A stretch of DNA of 64,000 nucleotides from a virus (Duplodnaviria; Caudoviricetes), in IMG/VR virus record IMGVR_UViG_3300031760_000028, positions 18,871 through 82,870 of that record. The stretch is one strand, 5' to 3'. The translations under genes were made by a program, and so were the position numbers. Each line of letters begins with the position of its first letter. The first letter of the stretch is position 1. Below are positions 1 through 64,000 of this stretch, in pieces. A model generated the notes under the pieces. That model was not told the DNA's origin, made no database searches, and was given only the letters and a program-made list of their open reading frames with translations.

Positions 1-69
1 TATTTTATAAAAAAATATTATATAATAAATATATAAAGAAATAAATGATAAATAAAGAGGTGATTATAT

Positions 70-240
70 ATGACAATTAAAGAGCAAGTTATTAATGACT
101 TAATTAGAGAAATAAGGGTTTTATTAATCGAAGACGAAAAGATCCCAGTCCCTTCAGCTAAAAAAATAAATGATGATCTAACAATAATTTTAAAGTTACT
201 TGAACAAGGAGATGAACCTAATGGCTCAACATATGGTTAA
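70..240 (+). CDS. Hypothetical protein, 56 aa (below the ORF-track cutoff)
   Basis: Manual translation gives MTIKEQVINDLIREIRVLLIEDEKIPVPSAKK...STYG*. GAGGTGA RBS upstream; overlaps the start of the next gene. Confidence 0.7.
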   Translation: MTIKEQVINDLIREIRVLLIEDEKIPVPSAKKINDDLTIILKLLEQGDEPNGSTYG

Positions 241-754
241 ATGTCTTTATTGCGGAGAGTATTTTAATGCTAAACCGGATGAAGAAAATATAGTTTGGAT
301 AAAACCAAGAGTTAATAGATATGCACATATCAAATGTTGTAAAGAACATGAGCAAAATACTTCTAAAGAAGAGAGTGCATTTCATGAATTATATGAATAT
401 GTAAAAAAAGAACAAGGTGTAAATTTTAATTTTGTACAGTTTAAAAAGATAGTAAATACCTGGTGTAAAGATTATAATTATACATTTAGTGGCATTTTAA
501 AAAGTCTTTGGTATTTTTATGAGGTTAAAGGTAATTCAAAAGAAAAATTTAGAGCTGGTTCAATAGGTATAGTACCATTTTGTTATACACAAGCATATAA
601 TTATTATTATAATATATATATAGCATCACAACTAGCAGGGAGCGGCGATTATGATACCTCTCTTAAAAGAGAAGTTGAAATAGAGGCTCCGATCGCAAAG
701 ACGCTGCCGCCCAAATTATTCAACTTAGATATGGAGGATGAAGATGAAGAGTAA
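221..754 (+). CDS. Zn-binding replication-module protein, possibly a helicase loader or initiator
   Basis: CLYC...H..CC motif near the N-terminus and an acidic C-terminal tail (DMEDEDEE); overlaps dnaB. ATG 221 has a GGAG RBS and is preferred over the track start at 200. Function is inferred from position only. Confidence 0.5.
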   Translation: MAQHMVKCLYCGEYFNAKPDEENIVWIKPRVNRYAHIKCCKEHEQNTSKEESAFHELYEYVKKEQGVNFNFVQFKKIVNTWCKDYNYTFSGILKSLWYFYEVKGNSKEKFRAGSIGIVPFCYTQAYNYYYNIYIASQLAGSGDYDTSLKREVEIEAPIAKTLPPKLFNLDMEDEDEE

Positions 755-2288
755 CTATATAGATACAAAATCAATTATACAAGTAATAGGAAGTCTTTAT
801 CAAAATCCTTCGTTATTAGATGATACACAATATAAATTTAATGAAGAAGATTTTCCGCAAGAATTTCATAAGATAATGTTTGGTTCAATATATAATCTTC
901 ATGCGCTTGGCGCAAAAGTAATCACAGCTAATACAATAGAAGATTACCTTGAACAGAGAGATAAAAAACTTGCAGTTTATAAATCATATAATGGCGCAGA
1001 ATGGTTACAAAATTGTGTTGAAACTGTTTCTGTTGCTACTTTTGATTATTACTTCAAGAGAATGAAGAAATTTACATTACTGCGTATGTATGATTCTTGC
1101 GGAGTTGATGTAAAATATATCTATGATGCAAATAATGTTATGGATATAAAAAAGAAGCAACAGCAAGAAGATTGGCTAGATAATCATTCTCTTGAAGAAA
1201 TAGCAGAGTTAATAAATAATAAAATTGAAGATATTAAGTTAAAATTTGCGGATAATGGTTCAGATGATATTTGTCATGCGTCTGAGGGTGCGGACGAGCT
1301 ATTTGAAGAACTTCAGCATACACCAAACGTTGGTTATCCTATGTGCGGTAAGTACATTAATAAGATTTTTAGAGGTGCGCGCTTCGGTTGCTTCTTTTTG
1401 CGTTCAGCGCCTACTAACTGTGGTAAGACAAGATATATGGTTGCAGATGCTTGTAACTTTGCTTGTGGCGAAATATATGATACAGAAAAACAAGAATGGG
1501 TTATTAATGGTACATCTGAACCTACATTGTATATTACGACTGAACAAGCAAGAGACGAAGTTCAAACTATTATGTGGGCTTTTGTGGCAGGGGTAGATGA
1601 GCAGCATATCCTTGAGAACACTTGTACTTTAGAAGAAACAGAACGTATTCAAAAAGCAAAAAAAATTATTGCAGAGAGTCCTCTATTTATAAAGGAGTTA
1701 CCTGACTTCTGTTTACAAGATGTAGAAAATACAATTAAACTTGGCATCCGCAAATATAATACAAGATACGTATGTTTTGATTATATCCATTCAAGTATGA
1801 AGATATTAAGTGAAGTTAGCGGACGCGCAAATGTAAAAGGATTAAGAGAAGATAACGTTCTTTTTATGGTGAGTGTAAGATTAAAAGATATAGCAAAGCA
1901 GTATGGTGTTTTTATTCTGTCGTCAACACAGTTAAATGGTGATTATGTAGATGCTAAAACGCCTGACCAAAATTTATTACGTGGTGCTAAGGCTATTGCA
2001 GATAAAGTTGATGCTGGTATGATTATTCTTCCGGTTACAGAGGCAGATAGAGAATCACTTAAAGCATTTTGTTCAAAGAATGGATTTGAAATACCAACAT
2101 ATAAAATATCAGTCTATAAGAATAGACGAGGTAGATACAACCACCTTTTCTTATGGTGCAAACCTGATTTAGGAACTTGTAGATTTAATATTATATTCCT
2201 TACTTCATATTTCTATGAACCTATTGAGATAGAAGATTTAATAATAAATATAAAACCTAAAACAGAGAAATGGGAGAGTGCATTTTAA
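738..2288 (+). CDS. dnaB: DnaB-like replicative helicase (SF4)
   Basis: Walker A variant RSAPTNCGKT, Walker B CFDYIH, LSSTQLN, GAKAIADKVD and KNRRG arginine-finger motifs. Confidence 0.9.
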   Translation: MKMKSNYIDTKSIIQVIGSLYQNPSLLDDTQYKFNEEDFPQEFHKIMFGSIYNLHALGAKVITANTIEDYLEQRDKKLAVYKSYNGAEWLQNCVETVSVATFDYYFKRMKKFTLLRMYDSCGVDVKYIYDANNVMDIKKKQQQEDWLDNHSLEEIAELINNKIEDIKLKFADNGSDDICHASEGADELFEELQHTPNVGYPMCGKYINKIFRGARFGCFFLRSAPTNCGKTRYMVADACNFACGEIYDTEKQEWVINGTSEPTLYITTEQARDEVQTIMWAFVAGVDEQHILENTCTLEETERIQKAKKIIAESPLFIKELPDFCLQDVENTIKLGIRKYNTRYVCFDYIHSSMKILSEVSGRANVKGLREDNVLFMVSVRLKDIAKQYGVFILSSTQLNGDYVDAKTPDQNLLRGAKAIADKVDAGMIILPVTEADRESLKAFCSKNGFEIPTYKISVYKNRRGRYNHLFLWCKPDLGTCRFNIIFLTSYFYEPIEIEDLIINIKPKTEKWESAF

Positions 2289-2623
2289 TGAATATAATAT
2301 TAATATTAGCAATTATATTTGGATTTATTTTATTGCCAATCGGAATATTTATTCTGTTTACAGATGATGAAAAAAAAGCAATGCTTGGTTGTATTTTAGG
2401 AATAATAGGTATTTTATTAATACTCTTTAGTATTACAGGCATATCAATTAAATCAATGCGAGAAAAGCATACTGTTGTCATTACAACAGAAGCTGGAGAA
2501 GATATATACACAGATTGCAGAGTAATAGTTACAGAACGAAATCGTTCCACAAAAATAGTTATTGCAACAAATGATGAAGAACAGATAGTTTATCTTAATC
2601 CTATTAAATATGAGGTAAAATAA
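2288..2623 (+). CDS. Small membrane protein
   Basis: Two hydrophobic N-terminal segments. ATG 2288 overlaps the dnaB stop (TAATG) and its stop overlaps the primase start, suggesting translational coupling. Confidence 0.65.
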   Translation: MNIILILAIIFGFILLPIGIFILFTDDEKKAMLGCILGIIGILLILFSITGISIKSMREKHTVVITTEAGEDIYTDCRVIVTERNRSTKIVIATNDEEQIVYLNPIKYEVK

Positions 2624-3735
2624 TGTCAATTTCTTTTGATAAAGATGAAATAAAGAACTCTTTAACCACAGAACAAATTGAGCAGTTTCTTGCGGAACAT
2701 GGCGGCGATCCAATTAAAAGAATGGGGTATCTAGTATCAAGAACTATTTGTCACAACCCGCCAACCGCAGATGCGTCCCATAAATTATACTACTATGAGA
2801 ATACAAAATTATTTAAGTGTTATACAGAATGTGCTGACACTACTGGATTTGATATATTTGATTTAACGCGTAAAATGATGAAGATTCAATCGGGTGTTGA
2901 ATGGACATTATATGATGCTCAAATTTATATAATAAATTATTTCGGACTTGATGTTGAGAGCGATTTTCAGAATAATACGGATAAAATATCGGATTTTTCA
3001 ATTTTTGACAAATATAAAACGAATTTAATCGTTGACGCACAACAAAAAATCATCGAAATGAAAATTTTCCGTCCAGACATTTTACAACACTTGCCTTATC
3101 GCCCTATTCAGCCGTGGCTTAATGAAGGTATAACCGAAGAAGTTATGAAAGATAGGAGCATCTGTTTCGATCCTTATAATTGGGGTGTAGTAATACCACA
3201 TTTTAATATTGATAATGATTTAATTGGGATTAGGGAGCGGACGCTGGTTAAGGAAAATGAAGCGCGTGGTAAGTATATGCCTGCTATCATAAATGGACAA
3301 ATGTATAACCATCCATTAGGTTTTAATCTTTATAATATAAACAAAAGTAAAGATAATATAAAGCAATTAAAAATTGCTATTATTGGTGAAGGTGAGAAGT
3401 TCTGTTTAGGATATGCTTCATATTTTGGAATGAACAATGATATTACTGTTGCTACTTGCGGAAGTAATTTAACAACACATCAGTTTCAAATGCTTGCGGC
3501 GCTTGGAGTTGAAGAAATTGTTATTGCTTTTGATAAACAGTTTCAAAAGCCTGGTGATGCAGAGTGGAAACGATGGACTAAGAAGCTCACATCAATCCAT
3601 AATAAATTTGGAAAATATATTAAAATAAGTTTTATGTTTGATACAGAAAATAAACTAGATTATAAAGCCAGTCCTATTGATAGTGGCAAGAAAATGTTCC
3701 TTGAAATGTTTGAGCATAGAATTACACTAGATTGA
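2623..3735 (+). CDS. dnaG: DnaG-type DNA primase
   Basis: N-terminal Zn-binding CHN...FKCYTEC; Toprim motifs IGEGEK and IVIAFD; follows the helicase. Confidence 0.85.
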   Translation: MSISFDKDEIKNSLTTEQIEQFLAEHGGDPIKRMGYLVSRTICHNPPTADASHKLYYYENTKLFKCYTECADTTGFDIFDLTRKMMKIQSGVEWTLYDAQIYIINYFGLDVESDFQNNTDKISDFSIFDKYKTNLIVDAQQKIIEMKIFRPDILQHLPYRPIQPWLNEGITEEVMKDRSICFDPYNWGVVIPHFNIDNDLIGIRERTLVKENEARGKYMPAIINGQMYNHPLGFNLYNINKSKDNIKQLKIAIIGEGEKFCLGYASYFGMNNDITVATCGSNLTTHQFQMLAALGVEEIVIAFDKQFQKPGDAEWKRWTKKLTSIHNKFGKYIKISFMFDTENKLDYKASPIDSGKKMFLEMFEHRITLD

Positions 3736-3760
3736 TTTTTTAAAAAAAATATGATATAAT
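3732..3760 (+). promoter_or_regulatory. sigmaA-type promoter
   Basis: TTGATT-17-TATAAT with extended -10 TG. Confidence 0.75.
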
Positions 3761-3795
3761 AATATTAAATAAAAAAATAAGAGAGGTATGAAAAA

Positions 3796-4188
3796 ATGAA
3801 TACTTATATGGACATTGATGATTTTGACAGAATTATGGATAAGCTCTTTCCTCCATCAGAATTTAAGCCTGGCGACATAAAAACTGTTACTACTGACACT
3901 AGAGGACACATAGTTATTAAAAGAGGAGAGGGGTCTGCAATAAAAGTCGCAGACACGAGTGACCAAATAAAGAGATATAAAATTAACAATTTCCGTCATC
4001 TAATTAAAGATGTTATTTTCAACGATCCCGCAGTAATTATAAAGTGGATTGATGGCACAAAGACAGTAGTGAAGTGCCAGAAGGGTGACAAGTTTGACCC
4101 TGAGAAGGGATTTGCGCTTGCAATAGTAAAGCATCTTATGGGAGACATCGGCTATTATAACACCATCTTTAAGGATTGGATTGATTAA
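3796..4188 (+). CDS. Phage hypothetical protein
   Basis: 130-aa ORF with GAGG RBS; C-terminal VIFNDPAVIIKWIDGTKTVVKC segment of a type common in phage proteins. Confidence 0.7.
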   Translation: MNTYMDIDDFDRIMDKLFPPSEFKPGDIKTVTTDTRGHIVIKRGEGSAIKVADTSDQIKRYKINNFRHLIKDVIFNDPAVIIKWIDGTKTVVKCQKGDKFDPEKGFALAIVKHLMGDIGYYNTIFKDWID

Positions 4189-5957
4189 TGAAATATAAAT
4201 TAATAGCACCTGTGACCTATAATAACACTTGTGCGCAGGTGCTTTTAAATAGGGGTATTACACAAGATAATTTTAATAAATATATTTACGCATCTTTAAA
4301 TGATATTCATTCACCATTAGATTTTGGTGAAGATAACATGAAAGAAGCTGTGAAGATGGTGACGCAGCACGTAAAAAACAATGACAAGACAATTATTATT
4401 GTAGACCCCGATGTAGATGGTAATACATCTTCCGCGCTTTTATTAAATTATTTATATGACCTTTTTCCTGAATGGACAAAAACTATTAAAATATACTTTC
4501 ACGATGGAAAGCAACATGGTTTAAATGATTGTGTTGATTATATACTTGATAATGAATATAAATTTGTATTATGTCCAGATGGCGGAAGTAATGACCGATT
4601 TGAATGTGCAACATTGCAAAAGTATGATATTGATGTATTAATACTTGACCACCATGATTTAGATACTAAAAATCCTTATGCAGTTATTATCAATAATCAA
4701 GAGGGTTATAGTAATTATCCAAATAAAGCCTTAAGCGGTGTTGGAGTAGTATGGCAATTTTGTAGATATATTGATAGTATTATGGGAACGAACCATGCTA
4801 TGCAATATCTTGATCTTGTTGCAATCGGAAACTGCGCAGACATGATGGATATTCGTTCAATAGAAACAAGAGCGGTAATAATTGAAGGATTAAAACAATT
4901 ACGTAATCCATTTATCTTTTATATGGCGCAAAAAAACGCTTTTAAACTCGGTGATAAAATAACACCAACGGGCGCGGCATTTTATATAGTACCGCTACTT
5001 AATGCTATACAACGTAGTGGTACATTAGAAGAAAAACAGCTTGTATTTAAAAGTATGGTAAAGTATTATGCGTTTGAAAAGATCCCATCAACTAAACGAG
5101 GGCACCAACTTGGAGAAATGGAAACAGTAGTTGAACAAGCAGTTAGAACTTGTACCAATGTAAAAAATAGACAGACAAGAATTCAAGATGCTGCGGTTGC
5201 CGCATCAGAAAAACAAATTGAAGAATATAATTTATTAGATAGCTGTAAAGTTCTTATTCTTTTGTTAGATGAAAAAAGTGATGTACCTGCGGAAGTGCGC
5301 GGTTTAATTGCTAATAAATTTATGGCAAAATATCAACGACCTTGCTGTATACTAACAGAACATAAAGAAGAGGATGGAGAGGTATCATTTGCGGGTAGCG
5401 CCCGCGGATGTTCACTTGCTGGAGTAGATGACTTTAAGCAATTATGTCTAGATTCAGAGTGCATTGAATATGCAGTGGGTCATCCTAATGCCTTTGGTTT
5501 GAAGATACATAAAAAAGACCTCCAGAACTTTATTAATTATATGAATGACATATTAAAAGATATGCCGAACGAACCTATTTATTATGTAGACTATGCTTTT
5601 AAAGGACAACAAGTTGATGGTAATGTAATATTAGATATAGCAAACATGGAATCATTTTGGGGAACACAATTAGATGAACCTTATATAGCTGTTGAAGGTT
5701 TAAAAGTTACTCCTGATATGATTAATATATATAAAAAGAAAACTAATACAATAAAGATTAGTTTAAATAATGGAGTAAGCATTATGAAGTTTAATGCTGA
5801 CCAAGAATTATGTGATAAATTAACTAAAAACAATACTGGCTATATGGAAATGGATATTGTAGGAAAATGTAATGCCAATAATTATATGGGTACTATAACT
5901 CCACAAATTTTCATTGAAGATTATAATATTATTGACAGTTCTAAATATTATTTCTAA
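4188..5957 (+). CDS. recJ: RecJ-like DHH-family ssDNA exonuclease
   Basis: DPDVDG, CPDGG, ILDHH, GNCADMM, GSARG and GHPNAFG motifs (DHH plus DHHA1 domains). Confidence 0.9.
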   Translation: MKYKLIAPVTYNNTCAQVLLNRGITQDNFNKYIYASLNDIHSPLDFGEDNMKEAVKMVTQHVKNNDKTIIIVDPDVDGNTSSALLLNYLYDLFPEWTKTIKIYFHDGKQHGLNDCVDYILDNEYKFVLCPDGGSNDRFECATLQKYDIDVLILDHHDLDTKNPYAVIINNQEGYSNYPNKALSGVGVVWQFCRYIDSIMGTNHAMQYLDLVAIGNCADMMDIRSIETRAVIIEGLKQLRNPFIFYMAQKNAFKLGDKITPTGAAFYIVPLLNAIQRSGTLEEKQLVFKSMVKYYAFEKIPSTKRGHQLGEMETVVEQAVRTCTNVKNRQTRIQDAAVAASEKQIEEYNLLDSCKVLILLLDEKSDVPAEVRGLIANKFMAKYQRPCCILTEHKEEDGEVSFAGSARGCSLAGVDDFKQLCLDSECIEYAVGHPNAFGLKIHKKDLQNFINYMNDILKDMPNEPIYYVDYAFKGQQVDGNVILDIANMESFWGTQLDEPYIAVEGLKVTPDMINIYKKKTNTIKISLNNGVSIMKFNADQELCDKLTKNNTGYMEMDIVGKCNANNYMGTITPQIFIEDYNIIDSSKYYF

Positions 5958-5967
5958 GGAGTGAAAT

Positions 5968-6492
5968 ATGGCAATAAATATTGGATATTTACAAAGTAGA
6001 ACTGATAAAGCTTCAGATGAGACTTTTACTCCTGAGGAAGCTGTTTTACCAATAATAAAATATATAGATAAAAGTAAAGTAGTATGGTGTCCTTTCGATA
6101 TAAAAGGACAAAGTAAATATGTAGAAATTTTTGAAAAAAATAATATTAAAGTAATAGCGAGCCATATTGATACTGGACAGAACTTCTTTGAATATGAGCC
6201 AGACGAACATTATGATTATATCATTTCAAATCCGCCGTTTAGTATTAAAGACATGGTATTAAAACGACTTACTGAATTAAATAAACCCTTTGCTATGCTA
6301 TTGCCGTTACCAACGTTACAAGGTCAAAAAAGGTTTGAATATTTAAAAAATTGTGAAGCATTAATATTTGATAAACGTATTAACTATTATAGAGATAAAG
6401 ATATGAAAGAAATTCAAAAAGGTGTTGCTTTTGCAAGTATATATATCTGTAAAGGTATATTACCTGAGAAATTAATTTTTGAACAATTATAA
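5968..6492 (+). CDS. Orphan amino-(N6-adenine) DNA methyltransferase
   Basis: SNPPFS catalytic motif IV, DETFTP and VWCPFD SAM-binding segments; no partner restriction gene adjacent. Confidence 0.7.
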   Translation: MAINIGYLQSRTDKASDETFTPEEAVLPIIKYIDKSKVVWCPFDIKGQSKYVEIFEKNNIKVIASHIDTGQNFFEYEPDEHYDYIISNPPFSIKDMVLKRLTELNKPFAMLLPLPTLQGQKRFEYLKNCEALIFDKRINYYRDKDMKEIQKGVAFASIYICKGILPEKLIFEQL

Positions 6493-6580
6493 TATTACTT
6501 TAGGATGTCGGAGCGGGAACGGCTGCAAATCTGAATTTAAAACAGGTTTTCAACTTTTTTCGCCCGATTTTTTGTTCTTA

Positions 6581-6609
6581 TTGATTTTCTTTAAAAAATA
6601 TAATATAAT
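6581..6609 (+). promoter_or_regulatory. sigmaA-type promoter
   Basis: TTGATT-17-TATAAT upstream of the helicase gene. Confidence 0.7.
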
Positions 6610-6643
6610 ATTTATAGAAAAAAAGAAATAGGAGATTTTACAA

Positions 6644-7834
6644 ATGGAGCTTACAAAGAAGCAAGAGGAAGGATTAAAATTAGTTATTCATAGATTTTTA
6701 GAGCATGAGAAATATAGTGTAATAGCTGGTTTTGCAGGTAGCGGTAAGAGCACTCTAATAAGATTTATGATTGAAGCGTTATCTGCATATGGGATAGAAG
6801 AAGCAACGGATGTGTGCTTTTGTGCTTACACCGGGAAAGCTGCACAGGTGCTTATTGATAAAGGTAATAAAAATGCTATTACCGCACATAAATTATTATA
6901 TCAAGCTTTCCCTAAGCCTGATGGGACTTTTATGTTTAGACCGAAAACCGAACTTGAATACAAAGTAATTATTGTTGATGAGTGTAGTATGCTACCAAAA
7001 AAAATGACAGAAAGACTACTTGCTTATCCAAATATATATGTAGTATTTTGTGGAGATCCAGGTCAGTTACCGCCAATTAACAAGGACGATGACAATCATC
7101 TACTCGACCATCCGCATATTTTCCTTGACGAGATTATGCGTCAGGCAGCTGATAGTGGAATCATTCAGCTTAGTATGAAAGTTAGACATGGTGAAGGAAT
7201 AGATGGTTTTAAAACTAATGATGCTATTGTATTACCAAAAACAGAATTAAATACAGGTATGCTTGAATGGGCAGATATAATTTTGTGTGCTACAAATGCA
7301 ACAAGAATAAACATTAATAATGAAATGCGTAGACTACTTGGTCATGAAGGTGAAATATGCGACGGAGACAAGGTTATTAATTTAAATAACTCATGGGAAA
7401 CATTTTCAGAAAATGGTAATGCTCTTACCAATGGCGTAATTGGATATTTTTATAATCCTTTTGAATCATATGTGCGCACTCCATCATTTGCAAAAATACC
7501 TTTTAATGAAATAAAAACATATATTGGTCATTTCGTAACAGAAACGAATGATGATTTTGGAACTTTATCTATTGATAAAAAAATGATTGACAAAGGTGAA
7601 TTTAGTTTAACATCTAAGCAAAAGTTTTTATTAGGTAGAAATCAAAAGTACGCAAGTCTTATACCATATCAATTTACTTTTGCTTATGCAATTACAACAC
7701 ATAAAGCTCAAGGTTCAAGTTGGAAAAATGTCCTTGTTATAGAAGAGAAGTTTCCATATCAGTCAGAGGAGCATAAAAAATGGTTATATACCGCAATCAC
7801 TCGTGCAGAAGAGAAAGTTGTTGTAGTGAGGTGA
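6644..7834 (+). CDS. Dda/RecD2-like SF1B 5'-3' helicase
   Basis: GFAGSGKS, AYTGKAA, IVDECSM, GDPGQLPP and YAITTHKAQGS...YTAITRA motifs. Confidence 0.9.
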   Translation: MELTKKQEEGLKLVIHRFLEHEKYSVIAGFAGSGKSTLIRFMIEALSAYGIEEATDVCFCAYTGKAAQVLIDKGNKNAITAHKLLYQAFPKPDGTFMFRPKTELEYKVIIVDECSMLPKKMTERLLAYPNIYVVFCGDPGQLPPINKDDDNHLLDHPHIFLDEIMRQAADSGIIQLSMKVRHGEGIDGFKTNDAIVLPKTELNTGMLEWADIILCATNATRININNEMRRLLGHEGEICDGDKVINLNNSWETFSENGNALTNGVIGYFYNPFESYVRTPSFAKIPFNEIKTYIGHFVTETNDDFGTLSIDKKMIDKGEFSLTSKQKFLLGRNQKYASLIPYQFTFAYAITTHKAQGSSWKNVLVIEEKFPYQSEEHKKWLYTAITRAEEKVVVVR

Positions 7835-7837
7835 GAT

Positions 7838-8074
7838 ATGAAAAAAGTAATTAATTATATTATTGCGGGTAAAGAAACCGAATATTATACTTTAATATCA
7901 AATGACCGATTTATAATTGATGTTATAATAGTAAATCCAGATAACCCTCCTCATAAGTGGGGTTTTAGACGCGCTTCAATTATATATTTTGATGCAGCAT
8001 TAGCAACAAAAAGCAGACAGTTTATTATAGATGAAATTTTAAAACCTGAGTGTGAGAAATTTATTATTACTTAA
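7838..8074 (+). CDS. Hypothetical protein, paralog of 8084-8332
   Basis: Shares YxIAGK.T..Y, DRFxIxVI.xNP, RR..xIxxDA and xKP with the next ORF. Confidence 0.7.
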   Translation: MKKVINYIIAGKETEYYTLISNDRFIIDVIIVNPDNPPHKWGFRRASIIYFDAALATKSRQFIIDEILKPECEKFIIT

Positions 8075-8083
8075 AGGGTAAAC

Positions 8084-8332
8084 ATGAAAAGACATATTTG
8101 GTATGTTATAGCAGGAAAACAAACTATGCATTATGGTATAGATGGAGATAGATTTTTTATTGAAGTCATAACAATTAATCCTCAAGATGAGGGGAGAAAA
8201 TTTCTTTTTCATGGGCGACGTTGCACAACGATATTTTTAGATGCTTCGTTAGAAGCAGCAGATAAAGATTTTGTAAATGAATTTATAAAACCTTGTTGTT
8301 GTGTAGGTGAAAAAGAAATCATTATTATTTAA
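8084..8332 (+). CDS. Hypothetical protein, paralog of 7838-8074
   Basis: Manual alignment with the preceding ORF. Confidence 0.7.
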   Translation: MKRHIWYVIAGKQTMHYGIDGDRFFIEVITINPQDEGRKFLFHGRRCTTIFLDASLEAADKDFVNEFIKPCCCVGEKEIIII

Positions 8333-8461
8333 GGAGTTTAAAATGGATTGGATAAAAGTTATAATTAGCGAAATGCTAAAGGTAACTTCTCATTCTTAAT
8401 CCTGATTGTAGGTATATTACAATTAATTATGATGGTAAAGAATGGAAAGAAGGGTAAAAAG

Positions 8462-8635
8462 ATGACTCCACAAATATATGAAAATTTAGAACAATTAACT
8501 TATAGAGAATTACTTGAAGCTATTAGTAATATAAAAGAAAAAATATATAACCAACACAAGCCTGTGTTTTATTGTCAAGATTGGAATTATTATATCGCAT
8601 TAATGAAAGAGCTGGATAAACGACAAGAAAGTTAA
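8462..8635 (+). CDS. Hypothetical protein
   Basis: The likely start is ATG 8462 (MTPQIYENL...), in frame with track ORF 8429-8635. Confidence 0.55.
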   Translation: MTPQIYENLEQLTYRELLEAISNIKEKIYNQHKPVFYCQDWNYYIALMKELDKRQES

Positions 8636-8679
8636 AATTAAGGAAAGTATATTTACATTGGAGTAGAAAGCAGATAAAG

Positions 8680-8708
8680 TTGACATTTAATAAAAAATAT
8701 AATATAAT
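8680..8708 (+). promoter_or_regulatory. sigmaA-type promoter of dnaE
   Basis: Perfect TTGACA-17-TATAAT. Confidence 0.8.
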
Positions 8709-8775
8709 ATTTATATGAATTGAGAATTTCAGAATTATTTAGAACTCATTATGAAAGGAGGGAAGGTAACGACAG

Positions 8776-11287
8776 ATGAAAAGATTTAGTCCTCATAATC
8801 ATACAGAAATGTCGAACTTCCGTTTACTTGACTCAATTAATAAGCTTGAAGATTTAGTAAAAAGAGGTATAGATATAGGATTAGCGGGATTAGCTATTAC
8901 AGACCATGAAACAATAGCTAATTCTGTTCGTATTTGCCAACTTCAAGAAAAATATCCTGATTTTAAAATTGCAATAGGTAATGAGATATATTTAACTGAT
9001 ACAAGAGATAAAAGTCAGAAATATTATCACTTTATTTTAATTGCAAAGGATGCAGAAGGTCATCGACAGTTGCGCGAACTCAGTTCACAGGCATGGTTAA
9101 ACAGCTTTTATGATAAAGGAATTGAAAGAGTTCCTACATTAAAGAGCGAACTTAAAGATATAGTTGACCGCAATCCAGGACATTTAATTGCAACCTCCGC
9201 TTGTATAGGTGGGGAGCTATCTTCAAATATATTAAGTCTTTTAAATGCGCGAACAACTGGGGATAAAAACGGTGAAGTTGTAGCTTATAATAATATTATT
9301 AATTTTATTGATTTTTGTATAAAATTATTTAAAGATGATTTTTATATAGAGATAGCACCTGGTGCAAGCAAAGAACAGGTTGCCGCAAATAGAATGCTTG
9401 TAACTATTGCAAGAAAATATGGATTCAAAATAGTTATAGGTGATGACTCTCACTATTTAAGAAAAGAAGATAGATTTGTACATAAAGCATATCTTAACTC
9501 AAAAGAAGGAGATAGAGAAGTTGATGCATTTTATCAGTATGCATATTTACATGATGAAGAAGATTGTATAAAAGATTTAGCCCCAACATTCAAAGAGGAT
9601 ATACAAGCAACAGAGCTTTATTATCAGGTTTTATGTGCTAACAGTATGGATATGTTTAATAAAATAGAAATGTATGATATTCGTCATGCACAGACTATTC
9701 CATCTGTTGATGTTAAAGATTATCCTAAAAAAGAAAATTGTGGGATCGGCAAGCAGTTCCCAATATTAAGAGAAATGTATGTCTCTGATGATAAATATGA
9801 GAGATATTGGGTTAATGAATGTGTTCATAAGTTATATCAGTTAGAAAAAAATAATAACACATATTTTTCTGAACTTGAGCACGAAGCAAAAGTAAAGAAA
9901 ACGATAGGAGAAAAGCTTGGTACAAATATCTTTAAGTATCCTATCACTCTTCAGCATTATATTGATATGATGTGGGATTGCGGAAGCTTAGTTGGAGCGG
10001 GAAGAGGTTCATCCTGTGCTGGATTGAATCATTATCTTCTTGGTGTAACTCAGCTTGACCCTATTAAATGGAATCTTCCGTTCTTTAGATATTTGAACGT
10101 TGATAGATTAGAGCTTCCTGACATCGATCTCGACCTTTGTCCAAGCAAGCGTCCGCTCATCATGAAGAAGATTAAAGCGGAAAGAAGTCAGAAATTTGCG
10201 GAAGGTGTTAATCCAGAACTTGGAGCAACCTTTGTGACGACATTCGGAACAGAAACCGCAAAGTCAGCTATTCAAACTGCTTGCCGCGGGTATAGAAGTA
10301 CAGAATATCCTGATGGTATTGATTCAGATATAGGCACATATCTTGCGTCATTAGTTCCAGTAGAAAGAGGATTTAATTGGACAATCGCAGATATGGTTGA
10401 AGGAAATCCTGATAAAGGTCGTCAGCCAGTATCATTATTTATTAATGAAGTAAATCAATATCCAGGTTTGCTAGACATTATAAAAGGTATTGAAGGTCTT
10501 GTTAAGTCAAGGGGTATTCATGCATCAGGTGTTATTATGTTTGATGAAGATCCATTTGAGTTTGGATGTTTTATGAAGGCGCCAAATGGTGAGGTAGTAA
10601 CACAGTATGACCTTCATGATTGTGAAGCTGCGGGAATGACAAAATATGACTTTCTTTTAACTTCTGTGCAAGATATGTTATGTCAATCCATTAAGTTCTT
10701 ACAAGAGGATGGAAAACTTCCGCAAGATATGACACTTCGTGAAGTGTATGACAAGTATCTTCATCCTGAAGTACTTGATATAGAAGATAAAGCAACATGG
10801 GATAATATAGATAAAGCAAAAATATTAGCTTGCTTCCAGTTTGATAGTGATATTGGTAGCCAGGGTATTAAAAAGGTACAACCGCACGATATTCTTGAAT
10901 TAAGTAATACAAATGGTCTTATTCGTCTTATGGCTCCGGATGGAGAAGAAAATCCGATGGACAAATATATGAGATTTAAACGCAATCCAGGTGAATGGGA
11001 TAGAGAAATGATGCAATATGGTCTTACAGAAGAAGAGCAGATGGCGTTTAGAAAATATCTTAAAGTTTCATTTGGTATTGGTATATCACAGGAACAATTA
11101 ATGAAGGCGCTAATGGATGATGATATTTGCGGATTTAGTCTTAAAGATGCAAATGCCGCACGTAAGATTATAGGTAAAAAGCAGATGTCGAAAATTCCTG
11201 AACTGCGAACACAAATAAAAGAGCAGGCTAAAAGTGACGCAGTAGGAAGATATGTGTGGGATGCCATCGCGCGACCGCAATTAGGGT
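8776..11287 (+). CDS. dnaE: DNA polymerase III alpha (DnaE-type, family C), exon 1
   Basis: PHP domain (HNHT, TDH, GNE, DSHY), GAGRGSS, PDIDLD catalytic motif and HASG. Ends in ...CAA TTA GGG T at the 5' splice site. Confidence 0.9.
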
Positions 11288-12436
11288 AAACGAAGAAACT
11301 TGCCCTTAAACACCTTTTCCGCTTATCAGCGGGGTATTTAAAACTTTGGTCAAAGTTAATTAAATGCTAACGGGGAAAACTAAAATAACAATAGAGATAT
11401 AAAAAATATCCTTGTTGTTATCATGTCAATCCCGTGGGAAAGAATAAAGGATATGATAACAATAATATAATATTGGAGGTAGATTAAATGTATTATATTT
11501 ATTGTTACACAAATAAAATAAATAATCATAAATATGTAGGTCAAACAAATAACTTAAAAAGAAGAATTAGAGAACACAGTTCAGCAGCTTTTAATCCAAA
11601 TGCAAGTTCTTATAATGATTTAATTCATAAAAAAATTAGAGAATACGGGGAAGATAATTTTCAAATAGATATTCTTGAAAAAGGTTATACAAATGATATA
11701 AATATAATAAATGAAAAAGAACAATATTGGGTTGAAAAAATGAATTCTTACTGTGGTAATGGTCAGGGATATAATTCAGATCATGGCGGATGTAATAAAA
11801 ACCATAGTAAAAAATTAACTAATGAACAAATAATTGAAATAAAAAATAAATTAAAACAAGGAATATCTTTTATAGATATTGAAAAAGAATATAATATTAG
11901 TTCAAGTTTTATTTCAAGTATTAATCACGGAAACTATTTCTATGATGATAGAGAATCTTATCCATTAAGCAAATATTATAAAGAGGATAAAGATTATGAT
12001 GAACTCATAGATTTATTATTAAATTCTTCTTTAACATTAAATGATATAGCTAAACAATTAAATATAAGTTATGCAACAATTAAAAAAATTAATGCAGGAA
12101 CTTTAAGAAAAGGTTTATATCCAGATTACCCAATTAGAAAGATAACCGCAAATGAACAGAGAGCTAATAAAATAAAAGACCTACTTTTAACAACAACTTA
12201 TACAAATAAAGAGATTGCAAAAATCGTTAATTCTTCAGAAGAAACAGTAAGAAGAATTAATGTTGGACAAACTTTTAAAGATAATAATTTATCATATCCT
12301 TTAAGAAACCTGTAACGACTATCCCGAGTGAGATTGGGAGTACAACTGCTATTGATACGCAGTTGGAAATGGGTGTTCTATAATGAAATATTATAGTAAA
12401 AGATAGTCTACACCATTGGAAACAATGGATAATGTG
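11288..12436 (+). mobile_element. Group I intron in dnaE (1149 nt), endonuclease ORF in the P6 loop
   Basis: Exon ends in U and intron ends in G. IGS GCCCT pairs with exon AGGGT. P4 ACGGG/CCCGT; P7 GACTA (about 12317)/TAGTC (about 12404). Splicing restores QLG-Y-SFSDIHALAY. Confidence 0.9.
11488..12315 (+). CDS. Intron-encoded GIY-YIG homing endonuclease
   Basis: YIYCYTN...YVGQT...RRIREH motif followed by three HTH-like repeats. Confidence 0.85.
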   Translation: MYYIYCYTNKINNHKYVGQTNNLKRRIREHSSAAFNPNASSYNDLIHKKIREYGEDNFQIDILEKGYTNDINIINEKEQYWVEKMNSYCGNGQGYNSDHGGCNKNHSKKLTNEQIIEIKNKLKQGISFIDIEKEYNISSSFISSINHGNYFYDDRESYPLSKYYKEDKDYDELIDLLLNSSLTLNDIAKQLNISYATIKKINAGTLRKGLYPDYPIRKITANEQRANKIKDLLLTTTYTNKEIAKIVNSSEETVRRINVGQTFKDNNLSYPLRNL

Positions 12437-13860
12437 ACAGTTTTTCAGATATTCATGCTCTTGCATATAGTTTCATAGGTTATCAAACAGCATATATTGC
12501 AACTAAATGGAGTCCTATATATTGGGATACAGCAGTATTAGTTGTAAATAGTGGAAGTCTTGAAGAAAATGAAATTGATGATGATTTAGATTTAGAAGCA
12601 AAAGAAAAGAATTCAGATTATGCAAAAATAGCAAAGGCACTTGGTGAAATTATTGACCATGGTATTAAGGTATCTCTTGTAGATATTAATAAGTCCGATT
12701 ATGGATTTAAGCCAGATGTAGCAAACAACCAAATTTTATTTGGTTTAAAGGCATTAAGTGGCGTAAATGCGGAAATGATAGATATTATTAAGGCTGGTAG
12801 ACCTTATGCCAATATTAAAGACTTCATGGCTCATATCAAGATTAAAAAGCCAGCTATGGTTTCATTAATTAAGGGTGGCGCATTTGATAATATTGCAGAA
12901 CCGCTTGGTTGCGTGGATAAAGAAAAAGCAAGATTTTATAATATGGCATATTATTTATATCAAGCGAGTGAACCAAAACAGAAGTTAACTCTTCAGAACC
13001 TTAATGGTCTTATTCAAGAAGAAATGATTCCAGATAGTCTTGATTTTGAGAAGAGAGTCTATTATTTTAATAAGCATCTTGGTCAACATAAATGGATAGA
13101 TAGAAATACAAATATAGAGTATTATGTTATAGTTCCAAAAGAAGCATATGATTTTTATGCCCAGCATTTTAATATAGATTATATTGAAGTAAAAGATGGA
13201 GTTCCAATTATTCAGCAGAAAATATGGAAAAAAGAAATTTATGATGTTTATATGGATAAGGTTAGAACTTGGTTAAAGGAACATCATGATGAGACATTAT
13301 TTGAATATAATTCTATATTATTTAAAAAGACATGGAAAAAGTATACAAAAAAGAATAATCTTTCTGCATGGGAGATGGAATCATTATGTTTCTATTATCA
13401 CGAACATGAGTTAAAAAATCTCGATAAAAATAAGTATGGTATTAAGAATTTCTTTGATTATTCAACAGAACCGACTGTGGAAAGAACATTTAATCGCGGC
13501 GGGCGCAAGTTACCTATCTACGAATTATTTAGAATTGCAGGGACTGTTATTAGTAAGAATGATACACGTCATACAGTATCACTTTTAACAACAGAAGGTG
13601 TTGTTCCTGTTAAATTCACTAGAGATATGTATGCGATGTATAAGCGTCAGTTAAGTGAAGTTCAATCAGACGGTACAAAGAAAGTAACCGAAAAAGGTTG
13701 GTTTACACGTGGAACTATGCTTATTATAAATGGATTTAGAAAGGACGATATGTTCGTAGCTAAGAAGTATGCAAATACACAAGGACATACAATTTATAAG
13801 ATAGATGAAATAGATGAATATGGTAATGTTAAAATTGAGAATGAAAGAGGAGCAGCGTAA
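12437..13860 (+). CDS. dnaE: DnaE exon 2 (spliced protein 1311 aa)
   Basis: Open from AC AGT TTT TCA GAT ATT CAT GCT (HALAY..IGYQTAY) and in frame with track ORF 12775-13860; FGLKALSGV HhH and C-terminal OB fold. Exon lengths 2512+1424=3936 nt. Confidence 0.9.
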
Positions 13861-14414
13861 TGTATAGAATATTAGGATTTGTTGGTCCGAGTGGTTGTGG
13901 AAAAGACACAGCCACTCAATATATAGGAAACACAGAAGGTTTTCATGTGGTTACTCTCTGTACCACCCGCCCAAAAAGGGACACTGAAAAAGGTAATGAA
14001 TATCATTTTCTTGATCCAAGCGCATTTCTAACAAAGGTCTTAAATGGAGATATGCTTAATGCTCAAGAGTTCAGGGGATGGTATTATGGAGTAAGTAAAA
14101 AAGATTTAAGTGAAGATAGTATTAATGTTATGGCAATGAGTAATCTTATGGTAGATCAAATGATGGAGGAAAAATGCTCTGAAATTGAATTAATGCTAGT
14201 TTATATTGATGCTCCCGAAAAAGATAGACTAATGAATATTTTACAGAGAGAAAAAGATCCAGATTGTGCGGAAGTATGTAGAAGATTTTTAACAGATGAA
14301 AAGGATTATACATTAAACGCTCGCTTAAAGAACTCTTGCCGCTATATTATTAGTAATAACTATACAGATGACTTTTTTAATAGTATCATGTTAATTAAAA
14401 ATCTTTATTCTTAA
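13860..14414 (+). CDS. gmk: Guanylate kinase-like NMP kinase
   Basis: GPSGCGKDT P-loop, TTRPKR, EYHF and WYYG motifs. Confidence 0.85.
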   Translation: MYRILGFVGPSGCGKDTATQYIGNTEGFHVVTLCTTRPKRDTEKGNEYHFLDPSAFLTKVLNGDMLNAQEFRGWYYGVSKKDLSEDSINVMAMSNLMVDQMMEEKCSEIELMLVYIDAPEKDRLMNILQREKDPDCAEVCRRFLTDEKDYTLNARLKNSCRYIISNNYTDDFFNSIMLIKNLYS

Positions 14415-14419
14415 ATGAA

Positions 14420-14460
14420 GGTCTTTTTACTTTAATATTATTATAAATTTTTTCATATAT
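14420..14460 (+). promoter_or_regulatory. Putative phage-specific promoter, GGWCW-N30-ATATAT (nrdD copy)
   Basis: GGTCT at 14420-14424, 30 nt ending in a T-tract, ATATAT at 14455-14460; no TTGACA present. Same geometry at six other sites. Confidence 0.6.
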
Positions 14461-14500
14461 ATTATGACACTAAAATATATAATTAATTGTGGAGGTAACT

Positions 14501-16657
14501 ATGAAAAAAATTATAAAACGAGATAGTAGAGAGGTTGATTTTGATAAAAGCAAAATCAAAGATGCGGTATTAAAAGCTTTTAAATCCGTAGACGGTAAAG
14601 TGTCAGCCTACGCCATTACTAAAGCTGAAAATATTGCAGATTTTATTGAAAAGAGTATACAATTTCAAGACAAAAATTTAACAGTGGAAGAAATTCAAGA
14701 TTATGTAGAAAAAGGCTTAATGTCTATTAAGCGCAAAGATGTTGCAAAAGCATATATTCTTTATAGAAAGCAAAGGGATTATGCACGAAAGAATACTATT
14801 GATGATACAATAGACGAAATTATTGCTAACTCTAATAGCTATTGGACAAGTGAAAATTCTAATAAAGATTCTAAACTAGCAACTACTCAAAGAGATTATA
14901 TCGCAGGAGCAGTGTCTACTGACGCAACAAGACGAAGACTTCTACCCCCAGATATTGTGAAAGCACATGATGAAGGGCTTATACATTTTCATGATGCAGA
15001 TTATTTTATTCAGCCTATTCATAACTGTTGTTTAATTAATCTTGAAGATATGCTACAAAATGGTACAATTATTAGTAAAACAAAAATTGATAAGCCAAAG
15101 AAATTCTCAACTGCTTGTAATATTGCGACTCAGATCATAGCGCAAGTTGCAAGCTCGCAATACGGTGGTCAATCAATTAGTCTAGCACATTTGTCTCCAT
15201 TTATTAAAGAGACAAGAGAGAAGTATCAGAAGGAATTCCCATCTTTTACTAAAGAACAGATTGAACATTTAGTCAATATGGATATTGAGAGTGGTGTGCA
15301 AACAATTCAATATCAAATATTAACATTAATGACTACTAATGGGCAGACTCCATTCATAACAATTTATATGAATTTAGCAGAAGCGCCCGAAGGACAGGAA
15401 AGAGATGACTTAGCTAAATGTATAGAAGAAGTATTAAAGCAAAGAATACTAGGGGTAAAAAATGAGGCGGGAGTATATATTGCTCCAACCTTTCCTAAAT
15501 TAATTTATGCTTTAGATGATTTTAATATATACCCAAATAGCAAATATTTTTATTTAACTAAAATAGCCGCAGAGTGCGTTTCTAAAAGACTTGTTCCAGA
15601 CTTTATCTCTAATAAAGTTCAACGAGAATTAAAACAAGGTCAGACATATACTTGCATGGGGTGTAGAAGTTTCTTGACAAACGATAGAACCACAAAAAAC
15701 TATGCTAAAGCATTAAATTATAAAGAGGGACAGCAAAAATTCTATGGTCGATTCAATCAAGGAGTGGTTACTATTAACTTAGCCGATATTGCTTTATCTT
15801 CCCATAAGGATATAAATAAATTTTGGGAAATTTTTGATGAAAGATTAGAATTATGTCATAGAGCTTTGCAATGCCGCCACAAAAGATTAAAAGGAACTTT
15901 ATCAGATATTGCTCCAGTTTTATGGCAGCACGGGGCTTTAGCAAGATTAAAAAGTGGAGAAGCTATTGATGAATTACTTTATCATGGTTATTCTACTATT
16001 TCTCTTGGATACGCCGCTTTATATGAATGTGTATATTATATGACTGGGAAGTCTCATACAGACGAAGAGGCTAAGCCATTTGCTATTGAAATTATGCAGC
16101 ACTTAAATGATGCTTGTAATAAGTGGAAAGCAGAAGAAGATATTGATTATTCTGTTTATGGAAGTCCTATTGAATCTGTAACTTATAAATTTGCGAAATG
16201 CTTAAGAAAAAGATTTGGTATTATTCCAGAAATTACAGACCATGATTACATAACTAATTCATACCATGTAAACGTAAGAGAAAAAATTGATGCTTTTACC
16301 AAACTAGCTAAAGAAGCCGAGTTTCAAAAGCTAAGTCCAGGTGGCGCAATAAGTTATGCAGAAATACCAAATATGCAGCACAATCTTGATGCAGTTATTA
16401 CATTAATACAGTTTATCTATGAGAATATCATGTATGCTGAATTAAATACAAAAGCTGACTATTGCCATGTATGTGGATATAACGGTGAAATTCAAGTTAA
16501 AGGTACTCAAGGACATTATTATTGGGAATGTCCTAATTGCGGCAATAGAGATCAAAGTAAAATGACAGTCATAAGGAGAACTTGTGGATACATAGGCGGA
16601 AATTATTGGAATCAAGGTCGAACTGAAGAAATTGCAGAGAGAGTATTGCATTTATAA
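14501..16657 (+). CDS. nrdD: Anaerobic (class III) ribonucleoside-triphosphate reductase with ATP cone
   Basis: N-terminal IIKRD ATP cone, HFHD, NCC, MGCR, C-terminal CHVC/CPNC and RRTCGYIG glycyl-radical motif; GGAGG RBS before ATG 14501. Confidence 0.95.
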   Translation: MKKIIKRDSREVDFDKSKIKDAVLKAFKSVDGKVSAYAITKAENIADFIEKSIQFQDKNLTVEEIQDYVEKGLMSIKRKDVAKAYILYRKQRDYARKNTIDDTIDEIIANSNSYWTSENSNKDSKLATTQRDYIAGAVSTDATRRRLLPPDIVKAHDEGLIHFHDADYFIQPIHNCCLINLEDMLQNGTIISKTKIDKPKKFSTACNIATQIIAQVASSQYGGQSISLAHLSPFIKETREKYQKEFPSFTKEQIEHLVNMDIESGVQTIQYQILTLMTTNGQTPFITIYMNLAEAPEGQERDDLAKCIEEVLKQRILGVKNEAGVYIAPTFPKLIYALDDFNIYPNSKYFYLTKIAAECVSKRLVPDFISNKVQRELKQGQTYTCMGCRSFLTNDRTTKNYAKALNYKEGQQKFYGRFNQGVVTINLADIALSSHKDINKFWEIFDERLELCHRALQCRHKRLKGTLSDIAPVLWQHGALARLKSGEAIDELLYHGYSTISLGYAALYECVYYMTGKSHTDEEAKPFAIEIMQHLNDACNKWKAEEDIDYSVYGSPIESVTYKFAKCLRKRFGIIPEITDHDYITNSYHVNVREKIDAFTKLAKEAEFQKLSPGGAISYAEIPNMQHNLDAVITLIQFIYENIMYAELNTKADYCHVCGYNGEIQVKGTQGHYYWECPNCGNRDQSKMTVIRRTCGYIGGNYWNQGRTEEIAERVLHL

Positions 16658-16664
16658 ATATAAT

Positions 16665-16693
16665 TTGATTTTTTTGTTATTTTTTTGTATAAT
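16665..16693 (+). promoter_or_regulatory. sigmaA-type promoter
   Basis: TTGATT-17-TATAAT. Confidence 0.7.
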
Positions 16694-16721
16694 ATAAATA
16701 TAAAAATAAAGGAGAAAAAGA

Positions 16722-17102
16722 ATGGCTGAAAATATTAGTTTAGAGATTGGTAATTTATATGAAGCTAATAAACAATTAATTAAACAATATGAAAAACCGC
16801 TAACTCATCCTGAACTAGCAGCGAAACAAGAGGAACTTGAAGACTTCTTTGAAAATATTGTGCAATACGCTATGTTATTGTGTAATGAGCAAAAAGATTA
16901 TACTGTTTTTCATTTATCAAGAAGTATTACTTCACCACATTTTGCTGCGCGCGAAGCTTTAGGATGTTGCACAGATAGAGGAACTGTCTATTCAATAGAG
17001 AAAACTGAAGATGGTATAGCTTATGAAATTTGGATAGAGATAGATGGTAAAATGTACTGTTATTATCTTTTTCCTTATGACCAAGCAGTTATTGAATGTT
17101 AG
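16722..17102 (+). CDS. Phage hypothetical protein
   Basis: 126-aa ORF with AAGGAG RBS. Confidence 0.75.
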   Translation: MAENISLEIGNLYEANKQLIKQYEKPLTHPELAAKQEELEDFFENIVQYAMLLCNEQKDYTVFHLSRSITSPHFAAREALGCCTDRGTVYSIEKTEDGIAYEIWIEIDGKMYCYYLFPYDQAVIEC

Positions 17103-17116
17103 AGGGGGAGAAAGTA

Positions 17117-17404
17117 ATGATTAATTTAATAAGTTTCATCAGACCTTTCTCTATTGAACAAAAAATATTTATTAGAAACAGCGCGGTTCCTGATAAAATT
17201 AATATAGTTTCAACGAATTTATCTAAATATTCAGAAACTATTTTTGAACTTATTGAACAATATAAAGAAGAGCAACCAGACTTAACTTTATACGGACCGG
17301 TAAATTATTGTGATAAATTGCGACAGCAAATTGTTACAGAGAGTTTATCTAAATATAATAGAATGATACAAGTGACTTTAAAAAGTGAAAATGAGGTAGA
17401 ATAA
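17117..17404 (+). CDS. Hypothetical protein
   Basis: GGGGAG RBS before ATG 17117, in frame with the track ORF. Confidence 0.65.
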   Translation: MINLISFIRPFSIEQKIFIRNSAVPDKINIVSTNLSKYSETIFELIEQYKEEQPDLTLYGPVNYCDKLRQQIVTESLSKYNRMIQVTLKSENEVE

Positions 17405-17408
17405 AAAT

Positions 17409-17648
17409 ATGAAGTATTTAACACAGATAGTGGAAACATACAGAGTTGATGATGAAGAGATGGTCTTAGAGATGATAGAAGAGGCTAAGAAGGATAAGCG
17501 CTTTACTCTAATCAAGCACACTTCTCAGTATAAAGAAAAGAAAGCAAAGGGAGAAGTTATTGATTGCTGGTATAAAGTAAGTTTAACTAAGCAGTTCTGT
17601 GACGAAAAGGAACCTGATGCAACAGTTACTATTGAATATAAGGAGTAA
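17409..17648 (+). CDS. Hypothetical protein
   Basis: 79-aa ORF with GAGG RBS. Confidence 0.75.
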   Translation: MKYLTQIVETYRVDDEEMVLEMIEEAKKDKRFTLIKHTSQYKEKKAKGEVIDCWYKVSLTKQFCDEKEPDATVTIEYKE

Positions 17649-17658
17649 GGATTACTAT

Positions 17659-18114
17659 ATGAATAGTTTCATTTTTGATTGTCCAATAGAAATAAAAAAG
17701 TTATCGAATACTGCAATTATACCTACAAAAGGGAGTGAATATGCGGCGGGTCATGATTTATATGCAGATTTAAAAGAAGCAATTCAAGTAAATCCGGGTG
17801 ATACTTTAAAGATACCTACGGGAATAGCTATGGCTATTCCTAATGGCTACTTTGGAGCTATATATGCGCGCTCTGGGCTTGCTACTAAACAGGGACTCGC
17901 TCCTGCAAATAAAGTTGCGGTGATCGATTCTGATTACAGAGGAGAACTTATAGTCGTATTATATAATCAAAGTAATGTACCACAAATAGTGCATCCCGGA
18001 GATAGAATCGCTCAATTAATTATTCAACCTTACATTGATTATGATGTTAAAATAGTTGAGGAATTAAATTCTACTGAACGCGGAGACGGAGGATTTGGTC
18101 ATAGTGGAAAATAA
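17659..18114 (+). CDS. dut: Trimeric dUTPase
   Basis: AGHDL, ARSGLA, VIDSDYRGE, GDRIAQL and RGDGGFGHSG (motifs 1-5). Confidence 0.95.
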   Translation: MNSFIFDCPIEIKKLSNTAIIPTKGSEYAAGHDLYADLKEAIQVNPGDTLKIPTGIAMAIPNGYFGAIYARSGLATKQGLAPANKVAVIDSDYRGELIVVLYNQSNVPQIVHPGDRIAQLIIQPYIDYDVKIVEELNSTERGDGGFGHSGK

Positions 18115-18115
18115 C

Positions 18116-18146
18116 AAGAAGAGCTGGCGCGAGTCAGCTCTTTTTT
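18116..18146 (+). terminator. Intrinsic terminator
   Basis: GAAGAGCTG-loop-CAGCTCTTT stem followed by a T-run. Confidence 0.8.
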
Positions 18147-18254
18147 ATTTACAACTGCCAATTATCATTTAATTTTAACTGCAAATATCATCAAGATGAT
18201 AATTGATTCATTCGTTTTAAAAAATCATTGATTAGATTTTAGCACTTCCCGCAC

Positions 18255-18283
18255 TTGACAAGAATAAAAAATTTTGATATACT
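18255..18283 (+). promoter_or_regulatory. sigmaA-type promoter of ruvC
   Basis: TTGACA-17-TATACT with extended TG. Confidence 0.75.
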
Positions 18284-18310
18284 GGATGTAGATAAGGAGG
18301 TATATAAACC

Positions 18311-18838
18311 ATGAGTGATATATATACTATAGCTATTGATGCCAGCACGAAATCAAGTGGAGTAGCTATTTTTAAAAATCAACAATTAATTCAATATGAA
18401 TGCATCATTCAGTCATCAAAAGATGTTTTATTTAGAATTAAAAATATGACTAGCGCAATAGAATCAATATATAATATTTACAAAGATAATGAAACCCAAA
18501 TTATAATGGAACAAATTATTCCGGATAATTTGAATGAAGTAGAAGAATGGACTAAAAACCAACAGACATTTAGGGTATTATTTTATCTACAAGCGGCAAT
18601 AGTGCTAATGTTTCATAATTATAATAAAACAGTTGAATTCATAGGAGCTTCATCGTGGCGAAAAAAGTGTGGAATTAAACAAGGCGGGGTAAAGCGAGAT
18701 ACATTAAAGATGAGAGATGTGCAATTTGTGCAAAACGCTTATAATATTTCAGTTAATGACGATATAGCGGATGCTATATGTATAGGTCATTCTAAAGTAA
18801 ATACGATACCTGTACCGCCACCATTTAATTGGGAATAA
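18311..18838 (+). CDS. ruvC: RuvC-like Holliday junction resolvase
   Basis: IAIDASTKSSG, IIMEQ and DDIADAICI RNase H-fold catalytic residues. Confidence 0.8.
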   Translation: MSDIYTIAIDASTKSSGVAIFKNQQLIQYECIIQSSKDVLFRIKNMTSAIESIYNIYKDNETQIIMEQIIPDNLNEVEEWTKNQQTFRVLFYLQAAIVLMFHNYNKTVEFIGASSWRKKCGIKQGGVKRDTLKMRDVQFVQNAYNISVNDDIADAICIGHSKVNTIPVPPPFNWE

Positions 18839-18876
18839 AAATAAGGGAGATGTATAATTACATCTCCCTTATTTTT
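18839..18876. terminator. Bidirectional terminator between the convergent blocks
   Basis: AATAAGGGAGATGTA...TACATCTCCCTTATT inverted repeat with A/T runs on both sides. Confidence 0.85.
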
Positions 18877-21088
18877 ATATTTTTTCAATACATTTCTTTG
18901 CATTAATACTCATAGAGCCTCCTGTTAAATCAAAACTTATAGTGTTAATAATATAGTCTCCATAAATACCTACTTCAGGAACGTTAAAAGACACTCTCGT
19001 GTTTGGCTCTAAGTGATAGATAGGTAGGCATGTTATTGTAATACTTTCATTATAATTAGTATAATCAGTTAATAATTGTCGCACGTGCTGATAACACGAA
19101 TTAAAATTACCGCCTTCTCCAAGAGAGCTATAAATGGCATCAGAAACTTGAGTTGGAATTAGTCCAAGTTCTTTTAATTGAATTGCGGTCATTTCACTAC
19201 GCATATCTGCTTGATCTGCACTATTCTCGGCTGTATTAATCATAATTACATCCGGAATATCTGGCTCAAATACACAATTACATTTATTATCTGTAGTTAC
19301 ATAACTTCTTTTTCCTATATTACTAATAGAGAATTTACTTAAATTAGAATCATTATCAATAATATCTAGCCACCAATCTAAAGAAGAGGGAATATCTAAG
19401 CATCCTTCATACCAATCATTATGCTCAATATCGTATATTTTAGGCCATTCATTATACATTTCAGCCCAATAATCGCTTGTCTGAAGTCCTTGCGCAGCAG
19501 CATATAAATCTTGAAAATATAAAATATTTCGCCAATTAGTCTGTTGCACTCCTTCTGCGGTTGGACCTGGAATTATAAAATCTCCAACACTATAATAAAC
19601 ACCTAATGGCATTTTTAAGTATCCTGCTTCTGTTGCAGTTTCTTCACTAATATCAACGGCATTATTTCCCGAACTCTGATAGTTAGTTAATAAATTATTA
19701 TAGCTATCTATATCTGTAACCCAAGTATAGACATCATGTTGAGGTCCTACGACATAATATTTCCCAACCACCCCTTGTGGGTATCTTGTTTTTAAATCGT
19801 TTATATCACTAAAACTACCCGGCTCAACAGGATAGCATCTTCTAATTTTATCATTCATACTGGTGTCAAAACAAATAGGTATAGGATTACTATATGACTC
19901 ATATAATTTTGGTCTGTTGTCAATAGCTAAATGATAGCGGCAAGGTAATTCTACCCCTCTTTCATCTTTTCTCGTCCCCCAAACTACAAAGTCATTTTTA
20001 ATCATATTATATTGAGGTGCATTACTTGCATTAATAATAAAATCACTATTTTGGAAATTGTATACCGCATTATTTAAACGGGTGTTATATGCATAAGGAA
20101 GATACCCTTCGGGACTCTTTAGTCCATCATTAAATAAAGTACGCCATTCAGAAGTATTGACATAATTTTTTATTTCTTGAAAGACAAAATTACCAAAAAT
20201 ATCATAAAAATATTCATAGTTACCAAGAGTATCTTTAATTTTATCCAATACTGTACATACTGTATCACCAGCATTAGCGGTCAGTTGACCAGGGTATACG
20301 AAGTCTGTATAAGTATATCCAGCATCATAATTATAAATAATCTTTTTAATACTCCACAGACCTGGAGGATTTACTTGGCTAGTCATGGTTGTGTAAAAGA
20401 TATTTCGAGGCTCATTAATATTTTGCCATAGAAATAATGCATTTGCACCACGCCATTTTAGTACCTGTTTAATCTTGCTATCAATATCATTAACAATAAT
20501 ATGATTAAGATCTTCTTTTCCAAAATGATTAACTAATTCTGGGATAATTTGATTAATTTTTATAAATTCTGTATGCAAACTACCATCTGGACCAAGAGTA
20601 TCATAAGATTCAAAATTAGTAGATGCAGGAATTGTACCTCCCGCCTCCCCGTTTAATAAACTCATTTTATCATTTAAAGACAATGATAAATTTATCCCAC
20701 TATTATCATAAGTCATTGAGCAATTTGCAATAATGAAAGTACCACAAGGAAACCAAATAATAGGATAATTTGTATATTGACCAACATGGATATAATTATT
20801 CTTTAGACCTATCTCTAAAAAAACTTTCTTGTTAATAGAAAATAAACTATCTGTATTATCGTATAATATATCATCATGTAATATTTTTACATTCAAATTA
20901 GCCGTCCTGCGCACTGAGGAGTCTCCATTTATAGATATAGAACCAGAGATAATCTTCCCTTCAATATCTTGTAAGCGTCTCTCCTGCCAATCTAAAACAG
21001 TAATACGAGAATAAATAACTTTATTATGCTGTTGATATATATTATCTAAAAATTTTGTGTCTTTTAAGTAAGGGTACTTCTTTTTCAT
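18875..21088 (-). CDS. Tail/baseplate hub-like structural protein
   Basis: 737 aa, last gene of the tail block; SVRRT..L N-terminus and C-terminal LEPN...GDYII pattern seen in phage tail proteins. Confidence 0.55.
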   Translation of the reverse strand: MKKKYPYLKDTKFLDNIYQQHNKVIYSRITVLDWQERRLQDIEGKIISGSISINGDSSVRRTANLNVKILHDDILYDNTDSLFSINKKVFLEIGLKNNYIHVGQYTNYPIIWFPCGTFIIANCSMTYDNSGINLSLSLNDKMSLLNGEAGGTIPASTNFESYDTLGPDGSLHTEFIKINQIIPELVNHFGKEDLNHIIVNDIDSKIKQVLKWRGANALFLWQNINEPRNIFYTTMTSQVNPPGLWSIKKIIYNYDAGYTYTDFVYPGQLTANAGDTVCTVLDKIKDTLGNYEYFYDIFGNFVFQEIKNYVNTSEWRTLFNDGLKSPEGYLPYAYNTRLNNAVYNFQNSDFIINASNAPQYNMIKNDFVVWGTRKDERGVELPCRYHLAIDNRPKLYESYSNPIPICFDTSMNDKIRRCYPVEPGSFSDINDLKTRYPQGVVGKYYVVGPQHDVYTWVTDIDSYNNLLTNYQSSGNNAVDISEETATEAGYLKMPLGVYYSVGDFIIPGPTAEGVQQTNWRNILYFQDLYAAAQGLQTSDYWAEMYNEWPKIYDIEHNDWYEGCLDIPSSLDWWLDIIDNDSNLSKFSISNIGKRSYVTTDNKCNCVFEPDIPDVIMINTAENSADQADMRSEMTAIQLKELGLIPTQVSDAIYSSLGEGGNFNSCYQHVRQLLTDYTNYNESITITCLPIYHLEPNTRVSFNVPEVGIYGDYIINTISFDLTGGSMSINAKKCIEKI

Positions 21089-21105
21089 AGTGCTTTAATA
21101 CCCCC

Positions 21106-22800
21106 TTAATCATTAAATTTTTGTATGTTATATAATTTAAAATTTTGCACAGAACAATCTCCAATCTCTGTTGCTGTACAAGAGAAATCATAAACCATAC
21201 GGCCGATTTCCTGTTTAGGAGTTAAAGTTACATCTGTTAAACGAACTAAAATATTTCCTTCTGGCGTTGATCTAAATAATTTTGGACTATCATCATAGAA
21301 ATAATCTAAAACCATTTCTCTAAATTTTCGTTGAGTAATGCGATCATTGCGCTGATTAAAATAATGATTTACTAAATAACTTCCATAAACATTAATCCAA
21401 TCTCCATAGATACTACTTCGGCTAGTAAATTGATGTTCGCTGTCCATCTCATAAGCAATCGTTCCGCTTAAAGAGAAGCTTCTGTAATCTGTAGCGCTAT
21501 TACGAGTTATATAAGGATATTGACTTCCTAAGGTAGTGACAATATTGTCAGAAACATTTCTTTTAAATGTTGAAATACTAGGATTAAATTTAACACATAA
21601 CTGTACTCCTTGACCTGTTAGAAAAGCATGGTCAAAAATAGAAATAATAGGACCTTCTACAATCGTATAAACATTATTATTATAAGTATAAGAAATTTCA
21701 TATTTATATAAGATACCACTTTCAATAGTATAGTCATCATATGATATAGGAGCGGCAACAGCCGAGCTTAGTGTTTTTGACCATATAGTATCCCAAAACA
21801 TAAACCCATCTTTATCAGAGCCTCTTCTGACAGAAATGATAGACCCTTGCGGAATTGTCCCTGCATTACTTTGTGGCTCAAACGTAATATTCACTTTTCC
21901 TATTACAGTGTCTACTGATGTAATTTCTGTAATATATTGTTGATCACTCCAATTATTATGGCTATATGATGCGGCAATATGATAATCAATCTGTCCCTCA
22001 TAAAGATTAGCTGTTGTATATTTAAAAGTTAATATAGTATCAGCATTTTCATTAAAATAATAAGGCATCTCATAATAAAAACTGTTAATATCTTTTAGGT
22101 TATCAAGAGCGCCACTATCAAATAAAATATCTTCTGAAGTTGCGTCTTTTAGTACAAATTGATAGCTATGAAGATATTCTAAATCATTTACCCCGTTTAC
22201 AAGAGGTGTCCCAGCGATGGCTGGTAAATCTATAACTTCCTTTATGTAATTTCCGGAGAGTATTAAACTACTTGTGTTAATTTGATTAATTTCCGCAGTA
22301 TCAAGAGCCTGCCCATTACCATCAATATTAATAGTCGGCGCGGCAATGAACCTTACTAGACAAACAGTAGACCATTCAGAGAAGTTTATTAAGTTAGATT
22401 CATTTGTCAAATACTCTGATAGTGCTTGACCTGATAATGCTGAAGCAGGACAAGTAATTTTTGATAGTCGCACTTGAACTTTATAGTATTCATTATAACT
22501 AATTTGATTAATATTAAAAGTCGTTGCACTATAAGGAATAGTGATACTATTATCAAACTCTGTCGGAGAAAAGTTTTTAACATATACTCCTCTAACATAT
22601 CGAATTTTATTAAATCCTGATTCATAATTACTCTGTCGAGTAAAAGAAATATGTATAGATTGAATATCTTGTAAAGAATTAAAATTCGATATATTAAAAT
22701 TAATTCTTAGTCCATTAGTTATAAAATCTTGAATAGTTTGCGCCGGAGCGTAAGCATCGATTATAGGAGGGAATAATCCTCCTTCAGCAATAGTTGCCAT
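21106..22800 (-). CDS. Tail/baseplate structural protein, beta-rich with a Dit-like C-terminus
   Basis: 564 aa; Fn3-like DYTIESGILYKYEI segment; C-terminal KLFRSTPEGNILVRL. Confidence 0.5.
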   Translation of the reverse strand: MATIAEGGLFPPIIDAYAPAQTIQDFITNGLRINFNISNFNSLQDIQSIHISFTRQSNYESGFNKIRYVRGVYVKNFSPTEFDNSITIPYSATTFNINQISYNEYYKVQVRLSKITCPASALSGQALSEYLTNESNLINFSEWSTVCLVRFIAAPTINIDGNGQALDTAEINQINTSSLILSGNYIKEVIDLPAIAGTPLVNGVNDLEYLHSYQFVLKDATSEDILFDSGALDNLKDINSFYYEMPYYFNENADTILTFKYTTANLYEGQIDYHIAASYSHNNWSDQQYITEITSVDTVIGKVNITFEPQSNAGTIPQGSIISVRRGSDKDGFMFWDTIWSKTLSSAVAAPISYDDYTIESGILYKYEISYTYNNNVYTIVEGPIISIFDHAFLTGQGVQLCVKFNPSISTFKRNVSDNIVTTLGSQYPYITRNSATDYRSFSLSGTIAYEMDSEHQFTSRSSIYGDWINVYGSYLVNHYFNQRNDRITQRKFREMVLDYFYDDSPKLFRSTPEGNILVRLTDVTLTPKQEIGRMVYDFSCTATEIGDCSVQNFKLYNIQKFND

Positions 22801-22834
22801 GGTGTATATACCTCCTTTTATCTCATTATAATAA

Positions 22835-22860
22835 ATTAAAGGGAACGAATGTTCCCTTTA
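22835..22860 (-). terminator. Hairpin terminator after the holin-like gene
   Basis: TAAAGGGAAC-loop-GTTCCCTTTA. Confidence 0.6.
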
Positions 22861-23313
22861 ACTCTCGCGCGGCGGCTGCTTAGGAAGTTCTCGAATTTCC
22901 TTCATTAGGGCCGCAATAAAACTATTGCCCTTCTCTTTTTGATAATGACTATATCTCCGCTCTAAACAATCTAGGCTATAGTCATCTATCCATCCCTTTT
23001 GGTAACAAAAGTGATGATGCTCTTTTGTGATATAAGCTTTTATATCATCTCTATCAGAAGCCATTAGGATGTCAACTTTATTGCCAATAGTTTCTACGCA
23101 TTTGGTCATGTCTAAGACATTTTTCTCAAGAGAGCTAAGTCGTTCTTTTAACTCAGCGTCTTCGTCATGCTTTAAAATAGTTTTTTCATCTCTTTGTCGA
23201 ATTTTGCTTTTTGCCCAATCCATAAAATCAAAAACTTTTTTAAAAGTAACCGCCAATAGAACTATAAACAATATTATTTGAGGAATTGTAAAAGTAGAAA
23301 GTAAGTCTGTCAT
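22858..23313 (-). CDS. Holin-like membrane protein
   Basis: Single N-terminal TM helix followed by a coiled coil and a charged C-terminus. Confidence 0.5.
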   Translation of the reverse strand: MTDLLSTFTIPQIILFIVLLAVTFKKVFDFMDWAKSKIRQRDEKTILKHDEDAELKERLSSLEKNVLDMTKCVETIGNKVDILMASDRDDIKAYITKEHHHFCYQKGWIDDYSLDCLERRYSHYQKEKGNSFIAALMKEIRELPKQPPRES

Positions 23314-23389
23314 ATGGTTGCTCCTCCTTGTTATATATGATACTTTTCTCTCTCTATAGTTAAAAAAACTCTTTGTTTAATTAAGCTAG

Positions 23390-23593
23390 TCAGTCCTCGA
23401 TTTCAGAACCATTTTTAATTGCCATGCGCGCCTGCTCAATATAGTTTTTGTATTGTAACGCAACTGAGTCGTATATATTTGACATAACATAATATATTAC
23501 GCTTACGGGCAAGTGCGAAGAATTAAGAACAGTCATTAGACTGTCCCTAAAATCTTCTATAGCTAAATTAATATCTATTTTTTCATTATCCAT
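23390..23593 (-). CDS. Small tail-associated hypothetical protein
   Basis: 67 aa, immediately after the large tail protein; AAGGAG RBS. Confidence 0.6.
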   Translation of the reverse strand: MDNEKIDINLAIEDFRDSLMTVLNSSHLPVSVIYYVMSNIYDSVALQYKNYIEQARMAIKNGSEIED

Positions 23594-23619
23594 TTTTTTT
23601 CTCCTTTTATCTCTTATTT

Positions 23620-26600
23620 TTATTGTTCTTTAATTACATTAAGATGAGTTATAGGGTTACTTCCTGATTCACTTCGACCCGTCACTCCGGTTACATATCG
23701 ACCAGTTGTATACTGTCTAACCTTTTCTGTAATATAGTCATCTAAAGAAGTACCATTTATACTTAAACTTTTTACAGTCACAGCATTTAAGTCTGCATTG
23801 CCACTTTGGTAAATATTATAGGTTCCTCCTGCGCCTGAGAAACTAATCTTTTCTTTTGATATATCAATACCTCCACTAGAGCCACCTAAGAATATGTTTT
23901 TATCAAAGGTAACAGTTTTATGAAAACGACTATCTTCCCAAACAACAATTCCTCCATAAAATACGAACCCATTAGGTCCAGCTGTCAGATAGGTATCACC
24001 TATATAAAATTTTTCTCCTACTGCAAGTCGAAGTCCATCATCTCCAAAAGTGGATCCTGAAGGAGTGCTAAAACTTCTACCTACGAAAGTATTTCCATTA
24101 TTTTGAAAACTTGCTGTACCATCAGACCTAATATACCATTGCTGACCTTGTAAATTACCATTCTCATCTGCGGAAAATGCTCCAATAGTCAGTCTATCAG
24201 GAGCGAGTCTAACGTTCCCATTAACTGAGCCAAGATAATTTCTATTAATAACCCAGTTTCCAATGCGGCCAGTTTCTGTAAACAATTTACCATTGAAAAA
24301 AGCTTCTCCAGTATTTGTTACATAAAAATTCTTATTATATAAAGCATACTTCTGAGACATACCTTGAGAAGTATCTAAATACATATAAGTGCTGTTCCAT
24401 GGTTCGTTATCTGCTGGTAGATGCCAAGGATACCAATTATATTCAATAAATAGTGTACCTGCGGAATGGCCGTCTGCATCATCGCTGATATTGCCTATTT
24501 GACCTGATTTAGCCATGATTTTACCTTTTACACAGGCTGCAACATCATCTGTTCCTGTCCCTCCGGTGTCTTTTATCCAGAAGTTCTTATTCCATAAAAT
24601 ATAGTGCTCGCTACCTTTCCAAATATTAATATCTACTCTATTAACACTTGTACCAAAAGAGCCACTTGTTGCAACAATAGAGCCAACCGCATCTAGGTCG
24701 CTACAATGAACGTGCCCACCATAAGTTAAATAAAAATTAGGCGTTCGGCTCATAAAATTACTATAATTAATATTTGTATTACTAGCCCATAAAAACCTAG
24801 TATCATCAGTTACTTCATCTTCCCATGGAATATACATTCCCGCAGACCCCTGTCCTGTATTAGGAGGATCTACATCATCTCCTTGACTAAGCTCATTAAA
24901 GGTAAGATTATTTCCTTCTCCAATAGGCTTATATAATAAGTCTCTATCAAAATACCATCCTGCAAGACGTGACCATACTCTGCGGCTTGTTGTTGGTACT
25001 CTTGGGTCAAGGACAATCTGTGTACTACCTGTTGGACCAAAAATCGCACGCCCGGTTTGTGCATCAATAAACATGGTGCGCGCCCAAGACTCAGGATCAT
25101 TAGTATTTGGAGTTCCATATCCGAATAGTCCTATTTCATTTTTTCTTTCATCATTGTCTGGATAGAAATTAGTTCCTAAAGTAATTCCGGTAAAAGTATT
25201 GTCATTATTTTTAACCCCTGCTGCAATTTTTGAAGAAATCATATAGGCGTCGTCAATAATGGTTTTTTTACCATCCCAGTTATTAATTTCTGTCGAACCA
25301 TATTTATTACATAATATATTTATAGGGATAAGAGCCTCTGCATTATACACTTGATTTTCACTCTTTACATAAGTAATATTAACAGAAATCCAAGAATTAA
25401 ATAAATCTTTTTGAGCGACCATATCATATTTATTATAAGGTCTTACGCTGAACTTTTGTATGGACTCATTTAGTTGAACTACTTCTTCCCAATAAGGAGT
25501 TACAAAACTTCCAGGCTGATACGTGTTAATGATTTGATCATCAGCATCTTTTATTTCTACGAGCTGCCCCTTAGTATATGAGGTATTACATACGTAAACT
25601 TTATTATTGTAGCGGCAATATTTCTTATATAAATTCTCATTATTACTAAAACTTGCATAAGTTTGAATTTCCTCTGTTGAAGAAATTGAATTAATTGGTT
25701 GAAGCCCGTCTGAATGGCTCCAATAAATATTCGTTTTACCTGTTGCGATTCCATCTACGACTTCTTGAGTAATATTTTTACCTTCCTCATCAAATATAAA
25801 GAAAGTAAATGGCTCTTGTTTATTATAGGATGGATTTTCCCCTGCACTATCATAGACAATCTGATCAAACCCGCCCGTTACAACAATATGCTTAGCCGGG
25901 TCAAAGCCCGCTGGCATTGGCTCACTACCGGTAAAATTAAAGTAAAAATAAGGAATTGCATAATATCCATAATTAAATCTCTGGATAGAGGTATCTTCTC
26001 CTAGTGTTTTTGAAGATGCTACTCTTATTATATTATTAGCAATTTTCTTATCATAAGTGACTCCCTCTATAGTGTAATCAGTAATAAGAGTTGGTTTATA
26101 AGTCATCTCAACCTGATTTTCGTTATCTGTCATATAAGGAATTCTTAATTGAGTATATTGACCTGTGGTGTTAATAATATTAAAAGAAGGTTTTAGATAA
26201 TATTTTATACCCTTATATGCTCCCTTGATAATTTCAGAACTCCATACAGAAGAACTGTCAATAACACTCATTTGTCCATCTTGGTACCAATATCCATATA
26301 AGGTTGTTGTAGCAGAGCCATTAACTCCAGTAGGAGAGCCATCTATATTCATAGCTCCAGCCGCAAATTTTAAATTTACATATCTACAAGTATTTGTAGA
26401 AAGTTGCGGTTCCCCATTTGCATTATACGCCATAGTTGCAAATAGATAGGTATTACCTAAGTGTCTTTGGCTAGGCTGATAATGTTTCGTGACAGTCCTG
26501 CCGCCTTCTACAGTAGAGAAATCACTCCATTTTTTTTCAGATAAAATATTGCTTTTATATTGATTATATACATTATCATCTATGTCTAATAACATATTAG

Positions 26601-29166
26601 TACCGTTTGTACCCAAGTCACCTTGTTTAACAAAAGTAAAATGTGTAGTTGCCATAACTACTGCGTCATTATATGTAACCTTAAGCTCTATATTACTATT
26701 CTCTTTTTTATTAATATCATATTCTGATGCTAATGAATAGACTAAATTACTAGCATTAGCAACTTCTAAAACCGTTGCATCTGTAGCAGATACACTGCAC
26801 ATTGTAGAACCTTTATATCCAGTTTTTATTAAACTATAAGGACTATCATAAAATCTCCATATTGGGTTTAAAGATGTTATATTAATAGTGGATGAAGTAT
26901 TCTCAGGATACTCGCTGTCAAATAATAAAGAGCCCGCTTTATCATAAAGCTTAAAAAATAGCGGCTTAATTAAAATATCCGGTGAAAGTCCTCCTTCATT
27001 ATACATGAACCCCTGTGTACCATTAGTGATCTCCAAACTGTAATCTAAAGATGCTCCACTAGAATTAATTAAAGTAATTTCAGCTGTGCCAATAGGCTGG
27101 CTCACATTATTTTCAGTTAATATTGCAGTAACTTTATAAGTTGCTTTATTGCCAATTTTATAAGCTGGTAAATTATACAAAGTATTAACAACTTGTTCGG
27201 TATAAAGCTGTGTTCCATAATAATAAGGGTGTGTGTTTATTATTTCTGCACTTCTATAATCTTTTAATTCTTCATTTGCATAACGCGCTGATACGCTACT
27301 CGGTCCAAGGATATAATAAGAGCTATTATCATTATCCATGGTATACATATGCTTAATATTGGTAGTTTTAACAGATACAATAGTTTCACTACGTACTTTT
27401 GCCCTTTGCATTTGAATAGCATCAGATTGAGGATTTTCATATAATTGAGTGTATCTGTCATGATAATAGTTATATCTTTCCCTACATAGTACAACATTAG
27501 GATTTGCGGCTAGGTAATCTGTGATTTCTTCATCCGACAAAGTCTCATTATCTTGCTCTTGATCCCACTCTAAATTATTTATTAATATATCGTCAATTAA
27601 TGTTGACGGTAGAGATTTCTCAATCCCTTTTTCATCTATTTCCACCCAATGATAATTAATATTATTATTTAATGTTCTACTGCGAGGGGCTGTTCCACCA
27701 ATATCTTGAAATACGCCTGCTGTTAAAGTAAAACCGCCAAGTCCATTATAACTTTGGACTTTTCCATCTTTAGAGTGTAAAAGTATATAATATCCTTCTC
27801 TATTTAAAACTTCTTTAATTTCTGAAGAAATAATTTGATTTTCATAAAAAACTACGCACTTAATTCTAGTAATTTTACCTTTACATAAACTTCTCAAAAT
27901 AGAAATGTCAGGCATATTATAGTTCCATTCTATAGCTTGTCCTCCAACAGAAGTATCAGATTGTAAAATTGTATAATTCTTTAAATCTTCTTTTGTTGCG
28001 GAAGCTGCATCGTATATAATTTTATTACCAGTATTTAAACAATACCATCCCTTGCCAGTATATTTATTATATTTTGGGTGGTTAATAGAGTCTACTGTCA
28101 CATCCTCTTTTGCCCAATAGTATTGAACATTCTGATTACTTGATGATTGAACGGGATTTCCATTAACCTTTAGTGTTGCACGACATACAATCTCAGGTTT
28201 ATATACATCAATATCATCATTTGTACGAATAAAAAAATCAAAATTATCATCGCTCTGAACTTCTACTCGGTACTTGTCATTATTAGTATCATATAGTTTA
28301 ACTGCTTTATACAAGCCAATATCTTTAATGTATATATCTCTAAAAAGCTGTCCTGGATCTTCTCCTTGTGGAAATCCTACTACATACTCTTCAATTTTAT
28401 CAATCCCAACAAAATCTGTTTGGTCCACTTGCCAATAATCATATTGTGGCATATACACATTAAAATTAAAAGGACTTCCACTCATATGGAAAGTATCTAA
28501 TTTAAAATTTTTATAATAAATATCTCCTGTAGAAACGTTTTTATACTTGAAAGTTACAATAATACCATAATCTCCGCTAACTTTTCTACTGTCGTCTAAA
28601 GTTGTTTTAAAACTTGCGCCAACTCTAATAGCGGTTGCGGTCTTTAAGTATTCATTTGCTTGAGAGTTAATATTTAATAAATTAATAGCTCCTGGGGATG
28701 GATTTGCACTCCACAGAGTTTTGCGATACATATTTGGCGCACCCCAATAGCTCGATAAATTAATATCTTGTTCACCGTTTAAAGAAATATAGTTACTGCC
28801 ATCTACTGAATACGCTTGATCCCCTTCTAAATAGGTTGCATAAGTACGTTGTGAACTATCATTAGAAGCTGCGCCTGTAATGAATAATCTATTATTCATA
28901 TCGTTACCAGGAACTAAAACATATACAAGAGCATTATTCATATATGTTGTTAAAGTGTCTCTACTGTATGCAGTATAATAGCCATTTTGATATTTTATTT
29001 TATACTGTCCAATAGTAGCATCAGTACAAAACTGTATTGTTGCTAAAATAGTTTTGTCATAACTTGCATCTTGCACTGATTTTTCTGCACTTCTTTTAAA
29101 AGTATTAATTAATACTTCTTTGATTTCTTGTGTTGACATATTGTTTGAATTATTATATGCCGTCAT
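23620..29166 (-). CDS. Large tail tip/host-specificity protein
   Basis: About 1850 aa, beta-rich; KQGDLGTNG linker and C-terminal GRIGNW-type repeats. ATG 29166 is preferred because the TTG at 29178 abuts the RBS. Confidence 0.6.
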   Translation of the reverse strand: MTAYNNSNNMSTQEIKEVLINTFKRSAEKSVQDASYDKTILATIQFCTDATIGQYKIKYQNGYYTAYSRDTLTTYMNNALVYVLVPGNDMNNRLFITGAASNDSSQRTYATYLEGDQAYSVDGSNYISLNGEQDINLSSYWGAPNMYRKTLWSANPSPGAINLLNINSQANEYLKTATAIRVGASFKTTLDDSRKVSGDYGIIVTFKYKNVSTGDIYYKNFKLDTFHMSGSPFNFNVYMPQYDYWQVDQTDFVGIDKIEEYVVGFPQGEDPGQLFRDIYIKDIGLYKAVKLYDTNNDKYRVEVQSDDNFDFFIRTNDDIDVYKPEIVCRATLKVNGNPVQSSSNQNVQYYWAKEDVTVDSINHPKYNKYTGKGWYCLNTGNKIIYDAASATKEDLKNYTILQSDTSVGGQAIEWNYNMPDISILRSLCKGKITRIKCVVFYENQIISSEIKEVLNREGYYILLHSKDGKVQSYNGLGGFTLTAGVFQDIGGTAPRSRTLNNNINYHWVEIDEKGIEKSLPSTLIDDILINNLEWDQEQDNETLSDEEITDYLAANPNVVLCRERYNYYHDRYTQLYENPQSDAIQMQRAKVRSETIVSVKTTNIKHMYTMDNDNSSYYILGPSSVSARYANEELKDYRSAEIINTHPYYYGTQLYTEQVVNTLYNLPAYKIGNKATYKVTAILTENNVSQPIGTAEITLINSSGASLDYSLEITNGTQGFMYNEGGLSPDILIKPLFFKLYDKAGSLLFDSEYPENTSSTINITSLNPIWRFYDSPYSLIKTGYKGSTMCSVSATDATVLEVANASNLVYSLASEYDINKKENSNIELKVTYNDAVVMATTHFTFVKQGDLGTNGTNMLLDIDDNVYNQYKSNILSEKKWSDFSTVEGGRTVTKHYQPSQRHLGNTYLFATMAYNANGEPQLSTNTCRYVNLKFAAGAMNIDGSPTGVNGSATTTLYGYWYQDGQMSVIDSSSVWSSEIIKGAYKGIKYYLKPSFNIINTTGQYTQLRIPYMTDNENQVEMTYKPTLITDYTIEGVTYDKKIANNIIRVASSKTLGEDTSIQRFNYGYYAIPYFYFNFTGSEPMPAGFDPAKHIVVTGGFDQIVYDSAGENPSYNKQEPFTFFIFDEEGKNITQEVVDGIATGKTNIYWSHSDGLQPINSISSTEEIQTYASFSNNENLYKKYCRYNNKVYVCNTSYTKGQLVEIKDADDQIINTYQPGSFVTPYWEEVVQLNESIQKFSVRPYNKYDMVAQKDLFNSWISVNITYVKSENQVYNAEALIPINILCNKYGSTEINNWDGKKTIIDDAYMISSKIAAGVKNNDNTFTGITLGTNFYPDNDERKNEIGLFGYGTPNTNDPESWARTMFIDAQTGRAIFGPTGSTQIVLDPRVPTTSRRVWSRLAGWYFDRDLLYKPIGEGNNLTFNELSQGDDVDPPNTGQGSAGMYIPWEDEVTDDTRFLWASNTNINYSNFMSRTPNFYLTYGGHVHCSDLDAVGSIVATSGSFGTSVNRVDINIWKGSEHYILWNKNFWIKDTGGTGTDDVAACVKGKIMAKSGQIGNISDDADGHSAGTLFIEYNWYPWHLPADNEPWNSTYMYLDTSQGMSQKYALYNKNFYVTNTGEAFFNGKLFTETGRIGNWVINRNYLGSVNGNVRLAPDRLTIGAFSADENGNLQGQQWYIRSDGTASFQNNGNTFVGRSFSTPSGSTFGDDGLRLAVGEKFYIGDTYLTAGPNGFVFYGGIVVWEDSRFHKTVTFDKNIFLGGSSGGIDISKEKISFSGAGGTYNIYQSGNADLNAVTVKSLSINGTSLDDYITEKVRQYTTGRYVTGVTGRSESGSNPITHLNVIKEQ

Positions 29167-29202
29167 ATCTTTTGGCAACCTCCTTTTCTCTCTTATTATA
29201 AA

Positions 29203-29243
29203 ATATATAAAAAAACTACAAACATATTTAAAAAGAAATGACC
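29203..29243 (-). promoter_or_regulatory. Putative phage-specific promoter, GGWCW-N30-ATATAT
   Basis: On the minus strand, GGTCA (29243-29239), 30 nt ending TTTTTTT, then ATATAT (29208-29203). Confidence 0.6.
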
Positions 29244-29248
29244 AAAAA

Positions 29249-29286
29249 AGAAGGGAGCTAGTCTTGACTAACTAGCTCCCTTCTTA
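29249..29286 (-). terminator. Terminator after the tape-measure gene
   Basis: AAGAAGGGAGCTAGT...ACTAGCTCCCTTCTT stem followed by a T-run on the minus strand. Confidence 0.85.
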
Positions 29287-32200
29287 TTAATGAGGTGCAT
29301 AATTATTATTTATCACAGAATAATCTTGTTGTAACCCATAGTTTTGTAATTCTAACAAAGCTTGATAAATTGCGTCAGCACTTCTTACTCCACTGAAATC
29401 TGCGTTAATAGTCATGCTGCGAGATATAGTATTGTTATCATTAGTAACCATACTTGCAAGAGTCTGAGCAATACCCGAACTAATTTGCATTAGTGCTTGA
29501 GACTGCGCGCCACCGCTCTTAATCAGAGCATCTTCAATCCCACTCGTATTAATAGTGGAGCTACCCACCATCTGTCTTAAGGCGGCAACTGCTTTTAATA
29601 TATTAGAAGTATCATTTTTATTTAAGATTAATTCTTTCTCATGGAGAATTCCAATCTTTCCAGAAGCGCCCCAGTCACCAGTATAACCTCCTGTATCAAA
29701 TTTAGGAATTGATTTATTGATAGACCAGTTTCCATCTTCTCTTGTAAAGTCTCGTTTCTTTAACCACTCTACTGTTTCATCTACACTTCTAGTCATAACT
29801 TGTAATTTATTATCTATGTAGATGCCATACCCTCCAGCACCATAAGGACTTGTTTGAACAACAAATTTAGGGTGAGATGTAAATAAAACTGGACCGGCTG
29901 CGTCTCCTCCCGTGCCAGTATTTGAAGGCGAAGCAGGAGTTTTATTTTTAGAAGCGATACTAGGTGTTATGCGTGAAGCACTATCTGCTGCACTAACTGC
30001 GGCTCTAATTTGCTGTAACGTATTAATAGTTGTATTAGCTAAAACTTGCATTGCGTTATTAGCAGATTGAATAGCGCTCACCGCAGCTCTCTCTAAATTA
30101 TAATATTCTGTCTCAATAGCTTTGAGATTATATTCTTGTTCTCTTAATTGGTCATTAATATTGTCAAGAGTAGCTGATAATTCTTCGTTTGTACCAACTA
30201 AATCTTCTAAGCTATCTTTAACAGGATCAACACCATTATCTTTAAGATGCTCATAATTTACTCCAGCCTCTGTTAAAATCACAGAAGTTCTTTCTGCATA
30301 TTGCTCTTGTGTTGATTCAAGTTCGTTGATTGCTTTAGTTACAGATGTTATAAATCCATCTTGAGAGCCTCCCCCAACCCAAGTATCAACTAATTGACGC
30401 ACAGTTGTTTGCGCAGTTGGTAAAATAGCTGCATTATCTACTTGAGCAAAGAATTGCGCAGTACCTTGATATAAGTCTTGTTTGTTTTTTTCTGCTTCTC
30501 CAAAGGCTGCTACAATTTCTTCTTGGTTTCTTTGGTATAACTCTTTTAGAACTTGCGCTCTTTCAGATTCACCATTTTTCTCGGCTTCATCAATTTCTTG
30601 TAATAAAGTAGACTGCTTTTTTTGTAAATCAATTATCCAATCCGATGTTTCTTTATATCTTTTCTTTACAAGCTCATACCAAGCTTTTTTCGCTGTTAAA
30701 CCGCCTTGTTCAGCTTGTTCAATAGCTTGTTCGTCACCAGTATATTGATAACTATAATTACCTTGACTATCTCTACGAAGCCTCATATTACTCTTATTTT
30801 TTTGAGCATCTTCAATAGCGATTTGTTGCTTTAAAATCTCTAATCTTGCTTTAGACTCTTCAATATCATAAGAAGTTAATTTTTCTTTCTCGTTTAATTT
30901 CTTTAACTCCTCATCTCGGAACCTATTGAGTTTCTCTTGATTGGCGGCAGTTAATCCAACCGCTTTAGCGGCCTCGTTAAGAGTGTCTGTATAACTTTCC
31001 ATCTCAATAGCTCGTTCAACATTATCTAAATACTTGTCTGAGTAGTCGTTAATTAATTTCCATTCTTCTTCGACGGTATCTAAGCCAAAACCATCAGACA
31101 TTGCTTTGTCTAATACATCCTCTATTGAAGCAATTTGATTTTTTCTCCACTCCTCTAAATGCTTTAACGAGCCTTCAACAGTCTTGTCTAAATCGCTAAC
31201 TGCTTTAGCATAATTTTCACTTGCTTTTTCTAAACTATCTGAATATGTTTGCCATTGTACAGTATTCTTATCAGTTACTTTTAAGAGTTCTGTATATTTA
31301 GCGATTTCATCTTTCCAAAAATCTTGAGATTGTCTTTGAGTATTAATTAAATTTAAATCATTTTTATACTGTTGGTCTAAAAATCTTTCAAGAGGCTCGA
31401 ATGATTTTTCTCCGCTAACTAATTTAATTAATGCAATATCATGCTCAATTTGGTCTCCAATTTGATTCCATCCCGCAACTTGTTTATTAATTTTGGTCTG
31501 AGCATCCTCAAGCATTTTTAAATAAGTAGTTGAAATACTTTTAACTTCTTGTTTTGCGGATTTCAAAGCATCCATCAGTTTATTTCTATAATTTTCCAGA
31601 TTTTGCTTAGAGGCTGCTGAATCATCTCCAAATAAGCTATCTTCACCACCCCTATTTGCGGAAGCTATTTGCGCCTGAACCTCTTGCACCGTATCAGCCA
31701 AATGATTAGTTAATACTGCGACCTCACTATTAACATTATCTCCAATAAGAGTATTTAATTTACCTAAGCTCTTTGCGATCTGTCCACCAAAATCAGTATC
31801 TTGAACGTCTTGAACAACATCATACCAAAAATCATTCCATTCTTTTTCTGCGTCATCCAATTCTAAATGCACATCTACCATATTATTGAAAAGCTTAATT
31901 TCGTTTTCAATTTCTGCATAATGAGCATCTAATAATGAATCAAGAGTTGATTGATAGTCAGAAAATTTACTTTCATAATCATTGATTTTATTTTCAATTT
32001 TATTAATTCTATCTTTTTCTGCATCTAATTGGTCTTTATAAGTCTCTTGTTCCGCTGCAGATAACGCATTGTAAGTATCAACCATTTCGTTATAATGAGC
32101 ATACAATGCATTTAGTTGACCTTCCGCATTAGTCATGGAGCTTCCGTCATCCGAAAAAACAACACCTTCATACTCCAACTGTTTTCTTCTAGTTGCTAAA

Positions 32201-35200
32201 TCAGCTTCTTGTAACCTTTTTTTCTGTTCAAGCTTTTGTAATTGAGTATCTAATAATTTATTTTCTTCTTCTAAAGTCTTCTGCGCATCAAGACCCCATT
32301 CATGATCATTAATTGTTTGAATACGGCTTAATGTACTTTCTATTTGATTTAGTTCCTCGTTAATAGACTTAAGAATATCTTCTTCTCTTTCAAGGTGTTT
32401 TTCAGTTTTTGGTTCTGTTGCCTTTTTAGAAGCACTTGATTTAGCTTTTTCGTTTTTCCCAAGAAGTTTACTTGTCGGTTGCGCTGCTACAGAATTAATT
32501 AACTGCATACGATTATAGTATGCTTGCGTAACCTCTTTTGTTGCCGCGCTATTTTTTAACGCAGCATCCTTAGCAAGAGCAAGCCCGTTTAAAGCGTTAA
32601 TACCTCTGCCGCACGCTTCAATTACGTCATTAATACCAGCAATCGTATACTGATGTTCAGCATTATACATATTTTGAGCGGCGGTTACGTTCTCTCCCAT
32701 CGCAATAGCACTTAACTCATTCATATACAATTCTGTTGCTTCAATGCGGGCTTGTTGCAATTTAGCTTGCGCTAATTGCTGCATGGTTTCTTCGTTTAGC
32801 GACATCTGCCCATTTTGCAACTGTAAAGAAGCAATATATGAATCATCCATGGTTAATAACTGTTGAAGATTATCTAAAGATATTGTTCCTGTTGAGTTAT
32901 ATTCTTCAACAATACCTTGCAAAGTTTGGTAACTAGATTGAAGAGTATCTAAATCACTATTTAATAATCCGATAGATGTTTTTAAATCTGCGATTTGCTG
33001 TAAGTAATTAACTGTTGTTGAAATAGCATCTTTTTGCTCTTGCTGCAGTTCAGATTGATGTTGTTCTGCGACCTGTAATTCGTTTGATACCTTTTTTAAC
33101 TCTGGTATACTTGATGAAAAATTTTGAATATAAGAAGCTAGTTCATCATAAGTACCATTAAACCCTTCAAATAAGGTTTTTAAGACATCTTTATTTTTGA
33201 ATTGATCAAATACTTCATCATATTTTTCCATAACGACGGCTATATCGCCTTCGCTCTCGTTAAGAATGTCACGCAGTTGTGACATTGCTTCGCCATACTC
33301 TTGAGTTACTTCAGAAATATCTAGATTACTTGTATCGACTCCTTGCATCTGTAGCTGGCCTTGAACGTTCTGTTCTTCAACTTGTGTTAAATACTCTAAC
33401 CGTTCTTTGCTAGCAGCTAATTCTTCAACTCTTGTATTAGTTTCACCAATAGCCTTGTCTAATTGAATATTATTCTGTTCTATCTCAGCGAGTTCTGCTT
33501 GAGACAATGATTGTATTTTTGCAATTTCTTGTTGTTTACTTTGTACTAAAGCGTAATATTGATCGCTTTTGGACATGGTTGAAAATCGCTCTGGAGATAC
33601 TCCTATGTCAATCGTATCATCTGTAAATAAATTGTTTAATGCTTCTTTAACATCTTTATTCTTAGTATTAATATCTCCATTTAAAACAATATCAATATTA
33701 GCAACATGATCTTTAGCTTCAGCAATTTCTAAAGAATTATTTACTTCATCTAAGATGGTTTGTAAATCTGTTCCATCTTTAATTAAGTGTCCAAATAAAT
33801 CAATATGCGCTGCGATATATGATAAATCACTATCGTCAACATTATTTAATCGTTCTAAAATTGAATCAACATTGACTTGTTTTCCATCCTCGGATATACT
33901 ATCTATAATATCCTTCATCGCTTGAGCTATAGTATCTTTCTGATCGAAAGTTTCAAATTCTTCACTGTAACCAGCTAAGAAATTCTTTGCCCAAGCTCTG
34001 CCGTCCTCTTCACCTGCGGCAGTCGCCTCTTCAGCTAAAGTATTTAATACTGTTTCGTAAGAAGGAAGATTTGTGATACCTTCTATGTCTTCTTGATGTT
34101 TATACCCAATATCAGTTAATGTAGCTTCATGAGTAGCTTTTCCAGCAGTCTTAGTTTCTTGAATAATGTCTTGATTATCAGATATTATTTTACGAATTTG
34201 AGTAACGGCTTTTAAATTTTCATATTTACTTAATAATGCTTCTAATACAGTAGAATCAGTCGTTAATAATTTTTCTAAATTATCATAAGTAATATGACCC
34301 CATTCATCTATGACTTCTTTATCTGAATGAAGAATTTGTCGCACTTCTTCTCTAAAATCTTTATTATTATTAAAAAGACCAAAACCACTTAAATCATAAT
34401 GTTCTCCATCATCTTCCGTCATCTTGGCTTGGCTTTTTATGCTAGACTTCAAAGCTAGCTTATAACTACCCTCAGTTTCTTGAGATTGTCTTAGAACATC
34501 TTCATTAGCCGCAGCTTGTGCTCTTTTAATACTTTCTTCAAGATTATCATAATCTCCGCTTAAGGCTTTAATAATTAAATCTTGATCCCCATAAGCACGT
34601 ACTAATTCATAAATTTGACTTTGTTGAGCTTTTGAAAATTGATTATCCGCTTCTCTTTGAGCCTTTAAATCTGCGTAAGCCTTAGCCAAATTATCTATCT
34701 CTTGTTGTTCTTGTTTAGATGAATCTAATTTTTCTTTTTGTGATTCAGCAAGACTCTTATTCGCCTCTGCCGCATTTTCTAAGGATTGCTTATATGATTT
34801 ATAAGCAGCTGTAGCAACTGTAACTGCCGCCGTAATTCCTGCAATAGCCCAGCCTATTGGTCCAAGAGTCGTGAGAAAAGTCTTTAATCCACCTGTAACC
34901 GCAGTAATTGCACCCTTCAAGCTAAGATTAGATATTGTTAACTTATCTGTAACTGCTTTCCATATTTGCGTCACAGTTAAATCTTTTGTTTCAACTCCAG
35001 TTAAGATACCTATGGTTGTTACAAGTCCTTTAGCAGCAGAAATTAACATCGGAAGAGTAAATACAAGAGAACTTGCTATTTTCTGCGCTTTCTCTAATCC
35101 ATCTAAATCTTCATCAGCTATAATTGAACCTATTTCACTTGCTGAAGAAATAACAAAAGCAAGTTGTGATAATTGTCCAATTAGTTGAGTCGCGGCTTGC

Positions 35201-37587
35201 ACTTTACGCTCTGTTGCAAGCGCATCTAGTTCAAGTGCTTGGCTTGCGCCATTAATCGCCTCTGTATAAGCTTCTTCTGCCGCTTTACCATCTTGCAGTA
35301 ATTTAATAAATTTTTGTAATTGCTCATCAGTTAAATTTAAGCTATTTTGAAATTCATTAATACCTTTCAAATCATCTTTTGTAAAGTCTTTTTTAGTTCC
35401 TTCACTAATCTCTTGAACTTTCTTGTTAATTTTTTCTAATGCTGTTTGAGCTTTATTAAAAGATTTATCATCTATTAATTTTAAGTCTTTTAATTTTTGA
35501 AGTTTTGGCATCATTCCAGTCAAAGACTCCATTTGCTCTTGTATAGATTGTAAAGCGTCTGTCTTGCTTTTACTGTTTTGTTTTGCGGCATTGTAAGTAT
35601 TAACATTTTTAATTAATTCTGTAAATGCTCCATTTATATTATTAAGAACTTTTTGGTCTTGCGCAAGACCATCTTGCAAAGTTTTATTCTGGGTATTACC
35701 GGGAGTCATATAAGTGCTCGCGCCTACTTTTATAGCGTCTTGCTCGTGCTGACTACCAACTAATTTAATATACTCTTCAAGCTCTTGTTTAGTTTTTCTG
35801 ATTTCTTCTCGCTTATCCGCCCATTCGCCAGCTTCACGAATTATATTTTGACCTTTATTAAATTGCGTTTCTGTCATTAAATCTTTGTATTGCAGAAACT
35901 CTTTATTTAATTTTGTCATTGTTTCTGCGGCTGCGGTTCCAATCTCTCCAGATGCAGCTTGCGCATTTATATTATTAGTAATTTGATCTAACACTTGCTC
36001 ATTCGCTTTAACAGCTTCCATATTTTGAAGTAAAGGTGTAAATATACCTTGAGAAAGCTGTTTGCTAAATACAGATGTTAGTGTTCCAGCCAGTCCTAAT
36101 AAAGCAGTTTTGCCACCGCCAATTAAATCAATGAACTTTGTTATTTTATCTAATAATTCAGTAAATTTATCTATTACCCCATTAATGGAGTCTGTATCTA
36201 AAACTGAATCATATAAGTCCTCCCACTGTGTCTTTAAGGTCTTTAAATGAGCGCCAACAGACTCTAAATAAACATTCTGTTGCTGTTGTAATGTTCCTTC
36301 CGCATTTTGAGACATCTCAAGAGAACTATTATACATATCCCAGTTATCAAATAATGCAAGTAAATTATTATATTGGCGCTTTCCGGCAATGGCTTGGGCA
36401 ATCGCGCTTTGTTGTGCTTTAGTCCAACCTTCCCACTTATTACCAACTTCCTCGATTACTTCTCCAAGATCTCTTAAATTGCCTGATGCATCTAAAACAT
36501 GGACTCCAATAGAATCAAGAGTAGAGGATACATCGCCTAATTTTATACCTTCTTCATCTTCTCCGCCAATCTTTAAATCTTCCATACGGGCGTAGATCGT
36601 CTTTAATGCGGTACCTGCTGATTCAGGCGCTTGTCGAGTAACAGATACAATAGTCGCTAACTGCGCATTTAATTGGTCTATGTCTACACCCATATTATTT
36701 GCGGCTGAAGCAACTTTAGACATACCTACAGATAATTCTTCGAGGTCTGCGGCGGTTCCTGCAGCAACGGCAGCTAATTTATCAACATACTTTTCAGTTT
36801 CTTCTGCGGTTACTTTATAACCATTCCAAACTGCTGTGAGCTGTTCTGAAACTTGCGCACCTGTTTGCCCGGTAACATTGGCTGCTTTAAGAGTTGTCTC
36901 AGCTCTGGCTTTAACTTCTTCATCACCTAAACCTTGCTGATAATAAATCAAGGAAGCTTCTGTGTAAGCAGTTGTAGACTGACCTAGATCTTTAGCGGCT
37001 TGGTTTGCAGATCTTGCAAAGCGGTCCATCTCTTCTGCTGATTTGCCAGTTACAATACGAATATCATTTAATGAAGTGTCTAAATGTTGAACATACCCAA
37101 AAGCCTGCTGAAACACGCCTACAAAATTATTAATGAGCGATGAAGAGACTGACCATTTTAAACTGTTAACTAAAGTCTGCCCCATCTTATCTAATATATT
37201 AGATGTTTGTTTTAAGTTAACATTTGCAGTTAATGCAGCTTTAGATATATTTAAAAGAGCTTGTTGTCCTTGTGGACCAATAGCATTTAATCGCTGTTGA
37301 ACCTCTTGAAAACTAATGCTCTTTAATGACTCTTGAAGCTTTTGTAGATTAAGCACACCGGTAGTAGTGTCAAAACTTTTGTCTAAAGCAGGTCCGAGTT
37401 CTTCGGCGGCCTTCTGCACTTTTTTCATCGCGGAAAGCGCTTGCGCCATGCTTAAACTAGGGTTATCTATTTTAATTTGTGTCGCTGATAACTTACTAAT
37501 ATCAGTTAATTGCTTTTTTAAATCAGTTAATCCTGTCGGATCTACATTATACCGAATTGTATAATCTATATTGCCTCCATTTAACAT
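29287..37587 (-). CDS. Tail tape measure protein (2766 aa)
   Basis: TP901-like core (AAKDLGQST...YYQQG, VTRQAPESAGTALKT), long helical repeats and C-terminal KFDTGGYTG...LHEKELIL. Confidence 0.9.
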   Translation of the reverse strand: MLNGGNIDYTIRYNVDPTGLTDLKKQLTDISKLSATQIKIDNPSLSMAQALSAMKKVQKAAEELGPALDKSFDTTTGVLNLQKLQESLKSISFQEVQQRLNAIGPQGQQALLNISKAALTANVNLKQTSNILDKMGQTLVNSLKWSVSSSLINNFVGVFQQAFGYVQHLDTSLNDIRIVTGKSAEEMDRFARSANQAAKDLGQSTTAYTEASLIYYQQGLGDEEVKARAETTLKAANVTGQTGAQVSEQLTAVWNGYKVTAEETEKYVDKLAAVAAGTAADLEELSVGMSKVASAANNMGVDIDQLNAQLATIVSVTRQAPESAGTALKTIYARMEDLKIGGEDEEGIKLGDVSSTLDSIGVHVLDASGNLRDLGEVIEEVGNKWEGWTKAQQSAIAQAIAGKRQYNNLLALFDNWDMYNSSLEMSQNAEGTLQQQQNVYLESVGAHLKTLKTQWEDLYDSVLDTDSINGVIDKFTELLDKITKFIDLIGGGKTALLGLAGTLTSVFSKQLSQGIFTPLLQNMEAVKANEQVLDQITNNINAQAASGEIGTAAAETMTKLNKEFLQYKDLMTETQFNKGQNIIREAGEWADKREEIRKTKQELEEYIKLVGSQHEQDAIKVGASTYMTPGNTQNKTLQDGLAQDQKVLNNINGAFTELIKNVNTYNAAKQNSKSKTDALQSIQEQMESLTGMMPKLQKLKDLKLIDDKSFNKAQTALEKINKKVQEISEGTKKDFTKDDLKGINEFQNSLNLTDEQLQKFIKLLQDGKAAEEAYTEAINGASQALELDALATERKVQAATQLIGQLSQLAFVISSASEIGSIIADEDLDGLEKAQKIASSLVFTLPMLISAAKGLVTTIGILTGVETKDLTVTQIWKAVTDKLTISNLSLKGAITAVTGGLKTFLTTLGPIGWAIAGITAAVTVATAAYKSYKQSLENAAEANKSLAESQKEKLDSSKQEQQEIDNLAKAYADLKAQREADNQFSKAQQSQIYELVRAYGDQDLIIKALSGDYDNLEESIKRAQAAANEDVLRQSQETEGSYKLALKSSIKSQAKMTEDDGEHYDLSGFGLFNNNKDFREEVRQILHSDKEVIDEWGHITYDNLEKLLTTDSTVLEALLSKYENLKAVTQIRKIISDNQDIIQETKTAGKATHEATLTDIGYKHQEDIEGITNLPSYETVLNTLAEEATAAGEEDGRAWAKNFLAGYSEEFETFDQKDTIAQAMKDIIDSISEDGKQVNVDSILERLNNVDDSDLSYIAAHIDLFGHLIKDGTDLQTILDEVNNSLEIAEAKDHVANIDIVLNGDINTKNKDVKEALNNLFTDDTIDIGVSPERFSTMSKSDQYYALVQSKQQEIAKIQSLSQAELAEIEQNNIQLDKAIGETNTRVEELAASKERLEYLTQVEEQNVQGQLQMQGVDTSNLDISEVTQEYGEAMSQLRDILNESEGDIAVVMEKYDEVFDQFKNKDVLKTLFEGFNGTYDELASYIQNFSSSIPELKKVSNELQVAEQHQSELQQEQKDAISTTVNYLQQIADLKTSIGLLNSDLDTLQSSYQTLQGIVEEYNSTGTISLDNLQQLLTMDDSYIASLQLQNGQMSLNEETMQQLAQAKLQQARIEATELYMNELSAIAMGENVTAAQNMYNAEHQYTIAGINDVIEACGRGINALNGLALAKDAALKNSAATKEVTQAYYNRMQLINSVAAQPTSKLLGKNEKAKSSASKKATEPKTEKHLEREEDILKSINEELNQIESTLSRIQTINDHEWGLDAQKTLEEENKLLDTQLQKLEQKKRLQEADLATRRKQLEYEGVVFSDDGSSMTNAEGQLNALYAHYNEMVDTYNALSAAEQETYKDQLDAEKDRINKIENKINDYESKFSDYQSTLDSLLDAHYAEIENEIKLFNNMVDVHLELDDAEKEWNDFWYDVVQDVQDTDFGGQIAKSLGKLNTLIGDNVNSEVAVLTNHLADTVQEVQAQIASANRGGEDSLFGDDSAASKQNLENYRNKLMDALKSAKQEVKSISTTYLKMLEDAQTKINKQVAGWNQIGDQIEHDIALIKLVSGEKSFEPLERFLDQQYKNDLNLINTQRQSQDFWKDEIAKYTELLKVTDKNTVQWQTYSDSLEKASENYAKAVSDLDKTVEGSLKHLEEWRKNQIASIEDVLDKAMSDGFGLDTVEEEWKLINDYSDKYLDNVERAIEMESYTDTLNEAAKAVGLTAANQEKLNRFRDEELKKLNEKEKLTSYDIEESKARLEILKQQIAIEDAQKNKSNMRLRRDSQGNYSYQYTGDEQAIEQAEQGGLTAKKAWYELVKKRYKETSDWIIDLQKKQSTLLQEIDEAEKNGESERAQVLKELYQRNQEEIVAAFGEAEKNKQDLYQGTAQFFAQVDNAAILPTAQTTVRQLVDTWVGGGSQDGFITSVTKAINELESTQEQYAERTSVILTEAGVNYEHLKDNGVDPVKDSLEDLVGTNEELSATLDNINDQLREQEYNLKAIETEYYNLERAAVSAIQSANNAMQVLANTTINTLQQIRAAVSAADSASRITPSIASKNKTPASPSNTGTGGDAAGPVLFTSHPKFVVQTSPYGAGGYGIYIDNKLQVMTRSVDETVEWLKKRDFTREDGNWSINKSIPKFDTGGYTGDWGASGKIGILHEKELILNKNDTSNILKAVAALRQMVGSSTINTSGIEDALIKSGGAQSQALMQISSGIAQTLASMVTNDNNTISRSMTINADFSGVRSADAIYQALLELQNYGLQQDYSVINNNYAPH

Positions 37588-37627
37588 ATCCTTGTACCTC
37601 CTTTATAAAATTAAAAACGCTCTTATT

Positions 37628-37668
37628 ATATATAATAATAAGAGCGTCTTATTTAAAGTGTTTTGTCC
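37628..37668 (-). promoter_or_regulatory. Putative phage-specific promoter of the tape-measure gene
   Basis: GGACA (37668-37664)-N30-ATATAT (37633-37628), embedded in the ACGCTCTTATTAT inverted repeat. Confidence 0.6.
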
Positions 37669-37691
37669 ACCAATCTTTTATTTTATAACTT

Positions 37692-38213
37692 CTACTTGTC
37701 CTTTTGTGAATTACTTAAAGAATCCACCGCATTATTAATTATTGTTTTAAAATCTTCTTCATTTAAATATTTTACAGCATCTTCTATTTTCTCGATTAAA
37801 TTATTAAAAGTATAGGCAAATGATGTTCTTACTTTAATATTCAAATCTAATTGCTTTTCCACAAAATTCATTAATTCCGTGAATTCTGCTTCTGGAATAT
37901 GAGAAGTAACTGCACCTATAATACCATTACTATTTAAAATATCGAATAACTGCATTGGATTTGCTTTTTCTTCATCTGTAAATTCAAGATTTGTATAAAA
38001 ATATACTATATATAAATATACATAAGCATCTAAACGCAATGTATTATAAATATTACTATCTGCCGCCTGCTGTAAAGCTATTTGCACTAAAGATATTTTA
38101 TCTTCAATAGGTAAATACTTTTTAATGGTAATTGCTTTTCCTCCCGGAAGAGTAATAGATGTAACTGTCTTATCAATAGTAAGATTTAATGAACTAAAAG
38201 TAATATTATCCAT
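37692..38213 (-). CDS. Putative tail assembly chaperone
   Basis: 173-aa acidic protein directly upstream of the tape measure; assignment is positional. Confidence 0.45.
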   Translation of the reverse strand: MDNITFSSLNLTIDKTVTSITLPGGKAITIKKYLPIEDKISLVQIALQQAADSNIYNTLRLDAYVYLYIVYFYTNLEFTDEEKANPMQLFDILNSNGIIGAVTSHIPEAEFTELMNFVEKQLDLNIKVRTSFAYTFNNLIEKIEDAVKYLNEEDFKTIINNAVDSLSNSQKDK

Positions 38214-38250
38214 TGATTATTTTTCTCCTTTTTTCTTTTCTTCTTTTTTA

Positions 38251-38279
38251 TATTATAACAAAAATTTTTTTAATTGTCA
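38251..38279 (-). promoter_or_regulatory. sigmaA-type promoter inside the structural block
   Basis: Minus strand TTGACA-17-TATAAT, followed by a GGAG RBS of the 173-aa gene. Confidence 0.75.
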
Positions 38280-38286
38280 AGAAAGT

Positions 38287-39927
38287 CTAATTATTTTTCA
38301 TGTAGGCAAAAGGATTAATATGACCTTCAATAGAAGCAGAATTGATAGCATTATTTAATTCTTCTACTCGGCGGTTATGGTTATAAAAAGCATTTCCTTT
38401 GTTTAAATCATTCCACCATCCATTTCTTCCCGGAATAGAAAAAACTACTCCAGAGTTGGCAGTCATTGAACTGGTTGTATTCAAAGCTTTATTACTCTCC
38501 AATATCTTTTTCACAATATCCCACATACTTATAAGATTACCATTTACAAACATAAAAGTCGCAAAATCTTCAATGCCTCTTGCGCCGAATAAATATAAAG
38601 TAGCTCTAGTGAATAAAGCGTTTTGTAAAGCCTGTACTGCTGGAGTTAGGTCTTCCGCCTCTTGCCTCATTTCAGAAGGAGCTCCATTAGATGACCATGC
38701 CAAAGTATTGTATGCTAAATATTTTAATCTATCTTTTGAAGATTCTGTACTTATCAATAGGTTAAAAGCCGTATTTAAAGGTAAACTACCACCAGTTACT
38801 AAGTTTCTAGGAGTAATATTATTTTTCTTTCCTAACTCTAAAGTTTTATATGCTTTATTTGATAGTCCAATATCTAAAGTAATTTCTCCATAATTCGCAC
38901 CAAAAATTTGAGAAAGTGAAAGTTGTACATTATTAAATTTAACATCCGCTTTACCTTGCTTTTTCGAACCTATTTTTTCTTTACCAGCTCTTGTATAACT
39001 ACCTGACACGCCAGATGAAATTCTCTCAACAGAAGTTTGACCAGTAGATTTAATATTTTCCACTGTATTTTTAACTGTTACTGCTGATGTTTCAACGGCC
39101 GCTTCAGTTATCATCATTGCTGCGGACTCTCCTAAAACTGTAGAGAAGAAATTTCTATCTATACTATCTTTTAAATATTGTATTGTAATTGGTCGAGGGT
39201 CTTTAGGATTTAATGTACCTGATGCATCTCCCGTTGTTAATTTTGCAGCAATTTTATGTAAAGCGTTAGCCGCTTGTTGAAGCTGTTGTCCTTTTAAGGT
39301 AGAGCCATCAAGATTTAGACTTTGAAGTTTTACAGATAATTCTTTTCCAATATTATACAAACTAAGATCGTTATTAGTCTTTTGTAATTTCCCATTTACT
39401 TTATAAATCCCCCCAGCAGACCTAATTGCTGCGGCCATTGCTGATTCTTCACACCCTTCTAAAACTTCTATTGCTTCAGCAATATTTGCTAGTAATGAAT
39501 CAAAACCTTTCCACGGTTTTGCGTTAATATCAAGTTGCTTTTTTAAAGAGTCTGCCGAAGACTCCCAATCAATATTTTTCTGTATTTCTATTAATTTTTG
39601 AGCCATTGCAGAATTTAATCCTTTTGAAAAATGCTCTTGTAATACTTCATTTATTTTATCAATATTCCCATTATCTTTAAATAATTGTGAAACGGCTGCT
39701 CGGTCTTGACTAGAAACATTTTCTATAAATAATTCTTTATACTGTGTCTCTAGAGCTTCTTTAGCGTCTCTTCGTAGACTGTTAAAATTATCCACTAATG
39801 TTTTTACTTTAACAGGCTTCCCGCCATTCTTTATTGCACCTATTTGTTTTTGATGCAAATGAATATAAAAACCACCATATTCTATATAATTCAAATTTTT
39901 ATAGTAATCTGTTTGAATTTCACTCAA
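38287..39927 (-). CDS. Hypothetical protein (546 aa), possible PD-(D/E)xK-like fold
   Basis: TTG start; GKADV...IGLSNKAYK resembles a restriction-endonuclease-like active site (weak). Confidence 0.6.
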   Translation of the reverse strand: MSEIQTDYYKNLNYIEYGGFYIHLHQKQIGAIKNGGKPVKVKTLVDNFNSLRRDAKEALETQYKELFIENVSSQDRAAVSQLFKDNGNIDKINEVLQEHFSKGLNSAMAQKLIEIQKNIDWESSADSLKKQLDINAKPWKGFDSLLANIAEAIEVLEGCEESAMAAAIRSAGGIYKVNGKLQKTNNDLSLYNIGKELSVKLQSLNLDGSTLKGQQLQQAANALHKIAAKLTTGDASGTLNPKDPRPITIQYLKDSIDRNFFSTVLGESAAMMITEAAVETSAVTVKNTVENIKSTGQTSVERISSGVSGSYTRAGKEKIGSKKQGKADVKFNNVQLSLSQIFGANYGEITLDIGLSNKAYKTLELGKKNNITPRNLVTGGSLPLNTAFNLLISTESSKDRLKYLAYNTLAWSSNGAPSEMRQEAEDLTPAVQALQNALFTRATLYLFGARGIEDFATFMFVNGNLISMWDIVKKILESNKALNTTSSMTANSGVVFSIPGRNGWWNDLNKGNAFYNHNRRVEELNNAINSASIEGHINPFAYMKNN

Positions 39928-39951
39928 AAATAAACACCCCTTCTTATATAT

Positions 39952-39992
39952 AAAAAAAATGCGGAAAGTGCTTAAATAAGCACCCCCCGCAC
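39952..39992 (-). terminator. Terminator after the major tail gene
   Basis: GCGGGGGGTGCTTA...TAAGCACTTTCCGC followed by T8 on the minus strand. Confidence 0.75.
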
Positions 39993-40009
39993 CTTTATAT
40001 TGTCAATTA

Positions 40010-41323
40010 TCAGCCTGCTGGCACAACAGTTACTGTATAAGTACCTGACTCATATCCTTCAGCACTGGCTGTAATTGTTACAGTTCCTACTGCGACACCT
40101 GAAACTGTACCATCAGATACAGTAGCCTTAGTAGTATCACTTGAACTCCATGTAATAGTAGCTCCATCAGGAATTGATGCTCCGGTTAATGTTAAGCTAC
40201 CATCAACTTCGACAGTATTACTTGCGCCTGTTATAGTAATCTTAGCATTGCCCTTTGTAGTACCTGAGCCTGTACCAAATCCAATGTAATGGCTATCATC
40301 AATTTCTGTACTATCATGTTCAAGAACCTCGTTATGTGGCATTATAGGATTGATTATCTTATCAGCATTGGTCTGATCCTCAATTACCTGAATTACACAA
40401 AGAACCTCTTTTGACTTATCGAAATAAGTATATCCTGGAAGAGCATCCATTGTAAAAGTAAATGTAGAAGGGTCTCCAGTACTAGAAAGAGAAAATGATA
40501 AATTAGACTGAATCTTAACATTTGGGAATGTTAAGTTAGCTGGCATATCAATACCATCTTTCTTACGTCTAAATAATGTATCAGCTTCAACATAATAGTT
40601 GCCAGCAAAGTTATCAGCAGCAATCTGAAGTTCATCAACAGCCTGAGCATTCTTATCAAGATAGTAGTCTACGAATACAGCAATCTGTTCTCCATCTGTA
40701 AGAGTCTTTGCTGAACCAGCCCAAGACTGCTTACCTATTACACTTGGCTTAGTAATTCTAATTGCCTGATATACACCGTCTCCACTAGCCGGTGTAAAAG
40801 TAGAACCAGATATTGTACCTATTTCAACCTTAGAGCCTTCAATCATTTCACCTGTAATATCACCTGAATCATCTGTAATAATTACAAAGATTGGAGAGTC
40901 ATTTGTTGAACATAATGTCTCCTGTGCACCAAGCACTTCTGATAAATCAATAGTTGCAACCTGACTCGCGCCGGTGCCGCTAATTTTCATTGTAGCAGTG
41001 CTAGTTGTGTGGAAATGAACTTTTGAAATTGTTGAGCTGCCTTGGAATAAATCTGCTCCAGAAAGCATCGCAAGAGAAATTGGCGAAAGTAAAGCGTCTT
41101 CTACAGTGAAAGTAAGAGTTTTCTCACCTTCCCAAGAAATCAGACGAACGTTACCTCTACCACCTCGTGCATATACAGATGTAGTAGACTGCTCAACAGT
41201 TGAAGTTGTTGCTGAATCAATATAAAGAACTGGTTGTCCAGCTTTGAACTTATATTTACCAATATTAGTAGGAGTCTTAGCTCTAAATACTATATTGGCA
41301 CATTCTCTAACTCCAAATTTCAT
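40010..41323 (-). CDS. Major tail tube protein with an in-frame C-terminal Ig-like (Big2) domain
   Basis: MKFGVRE start; C-terminal TWSSSDTTKATVSDGTVSGVAVGTVTITA Big2 signature. Confidence 0.75.
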   Translation of the reverse strand: MKFGVRECANIVFRAKTPTNIGKYKFKAGQPVLYIDSATTSTVEQSTTSVYARGGRGNVRLISWEGEKTLTFTVEDALLSPISLAMLSGADLFQGSSTISKVHFHTTSTATMKISGTGASQVATIDLSEVLGAQETLCSTNDSPIFVIITDDSGDITGEMIEGSKVEIGTISGSTFTPASGDGVYQAIRITKPSVIGKQSWAGSAKTLTDGEQIAVFVDYYLDKNAQAVDELQIAADNFAGNYYVEADTLFRRKKDGIDMPANLTFPNVKIQSNLSFSLSSTGDPSTFTFTMDALPGYTYFDKSKEVLCVIQVIEDQTNADKIINPIMPHNEVLEHDSTEIDDSHYIGFGTGSGTTKGNAKITITGASNTVEVDGSLTLTGASIPDGATITWSSSDTTKATVSDGTVSGVAVGTVTITASAEGYESGTYTVTVVPAG

Positions 41324-41346
41324 ATTTGTTTTCCTCCTTTTTTATT

Positions 41347-42141
41347 TTAATCATCATCGTTGTTGTGATCACCAAAGACTGCGGTTGCCTGCCAATCTTT
41401 AGCATCCTTTATACCTGTTGCTCCAGCAAGTTTAGCTTGGATTGTATATTCAAAAGCTTGTTTTAAATTAAAGCGTTTGAACTCTTCAATTAATTGAAAA
41501 ACTGAATAATTACTTAAAGTATTTTTATCTTTACCTTCTCCTACTGCAAGAATGTCTATATATCTACAAAAGATACTTTCCATCTCGCTGTATCTATTTC
41601 GCTCTTTCTCTATTTCTGCGAGTAACATCTTTCTTTTTTGGAGTTTCTCGGCTATGGCGCGAGCGCGTTCTCCGACCGGGTTATATTCATTGTCTGCCGC
41701 ATTTGTAAATTCTGCCAAACAAAAGACGTCATAGATAATTTGTCCAAATTTTTCAAAATTTGAATTGTCAAGAATATGAATAGCTTTATTACCATTATTT
41801 TCTTGTAAAATTATAGAATTAGTAAACATAATATTATATTCAGGAAAAAGTAAATATAAGACTTGTTTAATTGCGTCTGATACTTGTTTTCCTTTATCAG
41901 TTTTTTCTTGAATAATTGTCATAAGTATATCAAAATTAGAAGCTTGAGATGGGTTAATCTTGTCCTCAATATTTGAGTAATTTTTAGATAAAGCATTTGC
42001 GCCCATTAAAAAAGAAGATTCTGCCCCACTCATTTCAATTTCTTTTACTGAAGGTTGATAGATAGTAATTTGAGCTTCTGGGAAAGGAATTGGTGCTCTC
42101 GTATCAAGTAAACCTTGAGATACTACCGGCTGTCTTTGCAT
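41347..42141 (-). CDS. Tail-associated or chaperone-like protein
   Basis: 264 aa; C-terminal FQLIEEFKRF...IQAKLAGA; positional assignment. Confidence 0.4.
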   Translation of the reverse strand: MQRQPVVSQGLLDTRAPIPFPEAQITIYQPSVKEIEMSGAESSFLMGANALSKNYSNIEDKINPSQASNFDILMTIIQEKTDKGKQVSDAIKQVLYLLFPEYNIMFTNSIILQENNGNKAIHILDNSNFEKFGQIIYDVFCLAEFTNAADNEYNPVGERARAIAEKLQKRKMLLAEIEKERNRYSEMESIFCRYIDILAVGEGKDKNTLSNYSVFQLIEEFKRFNLKQAFEYTIQAKLAGATGIKDAKDWQATAVFGDHNNDDD

Positions 42142-42731
42142 TATTTACTCGATAATTCTTCTAACTTAGCATCATCTTCTGTAAAATGCACCGCTGCATA
42201 AGACAAAGTATACCCCGCTAAATTAGAATTTAAAATTAATTCTTGACAACCTAAGAACATAAATTTCCCAACTCCAGATAACCTACTCATATTTAAAATA
42301 CCATCTATATATCCAGCAATCATTAAAGGCCTAAGTCGAAAATCGTCCATCTGCCATTGTTTCGTGTTGCATATAATATCAAAAGTAACCATACAATCTC
42401 TGAACCGCTCATTTACTGGATTCGTAGTAAAATTATCAAAAGATAAGAGTAAATAGGATTGAACTTCTTCATGCTCTTTTAGTTCTAATCTAGGACTAAA
42501 TCTAATATAAGTTTTATCATATAAATCATGAATAGAATATTGGTTTACAATATCGTCATACCTAGTAATATTAGAATCAAGACAATCAGGCGTATTAATA
42601 ATCAATAGTCTCTTAAGCCAATTTCCATATTTACCGCTTTCAATAAATAGTCTATTTAAAATTAACTCAGTATCTTGCGGACAAGATAAAAAAGAAGATT
42701 GTATAGGATCAATCCTAGCATTTCTTTGCAT
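42141..42731 (-). CDS. Putative tail terminator/neck protein
   Basis: 196 aa, between the head-closure and tail genes; positional assignment. Confidence 0.4.
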   Translation of the reverse strand: MQRNARIDPIQSSFLSCPQDTELILNRLFIESGKYGNWLKRLLIINTPDCLDSNITRYDDIVNQYSIHDLYDKTYIRFSPRLELKEHEEVQSYLLLSFDNFTTNPVNERFRDCMVTFDIICNTKQWQMDDFRLRPLMIAGYIDGILNMSRLSGVGKFMFLGCQELILNSNLAGYTLSYAAVHFTEDDAKLEELSSK

Positions 42732-42757
42732 TATTTATTCTCCTTTTATCTCTTCCT

Positions 42758-43774
42758 TTACATAGATTTTATGATAATATGTTTAATTTTTTGATTACCA
42801 TAAAAAATATCTAAGTCACCAGTTTTCCCATTTAAAAGTTGAAAAGTTGCAATAGTTTCATTCTCTGAAACAACAGCATCTTCTATCTTTAAATTAATTC
42901 CAGAAGTTTTATTTTTTACTTCCCATAAAGCATCAGGAATATATAAAGTGCGCACTGCAAATCGGTCATAAGGATATACTACAAGATCTTCATACTTATC
43001 ATAATTATCTTGTATCTTTTGTTGCTCTTGCGCGCTAATCTCTTCAAACTGATTATTAAAATATTCTTTAACATGAACTTCTAAAATATCTTCAACTGAA
43101 TTTGGGTTTACCGCTTGAACTTCCCACGGTTCTAATGTTCCTTCTATATTAGGAAGTTTAATAATCTTAAAACGCTTAAAAGTATTGAAAGTTTTTTCGT
43201 CTCTCTTAATATAAATTACTCTTGTATAATTTAATTGATTATAAACTTCTTTATTTTTTCTAATCCAATCTAAAGTTTCTTGATTCTCTCCAACAGAAGA
43301 AAACCAGTACTGTACACCTTCTATCTCAAGCGGATACGGGTAACATTTTCGAATATCTGCCCTAAAATAAGCTAATTCTGTTAAATATCTTAATGTAATC
43401 AACCAACGAGTGCCTGTTTCCTTCCAAATAAAAGTGGTTCCGCACTTAATAGGAATTTTAACTCTTCCCTCGGACATTTTTCCAATTCTTGGTTTATTTA
43501 AACAAATATCTTCAAAAGGTACTGATAGCATCTTCTTATCTTCATTAAACGTAGTTTTATCAGGATTAATTAAGCATCTAAATTCAAGCGTTTGAGGTTC
43601 ATCATTAGATGAATTATCTATATAATCAGGATTTTCAATAATCATGGTGTCAGCTTGATAAGAGTCTAACAGACCTTTTCGCAAACTGCGGTCTTTATCT
43701 TTTATCATTCGACTTTGCTGCTTCCCGCCACCATTATATTGCAATCTTCGTTTCATATTTTCTAAAGCTTGCAT
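42758..43774 (-). CDS. Putative head-closure/neck protein
   Basis: 338 aa within the head-tail joining cluster. Confidence 0.4.
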   Translation of the reverse strand: MQALENMKRRLQYNGGGKQQSRMIKDKDRSLRKGLLDSYQADTMIIENPDYIDNSSNDEPQTLEFRCLINPDKTTFNEDKKMLSVPFEDICLNKPRIGKMSEGRVKIPIKCGTTFIWKETGTRWLITLRYLTELAYFRADIRKCYPYPLEIEGVQYWFSSVGENQETLDWIRKNKEVYNQLNYTRVIYIKRDEKTFNTFKRFKIIKLPNIEGTLEPWEVQAVNPNSVEDILEVHVKEYFNNQFEEISAQEQQKIQDNYDKYEDLVVYPYDRFAVRTLYIPDALWEVKNKTSGINLKIEDAVVSENETIATFQLLNGKTGDLDIFYGNQKIKHIIIKSM

Positions 43775-43776
43775 AT

Positions 43777-44115
43777 TTAACTTATTTTACTTAGCAAAGC
43801 TAGACATTCAAAAATAGTTCTGCGATATAAAGGCATATCTTTGTCGTCCGCTAAGCTAAATAAACCTTCCAATTTACAAATAACTGGGAATAAATCAGAC
43901 TGCAAGTCGAAAACCAGTCTATCCATCCCAACAAGTTCTTCTATTATAGTTTCTAAAGGTTTTTCCCAGTCATTTCCTTCCTCGCGCATTGGAAGTAATT
44001 TATAAACTAAATTAATAATTCGTTTGAGGTTATGATTTAATGTTTCATTACTAACCTCAAAATTATATTTAGTCTTCATACCAAAAATCTTCTTTTTGAG
44101 TTTCCGGATCTTCAT
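43777..44115 (-). CDS. Hypothetical virion-cluster protein
   Basis: 112-aa ORF overlapping the previous gene; the true start may lie downstream (MKTKY). Confidence 0.6.
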   Translation of the reverse strand: MKIRKLKKKIFGMKTKYNFEVSNETLNHNLKRIINLVYKLLPMREEGNDWEKPLETIIEELVGMDRLVFDLQSDLFPVICKLEGLFSLADDKDMPLYRRTIFECLALLSKIS

Positions 44116-44614
44116 TACCTTGCGCGAATGGGTAAGTTAAATCCTCCATAATAGTGTGCATTGTAGAACGATAAACACCATTAGAATCTTTCTTTCTACG
44201 TTTATACAATCTTTGGAGATGAAAACCTTTTCTTTCATACTCTTTTTGAAGACTCTGTAATTTCGCTAAATGATTAGCTTGAGAAGTTAATTTAAAGTCT
44301 GCTCCGCTGTATTTCATTCGGGTATTTTCGATACTAGCAAGCTGCTGGCCAATCCATTCTACCGTCATGTAAATAGCTAAAATTTTAATTTCCTCTGCGC
44401 TTAAATCACTAAGAAAATACCCTTCTTGACCATCATCCCCGCCTTCATTAATTAGCTCAAATTCTAGCGACTTCCGCGGAAATTCAAACCACGGAATCGC
44501 AGATTCAAGTAAATCAAAAAGCATATTTGTAGTATCTTCATGTGTCATTTCCATATACATATCATCAGTAATCTGTCTAAGGAACGCATTATACACAATA
44601 TTAAAATCGGTCAT
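44069..44614 (-). CDS. Putative head-tail adaptor
   Basis: 181-aa helical protein downstream of the capsid gene; positional assignment. Confidence 0.45.
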   Translation of the reverse strand: MTDFNIVYNAFLRQITDDMYMEMTHEDTTNMLFDLLESAIPWFEFPRKSLEFELINEGGDDGQEGYFLSDLSAEEIKILAIYMTVEWIGQQLASIENTRMKYSGADFKLTSQANHLAKLQSLQKEYERKGFHLQRLYKRRKKDSNGVYRSTMHTIMEDLTYPFAQGNEDPETQKEDFWYED

Positions 44615-44636
44615 GTTATTTGTTCCTCCTTACGTT

Positions 44637-45191
44637 TTATTTTGTTGATGATTGAACTACTTTTCTAACAGGTCCTTGTGTAGTAGTTGGAATAGATGCT
44701 TTTCGAGTAGGCTTATGCTGTTCAGCATCTTCTCCTTCAGCGGCCTTTGCATTTACAATCGCATTAGTAACACTAAATCCGGTTTTCTTTAATATAAGAT
44801 CTCTTTTACCAATATCATTTAAAGGCAATGAAACTGATAAAGTTTTAATTAGCTCAATAACCCCTACAGGAGCAAAATTGAGAAGGTCTTCAAATTCATC
44901 CAACGACCCACTTATCATAAGCCTGCGCACATCTTCATCAGTATAATTATACTCTGGCTCGACCTGTCCAAGTAATTCTTGAATCGCCTCTTCATCTTTG
45001 ATAATTAAATAGTTTTCAATGATATAGTTACCACCCGGAACTTGAGATAACATAAATAATTCCTCAAAAGGAATATTCTTTAATTCATTAGGTTGATAAT
45101 CTCTATGTAAATTATTTAAGTCAGGAATCGTATATCCGACTCTTCCTTGTCCTCTGTTTTGAACTGCTATAATTTTATCCTTTGCGATCAT
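44637..45191 (-). CDS. Hypothetical virion-cluster protein
   Basis: 184 aa with AAGGAG RBS. Confidence 0.65.
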   Translation of the reverse strand: MIAKDKIIAVQNRGQGRVGYTIPDLNNLHRDYQPNELKNIPFEELFMLSQVPGGNYIIENYLIIKDEEAIQELLGQVEPEYNYTDEDVRRLMISGSLDEFEDLLNFAPVGVIELIKTLSVSLPLNDIGKRDLILKKTGFSVTNAIVNAKAAEGEDAEQHKPTRKASIPTTTQGPVRKVVQSSTK

Positions 45192-45227
45192 ATTTAATTC
45201 TCCTTTTATCTCTTAAAATATATATAG

Positions 45228-45260
45228 ATATAAGGGAGATTTTTACAATCTCCCTTATTA
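45228..45260 (-). terminator. Hairpin terminator after the major capsid gene
   Basis: ATAAGGGAGATT...AATCTCCCTTAT inverted repeat. Confidence 0.7.
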
Positions 45261-45277
45261 TATTTATAGTTTTACTA

Positions 45278-46360
45278 TTACTGTCTAACTTCAGCAAGTC
45301 CTGGAGCAGCATGTAATACAAGTGTTGTAGCTGTAGGAGCAAGAGCTGTAATCTGATATGCGCAGATACCATTATTAAGACCTACCATACCTACACCAAA
45401 CTTCTTATAAGTCTGGATTTCTCTTGACCAGTCTTTGTTCTCCCAATCTCTAACAGCTGCGCCACCCTCAAAAGCAATCTTAATTGGCTTATCTGCTCCT
45501 GTTGGGATAATGTAAGCCCATGAAGGATCAATTACTTTCACTGTATTAGAGCTATCCTCAAAAGAGTTTGGAAGTATAACTACGTTATGTCCCTTATAAT
45601 TAGCAAGATAACCTGTGTTCCACATTGCGTTCTTCTGTTCGTTTGAAATCCAGTTATTATCTGGAACCATCTTCGCAGCAAATTCAAAAGTACAGTAAAT
45701 AGTAGCCTTTCCATAAGCATCTGCAATCTGAAGAAGATTATCCATCTTAGACTGAACGAAACCTGTATCAGAATCCTTATTTGGAGCTGTTAAATTGCTT
45801 ACGCAAGTCTTCAGTGCCTTTGCAATCTCACGATATACGCACTCATCAAGACCGTCGTTAATAACTTCAAGGACATCCGCCATATCAATTCTTCCATCAA
45901 GGTATTCCTCAAAACCTATCTGAGCGGCTCCACCCCATGCCTCTGTAGGTACTTCAAGAGTATATCCATCTAACTTGAATACTTCATATACACCTGCTGC
46001 GCCAACCTTTGTAACAAATCTCTGCGCTCTCTTCTTAGAAGCGTTAGACACTTTAACTGAGAAAATTGGCTTCTCGCCTTGAGCGAATGTACGAATATCT
46101 GCGAACATTCCATACTGCTCAAGAACACGTCTTGGCTGAGTCTCATTGATAATTTCTTCCATCAGCGCAAACAGTGTATTTTTATTTTCTCTAAAGAGTG
46201 CATATGTGCCCGCAATCTCTTTTAACTCTGCACGAAGAGTCTTATCTAAATCATCATAACTATATTGTTTATCACCAAAGCTATAAGCCACAGCAGCAGA
46301 AGGATTAGCTTTTGCAACTGTCTTAGCAAGAGTAATAAGGTCTTTCTTATTTAATGCCAT
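45278..46360 (-). CDS. Major capsid protein (HK97-like)
   Basis: 360 aa following the protease and decoration genes; strong GAAGGAGG RBS, high-expression codon bias (AAG/GAG/CAG) and a terminator after it. Confidence 0.75.
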   Translation of the reverse strand: MALNKKDLITLAKTVAKANPSAAVAYSFGDKQYSYDDLDKTLRAELKEIAGTYALFRENKNTLFALMEEIINETQPRRVLEQYGMFADIRTFAQGEKPIFSVKVSNASKKRAQRFVTKVGAAGVYEVFKLDGYTLEVPTEAWGGAAQIGFEEYLDGRIDMADVLEVINDGLDECVYREIAKALKTCVSNLTAPNKDSDTGFVQSKMDNLLQIADAYGKATIYCTFEFAAKMVPDNNWISNEQKNAMWNTGYLANYKGHNVVILPNSFEDSSNTVKVIDPSWAYIIPTGADKPIKIAFEGGAAVRDWENKDWSREIQTYKKFGVGMVGLNNGICAYQITALAPTATTLVLHAAPGLAEVRQ

Positions 46361-46381
46361 ATTGTTAGTCCTCCTTCTAAA

Positions 46382-46921
46382 TTAAATAACTCTCTGTAAC
46401 TTTACTGCTTGAGATACAGCATCTGGCATTTCTGTAATCTCTACAACCCTAAATGCAGGTGCAGTAGCAGTTTCGCCAGTTCCAAGAACCTCAAGGTATC
46501 CATTAGTACCAACTACTAAGGTATCTCCCTTGTTAATAGTAACTGCTGTAGTTTCTGCGGTATTTGAAGTATTAGGTCCACCAACTGTATTTGTTGTATA
46601 AATATCTCCAAGATTTGTCTTAAGACATCTTGGAACCATCTCTCCGTCAACGCAATCAGTCTTATTCATTGCGTAATCCTTATGATTCTGGTATCTTGGA
46701 TCATACAGCTTTTCCTCATTATAAACTAAAAGCCACTCACCCGGAACTGAAGCGTCAGCAACAGCTTTTCTATTAGCATAGTCATACTTTAAAAACTGAC
46801 CATTTTCAATTACTGTAAGGTTTGCGTCTGCAATGAGCTGTGCGTAGATCTGTCCTGTTCTTTGAGCAGAAAGATGATTAGGCTCTACCTGACCATAACC
46901 TTTTCTTTTAATACTTGCCAT
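46382..46921 (-). CDS. Capsid decoration/cement protein
   Basis: 179 aa between the protease and MCP genes, with the same high-expression codon bias. Confidence 0.55.
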   Translation of the reverse strand: MASIKRKGYGQVEPNHLSAQRTGQIYAQLIADANLTVIENGQFLKYDYANRKAVADASVPGEWLLVYNEEKLYDPRYQNHKDYAMNKTDCVDGEMVPRCLKTNLGDIYTTNTVGGPNTSNTAETTAVTINKGDTLVVGTNGYLEVLGTGETATAPAFRVVEITEMPDAVSQAVKLQRVI

Positions 46922-46942
46922 GTATATTTCCTCCTTATAATT

Positions 46943-48331
46943 TTATTGACCAATACAACTGTCTATTGCAGCAACCCACGCTGGTTTTTCAGCGACTTGA
47001 GAATCAACAGTTACTGTAATACTATTGTCGTTTAAATTTGTATAATTAACCTTTTTATCAAAACATATTACTGCCAGCTTTGACTTAATTTGGTCTAAAC
47101 TATACTCTGATTTATGCTCAATGACATCTTGTTTATCTTCGTCTGAAAGCATATAAAACTCTGCAATAACATCGTCTTTCTTTTCATCCTCAATTTGAAG
47201 AATGTACTTCTTAGCTTCCGCAAGTTGTTCTGCGGTTTTATGAGCTTCTTCCTGAAGTGCTTCAAAATCAGCTTGGAGCTGAGTGAATTGCGCTTGAAGA
47301 AGAGTGAACTTCTTGTGAACGTCTTCATCATCCTCTTTAGAGTCATCCTCTTCAGAAGTCTCTTCTTTGTCCTTAGAATCACTTTCTTCTTTATCTTCTT
47401 TTGCAGCGTACTCAATAGAATCAGCATCCTCAATAGGATCACTAACAGCTTCCTCAGTTATAACCTCAGAACTGTCTACTGATTCAAGAGTATCTTGATG
47501 CTCTTCAGTTGATGTAAATAATGCATCAGCTGCAGAAGTAACTTCTTCAGGAGTTGAGTCAGTACTTTCAACAAGAGACGAATCAACTTCAACATTCTTT
47601 AATTCATCTTCCACTTTATGACTACCTCCTTTTTGTAAAGCATATTGTAGTTCTTGCATCATTCCAAATAATGTTTGTTTAAATTCATTGTTTAAAGTAA
47701 AATTTCTACTTACATTAGGAGCTGTAATAGAGGCGCCTTCAAAACAAGGTTCCACGTCATCTCCTAAAATACATAATTTAGAAAAGACTGCGTCATTGAT
47801 TATGAAAAATTCATAATCTGTATTAGAATCTTTTGTCCAAAAACCTGATAAAGTTTTTGCATCTAATTCCATTGATTGAGGTTTCCCGCCATCGTCTAAA
47901 ACCTGCTGGGCTTCCTCAAATTGACCTGTCCATAAATATCCTTTAGTCATAAGATAAGTTCTAATAACATATGAATTAGATTCCTCATCCATGTCTTGAA
48001 AATCCTGAAACCAAACTGGCGCATTAGGAGCGACAAACCCAAACGGCTTCGTTAGAATATTAAAATGAAGTCCATCGCCATCTTGTACGATTTGCTCGCC
48101 ATGATCTCGAAAGTCTCCTTCTTCTTGCTTATAATATCCTACAATAGGCGCTCCTCTTAAAGTCTTCGCCATTCTAGTAGCACTATCTTTGTCTATAGAA
48201 GTGCCATTTCTATTCTTCCCTAAATATAAAACTTTAATATCACACTCAGAGAGCATAGGATTAATTTCAAGAGGTTGTAAATTAATGAACTCTGGTCCGT
48301 TTATTGTAGCAATAGACTGATAATTATTCAT
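46943..48331 (-). CDS. Prohead protease with acidic scaffold domain
   Basis: NRNGT, PIVGY, DHG, QSMEL and LCILG...PCFE protease motifs; long acidic coiled-coil C-terminus. Confidence 0.7.
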   Translation of the reverse strand: MNNYQSIATINGPEFINLQPLEINPMLSECDIKVLYLGKNRNGTSIDKDSATRMAKTLRGAPIVGYYKQEEGDFRDHGEQIVQDGDGLHFNILTKPFGFVAPNAPVWFQDFQDMDEESNSYVIRTYLMTKGYLWTGQFEEAQQVLDDGGKPQSMELDAKTLSGFWTKDSNTDYEFFIINDAVFSKLCILGDDVEPCFEGASITAPNVSRNFTLNNEFKQTLFGMMQELQYALQKGGSHKVEDELKNVEVDSSLVESTDSTPEEVTSAADALFTSTEEHQDTLESVDSSEVITEEAVSDPIEDADSIEYAAKEDKEESDSKDKEETSEEDDSKEDDEDVHKKFTLLQAQFTQLQADFEALQEEAHKTAEQLAEAKKYILQIEDEKKDDVIAEFYMLSDEDKQDVIEHKSEYSLDQIKSKLAVICFDKKVNYTNLNDNSITVTVDSQVAEKPAWVAAIDSCIGQ

Positions 48332-48359
48332 TTAACAAAAATCCTCCTTTATATTATAT

Positions 48360-50024
48360 TTAACTTTTGCTCTCAATGTTTTGAAGAGTTTTGGTTGATT
48401 TTTCGTCATCTGATTTTTCAGGGCGCCCCGCGCCATTCTCGCCATCGCCATTTAATGCAGTTAATCCAGTTCTTCGTCTACCAGTCTGCTGTTGAGCTAG
48501 CGCATCTGCATTCATAGTATTTGAAGTGAGCGGCGGTACGAATACAGTAACTAAATTGAGTAAATCATTTTCAAAGAACGCATTTGCTAATATAGTGCTT
48601 TGAGAAAGACCTAAAGCAATTTGCGGAAGCATCTTTGAATAACCCATTTGAGTTTGTTCTTTATACATTTTTGAAAGTTCTTTATAATCATAGATTGTTG
48701 TTGGTAACAACTGTACTTTATAATAGGCCTTTTGAGGACTCTTATTAAAATTCAATAAAAGTAAATCCATAAAACTTTCAAATTGATATAATAAATTACT
48801 CATCATTGCGCTATCATTTAAAATAGATTTTTCAAGAGCAATATTACCATCTGTATTAAATTGCATTTGTGATACACCAGCTTCATTATAAACTGCTCGC
48901 TCAACTTTTGTTAAATCATCTACTGTAGTAGTAGTATTTCTATCAGCCATATCTGCAACTTCTACATCAGCAAATGTAGTTAGTACATCAATACCAATAG
49001 CTCGGCTAAGCATCTTAACAGCGTTGTTATGAAGTTGCTGCGCTTCCTCAGGGTCAAATACTAACTCGCCATTCTTATCTATTGGCAGTTTCTGAACAAT
49101 AATTTTCAGAAGCTTTTGAGCCATTTTCTTTCTATCTAACTCCTGAGCTGCATCTAGGTCTATTATAGCTGGGATAACTGCCGCCATTAATGGCATATCA
49201 TTATCATTTATATTAAATTTAAATGCTCGGTCGGGATCTAGCATATACCACCCTGGCGCATCACCCCGATAATCTCCTTTCAGCTTTCCTTTTTTGTATA
49301 ACCTATATCCAGTATGAAATTCTTCTGGGTATAATTTTAACACTTTCTTACGATATTCTTCATCGGGATAATAGTCATCAAAATATTTCATATTAAATTC
49401 AATTACTGGTCTGTTATTCTTCTTAAATCGAGTTCTGCAATACTCTCTTGTTAATTCTTGTATTATTGGTCCTGTTGGAGTATGAACTATATAACCATAA
49501 TAACATCCATCACGAATAATAGATAAAGCAATTTCTCCTAATACAAGTTTAGCTCTAAAATTATCAAGATAATTTAATACTTTAAAAAAATTATCTAAAA
49601 TTTTATATACATCTTTTGCGGCAACGTCTCCATTATCACTATCAACAGGATAGGTATCTCCGCCATTAATATATGGCACTACATACCAATCGTATCTATA
49701 TAGATAAGCTAAATATCTACATAACCTAGAGTATATACCACTTGTACGATAATAAAAATTAGAAATTTCTCTTACTGTTTTAACATCATTTCTATCAATA
49801 GCCCGTAAAACATATTCTTTATCACTAAAATTACCATTAACCTTCTTTAATGTTGTGGTTATAACCGCGTCAGCTAAAGTTTGAGTTCCAACTTTAATTT
49901 TAGAAAAATCAATTACGCCAGTAGATGAATCAAGAGGATAATCATTATTTTCGCCAAATGATGGGCGAATATTAAAATCTCTCATTTCGCCATTCTTCCA
50001 GCGCCTGTCTTTCATATATTCCAT
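48360..50024 (-). CDS. Portal protein
   Basis: 554 aa between terL and the protease; helical, with AGVSQMQF and MLPQIALG segments. Confidence 0.7.
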   Translation of the reverse strand: MEYMKDRRWKNGEMRDFNIRPSFGENNDYPLDSSTGVIDFSKIKVGTQTLADAVITTTLKKVNGNFSDKEYVLRAIDRNDVKTVREISNFYYRTSGIYSRLCRYLAYLYRYDWYVVPYINGGDTYPVDSDNGDVAAKDVYKILDNFFKVLNYLDNFRAKLVLGEIALSIIRDGCYYGYIVHTPTGPIIQELTREYCRTRFKKNNRPVIEFNMKYFDDYYPDEEYRKKVLKLYPEEFHTGYRLYKKGKLKGDYRGDAPGWYMLDPDRAFKFNINDNDMPLMAAVIPAIIDLDAAQELDRKKMAQKLLKIIVQKLPIDKNGELVFDPEEAQQLHNNAVKMLSRAIGIDVLTTFADVEVADMADRNTTTTVDDLTKVERAVYNEAGVSQMQFNTDGNIALEKSILNDSAMMSNLLYQFESFMDLLLLNFNKSPQKAYYKVQLLPTTIYDYKELSKMYKEQTQMGYSKMLPQIALGLSQSTILANAFFENDLLNLVTVFVPPLTSNTMNADALAQQQTGRRRTGLTALNGDGENGAGRPEKSDDEKSTKTLQNIESKS

Positions 50025-50034
50025 CGTATTCTCC

Positions 50035-50398
50035 TTAATATCCTGCTTTATTCATTATGTAGTCATAGCTTATAATATATTCGTCTGTATATGGGATTTC
50101 AATTAATTTTAAATTATGCTTTTTACAATATTCTCTCTTCTTCATATCATTAAATTGCTGCTTTTGTAAGCCAGACCATCCACCAAATTTTTCTTTCGGT
50201 TGATAATGTTGGATACCTTGATATTCAATTAAAAAATCTATGTCTCCGCCATCATCAAAGACCGCAAAATCAAAGCGAGGGTCGAAGAGGACGTCCTGTA
50301 TTACTTAATAAATCATTAAAGCTATACTCCTCTATAAAATCAAGCCCTGCTTCATCTAAAACTTCAGCAATCGTAATTTCTCCACGACTCGCCCTCAT
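50035..50398 (-). pseudogene. Frameshifted PD-(D/E)xK (Vsr/DUF559-like) nuclease gene
   Basis: GGAGG RBS; MRASRGE...GRPL, then 7 extra nt (CGACCCT, 50284-50278), then RFDFAVFDD...LIEYQGIQHY...NDMKKREYC. Removing the 7 nt gives a 118-aa ORF. Confidence 0.7.
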
Positions 50399-50448
50399 CT
50401 GTATCTCACCTCCCTAAGCATAAAAGCTCTTAGTTTTGACTTTATATA

Positions 50449-50489
50449 CTTTATAAAAATATATTATAACATCTTTATTAAAACTGTCC
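50449..50489 (-). promoter_or_regulatory. Putative phage-specific promoter of the head operon
   Basis: GGACA directly after the terL stop, N30 ending TTTTT, then ATAAAG. Confidence 0.5.
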
Positions 50490-51549
50490 TTAATTAAATA
50501 ACAAAAATTGAGACGCATCAAATTTTTTACCTCTTTTTCGTTCCTCTTGCTTTTTAATATAATATAACCCATATTCAAAAGCAGAAAACTTATCTTTCGG
50601 AGTCCCCCTTGAAGATTGTTTTAATATAATATTTATACCTTCATTATCTTCAATAAGATTTAAAAGTTGTTCTCTTAAACTTGTTGTTAGAGTAAAAGGC
50701 ATTAAATATTCCGCTCTCTTCTCAGGCGTCATTGATTGGCCCATCTTAGTTTCCATTAATTTCATTTTCGCAGTAGTTTCATCTATTAAGAATTTTATAC
50801 GACCACAAGACATCTGTGTTTGAACATATGTGTGCGCTTCAGTATTAATCGGCGCATTTGCTTTAATTATGAAAATCGCGTCTTGCACAGTATCGAAAGT
50901 TTTATACTTTTTATATTCAGGATACTCAGATAAATTATCAATACCAAAAGGAGGTAATGTCTCTCCTGTTTTTGGATCTACTTGTGATTTAACCATGTAG
51001 TCCATTAAACCTATACCTAACCCATTACCATCAATAGCACAAACTCGTGCTTTGTATTTAAAAAATAATTTTTTAATATTAATAGCTTGTTGTTCAAAAT
51101 GCTCTTCTTCCCAAGAATATAAATTTACAATAGACTTTAATGCTCGTCCTTGCGGCTGCGGCGTCACTTTTATAACAACACACTCTGTATTACAACCTTT
51201 TCTACCAACATCTATACCTAATACGTAATAAGCAGATTTACTACTTCTTCCGCTAAACTCATACTCAGGTTGATTAAGAATACGATATTTATCAAAGGTC
51301 TCCGCAGAAAAGAAAGCATTTTCCGCATCTCCACTCCATTCTGATTCATACTCTCGACCAAATGAACTATCATTATAAGTACCATCTAATTTAAGTTGTT
51401 GAACAAAGTTCTTAGCAAGTAGTCCTTCCGCCACTGGAACTCTCCACGTTCCGCCCATAATTACTGAACGGTCAGACTGAGTAACTTGTTCAAGCAAAAT
51501 CATCATAAGTTTTTCAAAAGCAAAACTGTTTTTCCATCCTGCTGTTGTT
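50490..51549 (-). CDS. terL: Terminase large subunit, exon 4 (nuclease domain)
   Basis: (V)TTAG coupling motif, GREYESEW, LGIDVGR, IDGNGLG and KDKFSAFEY. Spliced total 351+258+77+1060=1746 nt, 581 aa. Confidence 0.9.
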
Positions 51550-52645
51550 CCTTTATATTCCATACAGGTCGTTAAGCTGTATGCGTTCTCTAATGAACTG
51601 CTGTATATTTCTATACAGAGTAGACTATATCTTCACCCTCTCTTTCGAGTAGGGGGCCACCACTTCCACTCACTTGAGTGTACTCCCTCCCGGGATAGTC
51701 GTTGAACCTTCTCTTTCGAGCTTGGCTGCTGATTACCCTCGACTATACGCTAGGGCTTTCCAGCAATTCAATGGCTTACAACTATTAATTACTTAATAGC
51801 GATGCTAATTTATTTTTTTGTTCATTTGTTAAATTTTTATATTCAAGTGCATAATCTTGATAAGTTAAACCATTTTTAATACAATCCAAAGTATAAGTGC
51901 TTTTTACTCCAACTTTATCCGCCATTTGAGTATTCGTTAATATCCTATTTTCATAGTTATAAAGAATTAAAAATACTTGTTCTTTATTTAATTTCTTTTA
52001 GATTGTATAATTGTAGATTCTCTTTTCTTTGTAATAAAATCATAACTTTCACAAAAAACCTTGTATATTTTTTGCCTTTCTTCTAAAGGAAGACGTTCAT
52101 ACTCTTCTTTATATTGATTGTGATTAACACCTTTTTTAATTCTGCTGATTGTGGTTCTAGAGACATCATATATATCTGCCAAAACTTGACCAGGTCTAGA
52201 CATAAATTCTAAAACAGAGAGAATATTAAATATATCTGATTGAGTTAATTTTGAACCTCCATTACTTGCTCCAAAATTACCACCTTCATTTTGATTATAT
52301 CCATTTCTGTAACTATCATATTTTTTAATAAATTCTTTTTCTTTGTCTCCAATTTCTTTTTCTGTAACATCTCCTTCAAATTCAACACTAAAAGAGAAAT
52401 TATCTTCTCCATAAATATTAAATTCTTTTTGAAGGAAATGATTATCGTGATGATTATATCGTAAATCTGTAAAATGTCTAGTTCTTCTTCTTGGAATATT
52501 ATTAGTTAATCCAATATAAATTTTATGATTTATTAAATTTTCAATTTTATAAATATAATACATAGTAGAAAACCTCCATTTTTTATTTTCTACTATATAT
52601 AAAAATTATGCACATAACTTTGTAACGTTTTGACCAAAAAAGTTA
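51550..52645 (-). mobile_element. Group I intron terL-I3 (1096 nt, IA2-like core)
   Basis: Exon TATGT pairs with IGS GCATA; P4 TGCTG/CAGCA; TTCAACGACTA; P7.1/P7.2 hairpins; AAGATATAGTCT; ends in G. Restores QIY-V-TTAG. Confidence 0.9.
51785..52563 (-). pseudogene. Intron GIY-YIG homing endonuclease with a -1 frameshift near 51991
   Basis: YIYKIEN...YIGLT. After the TAA at 51988, the -1 frame encodes 68 aa (LNKEQVFLIL...) that repeat the HTH module LTQSDIFNIL... Confidence 0.75.
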
Positions 52646-52722
52646 ACATATATTTGTGATTTATTGATGATTTCAGATTCATGTCTACTACCATCTGGTA
52701 GAAGTCGGTCTACATTCATTGT
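52646..52722 (-). CDS. terL: terL exon 3 (77 nt mini-exon, absent from the ORF track)
   Basis: TMNVDRLLPDGSRHESEIINKSQIY+GT; in frame with both flanking exons. Confidence 0.85.
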
Positions 52723-53749
52723 CAAGAAGATATTTTAAATATCTTCTTGGACTATCTCTTCAACTATTTTCCATTTATAACCTTTATGTCTTATATTGGC
52801 TCCACTACATACTCGACTAATTGCGGAAGAAGTACCGTCAACCGCCCTCGCGGCTTCTTTAAAACTATTATATATATTAAGTATATTACCTTCTTCGTCG
52901 CATTGAGCAACTTTTTTCCCAGTATAAGTCTGCTTTGGCACAACTTTAACATCCTTATTAGGGTCATCAGTATATCTCCATTGATAATCATTATGAGTAT
53001 CACGTTTTCTTTGACAACATAAAGTTATTTTCGCTTGATTACTATTAGTTTCTCTTGCTGCTTCTGTTAAGCTTGAGAAAGTCATCATTTCATTACCTTG
53101 TAAATCATACTGAGTAACTTGTCTGCCTCTTCCAGGTTTGATTAAACCTGTTTCAACTGCATGTTGAGTATTTTCAGAAGGAGTAACCCATTCTAAATTT
53201 TCAACATTATTGTTACCTCTATTACCATCTTTATGATTTACATAAGGTTTATTTTCAGGATTAGGAATAAAAGTTTCAGCAACTAATCTATGCACTCTCA
53301 TTCTTTTTTGTTTCTTATCTTTTAATGATAAAGTAACAAATTTGTATTGCTGTTGAGTAGATTGAGATAATATATAATTAGTACTGTCTTTTCTTACTTC
53401 TCCTTCTGTTGAAACACTGTAATCAGTTTCTTTTTCGTTATAAATGTATTTTTTCCACATTTTTAATACCTCCATTATTACCAAATTATTCCTTCTATTA
53501 ATATTGAAAAATTTAGTAATAAATTTTATTAAAAATGTCCAAAAAATTATAGTTGCGGCGCACTTGGGATGGTGATAAAATCCATCCTACTGGGCTACAC
53601 TCATCACCCATAGTCTCTACACTTTCTCTATTGCTAGAGCTTAGCACGGTGTTCTTGACTCTTCACCGTTAGCACCTTTTAGGTACACCCTTTTTTCTTA
53701 GGTTCACGCCGTTTTCATCAGCAACTCACGCTGCTGCGCCCCAAAATCT
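52723..53749 (-). mobile_element. Group I intron terL-I2 (1027 nt), endonuclease ORF in the P8 loop
   Basis: Exon CCCT pairs with IGS GGGG; P3 CGGCGT/GCGCCG; P4 ACGGTG/CACCGT; GTAGAGACTA; P8 CAACTAT/ATAGTTG; P7' TAGTC; P9 AAGAAGATATT hairpin, then terminal G. Confidence 0.9.
52735..53460 (-). CDS. Intron HNH homing endonuclease (NUMOD4-HNH-NUMOD1 type)
   Basis: YSVSTEGEV, VHRLVAETFI, VNHKDGNRGNNNVENLEW and two NUMOD1-like repeats; GGAGG RBS before ATG 53460. Confidence 0.9.
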   Translation of the reverse strand: MWKKYIYNEKETDYSVSTEGEVRKDSTNYILSQSTQQQYKFVTLSLKDKKQKRMRVHRLVAETFIPNPENKPYVNHKDGNRGNNNVENLEWVTPSENTQHAVETGLIKPGRGRQVTQYDLQGNEMMTFSSLTEAARETNSNQAKITLCCQRKRDTHNDYQWRYTDDPNKDVKVVPKQTYTGKKVAQCDEEGNILNIYNSFKEAARAVDGTSSAISRVCSGANIRHKGYKWKIVEEIVQEDI

Positions 53750-54007
53750 AGGGATTATTACTTCGTTAAGTAACGTTCCGTCTACTAATATTACCTCTTC
53801 TATCAGGCCTCCTGTCGCACGTTTACCTCTTGAACTTTGTTTCGCAGCCATAACATCAAGTAAGCTACCATTTTTAAATACAAAAGTAAACTCCTCTTTG
53901 CTGTTTTTAGATGCTCCTCTATCAAGATTTACTTCATTTGCTAACCCTGGAACCAGCTTCATGAGTTCATTAGCCTTCTCTCGTACAATACCTGTAGCCT
54001 GCTCCTT
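53750..54007 (-). CDS. terL: terL exon 2
   Basis: KEQATGIVREKANELMK...SRGKRATGGLIEE (Walker B region)...NEVIIP; 258 nt. Confidence 0.85.
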
Positions 54008-54993
54008 CGATTTGTTATCGTTAAGTTTTTTATCTTAACTTCTAAGGACTCTTTCTCCTTAGTCCAGCGTAACTTTTCACCCTCGTTTAACGTTAGGTTT
54101 GCAAAGTGTCGTCTTTGCTCATATTAGACTCTATCTAATAGTGGTGCGGCCTCTTGGAGAGATTATATCTTTTCACCCTCTACGCGTTGCCCCTGACTAT
54201 AGTTCCTATAGCCTTCGGTTCGGGTAGCATCTCAGCATTCCCGCTTAATTCCGCACTCATAATCTTTAAATTTCTTTAAAGAATCGGCATTATTTTGTTT
54301 TATGATATTTACTACCATTATTTAAAAAATCTAAATATAACTCATATTTTCTATCTAAATAAATATTCGCATCTTTATAAATCCAATTTAAAAAATTAGT
54401 TACGTCATTTATAGCTCCAAAAACATATCTTTTAGCACCGTCTTCTCTATGAACTGTAAAAATTTTATTTTGAGTATTTATATTAATATTATCAACAGTA
54501 TCTAAAAAACCTTTAATAAAATCAACAGTTCCTATTAAGCCAATTTGAAAACAAGAGTCTGTATTAGTAAACCAACCATCACCATCAAAATAGCCTCTTA
54601 TAAAATGTCTTATTAAGTAAAAAGGTACTTGTTGTTTAGTTGGAAATTTTAATATTAATGATTTTTTAGGAATACATCCTTGTTTTATTAAGTCTTGTTT
54701 ACAACTATCGCTACGAAAACTAATACGATATGCTTTTGCTTTATCTCTATAAGCAATTTTATTATTAATACCCATAAATTCTTTAAATTTTTCAATATGA
54801 TGAAAGTCTTTTTCTGCTAGGCTTAATTCTACTTTTGATTCAGTAGAACCAACACTTCCATCTGCATAAAGAAAACCTAACCAATAAGCTTTTTCTTCTG
54901 TATCTATTTTTTCAAATTGTTTAAGGACGTTTTTAGCACTCATTGAGTTCCTCCTTTATAAAAATTTTAATAACTAAAACAAAATTTTTGTTT
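54008..54993 (-). mobile_element. Group I intron terL-I1 (986 nt), endonuclease ORF in the P1 loop
   Basis: Exon CGGT pairs with IGS GCCG located just after the endonuclease stop; variant P7 GCGTA/TACGC; ends ...AAATCG. Restores TTGG-KEQA. Confidence 0.85.
54290..54943 (-). CDS. Intron LAGLIDADG homing endonuclease (two motifs)
   Basis: AYWLGFLYADGSV and FIRGYFDGDG motifs; AAGGAGG RBS. Confidence 0.85.
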   Translation of the reverse strand: MSAKNVLKQFEKIDTEEKAYWLGFLYADGSVGSTESKVELSLAEKDFHHIEKFKEFMGINNKIAYRDKAKAYRISFRSDSCKQDLIKQGCIPKKSLILKFPTKQQVPFYLIRHFIRGYFDGDGWFTNTDSCFQIGLIGTVDFIKGFLDTVDNININTQNKIFTVHREDGAKRYVFGAINDVTNFLNWIYKDANIYLDRKYELYLDFLNNGSKYHKTK

Positions 54994-55344
54994 ACCGCCT
55001 GTTGTGACGAACAAATGACAGCCCGGATAAAATACACATCTTAACATGAGAACTAATACAGATAAAAATGACTTTGAATACGCACGTGGATAAACTGCAT
55101 AAACGTGTCTATGTCTCATAGCTTGTCGTAAAAATACTCTTTGATAAGTGTATAAACGTAATACCTTTTTCTCATTACTTGACGCACAAGAGTTACAGAA
55201 ATCAATATATAAATCTGGATAGACTCGGTAAAAGGCAATAGCCTTCCTTAATTCAGACAAACAAGCTTTGATTCTCTCTTCTGATATACCAATTTTCTGA
55301 TTGGCTTTATTTGCGGAAAGCGCCATTAAATCAGCTAATGCCAT
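54994..55344 (-). CDS. terL: terL exon 1
   Basis: LYTYQRVFL Q-motif, Walker A variant YPRAYSKS; ends FVTTGG. Confidence 0.9.
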
Positions 55345-56626
55345 CTATATTGCCCTCCAATCTTTGAATACGCGCTTGCATTTCTGTATACGCGTTAGAA
55401 TTTTCGTCTACAATAGTATCATTATCTTTTTCTTCTGTTATTCTTTCGTAATACTCTGCTATATCTTCATCTTCTACTTCATCTACTTCATCAATTTCTT
55501 TTTCTTGAGCTTCGTGTTCAAGCTGAATTTTCTTAAGATAATTTTCAATTTGCTGTCCAAAACCTAACTCTTTTGTTACTAAATTATAGACATATTGATT
55601 CTGGTCTTGAATAATCTTATCTATAATATCTAATGGAGCATCAATTTCATGTTCGTCTATAAAACCGCCTTCGCGCTCGCACACCGCAATTAAACGACCC
55701 GTACAATCAATTTGATCATTATCCTTGTCTTTATTCTGCGCCGCAGTAAACTTACCTGACTTTCGTAAACTATCACTTACTCTTGCTAGTTTTTGGTAGC
55801 CATCAACGTCCCCGCAATCAAGAGCTTGATTCATCTTTAAATCAGTTTTACACATAAGTATTAATGTATTTCGAGTATCCGCATCTTGAATATCAAAAGA
55901 ATCCATCATCTCTGTATATTTTTTTTCAAGCTCTACCCATTCATTTGGTTTATATAATCTCCCCCACTTCATCGCAAGATATATTTTGTCTTCCGCAGTT
56001 AATTCTAATGAAGGATCTGGTAAATCGTCTTCTGATATATATAAGTTATTATCTACACCAAAATTAGCGCCTGGGAAAATTGGGGGCGGCGCTAATGAAG
56101 GCTCTGGTTCTCTAGCAATAGGCTCAACTAAGGTTTTATATTCTGCATCAGAAATTTCACCATTCTCATGCTTTTGTTTTAACTCCTCTATTCGTTGAGC
56201 TTCCGCCTCTTTCTGTTCTTCAGTTAACTCCTCACAAGTACTGAATTTTTTAATCAAATACTCAGAATCTGCCCATCCCAATAACTCTTTTGTTTCAGGA
56301 TCTCTGTATTGCGTTAACTTCATTTTTGATAAATACCTTCCTAAAACAGAGGGGCCTCCCTTTCCTTTTACAGGGTCTTCTTGATATTTTTTATCTCTTA
56401 TTACATCCCACTCCGCAGGAATATAAGGTACATCCAAACGTTCAAGTATCCAAGTAAAAGTATCAGGATTAAAATTATCAATATGGGCACACAGACACTC
56501 TTTACACATCTCGTCTCTTGAGCCATCTTTATGTGTATAAAATTTTATTTCTGATAAAGTTTTTCTACATCTTGAACACGTGTATTTCTTTTTTGGAGCC
56601 GCCGCCCCACTTTTCACTGTTGCCAC
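55331..56626 (-). CDS. Zn-ribbon protein, candidate terminase small subunit
   Basis: Directly upstream of and overlapping terL; N-terminal CSRC...CKEC; helical acidic C-terminus. Assignment is positional. Confidence 0.5.
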   Translation of the reverse strand: MATVKSGAAAPKKKYTCSRCRKTLSEIKFYTHKDGSRDEMCKECLCAHIDNFNPDTFTWILERLDVPYIPAEWDVIRDKKYQEDPVKGKGGPSVLGRYLSKMKLTQYRDPETKELLGWADSEYLIKKFSTCEELTEEQKEAEAQRIEELKQKHENGEISDAEYKTLVEPIAREPEPSLAPPPIFPGANFGVDNNLYISEDDLPDPSLELTAEDKIYLAMKWGRLYKPNEWVELEKKYTEMMDSFDIQDADTRNTLILMCKTDLKMNQALDCGDVDGYQKLARVSDSLRKSGKFTAAQNKDKDNDQIDCTGRLIAVCEREGGFIDEHEIDAPLDIIDKIIQDQNQYVYNLVTKELGFGQQIENYLKKIQLEHEAQEKEIDEVDEVEDEDIAEYYERITEEKDNDTIVDENSNAYTEMQARIQRLEGNIDGIS

Positions 56627-57777
56627 TAATCTTTCACGCTCCCTACTTTTTTATTTCGACAACATTTACAGATAGAATACCATCCATCTTTACTTGTCTT
56701 ATTTTTTGAAAAAAATTTGTTATGACCTAATTTAATTTGTCCGCATCTGCTACATCTCTTCCAATACCCTTTTTTGGTGTTCGTATAATAATCTTCCAAC
56801 CAATTTTTTTGTGCCTGCTCCGCAATTAATTTAGGTATTTTATTACGCCATAAAGAAGAAATATATTCAACTGAATATTTTACTCCAAAAGTATTCTCTA
56901 ATTCTTGTTGAATTTCTACATTAGAGCGCCCATCAATTTTGTACACTATAATGTCATAATATAGAGGATAGTCAAGGGCAAGCGCTTGATCAACAACCGC
57001 CTCTAAAGCGCACAATAGATAATACATATCAGATTCAAATTTCCCATAACATTCTTCTTTTAATTTGGAGTAATTACAAAGTAATGCGGAGACGTGTTGA
57101 GGAACCATTAAAGATAAATTTGTTTCTATTTCTAGCTCCCCATCCGGTTTAATAGTTACATCTTCATAAGTGCTTAAAGTTGCTGCATTTTTCATAACAT
57201 TCATACAATTAATCCCGCCGCGGTAAGAAGCTCTTAATACATACTGATCTTTTCTTAAGGCAATGATATTTTGTTTGATTGAATATTTAGCCTTCCCTTT
57301 TGCTGTTTTAAGAGCTTGTTCCAAGCGTTCAATTTCCTGTACTAAAGATGCTAATCCAGGTACTTCCGCAATATCTTTTTCAGTAATAGTATCAAATTTA
57401 GGGGTTAAAAAAATATTTTTATCATTAATAATAAGATTATAAATTGCATCTTCGCCAGTTGCGCCGCCGTCTTCGCTATATTTACTTTCAAACGATGCCG
57501 CCAACCCTTCAAAACTTGTTTCACGTTTATTTATAGTGTACTTTCTATTGTTTGTTAAGATTGTACCTTTTTTAGCTTCATCTTTATATTCTGTGAAAAT
57601 AAGATAGTCTGCTAAAATTTCTAAATATTTATTAGTAAGTTTTTCAGAAGGAGTTGACTCAATAATTTTATTTACTAAATCAATACGCTCTTCATATGTT
57701 TGTAAAGAAGGATCTAATTTAAAAGACTGAGTTTCTTTACTAGGTATATTTAAAGAGCAATTTTGTTCTTTTTCCAT
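56626..57777 (-). CDS. HTH plus Zn-ribbon protein, candidate transcription regulator
   Basis: KIDGRSNVEIQQEL...YISSLWR resembles a sigma region 4 HTH; C-terminal CSRC...CKCC; has its own sigmaA promoter. Confidence 0.5.
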   Translation of the reverse strand: MEKEQNCSLNIPSKETQSFKLDPSLQTYEERIDLVNKIIESTPSEKLTNKYLEILADYLIFTEYKDEAKKGTILTNNRKYTINKRETSFEGLAASFESKYSEDGGATGEDAIYNLIINDKNIFLTPKFDTITEKDIAEVPGLASLVQEIERLEQALKTAKGKAKYSIKQNIIALRKDQYVLRASYRGGINCMNVMKNAATLSTYEDVTIKPDGELEIETNLSLMVPQHVSALLCNYSKLKEECYGKFESDMYYLLCALEAVVDQALALDYPLYYDIIVYKIDGRSNVEIQQELENTFGVKYSVEYISSLWRNKIPKLIAEQAQKNWLEDYYTNTKKGYWKRCSRCGQIKLGHNKFFSKNKTSKDGWYSICKCCRNKKVGSVKD

Positions 57778-57815
57778 GTTTTATGTGTAGAACTCCTTTC
57801 TTAATCTCTATATTT

Positions 57816-57890
57816 ATTATACGAAAATTTTTCTTTTTTGTCAACGGTCATTTAAGCAAAATTGACAAAACTTAAAAAATATTTTATAAT
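57816..57890. promoter_or_regulatory. Back-to-back sigmaA promoters
   Basis: Minus strand TTGACA (57844-57839)-17-TATAAT; plus strand TTGACA (57862-57867)-17-TATAAT; a GGTCA box lies between them. Confidence 0.8.
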
Positions 57891-57927
57891 AATTTTGGAT
57901 GAAAAAGAAAGGAGATATAAAATATAA

Positions 57928-58416
57928 ATGTTTAAATATAATGAAGTAGTAGGAAATATTTTTGACTATGAAGATGATTATGCTCTTGCGCATTGCATTA
58001 GCGCAGATTTAGGACTTAGCACAGGTCTCGCAAAAAAGATGCAAGTCCGCTATAATATTCGTGATTGGGTTCAAAAGGTGTATGGAGATTTAAATTTTTG
58101 CGGGCAGGGGTATTGTATTTTAAGTAATAATGGACATATTTTTAATTTAATTGTGCAACAGCAAGAATATGGGCCATTTACATACGAAGCGGCGGCCAGT
58201 GCTTTGCGCGAAATGTTAAGCATTATGCAACGCGCCAATATTAAAAAAATTGCTATGCCTAAAATTGGTACGGGGTTAGCTGGATTAGACTGGGACATTA
58301 TGCACAAAATTATTTTTGATATATTTGGAGAAGCAGAGGTAGAAATAAAAGTTATATATCCTATAGAAACACGGGTGCTGAAGATAGAAGAAACCGATAT
58401 AGGTTGCGTATTTTAA
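57928..58416 (+). CDS. Macrodomain protein (TARG1/DarG/Poa1p-like)
   Basis: GNIFD, AHCISAD...GLAK and KIAMPKIGTGLAGLDW motifs. Confidence 0.8.
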   Translation: MFKYNEVVGNIFDYEDDYALAHCISADLGLSTGLAKKMQVRYNIRDWVQKVYGDLNFCGQGYCILSNNGHIFNLIVQQQEYGPFTYEAAASALREMLSIMQRANIKKIAMPKIGTGLAGLDWDIMHKIIFDIFGEAEVEIKVIYPIETRVLKIEETDIGCVF

Positions 58417-58452
58417 TATAATTAAACTCATTTACTTGTAAATAAGGGGGCT

Positions 58453-58540
58453 GTTATTTGAAATTTGGGATCGTTTTCTCTCTGAGTAGGGGTAACTTCG
58501 TTATTTGAAATTTGGGATCACTTTCTCTCTGAGTGGGGGT
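58453..58540. repeat. Two 41-nt direct repeats, 47-nt period
   Basis: GTTATTTGAAATTTGGGATCnnTTTCTCTCTGAGTnGGGGT at 58453 and 58500, with 3 mismatches. Confidence 0.9.
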
Positions 58541-58868
58541 GGCGAAACCTTTTTTACCTATTTAAAAAAATTTTTTCCCAAAATGCCACCCCCCGGTTGC
58601 TATAAATCAAGAAAAATATTAGGTACATTCGGGATTTTGCCATATTTTAAACGAAATATTCAGCTAAATAAGCCGCTCCATAATTGAATCTAGTAAATTT
58701 TTAGTATTTTAGAATAATATTAAATAAAAAGGTGTAAAGCATGATTAAAATATCATAGTTACTTATTTATTTTTTATTTAAGAGTAATAGAAACAGAACG
58801 TTAATTGCTCGGACTGCGCACAGGCGTTGCAGTCCGAGATTTAAAACTCTTAAGGTTTGCTATTTTTT

Positions 58869-59004
58869 GTTAGAGGTCTCTAACTGTAGTTAGACGTATC
58901 TAACTCCTGTTAACCGTCTCTAACTAGAGTTAGATGTCTCTAACTCTAGTTAAAGGTCTTTAACTCTAGGTAGAGATCTTTAACTCTAGTTAAAGGTCTC
59001 TAAC
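58869..59004. repeat. Seven-copy 20-bp tandem array of palindromic units
   Basis: Consensus GTTAGAGGTCTCTAACTCTA at 58869, 58889, 58909, 58929, 58949, 58969 and 58989. Confidence 0.9.
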
Positions 59005-59093
59005 TTTTTTGGGTAATCCTTAGGAAACTTAAATTAGTATTTTAGTTTTTGTTAGTTGCGCAAGCCGCTCCACAAACGGAAACTGCACAAGAG

Positions 59094-59149
59094 AAAATAG
59101 TTTCCTTGCGCGCATTGACTAGGTGGGGTAGCGCGAAGGAAACTATTTT
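59094..59149. repeat. Inverted repeat with 14-bp perfect arms and a GCGCG inner stem
   Basis: AAAATAGTTTCCTT (59094-59107) and AAGGAAACTATTTT (59136-59149). Confidence 0.85.
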
Positions 59150-59230
59150 ATTTCAGTTTCTTTAAACATCAATAAAATTAAGGGTTTTAAGGAAACTATT
59201 TTAAATCATTTAGTTTCTTCTTTTGAAAAG

Positions 59231-59287
59231 ATTGAATACAATTTAATTGAATACAATTTAATTGAATACAATTTAATTGAATACAAT
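59231..59287. repeat. AT-rich 15-bp tandem repeat (3.8 copies)
   Basis: ATTGAATACAATTTA x3 plus ATTGAATACAAT. Confidence 0.95.
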
Positions 59288-59371
59288 ATTTTTATTTTTA
59301 AAAAAAGTTGTTGACAACTTAAAATAAAGGTGCTATAATGTAATTACAATAAAGGAAAGAGGTAAAATAAA

Positions 59372-59557
59372 ATGACAACAACAACAATTAAGAAAACAGT
59401 TTTAAATGCTTTAGAAAACATCGTTGAAGCTTATGACATGACAGACAGAGAAACATGGGAAACACTGTTTCAAGTACCATCATACAAAACAGACATTGAC
59501 TTAGACTATATTATTACTAGATTAAAAGAGGAAATAGCAAATGAAGAAGAGGTTTAA
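59372..59557 (+). CDS. Early acidic protein, paralog A
   Basis: Shares ETWETLFQVPSYKTDIDLDYII with 60152-60334. Confidence 0.85.
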   Translation: MTTTTIKKTVLNALENIVEAYDMTDRETWETLFQVPSYKTDIDLDYIITRLKEEIANEEEV

Positions 59558-59652
59558 AAACCTCTTCTAAAAAAAATAAAAAAAGTTGTTGACAGGCAGG
59601 TTTTTAGATGATATAATAAATATATCAAAAGGAAAGAGAGAAAGAAATAAAC

Positions 59653-59784
59653 ATGGTTTATTACATTGTGGATGCTGAAGGCAGATTAGTAACAACAGAT
59701 TGTGATGAATTAATCGCAACAGCAGTTGCAGAGGCTTTAGGAGGCTATTGCTATGCTAAGCCTTTAGCGACTAAGTCGAATTAA
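59653..59784 (+). CDS. Early small protein, 43 aa (not in the track)
   Basis: MVYYIVDAEGRLVTTDCDELIATAVAEALGGYCYAKPLATKSN*; own promoter and purine-rich leader. Confidence 0.75.
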   Translation: MVYYIVDAEGRLVTTDCDELIATAVAEALGGYCYAKPLATKSN

Positions 59785-59801
59785 TCGACTTAGTGCCGAA
59801 A

Positions 59802-59918
59802 ATTATATCATACACGAAGGCATTTTGTCAATAGGCAATTTAAACAAATTTTTCTCTGTAAAAAAATCCCATTTTGTGCAAATTTTTTATTGACAGTATT
59901 ATTCTAATCTGTTATAAT
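59802..59918. promoter_or_regulatory. Divergent promoter/operator cassette A
   Basis: Leftward TTGACA-18-TATAAT, 58-nt spacer containing TCCC...TTTGTGCA, rightward promoter. Confidence 0.75.
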
Positions 59919-59951
59919 AATATCAGAGTTAAGGAAAGAGAGGAAAACAAA

Positions 59952-60056
59952 ATGGCAAGTATTTCAATCAATGGTTACAAAGTAGGTATTGTTGAAGTAA
60001 CCGTTAATGATATAAAGAAACTTGAGCAGGCTGGTTTTACAGTTGAGATTATTTAA
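59952..60056 (+). CDS. Early small protein, 34 aa
   Basis: MASISINGYKVGIVEVTVNDIKKLEQAGFTVEII*; GAGAGG RBS. The track start at 59874 lies upstream of the promoter. Confidence 0.75.
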   Translation: MASISINGYKVGIVEVTVNDIKKLEQAGFTVEII

Positions 60057-60151
60057 TCTCAGCTGTAAAGAAAAAAAATAAAAAAAGTTGTTGACAAAGT
60101 AAAATAAAGATGATATAATGTAATTACAATAAAGGAAAGAGGTAAAATAAA

Positions 60152-60334
60152 ATGACAGGATTAGAAATTAAGAAAACAGTTTTAAATGCTTTAACAACAA
60201 TCGCCGAAGATATGACCGAAAATGAAACATGGGAAACACTGTTTCAAGTACCATCATACAAAACAGATATTGACTTAGACTATATTATTGAAAGTCTGAA
60301 AAAAACAATAGCTGAGGATGAGGAAGAGGCTTAA
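60152..60334 (+). CDS. Early acidic protein, paralog B
   Basis: Duplicate of 59372-59557 with near-identical flanking promoters. Confidence 0.85.
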   Translation: MTGLEIKKTVLNALTTIAEDMTENETWETLFQVPSYKTDIDLDYIIESLKKTIAEDEEEA

Positions 60335-60421
60335 AGCCTCTTCTAAAAAAATAAAAAAGTGTTGACAGACAGGTTCTTAGATGATATAATAAATATATCA
60401 AAAGGAAAGAGAGAATATAAA

Positions 60422-60730
60422 ATGATAAATATTAGAACACTTAGAAAAATAACAAATAACGGTGGTCTCACTCTTAAGGCAGGTAAGCCAATTACTTATA
60501 AAAGCGGTTGGCAAGTAGCGACCGAAGGAAGCGCAACAACAGACATCCATGAAGCTATGAAAATGATTAAAGCTTTTGGTGGTAACTGCGGGATTTGGCT
60601 TGAAAATGGAATTTATTATATTGACAAAAGTAAAAGAGTAAGTACAAAGCGCGAGGCAATGAAAATAGGACGCGAATGCAATCAGATAAGCATTTTAAGA
60701 TGGCGCGACATGAGCTTAGCTTATTGCTAA
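60422..60730 (+). CDS. Early hypothetical protein, 102 aa
   Basis: Real start MINIRTLRK after the promoter at 60362. Confidence 0.75.
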   Translation: MINIRTLRKITNNGGLTLKAGKPITYKSGWQVATEGSATTDIHEAMKMIKAFGGNCGIWLENGIYYIDKSKRVSTKREAMKIGRECNQISILRWRDMSLAYC

Positions 60731-60771
60731 GCTTATGTGTTTTTTGTTTGCGGTCGAGCTGCCGCCGAAAA

Positions 60772-60887
60772 ATTATACCATACGAGAACGAGTTTTGTCA
60801 AGTAGAAAATGTGAAAAAAATGCACAAATAAAATTTCCTAATTTGTGCAAAATTATAGTTGACAAATTACGCTTAAAATGATATACT
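60772..60887. promoter_or_regulatory. Divergent promoter/operator cassette B
   Basis: Leftward TTGACA-18-TATAAT, 57-nt spacer with TGCACAAA...TTTGTGCA, rightward promoter. Confidence 0.8.
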
Positions 60888-60937
60888 TTAATTACAGTAA
60901 AGGAAAGGAAAGCCAAAAGGCTGAAAGGTAAAAAGAT

Positions 60938-61102
60938 ATGAAGAATATAATAACAAATGGCGATATGTTTTTAAAGACATACCCAAATTCTAAAGTTGAA
61001 GAAGTGTCAAATATTAAAGTTACGGTTGACGTAGGCCTGGGTTACTTCTCAGCGGACTTTGATAAAGACTGGTGGGAAGCACCATATAATGAAGAAAAAT
61101 AG
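60938..61102 (+). CDS. Early small protein, 54 aa (not in the track)
   Basis: MKNIITNGDMFLKTYPNSKV...DKDWWEAPYNEEK*. Confidence 0.75.
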   Translation: MKNIITNGDMFLKTYPNSKVEEVSNIKVTVDVGLGYFSADFDKDWWEAPYNEEK

Positions 61103-61168
61103 TTGTTGACAAATAACCGGAAATGTGATAATATATAATATCAGAAAGAAAGAAAGAGAGGAACAAAA

Positions 61169-61333
61169 ATGATGAGTAGAGAAGAAATGCTTAACGAAAT
61201 AATAAGAAAAAGAGGTTTTGAAGATGAATATACAATAGAGTTCTCAAGGATGGCAGAGACAATAACCAATATAGACATTCTGCGGTTAGCTTTTTCGGCA
61301 ATGATAAATAAACCAGTGATGGATGAGGAGTAA
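61169..61333 (+). CDS. Early small protein, 54 aa (not in the track)
   Basis: MMSREEMLNEIIRKRGFEDEYTIEF...VMDEE*; GAGAGG RBS. Confidence 0.75.
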   Translation: MMSREEMLNEIIRKRGFEDEYTIEFSRMAETITNIDILRLAFSAMINKPVMDEE

Positions 61334-61394
61334 ATCTCCTCGTCTTTGGCGGTCTGCTAGCGGCTGTGCGAATCGCTAGCAGACCGCTGTACTT

Positions 61395-61510
61395 GTTAGA
61401 GCAGATCTCAGGCTGTTTGTCAAGCACTTTTTGATGTGCAAACTGCACAAAAAAATTCCCGAAATTTGTGCATTTTTTTGCTTGACAAGCAGTAACCGGT
61501 GTGATATACT
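61395..61510. promoter_or_regulatory. Divergent promoter/operator cassette C (leftward -10 degenerate)
   Basis: Leftward TTGACA at 61423-61418; 58-nt spacer TGTGCAAACTGCACAAA...TCCC...TTTGTGCA. Confidence 0.7.
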
Positions 61511-61543
61511 TATATCAAGATAAGAGAAAGAGAGGTACTGAAT

Positions 61544-61792
61544 ATGAAAGAAATGTTTTTTGGTATGGTAAAATTTATAGTTGGCTTAGCAATAGTAATA
61601 CTTATTTTGATAGGTGCTTGCTATCTCGAAAAGAAGCACGATGAAAAAATTTATAATAACGGTGTCTGCACAGAATGTGGCGGAAATTATATTTTTTCAG
61701 GCTCCGCGCACGTTAAAAATTCAGATGATATTTATTATTATACCTGTGATAAATGCGGACACACTATTAAAGTAAATAGAATAATGAAATAA
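61544..61792 (+). CDS. Early membrane-anchored Zn-ribbon protein
   Basis: N-terminal TM helix; CTEC...CDKC. Confidence 0.75.
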   Translation: MKEMFFGMVKFIVGLAIVILILIGACYLEKKHDEKIYNNGVCTECGGNYIFSGSAHVKNSDDIYYYTCDKCGHTIKVNRIMK

Positions 61793-61863
61793 AAGCGGTT
61801 GTTGACAAGATAAAAAACATATGCTATAATAAAGATACAAAGTAAGAAAGAGAGGAATAAGCT

Positions 61864-62055
61864 ATGAGAGTTAATCTTATCGGAAATTGTGTATTTTGTA
61901 ATAGAGGTTGGGCAGTTGAAGTTAATCAGACTGACCTTGAAAAATATGAGGCAGGCGCACTTGCACAGGACGCTTTTCCATATCTAACCCCAACAGAAAG
62001 AGAATGTATAATCTCTGGTATGTGCCCTACTTGTCAGGATAAGATTTTTGAATAG
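61864..62055 (+). CDS. Early Zn-binding protein
   Basis: CVFC...CPTC; own promoter and RBS. Confidence 0.75.
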   Translation: MRVNLIGNCVFCNRGWAVEVNQTDLEKYEAGALAQDAFPYLTPTERECIISGMCPTCQDKIFE

Positions 62056-62154
62056 GTGTCATAAAATTTTGAAAAATATTCAAATAAAGGGTTGACAGCA
62101 CCGGTTTAAAGTGCTATAATTTAAGTCAAGATAAAGGAAAGAGAGGTACAAAAA

Positions 62155-62382
62155 ATGTTTAAATTTTTTTAAGAAAAACAAAGAAATGAAAGAAAGATAC
62201 AGTGTTGTTTTTGTGATACTAATAGTATAGATACTGCTTTTGAAACGTATGGAACGTATGACACTTATGAAACAGCAGACCACGTTATTAGAATGGCATG
62301 GAATAAAACAAAAAATCAAAAAATTAATGATGGTTATAAAGTCGGTGAAAATTGGACAATCATCAAAAAAATAAAAAAGTAG
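62155..62382 (+). pseudogene. Early gene interrupted by TAA at codon 6 (or two compensating T-run indels)
   Basis: ATG TTT AAA TTT TTT TAA; the same frame is then open to TAG 62380-62382. Promoter and RBS are intact. Confidence 0.55.
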
Positions 62383-62417
62383 TTGACAAAGTACTTTCTT
62401 TATGATATTATAATATC

Positions 62418-62545
62418 AAGAAGAGGAGCTCTTCTAGTAAAGAGTAAGCGGCGGGCAGAGCCTAGCGCCTTCCCGGAAGCTGAGAAAGCTATATACCTCT
62501 TCACGTAACTACCGACCACAAGCCCTGTAAAAAAGGGCTTTTTTA
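62418..62545 (+). ncRNA. Putative structured small RNA
   Basis: Own promoter (62383), no ATG-initiated ORF, GAAGAGG/CCTCTTC closing stem with inner hairpins, and terminator AAGCCC...GGGCTT-T run. Confidence 0.65.
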
Positions 62546-62594
62546 TTTGGCGGCGCGGTCGCGCTCAGATTACATCCTCGCGCGCCGCTGATTG

Positions 62595-62710
62595 ATTATA
62601 CTATAGAGTCAGCCATTTGTCAAGCGATTTTTTGTGTAAAATTGCACAAATATTTATCCCAAAATTTGTGCAATTTGACAGTTGACATTTTAGCTATTGT
62701 CTGATATAAT
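62595..62710. promoter_or_regulatory. Divergent promoter/operator cassette D
   Basis: Leftward TTGACA-17-TATAAT; 58-nt spacer TGTGTAAAATTGCACAAA...TCCC...TTTGTGCA. Confidence 0.8.
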
Positions 62711-62739
62711 GTATACATAAGGTAAGGGAGGAACTAACA

Positions 62740-62895
62740 ATGGTTGAAAAAAATAGAAAAAAAGAGCTTGCAAAAGCTCAGAGAGTATGGTATAATATGA
62801 ATACAGGTACAGTATCTCATAAAGATATAAAACATCCATCAAGAAAAGATAGAAAAAAAGAATTGAAAAAGATACTTGACAGCTATAAAGATTAA
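62740..62895 (+). CDS. Early basic protein, 51 aa (not in the track)
   Basis: MVEKNRKKELAKAQRVWYNMNTGTVSHKDIKHPSRKDRKKELKKILDSYKD*; GGGAGG RBS. Confidence 0.8.
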   Translation: MVEKNRKKELAKAQRVWYNMNTGTVSHKDIKHPSRKDRKKELKKILDSYKD

Positions 62896-62931
62896 TGGTA
62901 TAATATAGTTACAAAAGATGAAAGGAGATAT

Positions 62932-63120
62932 ATGGAACAGTGGAAAGAATTAAAAGAAACAATTATGGAATTAAGCAAGCTTCCGCAGATGGTTAACCAG
63001 ACTGAGTTATGTATGTTTCTTTTGGCTTATATGGAAGTATTAGAAGATCGAATGAGAGATGATACTTATCCGAGTAAGAAAAATAATAAAAAAGGGGTTG
63101 ACAAATGGTCAGCCCCATGA
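62932..63120 (+). CDS. Early hypothetical protein
   Basis: AAGGAG RBS; its 3' end contains the next promoter. Confidence 0.7.
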   Translation: MEQWKELKETIMELSKLPQMVNQTELCMFLLAYMEVLEDRMRDDTYPSKKNNKKGVDKWSAP

Positions 63121-63158
63121 TATAATAGTATCATCAAAAGAGAAAAGGAGAAAAAGAA

Positions 63159-63368
63159 ATGGTAAATGACAGAATTAAGCTACTTAAGGAAATGAATCAG
63201 TATATTCTAAACCTTGGAGACGAAGATATTTTCGATATATGGTTCTCGGTAGGTATCCCCGATGAAGCTACTGAAGAGGACTATCGCTCTATTGCAGAGG
63301 ATACTGAAGAATGGGTATATATATGTAAGATGTTTGGAAGGCTTGTTGCACAGGGAGAGGAGGGGTAA
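63159..63368 (+). CDS. Early acidic hypothetical protein
   Basis: GDEDIFDIW...GIPDEATEED; AAGGAG RBS; terminator overlaps the stop. Confidence 0.8.
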   Translation: MVNDRIKLLKEMNQYILNLGDEDIFDIWFSVGIPDEATEEDYRSIAEDTEEWVYICKMFGRLVAQGEEG

Positions 63369-63434
63369 TACTCCTCTCTTTTTTGGATGTCGGCGCGAGC
63401 ACGTTGGCTGTGCCCGTGCGAGCGCCGATATTCC

Positions 63435-63541
63435 ATTATATCACGCTCCGCAATTTTTGTCAAGCATTTTCTTTTGTGCAAATTGCACAAAGATCTTCCT
63501 GAAATTTTGTGCTTGACTTACAAAGAGTTATCTGCTATAAT
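63435..63541. promoter_or_regulatory. Divergent promoter/operator cassette E
   Basis: Leftward TTGACA-17-TATAAT; 49-nt spacer with TTGTGCAAATTGCACAA; rightward TTGACT-17-TATAAT. Confidence 0.8.
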
Positions 63542-63670
63542 AATAATTGTCAAGGGGAGAAATGAGGTAGGGATTGTGAGCGCGCCACCTGACCGAGAGA
63601 CAAGGATGGAAGAAATTGAAAAATTTCAAAAAAACCCCTTGACAAACACTTAAAAATTTGCTATACTGAG

Positions 63671-63820
63671 TATAGAAAGTGAGGTAAGGGAAATGAGGTC
63701 ACCGCCGAGATAAACTTTAATAATCATAATACTGTGTAAAGCAGGGCGCATAAGGTCGGGAGCCAATGTGGCGCCAAAGAAATTAGACCGTAGGTAGTAG
63801 AAGTTCCCACCGCTACCAAA
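63671..63820 (+). ncRNA. Putative structured RNA unit, copy 1 (203-bp tandem repeat)
   Basis: Own promoter (63639); GC-rich complementary segments; only mini-ORFs present. Confidence 0.55.
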
Positions 63821-63873
63821 AAAAAGATTTTAAAAAAATGCTTGACAGAAAATAAAAAATTTGCTATAATATA

Positions 63874-64000
63874 TATAGAAAGTGAGGTAAGGGAAATGAG
63901 GTCACCGCCGAGATAAACTTTAATAATCATAATACTGTGTAAAGCAGGGCGCATAAGGTCGGGAGCCAATGTGGCGCCAAAGAAATTAGACCGTAGGTAG
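63874..64000 (+). repeat. Copy 2 of the same unit (truncated by the window end)
   Basis: Identical to 63671-63797 and preceded by a related but non-identical promoter (63842). Confidence 0.9.

Follow-up and report, generated by a model that had tools for sequence, protein, structure and literature searches.

The DNA analyzed here (the window, 64,000 nt) comes from a siphovirus-type, gut-type phage of Clostridia of ~130 kb that is uncultured, as is its host. Five junction cassettes, A to E, are present in it and, judged by their predicted promoters, separate early mini-operons read by the host RNA polymerase; the coordinates given for them in an earlier note on this DNA all proved correct when checked against the sequence, and the five GC stems were located where that note had placed them. 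Read rightwards, the order is sense terminator, GC hairpin, leftward sigmaA promoter, TGCACAA/TTGTGCA elements and rightward promoter, as listed below (promoters are predicted, with consensus positions matched given as fractions; z compares the fold of the leftward RNA with dinucleotide shuffles).

Cassette A
59767..59796, no strand: hairpin, 13-pair stem of moderate G+C, z -5.2; overlaps the stop codon of the 43-aa gene 59653-59784
59802..59831, minus: leftward sigmaA promoter, TTGACA-18-TGnTATAAT, 12/12
59832-59889: gap from -35 to -35, 58 nt
59873..59880, plus: TTTGTGCA element, 9 nt upstream of the rightward -35; partner sites decayed
59890..59918, plus: rightward promoter, 12/12; drives the 34-aa gene 59952-60056
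Cassette B
60708..60748, plus: sense terminator, 13-pair stem and T-run
60750..60765, no strand: short GC stem, weak, 4-5 pairs, z -3.0
60772..60801, minus: leftward promoter, TTGACA-18-TATGGTATAAT, 12/12
60802-60858: gap from -35 to -35, 57 nt
60821..60849, no strand: element pair TGCACAAA-N13-TTTGTGCA
60859..60887, plus: rightward promoter, 11/12; drives the 54-aa gene 60938-61102
Cassette C
61348..61388, no strand: GC hairpin, 14-16 pairs, z -5.8
61393..61423, minus: decayed leftward promoter, -35 TTGACA intact, -10 TAACAA, 19-nt spacer
61424-61481: gap from -35 to -35, 58 nt
61435..61472, no strand: palindrome TGTGCA-AAC-TGCACAAA, then TTTGTGCA
61482..61510, plus: rightward promoter, 11/12; drives the 82-aa membrane/zinc-ribbon gene 61544-61792
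Cassette D
62520..62548, plus: sense terminator, closes the ~130-nt non-coding unit 62418-62545
62549..62588, no strand: GC hairpin, z -4.2
62595..62623, minus: leftward promoter, 12/12, 17-nt spacer
62624-62681: gap from -35 to -35, 58 nt
62634..62672, no strand: TGTGTA-N4-TGCACAAA, then TTTGTGCA
62682..62710, plus: rightward promoter, 12/12; drives the 51-aa basic protein gene 62740-62895
Cassette E
63359..63384, plus: sense terminator
63385..63434, no strand: GC hairpin, core 63390-63428, z -7.3
63435..63463, minus: leftward promoter, 12/12 with TG extension
63464-63512: gap from -35 to -35, 49 nt
63473..63512, no strand: palindrome TTGTGCA-AAT-TGCACAA and a third site directly against the rightward -35, nearer by one helical turn than in A-D
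63513..63541, plus: rightward promoter, TTGACT, 11/12

The gaps between the back-to-back -35 boxes, when re-counted, are those previously claimed, and the shorter one in cassette E, by about one helical turn, fits a 10-bp quantization of spacing across the family described below; aligned, the five cassettes share the invariant blocks ATTATA and TTTGTCAA. The proposal that each rightward promoter drives a mini-gene holds for A to D and fails for E, where no open reading frame lies behind the promoter (ATG-AGG-TAG), which probably drives a non-coding unit. On the leftward side, the promoters of A, B, D and E match TTGACA-17/18-TATAAT at 12/12 positions, with TG preceding the -10 in A, B and E, so that the perfect TATAAT ascribed to these four is confirmed, with TAACAA in C. 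The whole 82.9-kb record holds six perfect minus-strand promoters, four of which are these, and the remaining two (window 57844 and 38280) drive real leftward genes; in quality the leftward promoters are equal to any gene promoter of the genome. As the earlier note had it, they have no gene: no ATG-started leftward ORF begins immediately downstream at any cassette, and the few leftward GTG/TTG frames that open within or next to the stems lack a ribosome site. No leftward terminator was found after these promoters either, and the leftward RNA has no defined 3′ end.

Several features of the hairpins point to structural selection, since the loop of cassette C is identical to that of the related locus L081 while the stems differ in a compensated manner, and in a small hairpin subfamily 4/8 pairs are substituted on both arms, with no pair altered on a single arm. 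A purine-rich loop, AGGAACG, is kept in one hairpin subfamily. Among copies within one phage the hairpin sequences are wholly different, and no Rfam family, CRISPR repeat families included, was matched even at E up to 5. The stems are almost wholly Watson-Crick, giving the same hairpin from either strand, and stability is equal on both strands (47 vs 40 units), so that the functional strand is not readable from the sequence. Neither stem nor promoter strictly requires the other, as the weak stem of cassette B and the dead leftward promoter of cassette C indicate.

A pattern scan of IMG/VR returned at least 116 loci, and the presence at many of them of a homologue of the neighboring 383-aa sigma-like gene identifies the loci as true relatives; on this comparison, the cassette is not private to the present record. 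Among the matches listed, 146 of 870 near-consensus promoters lead directly into G+C-rich DNA, and 117 lead into a hairpin with a folding energy of -10 kcal/mol or lower; the cassette is conserved in relatives. Of these 117 listed units, 74 run antisense to the genes around them, and 57 of those have a GC core that begins 7-9 nt after the -10, which is the expected start site; this supports the earlier claim that leftward transcription would start close to the stem, the RNA being predicted to begin at the stem base. In the same set of matches, the backward -10 carries the Gram-positive TRTG extension, a GG-initial flank is found in 33/74 antisense units vs 12/468 gene promoters, and a T-rich tail follows the second hairpin on the promoter strand in only 10/71 units. 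The promoter lies on the sense side in 35 of the relatives' listed units, where the GC core begins 0-1 nt after the -10; the RNA could then not include the hairpin in full, and a 5′ cap thus cannot be the only role of the stem. In L081, ~ten units occupy 10 kb, one per ~1-kb operon, and a complete 130-kb relative, whose genome has terminal repeats, carries them only at 110-121 kb; the unit is absent from the two cultured relatives checked, Enterococcus phage VRE9_2 and Enterocloster phage PMBT24.

That strong promoters border the stem in either orientation, sometimes on both sides together, could also mean that small GC hairpin RNAs are themselves the product, as abundant, very stable early stem-loops that would sequester, as sponges or decoys, a host RNA-binding protein, nuclease or sensor, and both the identity of the hairpin from the two strands and the retained loop of one subfamily would suit such a role. 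This is nevertheless very improbable, because the complete divergence of copies in one phage makes sequence-specific mimicry impossible; the lack of an Rfam match, the lack of a terminator to release a short RNA in antisense units and the position of the start site inside the stem in sense units also speak against it. Promoters without a gene might likewise serve replication, with leftward transcripts forming R-loops or primers at G+C-rich sites as multiple transcription-dependent origins, where a G+C-rich initial transcript could give a stable RNA-DNA hybrid and a folded non-template strand could hold the loop open. The copy number, five here and ~ten to twenty in relatives, with one per operon boundary, makes this extremely improbable, as do the separate, origin-like iteron and tandem-repeat region at 58869-59290 and the A+T-rich unwinding element, not a GC clamp, of known R-loop origins such as T4 oriF/oriG.

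We tentatively favor, at somewhat less than an even chance, an operon-boundary cassette whose backward promoter yields a non-coding antisense RNA with a 5′ hairpin cap, insulating or silencing the upstream unit. The five units would be copies of a conserved composite junction cassette at the operon boundaries of an early mini-gene array, each made up of the intrinsic terminator that ends the upstream operon, a G+C-rich hairpin whose sequence is arbitrary, a full-consensus sigmaA promoter aimed back with its start site at the hairpin base, TTTGTGCA-type upstream elements, one or two in number and in fixed phase with each -35, and the rightward promoter of the next operon. Leftward firing by host sigmaA polymerase would produce a non-coding RNA with a GC stem-loop at its extreme 5′ end. 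In Firmicutes, a 5′ stem-loop is a known protection of untranslated RNA from 5′-end-dependent decay, and in Bacillus 5′-terminal stem-loops stabilize RNAs against RNase J1/Y. As antisense, the RNA would cross the terminator in reverse and extend over the 3′ portion of the upstream operon; together with head-on polymerase traffic, it may insulate the next operon from read-through and lower or destabilize the upstream transcripts. The backward promoter, being of the plain sigmaA kind, should be active early, together with its targets, and the timed shut-off previously proposed would thus need an extra regulator.

The hairpin probably also serves the sense strand in its own right, either as a second terminator or as a 3′ clamp, since it persists in cassette C with its decayed promoter and in sense-type units of relatives, which have no backward promoter. 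Taken further, it could be chiefly a second sense-strand terminator, with the backward promoter mattering as bound polymerase and not through its RNA: a very stable open complex over the hairpin DNA would block or dislodge read-through polymerases and so isolate the operons. The hairpin always lies within a few nt after the sense terminator, and the DNA 3′ of it on the sense strand is moderately T-rich (AAWTTYC, then ATTATA; often TTTTTGTC in sense-type units). In sense-type units, moreover, local transcripts without the 5′ arm would escape termination and read-through ones would not. On the basis of E. coli data, the full consensus and GG flank predict long-lived promoter complexes. Although a real contender, this explanation seems unlikely, given that A occupies the two sense-strand positions adjoining the stem in 84% and 76% of the antisense units among the matches listed, which is poor for an intrinsic terminator, that the hairpins of cassettes A and B have no T-run at all, and that a terminator role leaves the exact 7-9 nt from -10 to stem unexplained; in known cases of promoter interference, furthermore, the sitting polymerase is usually displaced by the elongating one.

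The elements between the promoters account for 9/16 window copies of TTGTGCA/TGCACAA, which fall within 59874-63490, with up to three half-sites per spacer and the last one alone in cassette A, as described before. Across the family, TTTGTGCA precedes each -35 by 9/10 or 19/20 nt, on the strand of its own promoter, with its partner site at 32/42 nt, in agreement with the one-turn-shorter cassette E. It is also found singly, upstream of single promoters, and in an equal arrangement at some housekeeping promoters in Clostridia genomes (acpP, mraZ, ylxM, purA, nrdR). The supposed operator is therefore better read as one element per promoter in fixed orientation, the inverted repeat arising because two promoters stand back to back, each with its own element; a host factor is then as likely a reader as a dedicated phage repressor, and the three-half-site operator of one dedicated regulator envisaged earlier is not upheld. 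In the favored antisense arrangement, these would be upstream promoter elements, read probably by a host factor or the host polymerase and not necessarily an operator. A dedicated switch, in which one phage repressor or activator at TGCACAA/TTGTGCA would co-control both promoters, turning early genes off or flipping sense to antisense, is quite improbable. It would fit the placement of the sites between both promoters with helical phase kept and the 15-17-bp palindrome in cassettes C and E; XRE-type autoregulated genes in Clostridia contigs (L150, L139) carry the same sites, one of them between -35 and -10, so that proteins reading this motif exist. As had been noted, no repressor gene is evident in the window, and the rest of the record encodes one winged-helix protein (TrmB/MarR-like) and a second, weak candidate regulator. 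The sites, however, occupy about -45 to -62, beyond the core promoter, and occur singly before single promoters; the covered 61% of the genome contains no XRE homologue, and a phage repressor cannot explain the sites at host genes.

The earlier statement that no named element has this layout needs amending, since the promoter-early stem-loop (PeSL) cassettes of T4-like myoviruses (Arbiol et al. 2010, PMC2839356; Comeau et al. 2014, PMC4122927) are the closest named relative, although without a backward promoter. Both are short repeated intergenic units amid small genes of unknown function, combining a stem-loop terminator with a ribosome site and a strong early promoter of the host type, such that each small gene block would be expressed separately, isolated from its neighbors. 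PeSLs, however, are one-directional, with neither a second, gene-less promoter back through the stem-loop nor TTTGTGCA-type elements; their upstream region is A+T-rich, and they belong to myoviruses of Gram-negative hosts, unrelated in lineage and host to the present siphovirus-type phage of Clostridia. What is new relative to known phage promoter-terminator cassettes is the predicted gene-less backward promoter into a GC hairpin. The OOP RNA of lambda, made from a constitutive promoter antisense to the 3′ end of cII, is similar in that a host-type promoter just downstream of a gene is aimed back, setting a non-coding RNA against the upstream 3′ end. OOP, however, is a single 77-nt RNA with its own terminator, whereas the present cassettes are numerous, lack a leftward terminator and place a dedicated 5′ GC stem-loop beyond the region of overlap. 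The host-takeover module of Bacillus phage SPO1, reportedly described by Stewart and colleagues in 1998, shares the dense array of tiny early genes, every one of which has its own near-consensus sigmaA promoter and strong ribosome site, and the location of the array next to a genome end or origin region; we know of no repeated backward promoter-hairpin unit or TTTGTGCA element described there. In the window, simple PeSL-like units (hairpin, A-tract, promoter) are interspersed between the composite cassettes, and two of them are 92% identical over 71 nt yet stand before different genes, a pattern like that given by PeSL exchange.

The five operon-junction units between 59767 and 63541 (cassettes A to E) each combine a sense terminator, a GC-rich hairpin, a leftward sigmaA promoter with no gene behind it, upstream elements and a rightward promoter, and the coordinates and counts reported for them in the earlier note all hold when checked against the sequence. 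The -35 boxes of the back-to-back promoters are separated by 58, 57, 58, 58 and 49 nt in A to E, respectively; the leftward promoters match the consensus at 12 of 12 positions in A, B, D and E, and in C the -35 is intact and the -10 reads TAACAA. Only six perfect minus-strand promoters occur in the whole record, four in the cassettes and two driving real leftward genes, and no ATG-started leftward ORF lies just downstream of any cassette promoter. The GC stems are also real, with fold z-scores for the leftward RNA of -5.2 (A), -3.0 (B, where the stem is weak), -5.8 (C), -4.2 (D) and -7.3 (E), and they are kept as structure although the stem sequences are wholly unlike between copies. Canonical sense terminators immediately precede B, D and E, and a weaker one precedes C. 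The proposal that each rightward promoter drives a mini-gene stands except for E, whose promoter has no ORF behind it.

The cassettes lie in the early region of a phage with 32% G+C, represented by an 82,870-bp record (61% complete by CheckV) that ends at window position 64000. Its gene content includes a PolIII-alpha polymerase and an anaerobic ribonucleotide reductase, and its portal protein is closest to that of the gut phage phAss-1, for which a host among the Clostridia has been predicted by its authors (PMC10607447). The array and its surroundings are laid out as follows.

56626-57777, minus strand: 383-aa gene whose product shares 42% identity with proteins that carry a sigma-factor annotation in Enterococcus phages of 140 kb
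57816-57890: perfect sigmaA promoter of the 383-aa gene, back to back with the promoter of the macro-domain gene
57928-58416: macro-domain gene, divergent from the 383-aa sigma-like gene
58453-58540: two direct repeats of 41 nt each
58840-59025: iteron-like array of seven phased 20-bp dyad units
59231-59287: tandem repeat, about four copies of a 15-bp unit
59300 to the record end, plus strand: mini-genes of 34-102 aa

The sigma-like protein, which is not recognized by Pfam, heads a long leftward operon; the next gene is PhoH-like in the Enterococcus relative, and in the window the corresponding position is occupied by a gene with only a weak SHOCT match in Pfam. The iteron array and tandem repeats (58869-59290) form an origin-like region that separates the macro-domain gene from the early array. 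Each mini-gene is preceded by a TTGACA-17-TGnTATAAT promoter of its own and by a polypurine ribosome site. The ten mini-proteins of the array gave nothing above cut-off against Pfam, no tRNA was found in the window, and Rfam returned nothing relevant for the whole window at gathering thresholds or for 58400-64000 at E values up to 5. Comparison of the region by blastn with 50,697 phage records yielded one uncultured faecal fragment and otherwise promoter-sized matches only, and tblastx of the array against relatives, run without a low-complexity filter, was overwhelmed by promoter matches, and no synteny was drawn from it.

The architecture is shared by a wide family of phages. Scanning IMG/VR with the pattern TTGTCAA-gap-TGCACAA-gap-TTGTGCA gave matches in at least 116 contig stretches. 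Many of the contigs among the matches listed are 120-190 kb long, and many encode a homologue of the array-adjacent sigma-like gene, which identifies them as true relatives with about 40-60% protein identity. In one relative with the same units (L081) there are about ten in 10 kb, one for each operon of about 1 kb; another relative, a complete genome of 130 kb with terminal repeats, has them between 110 and 121 kb only. The reversed control pattern matched no record. The at least 116 loci contain 870 promoters within one mismatch of the consensus, 146 of which directly enter DNA with a G+C content of at least 55%, the genomes themselves having about 30-40%, and in 117 units a hairpin of -10 kcal/mol or better directly follows the promoter. 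Relative to the neighbouring genes, 74 units are oriented against them, as in the window, and 35 with them; the GC core starts 7-9 nt past the -10 in 57 of the 74 antisense units, which is the expected start site, and 0-1 nt past it in 24 of the 35 sense units. The flank begins with GG in 33/74 antisense units versus 12/468 gene promoters. The backward promoters carry the TRTG extension typical of Gram-positive bacteria, and this extension, together with matches at 12 of 12 positions and conservation in 74 units, rules out spurious promoters arising from A+T-rich DNA.

The unit is absent from the cultured relatives Enterococcus phage VRE9_2, whose sigma-like protein is the one 42% identical, and Enterocloster phage PMBT24; phAss-1 (OQ749652) has two TGCACAAA-N14-TTTGTGCA sites without the full architecture, and the paper describing it does not discuss promoters (PMC10607447). 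In VRE9_2 (PP680568.1), positions 400-5300 contain many early promoters with the -35 in the loop of a short GC stem, e.g. GGG-TTGACA-AACCC, and neither TTGTGCA elements nor backward promoters, a mode of fusing stem-loop and promoter that differs from that of the window cassettes. The cassette is, in summary, real, conserved and undescribed in the literature searched, and it is its function that we infer.

Across the family the stems have 7-18 pairs and loops of 3-16 nt, with variable sequence. Copy C and one L081 unit have a common loop and different, fully compensated stems, and a comparison of six hairpins from one subfamily found both partners changed in four of eight pairs and a single partner changed in none, a count that is supportive only, as these hairpins were picked because they fold. 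On the promoter strand the flank of the stem is A-rich, the order past the stem being an A-run and then the reverse complement of the sense terminator. A T-rich tail past this second hairpin occurs in only 10 of 71 units and in none of the window copies, so the leftward RNA lacks a stop of its own and would continue antisense into the gene upstream. The sense-strand 3' flank, AAWTTYC, has A at its first position in 84% and at its second in 76% of the units and is a poor U-tract; sense-type units more often have TTTTTGTC there. Folding energy is equal between strands, favouring the promoter strand in 47 units and the opposite strand in 40, and the G-U pairs (62 on the promoter strand vs 38) are counted in fold windows whose choice favours the promoter strand; with no usable asymmetry in either measure, the strand of action is not readable from the sequence. 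Every unit has a stem-loop. In the simple units (59553-59595, 60329-60367 and similar) a short GC stem leads into an A-run, not a T-run, that forms the upstream tract of the next promoter, a PeSL-like layout with a U-tract on neither strand of the stem.

The tight coupling between -10 and stem has a simple reading, in which a leftward RNA would begin at the base of the stem, and full-consensus promoters across a wide family, the lack of a leftward gene and the site just past the sense terminator fit such a start. In Firmicutes, as work on Bacillus RNases J1 and Y established, a 5'-terminal stem-loop protects RNA that is not covered by ribosomes. The mRNAs of the phage open instead with the polypurine ribosome site, about 25 nt from the start. 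The stem lies beyond the part of the sense transcript that ends at the first terminator, so it has the look of a 5' module reserved for an antisense RNA, whose body would be complementary to the terminator and the 3' end of the upstream operon. A non-coding antisense RNA with a 5' hairpin cap that insulates or down-regulates the upstream unit is thus the reading that we favour, with a probability falling just short of an even chance. Its main rival, which we regard as rather unlikely, takes the GC hairpin as a back-up terminator and the promoter-bound polymerase as a roadblock; it draws on the stems that survive without a backward promoter, in copy C and in the sense-type units, and on the consideration that a sense-type promoter starting in the stem would escape a terminator that halts read-through. 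Antisense RNA and roadblock are mutually compatible, and the stem probably has a role on both strands. Timed shut-off of early genes, as first proposed for a dedicated switch, would need a regulator, because the backward promoter is itself of the early type, and none was found.

The earlier note knew of no named element with this layout; the closest is the PeSL cassette of T4-like phages, in which a stem-loop terminator and a strong early promoter are repeated among small genes and mediate modular exchange (PMC2839356, PMC4122927). The small genes around PeSL units are non-essential, the promoter is of the sigma70 type, and recombination between copies gives rise to mini-circles and to indels between related phages. 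As in PeSL, early-promoter units are repeated here among small genes, with about 17 perfect promoters within 6.5 kb and a mini-gene after each, and the window also holds simple PeSL-like units. PeSL has a stem-loop and then an A+T-rich stretch before the -35, where the simple units have an A-tract and the five composite units carry the TTTGTGCA elements and the backward promoter. The gene-less backward promoter and the phased TTTGTGCA elements are lacking in PeSL, and the PeSL phages and their hosts are unrelated to those considered here. A 436-bp module composed of a 43-aa gene, cassette A and a 34-aa gene lies between the two copies of a 340-bp duplication (59299-59642 and 60079-60415); the duplicated segments contain paralogous 61- and 60-aa genes with 82-88% DNA identity, each followed by a promoter unit 92% identical to the other and then by different genes, an arrangement that hints at PeSL-like exchange.

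Lambda OOP offers a second comparison, as its promoter lies downstream of the target and reads back over its 3' end, the geometry found in the five copies and in the 74 units of relatives; OOP, however, is a short discrete RNA with its own terminator, which has no counterpart here given the scarcity of T-rich tails. Other candidates were rejected. The units upstream of the cassettes encode soluble-looking proteins of 43, 102, 54 and 69 aa, plus one non-coding unit, and no small hydrophobic membrane toxin, unlike type I toxin-antitoxin pairs with a 3'-overlapping antisense RNA such as txpA/RatA and bsrG/SR4. RNA anti-CRISPRs or solitary CRISPR repeats are disfavoured by stems that differ between copies and by the lack of Rfam matches, CRISPR-DR models included, at E values up to 5. 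Hairpin promoters of the N4 type have a short conserved hairpin of 5-7 pairs with a 3-nt loop, against the longer range of stems and loops and the variable sequence seen here, and depend on a giant virion RNA polymerase; the 2766-aa protein of this phage is instead a tape measure (PF10145), and a sigma-factor homologue is encoded.

Taken over all promoters of the loci fetched, the end of TTGTGCA falls 9/10 or 19/20 nt before the -35 on the promoter's own strand, with an opposite-sense copy 32/33 or 42/43 nt upstream of the -35. The operator sites proposed in the earlier note are present and phased, but are better read as single elements, one for each promoter, than as a shared operator of up to three half-sites; their orientation is fixed and they lie on one face of the helix. 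Two promoters placed back to back give rise to the inverted repeat, with an element at 9 nt from the gene promoter and one at 19-20 nt from the backward promoter; these offsets account for the gaps of 57-58 nt and for copy E, whose rightward -35 is one turn closer. Sense-type units have a single element, which merges with the T-run of the terminator before it.

The same arrangement occurs in bacteria. The pattern TTTGTGCA-9/10 nt-TTGACA-16-18 nt-TATAAT matched at least 120 contigs of a collection with one genome per species, and most of the matches listed belong to Clostridia (Oscillospiraceae, Ruminococcus, Lachnospiraceae, Oscillibacter). About 22 of these contigs are phage-like; other matches lie at chromosomal promoters, including those of acpP, mraZ, ylxM, purA, nrdR and tRNA genes, where the element is conserved between species and the -35/-10 spacer has diverged. 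The family that includes Ruminococcus albus 8, covered by 81 genomes, has TTTGTGCA no more than 30 nt ahead of TTGACA in about 240 cases vs about 17 for the reversed control, with 31 further matches from a repeat family in one genome, and the gap between the two, counted by hand in the matches listed, peaks at 2, 9-10, 19-20 and 24-26 nt. One genome of this family (G018) has about 30 copies of a repeat of about 37 nt, with TTTGTGCAC at its start and TTTGACA at its end, which may be a dispersed promoter-like repeat family. Among 120 fetched bacterial loci, further phased TTTGTGCA-promoter pairs number 30 in the 22 phage-like contigs vs 2 elsewhere; the element is therefore rare in hosts, with few copies per genome, and the host reading rests on orthologous conservation and the excess over the reversed control.

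Some contigs have the element around XRE-type autoregulated genes, and no homologue of these XRE proteins is present in the 61% complete record. Two candidate regulators are encoded in the record outside the window (L246, record positions 1-18870).

16395-16757 (16324-16757 with a perfect promoter): TrmB/MarR-like winged-helix protein of 120 aa
13672-14010 (13419-14010 with three tandem promoters): weaker winged-helix candidate of 112 aa, with weak Pfam support only

A literature search with the letters of the TTTGTGCA motif retrieved unrelated papers only. Our reading of the element is a promoter-associated site for a host factor or the polymerase, which stands at about even odds with a phage-encoded regulator. 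The combined proposal is distinctly unlikely to hold in full: that a maximally strong gene-less promoter, abutting a GC hairpin and directed back towards the preceding terminator, would be a boundary device isolating and timing phage early operons, through a 5'-capped antisense RNA or a polymerase roadblock, and that TTTGTGCA would belong to gut Clostridia (Oscillospiraceae, Ruminococcus, Lachnospiraceae) as an undescribed upstream promoter element, helix-phased near -48 or -58 and recognized by a host factor of which these phages take advantage.

Large Clostridia phages of this type are common in gut and rumen metagenomes, none with the cassette is in culture, and their early regions are read wholly by the host polymerase. 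A conserved, repeated promoter without a gene is a testable handle on how dozens of tiny early operons are kept separate and perhaps switched off. If TTTGTGCA is read by a host factor, it would be a first cis-regulatory motif for promoters of little-studied gut Clostridia and a sequence signature for host prediction, and the module of terminator, backward promoter and forward promoter could be an insulator part for engineering Firmicutes.

Two further observations concern units of the array without genes. Upstream of cassette D, 62383-62545 comprises a TTGACA-17-TATTAT promoter, about 130 nt without a start codon and a clean terminator, and is probably a structured non-coding RNA in a gene slot. 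Between 63541 and 64000, three promoters have no ORF behind them (the rightward promoter of cassette E and those at 63639 and 63842), and these units have no Rfam match; the units at 63639 and 63842 share 92% identity over 179 nt and repeat with a 203-bp period, the second of them being cut off by the end of the record.
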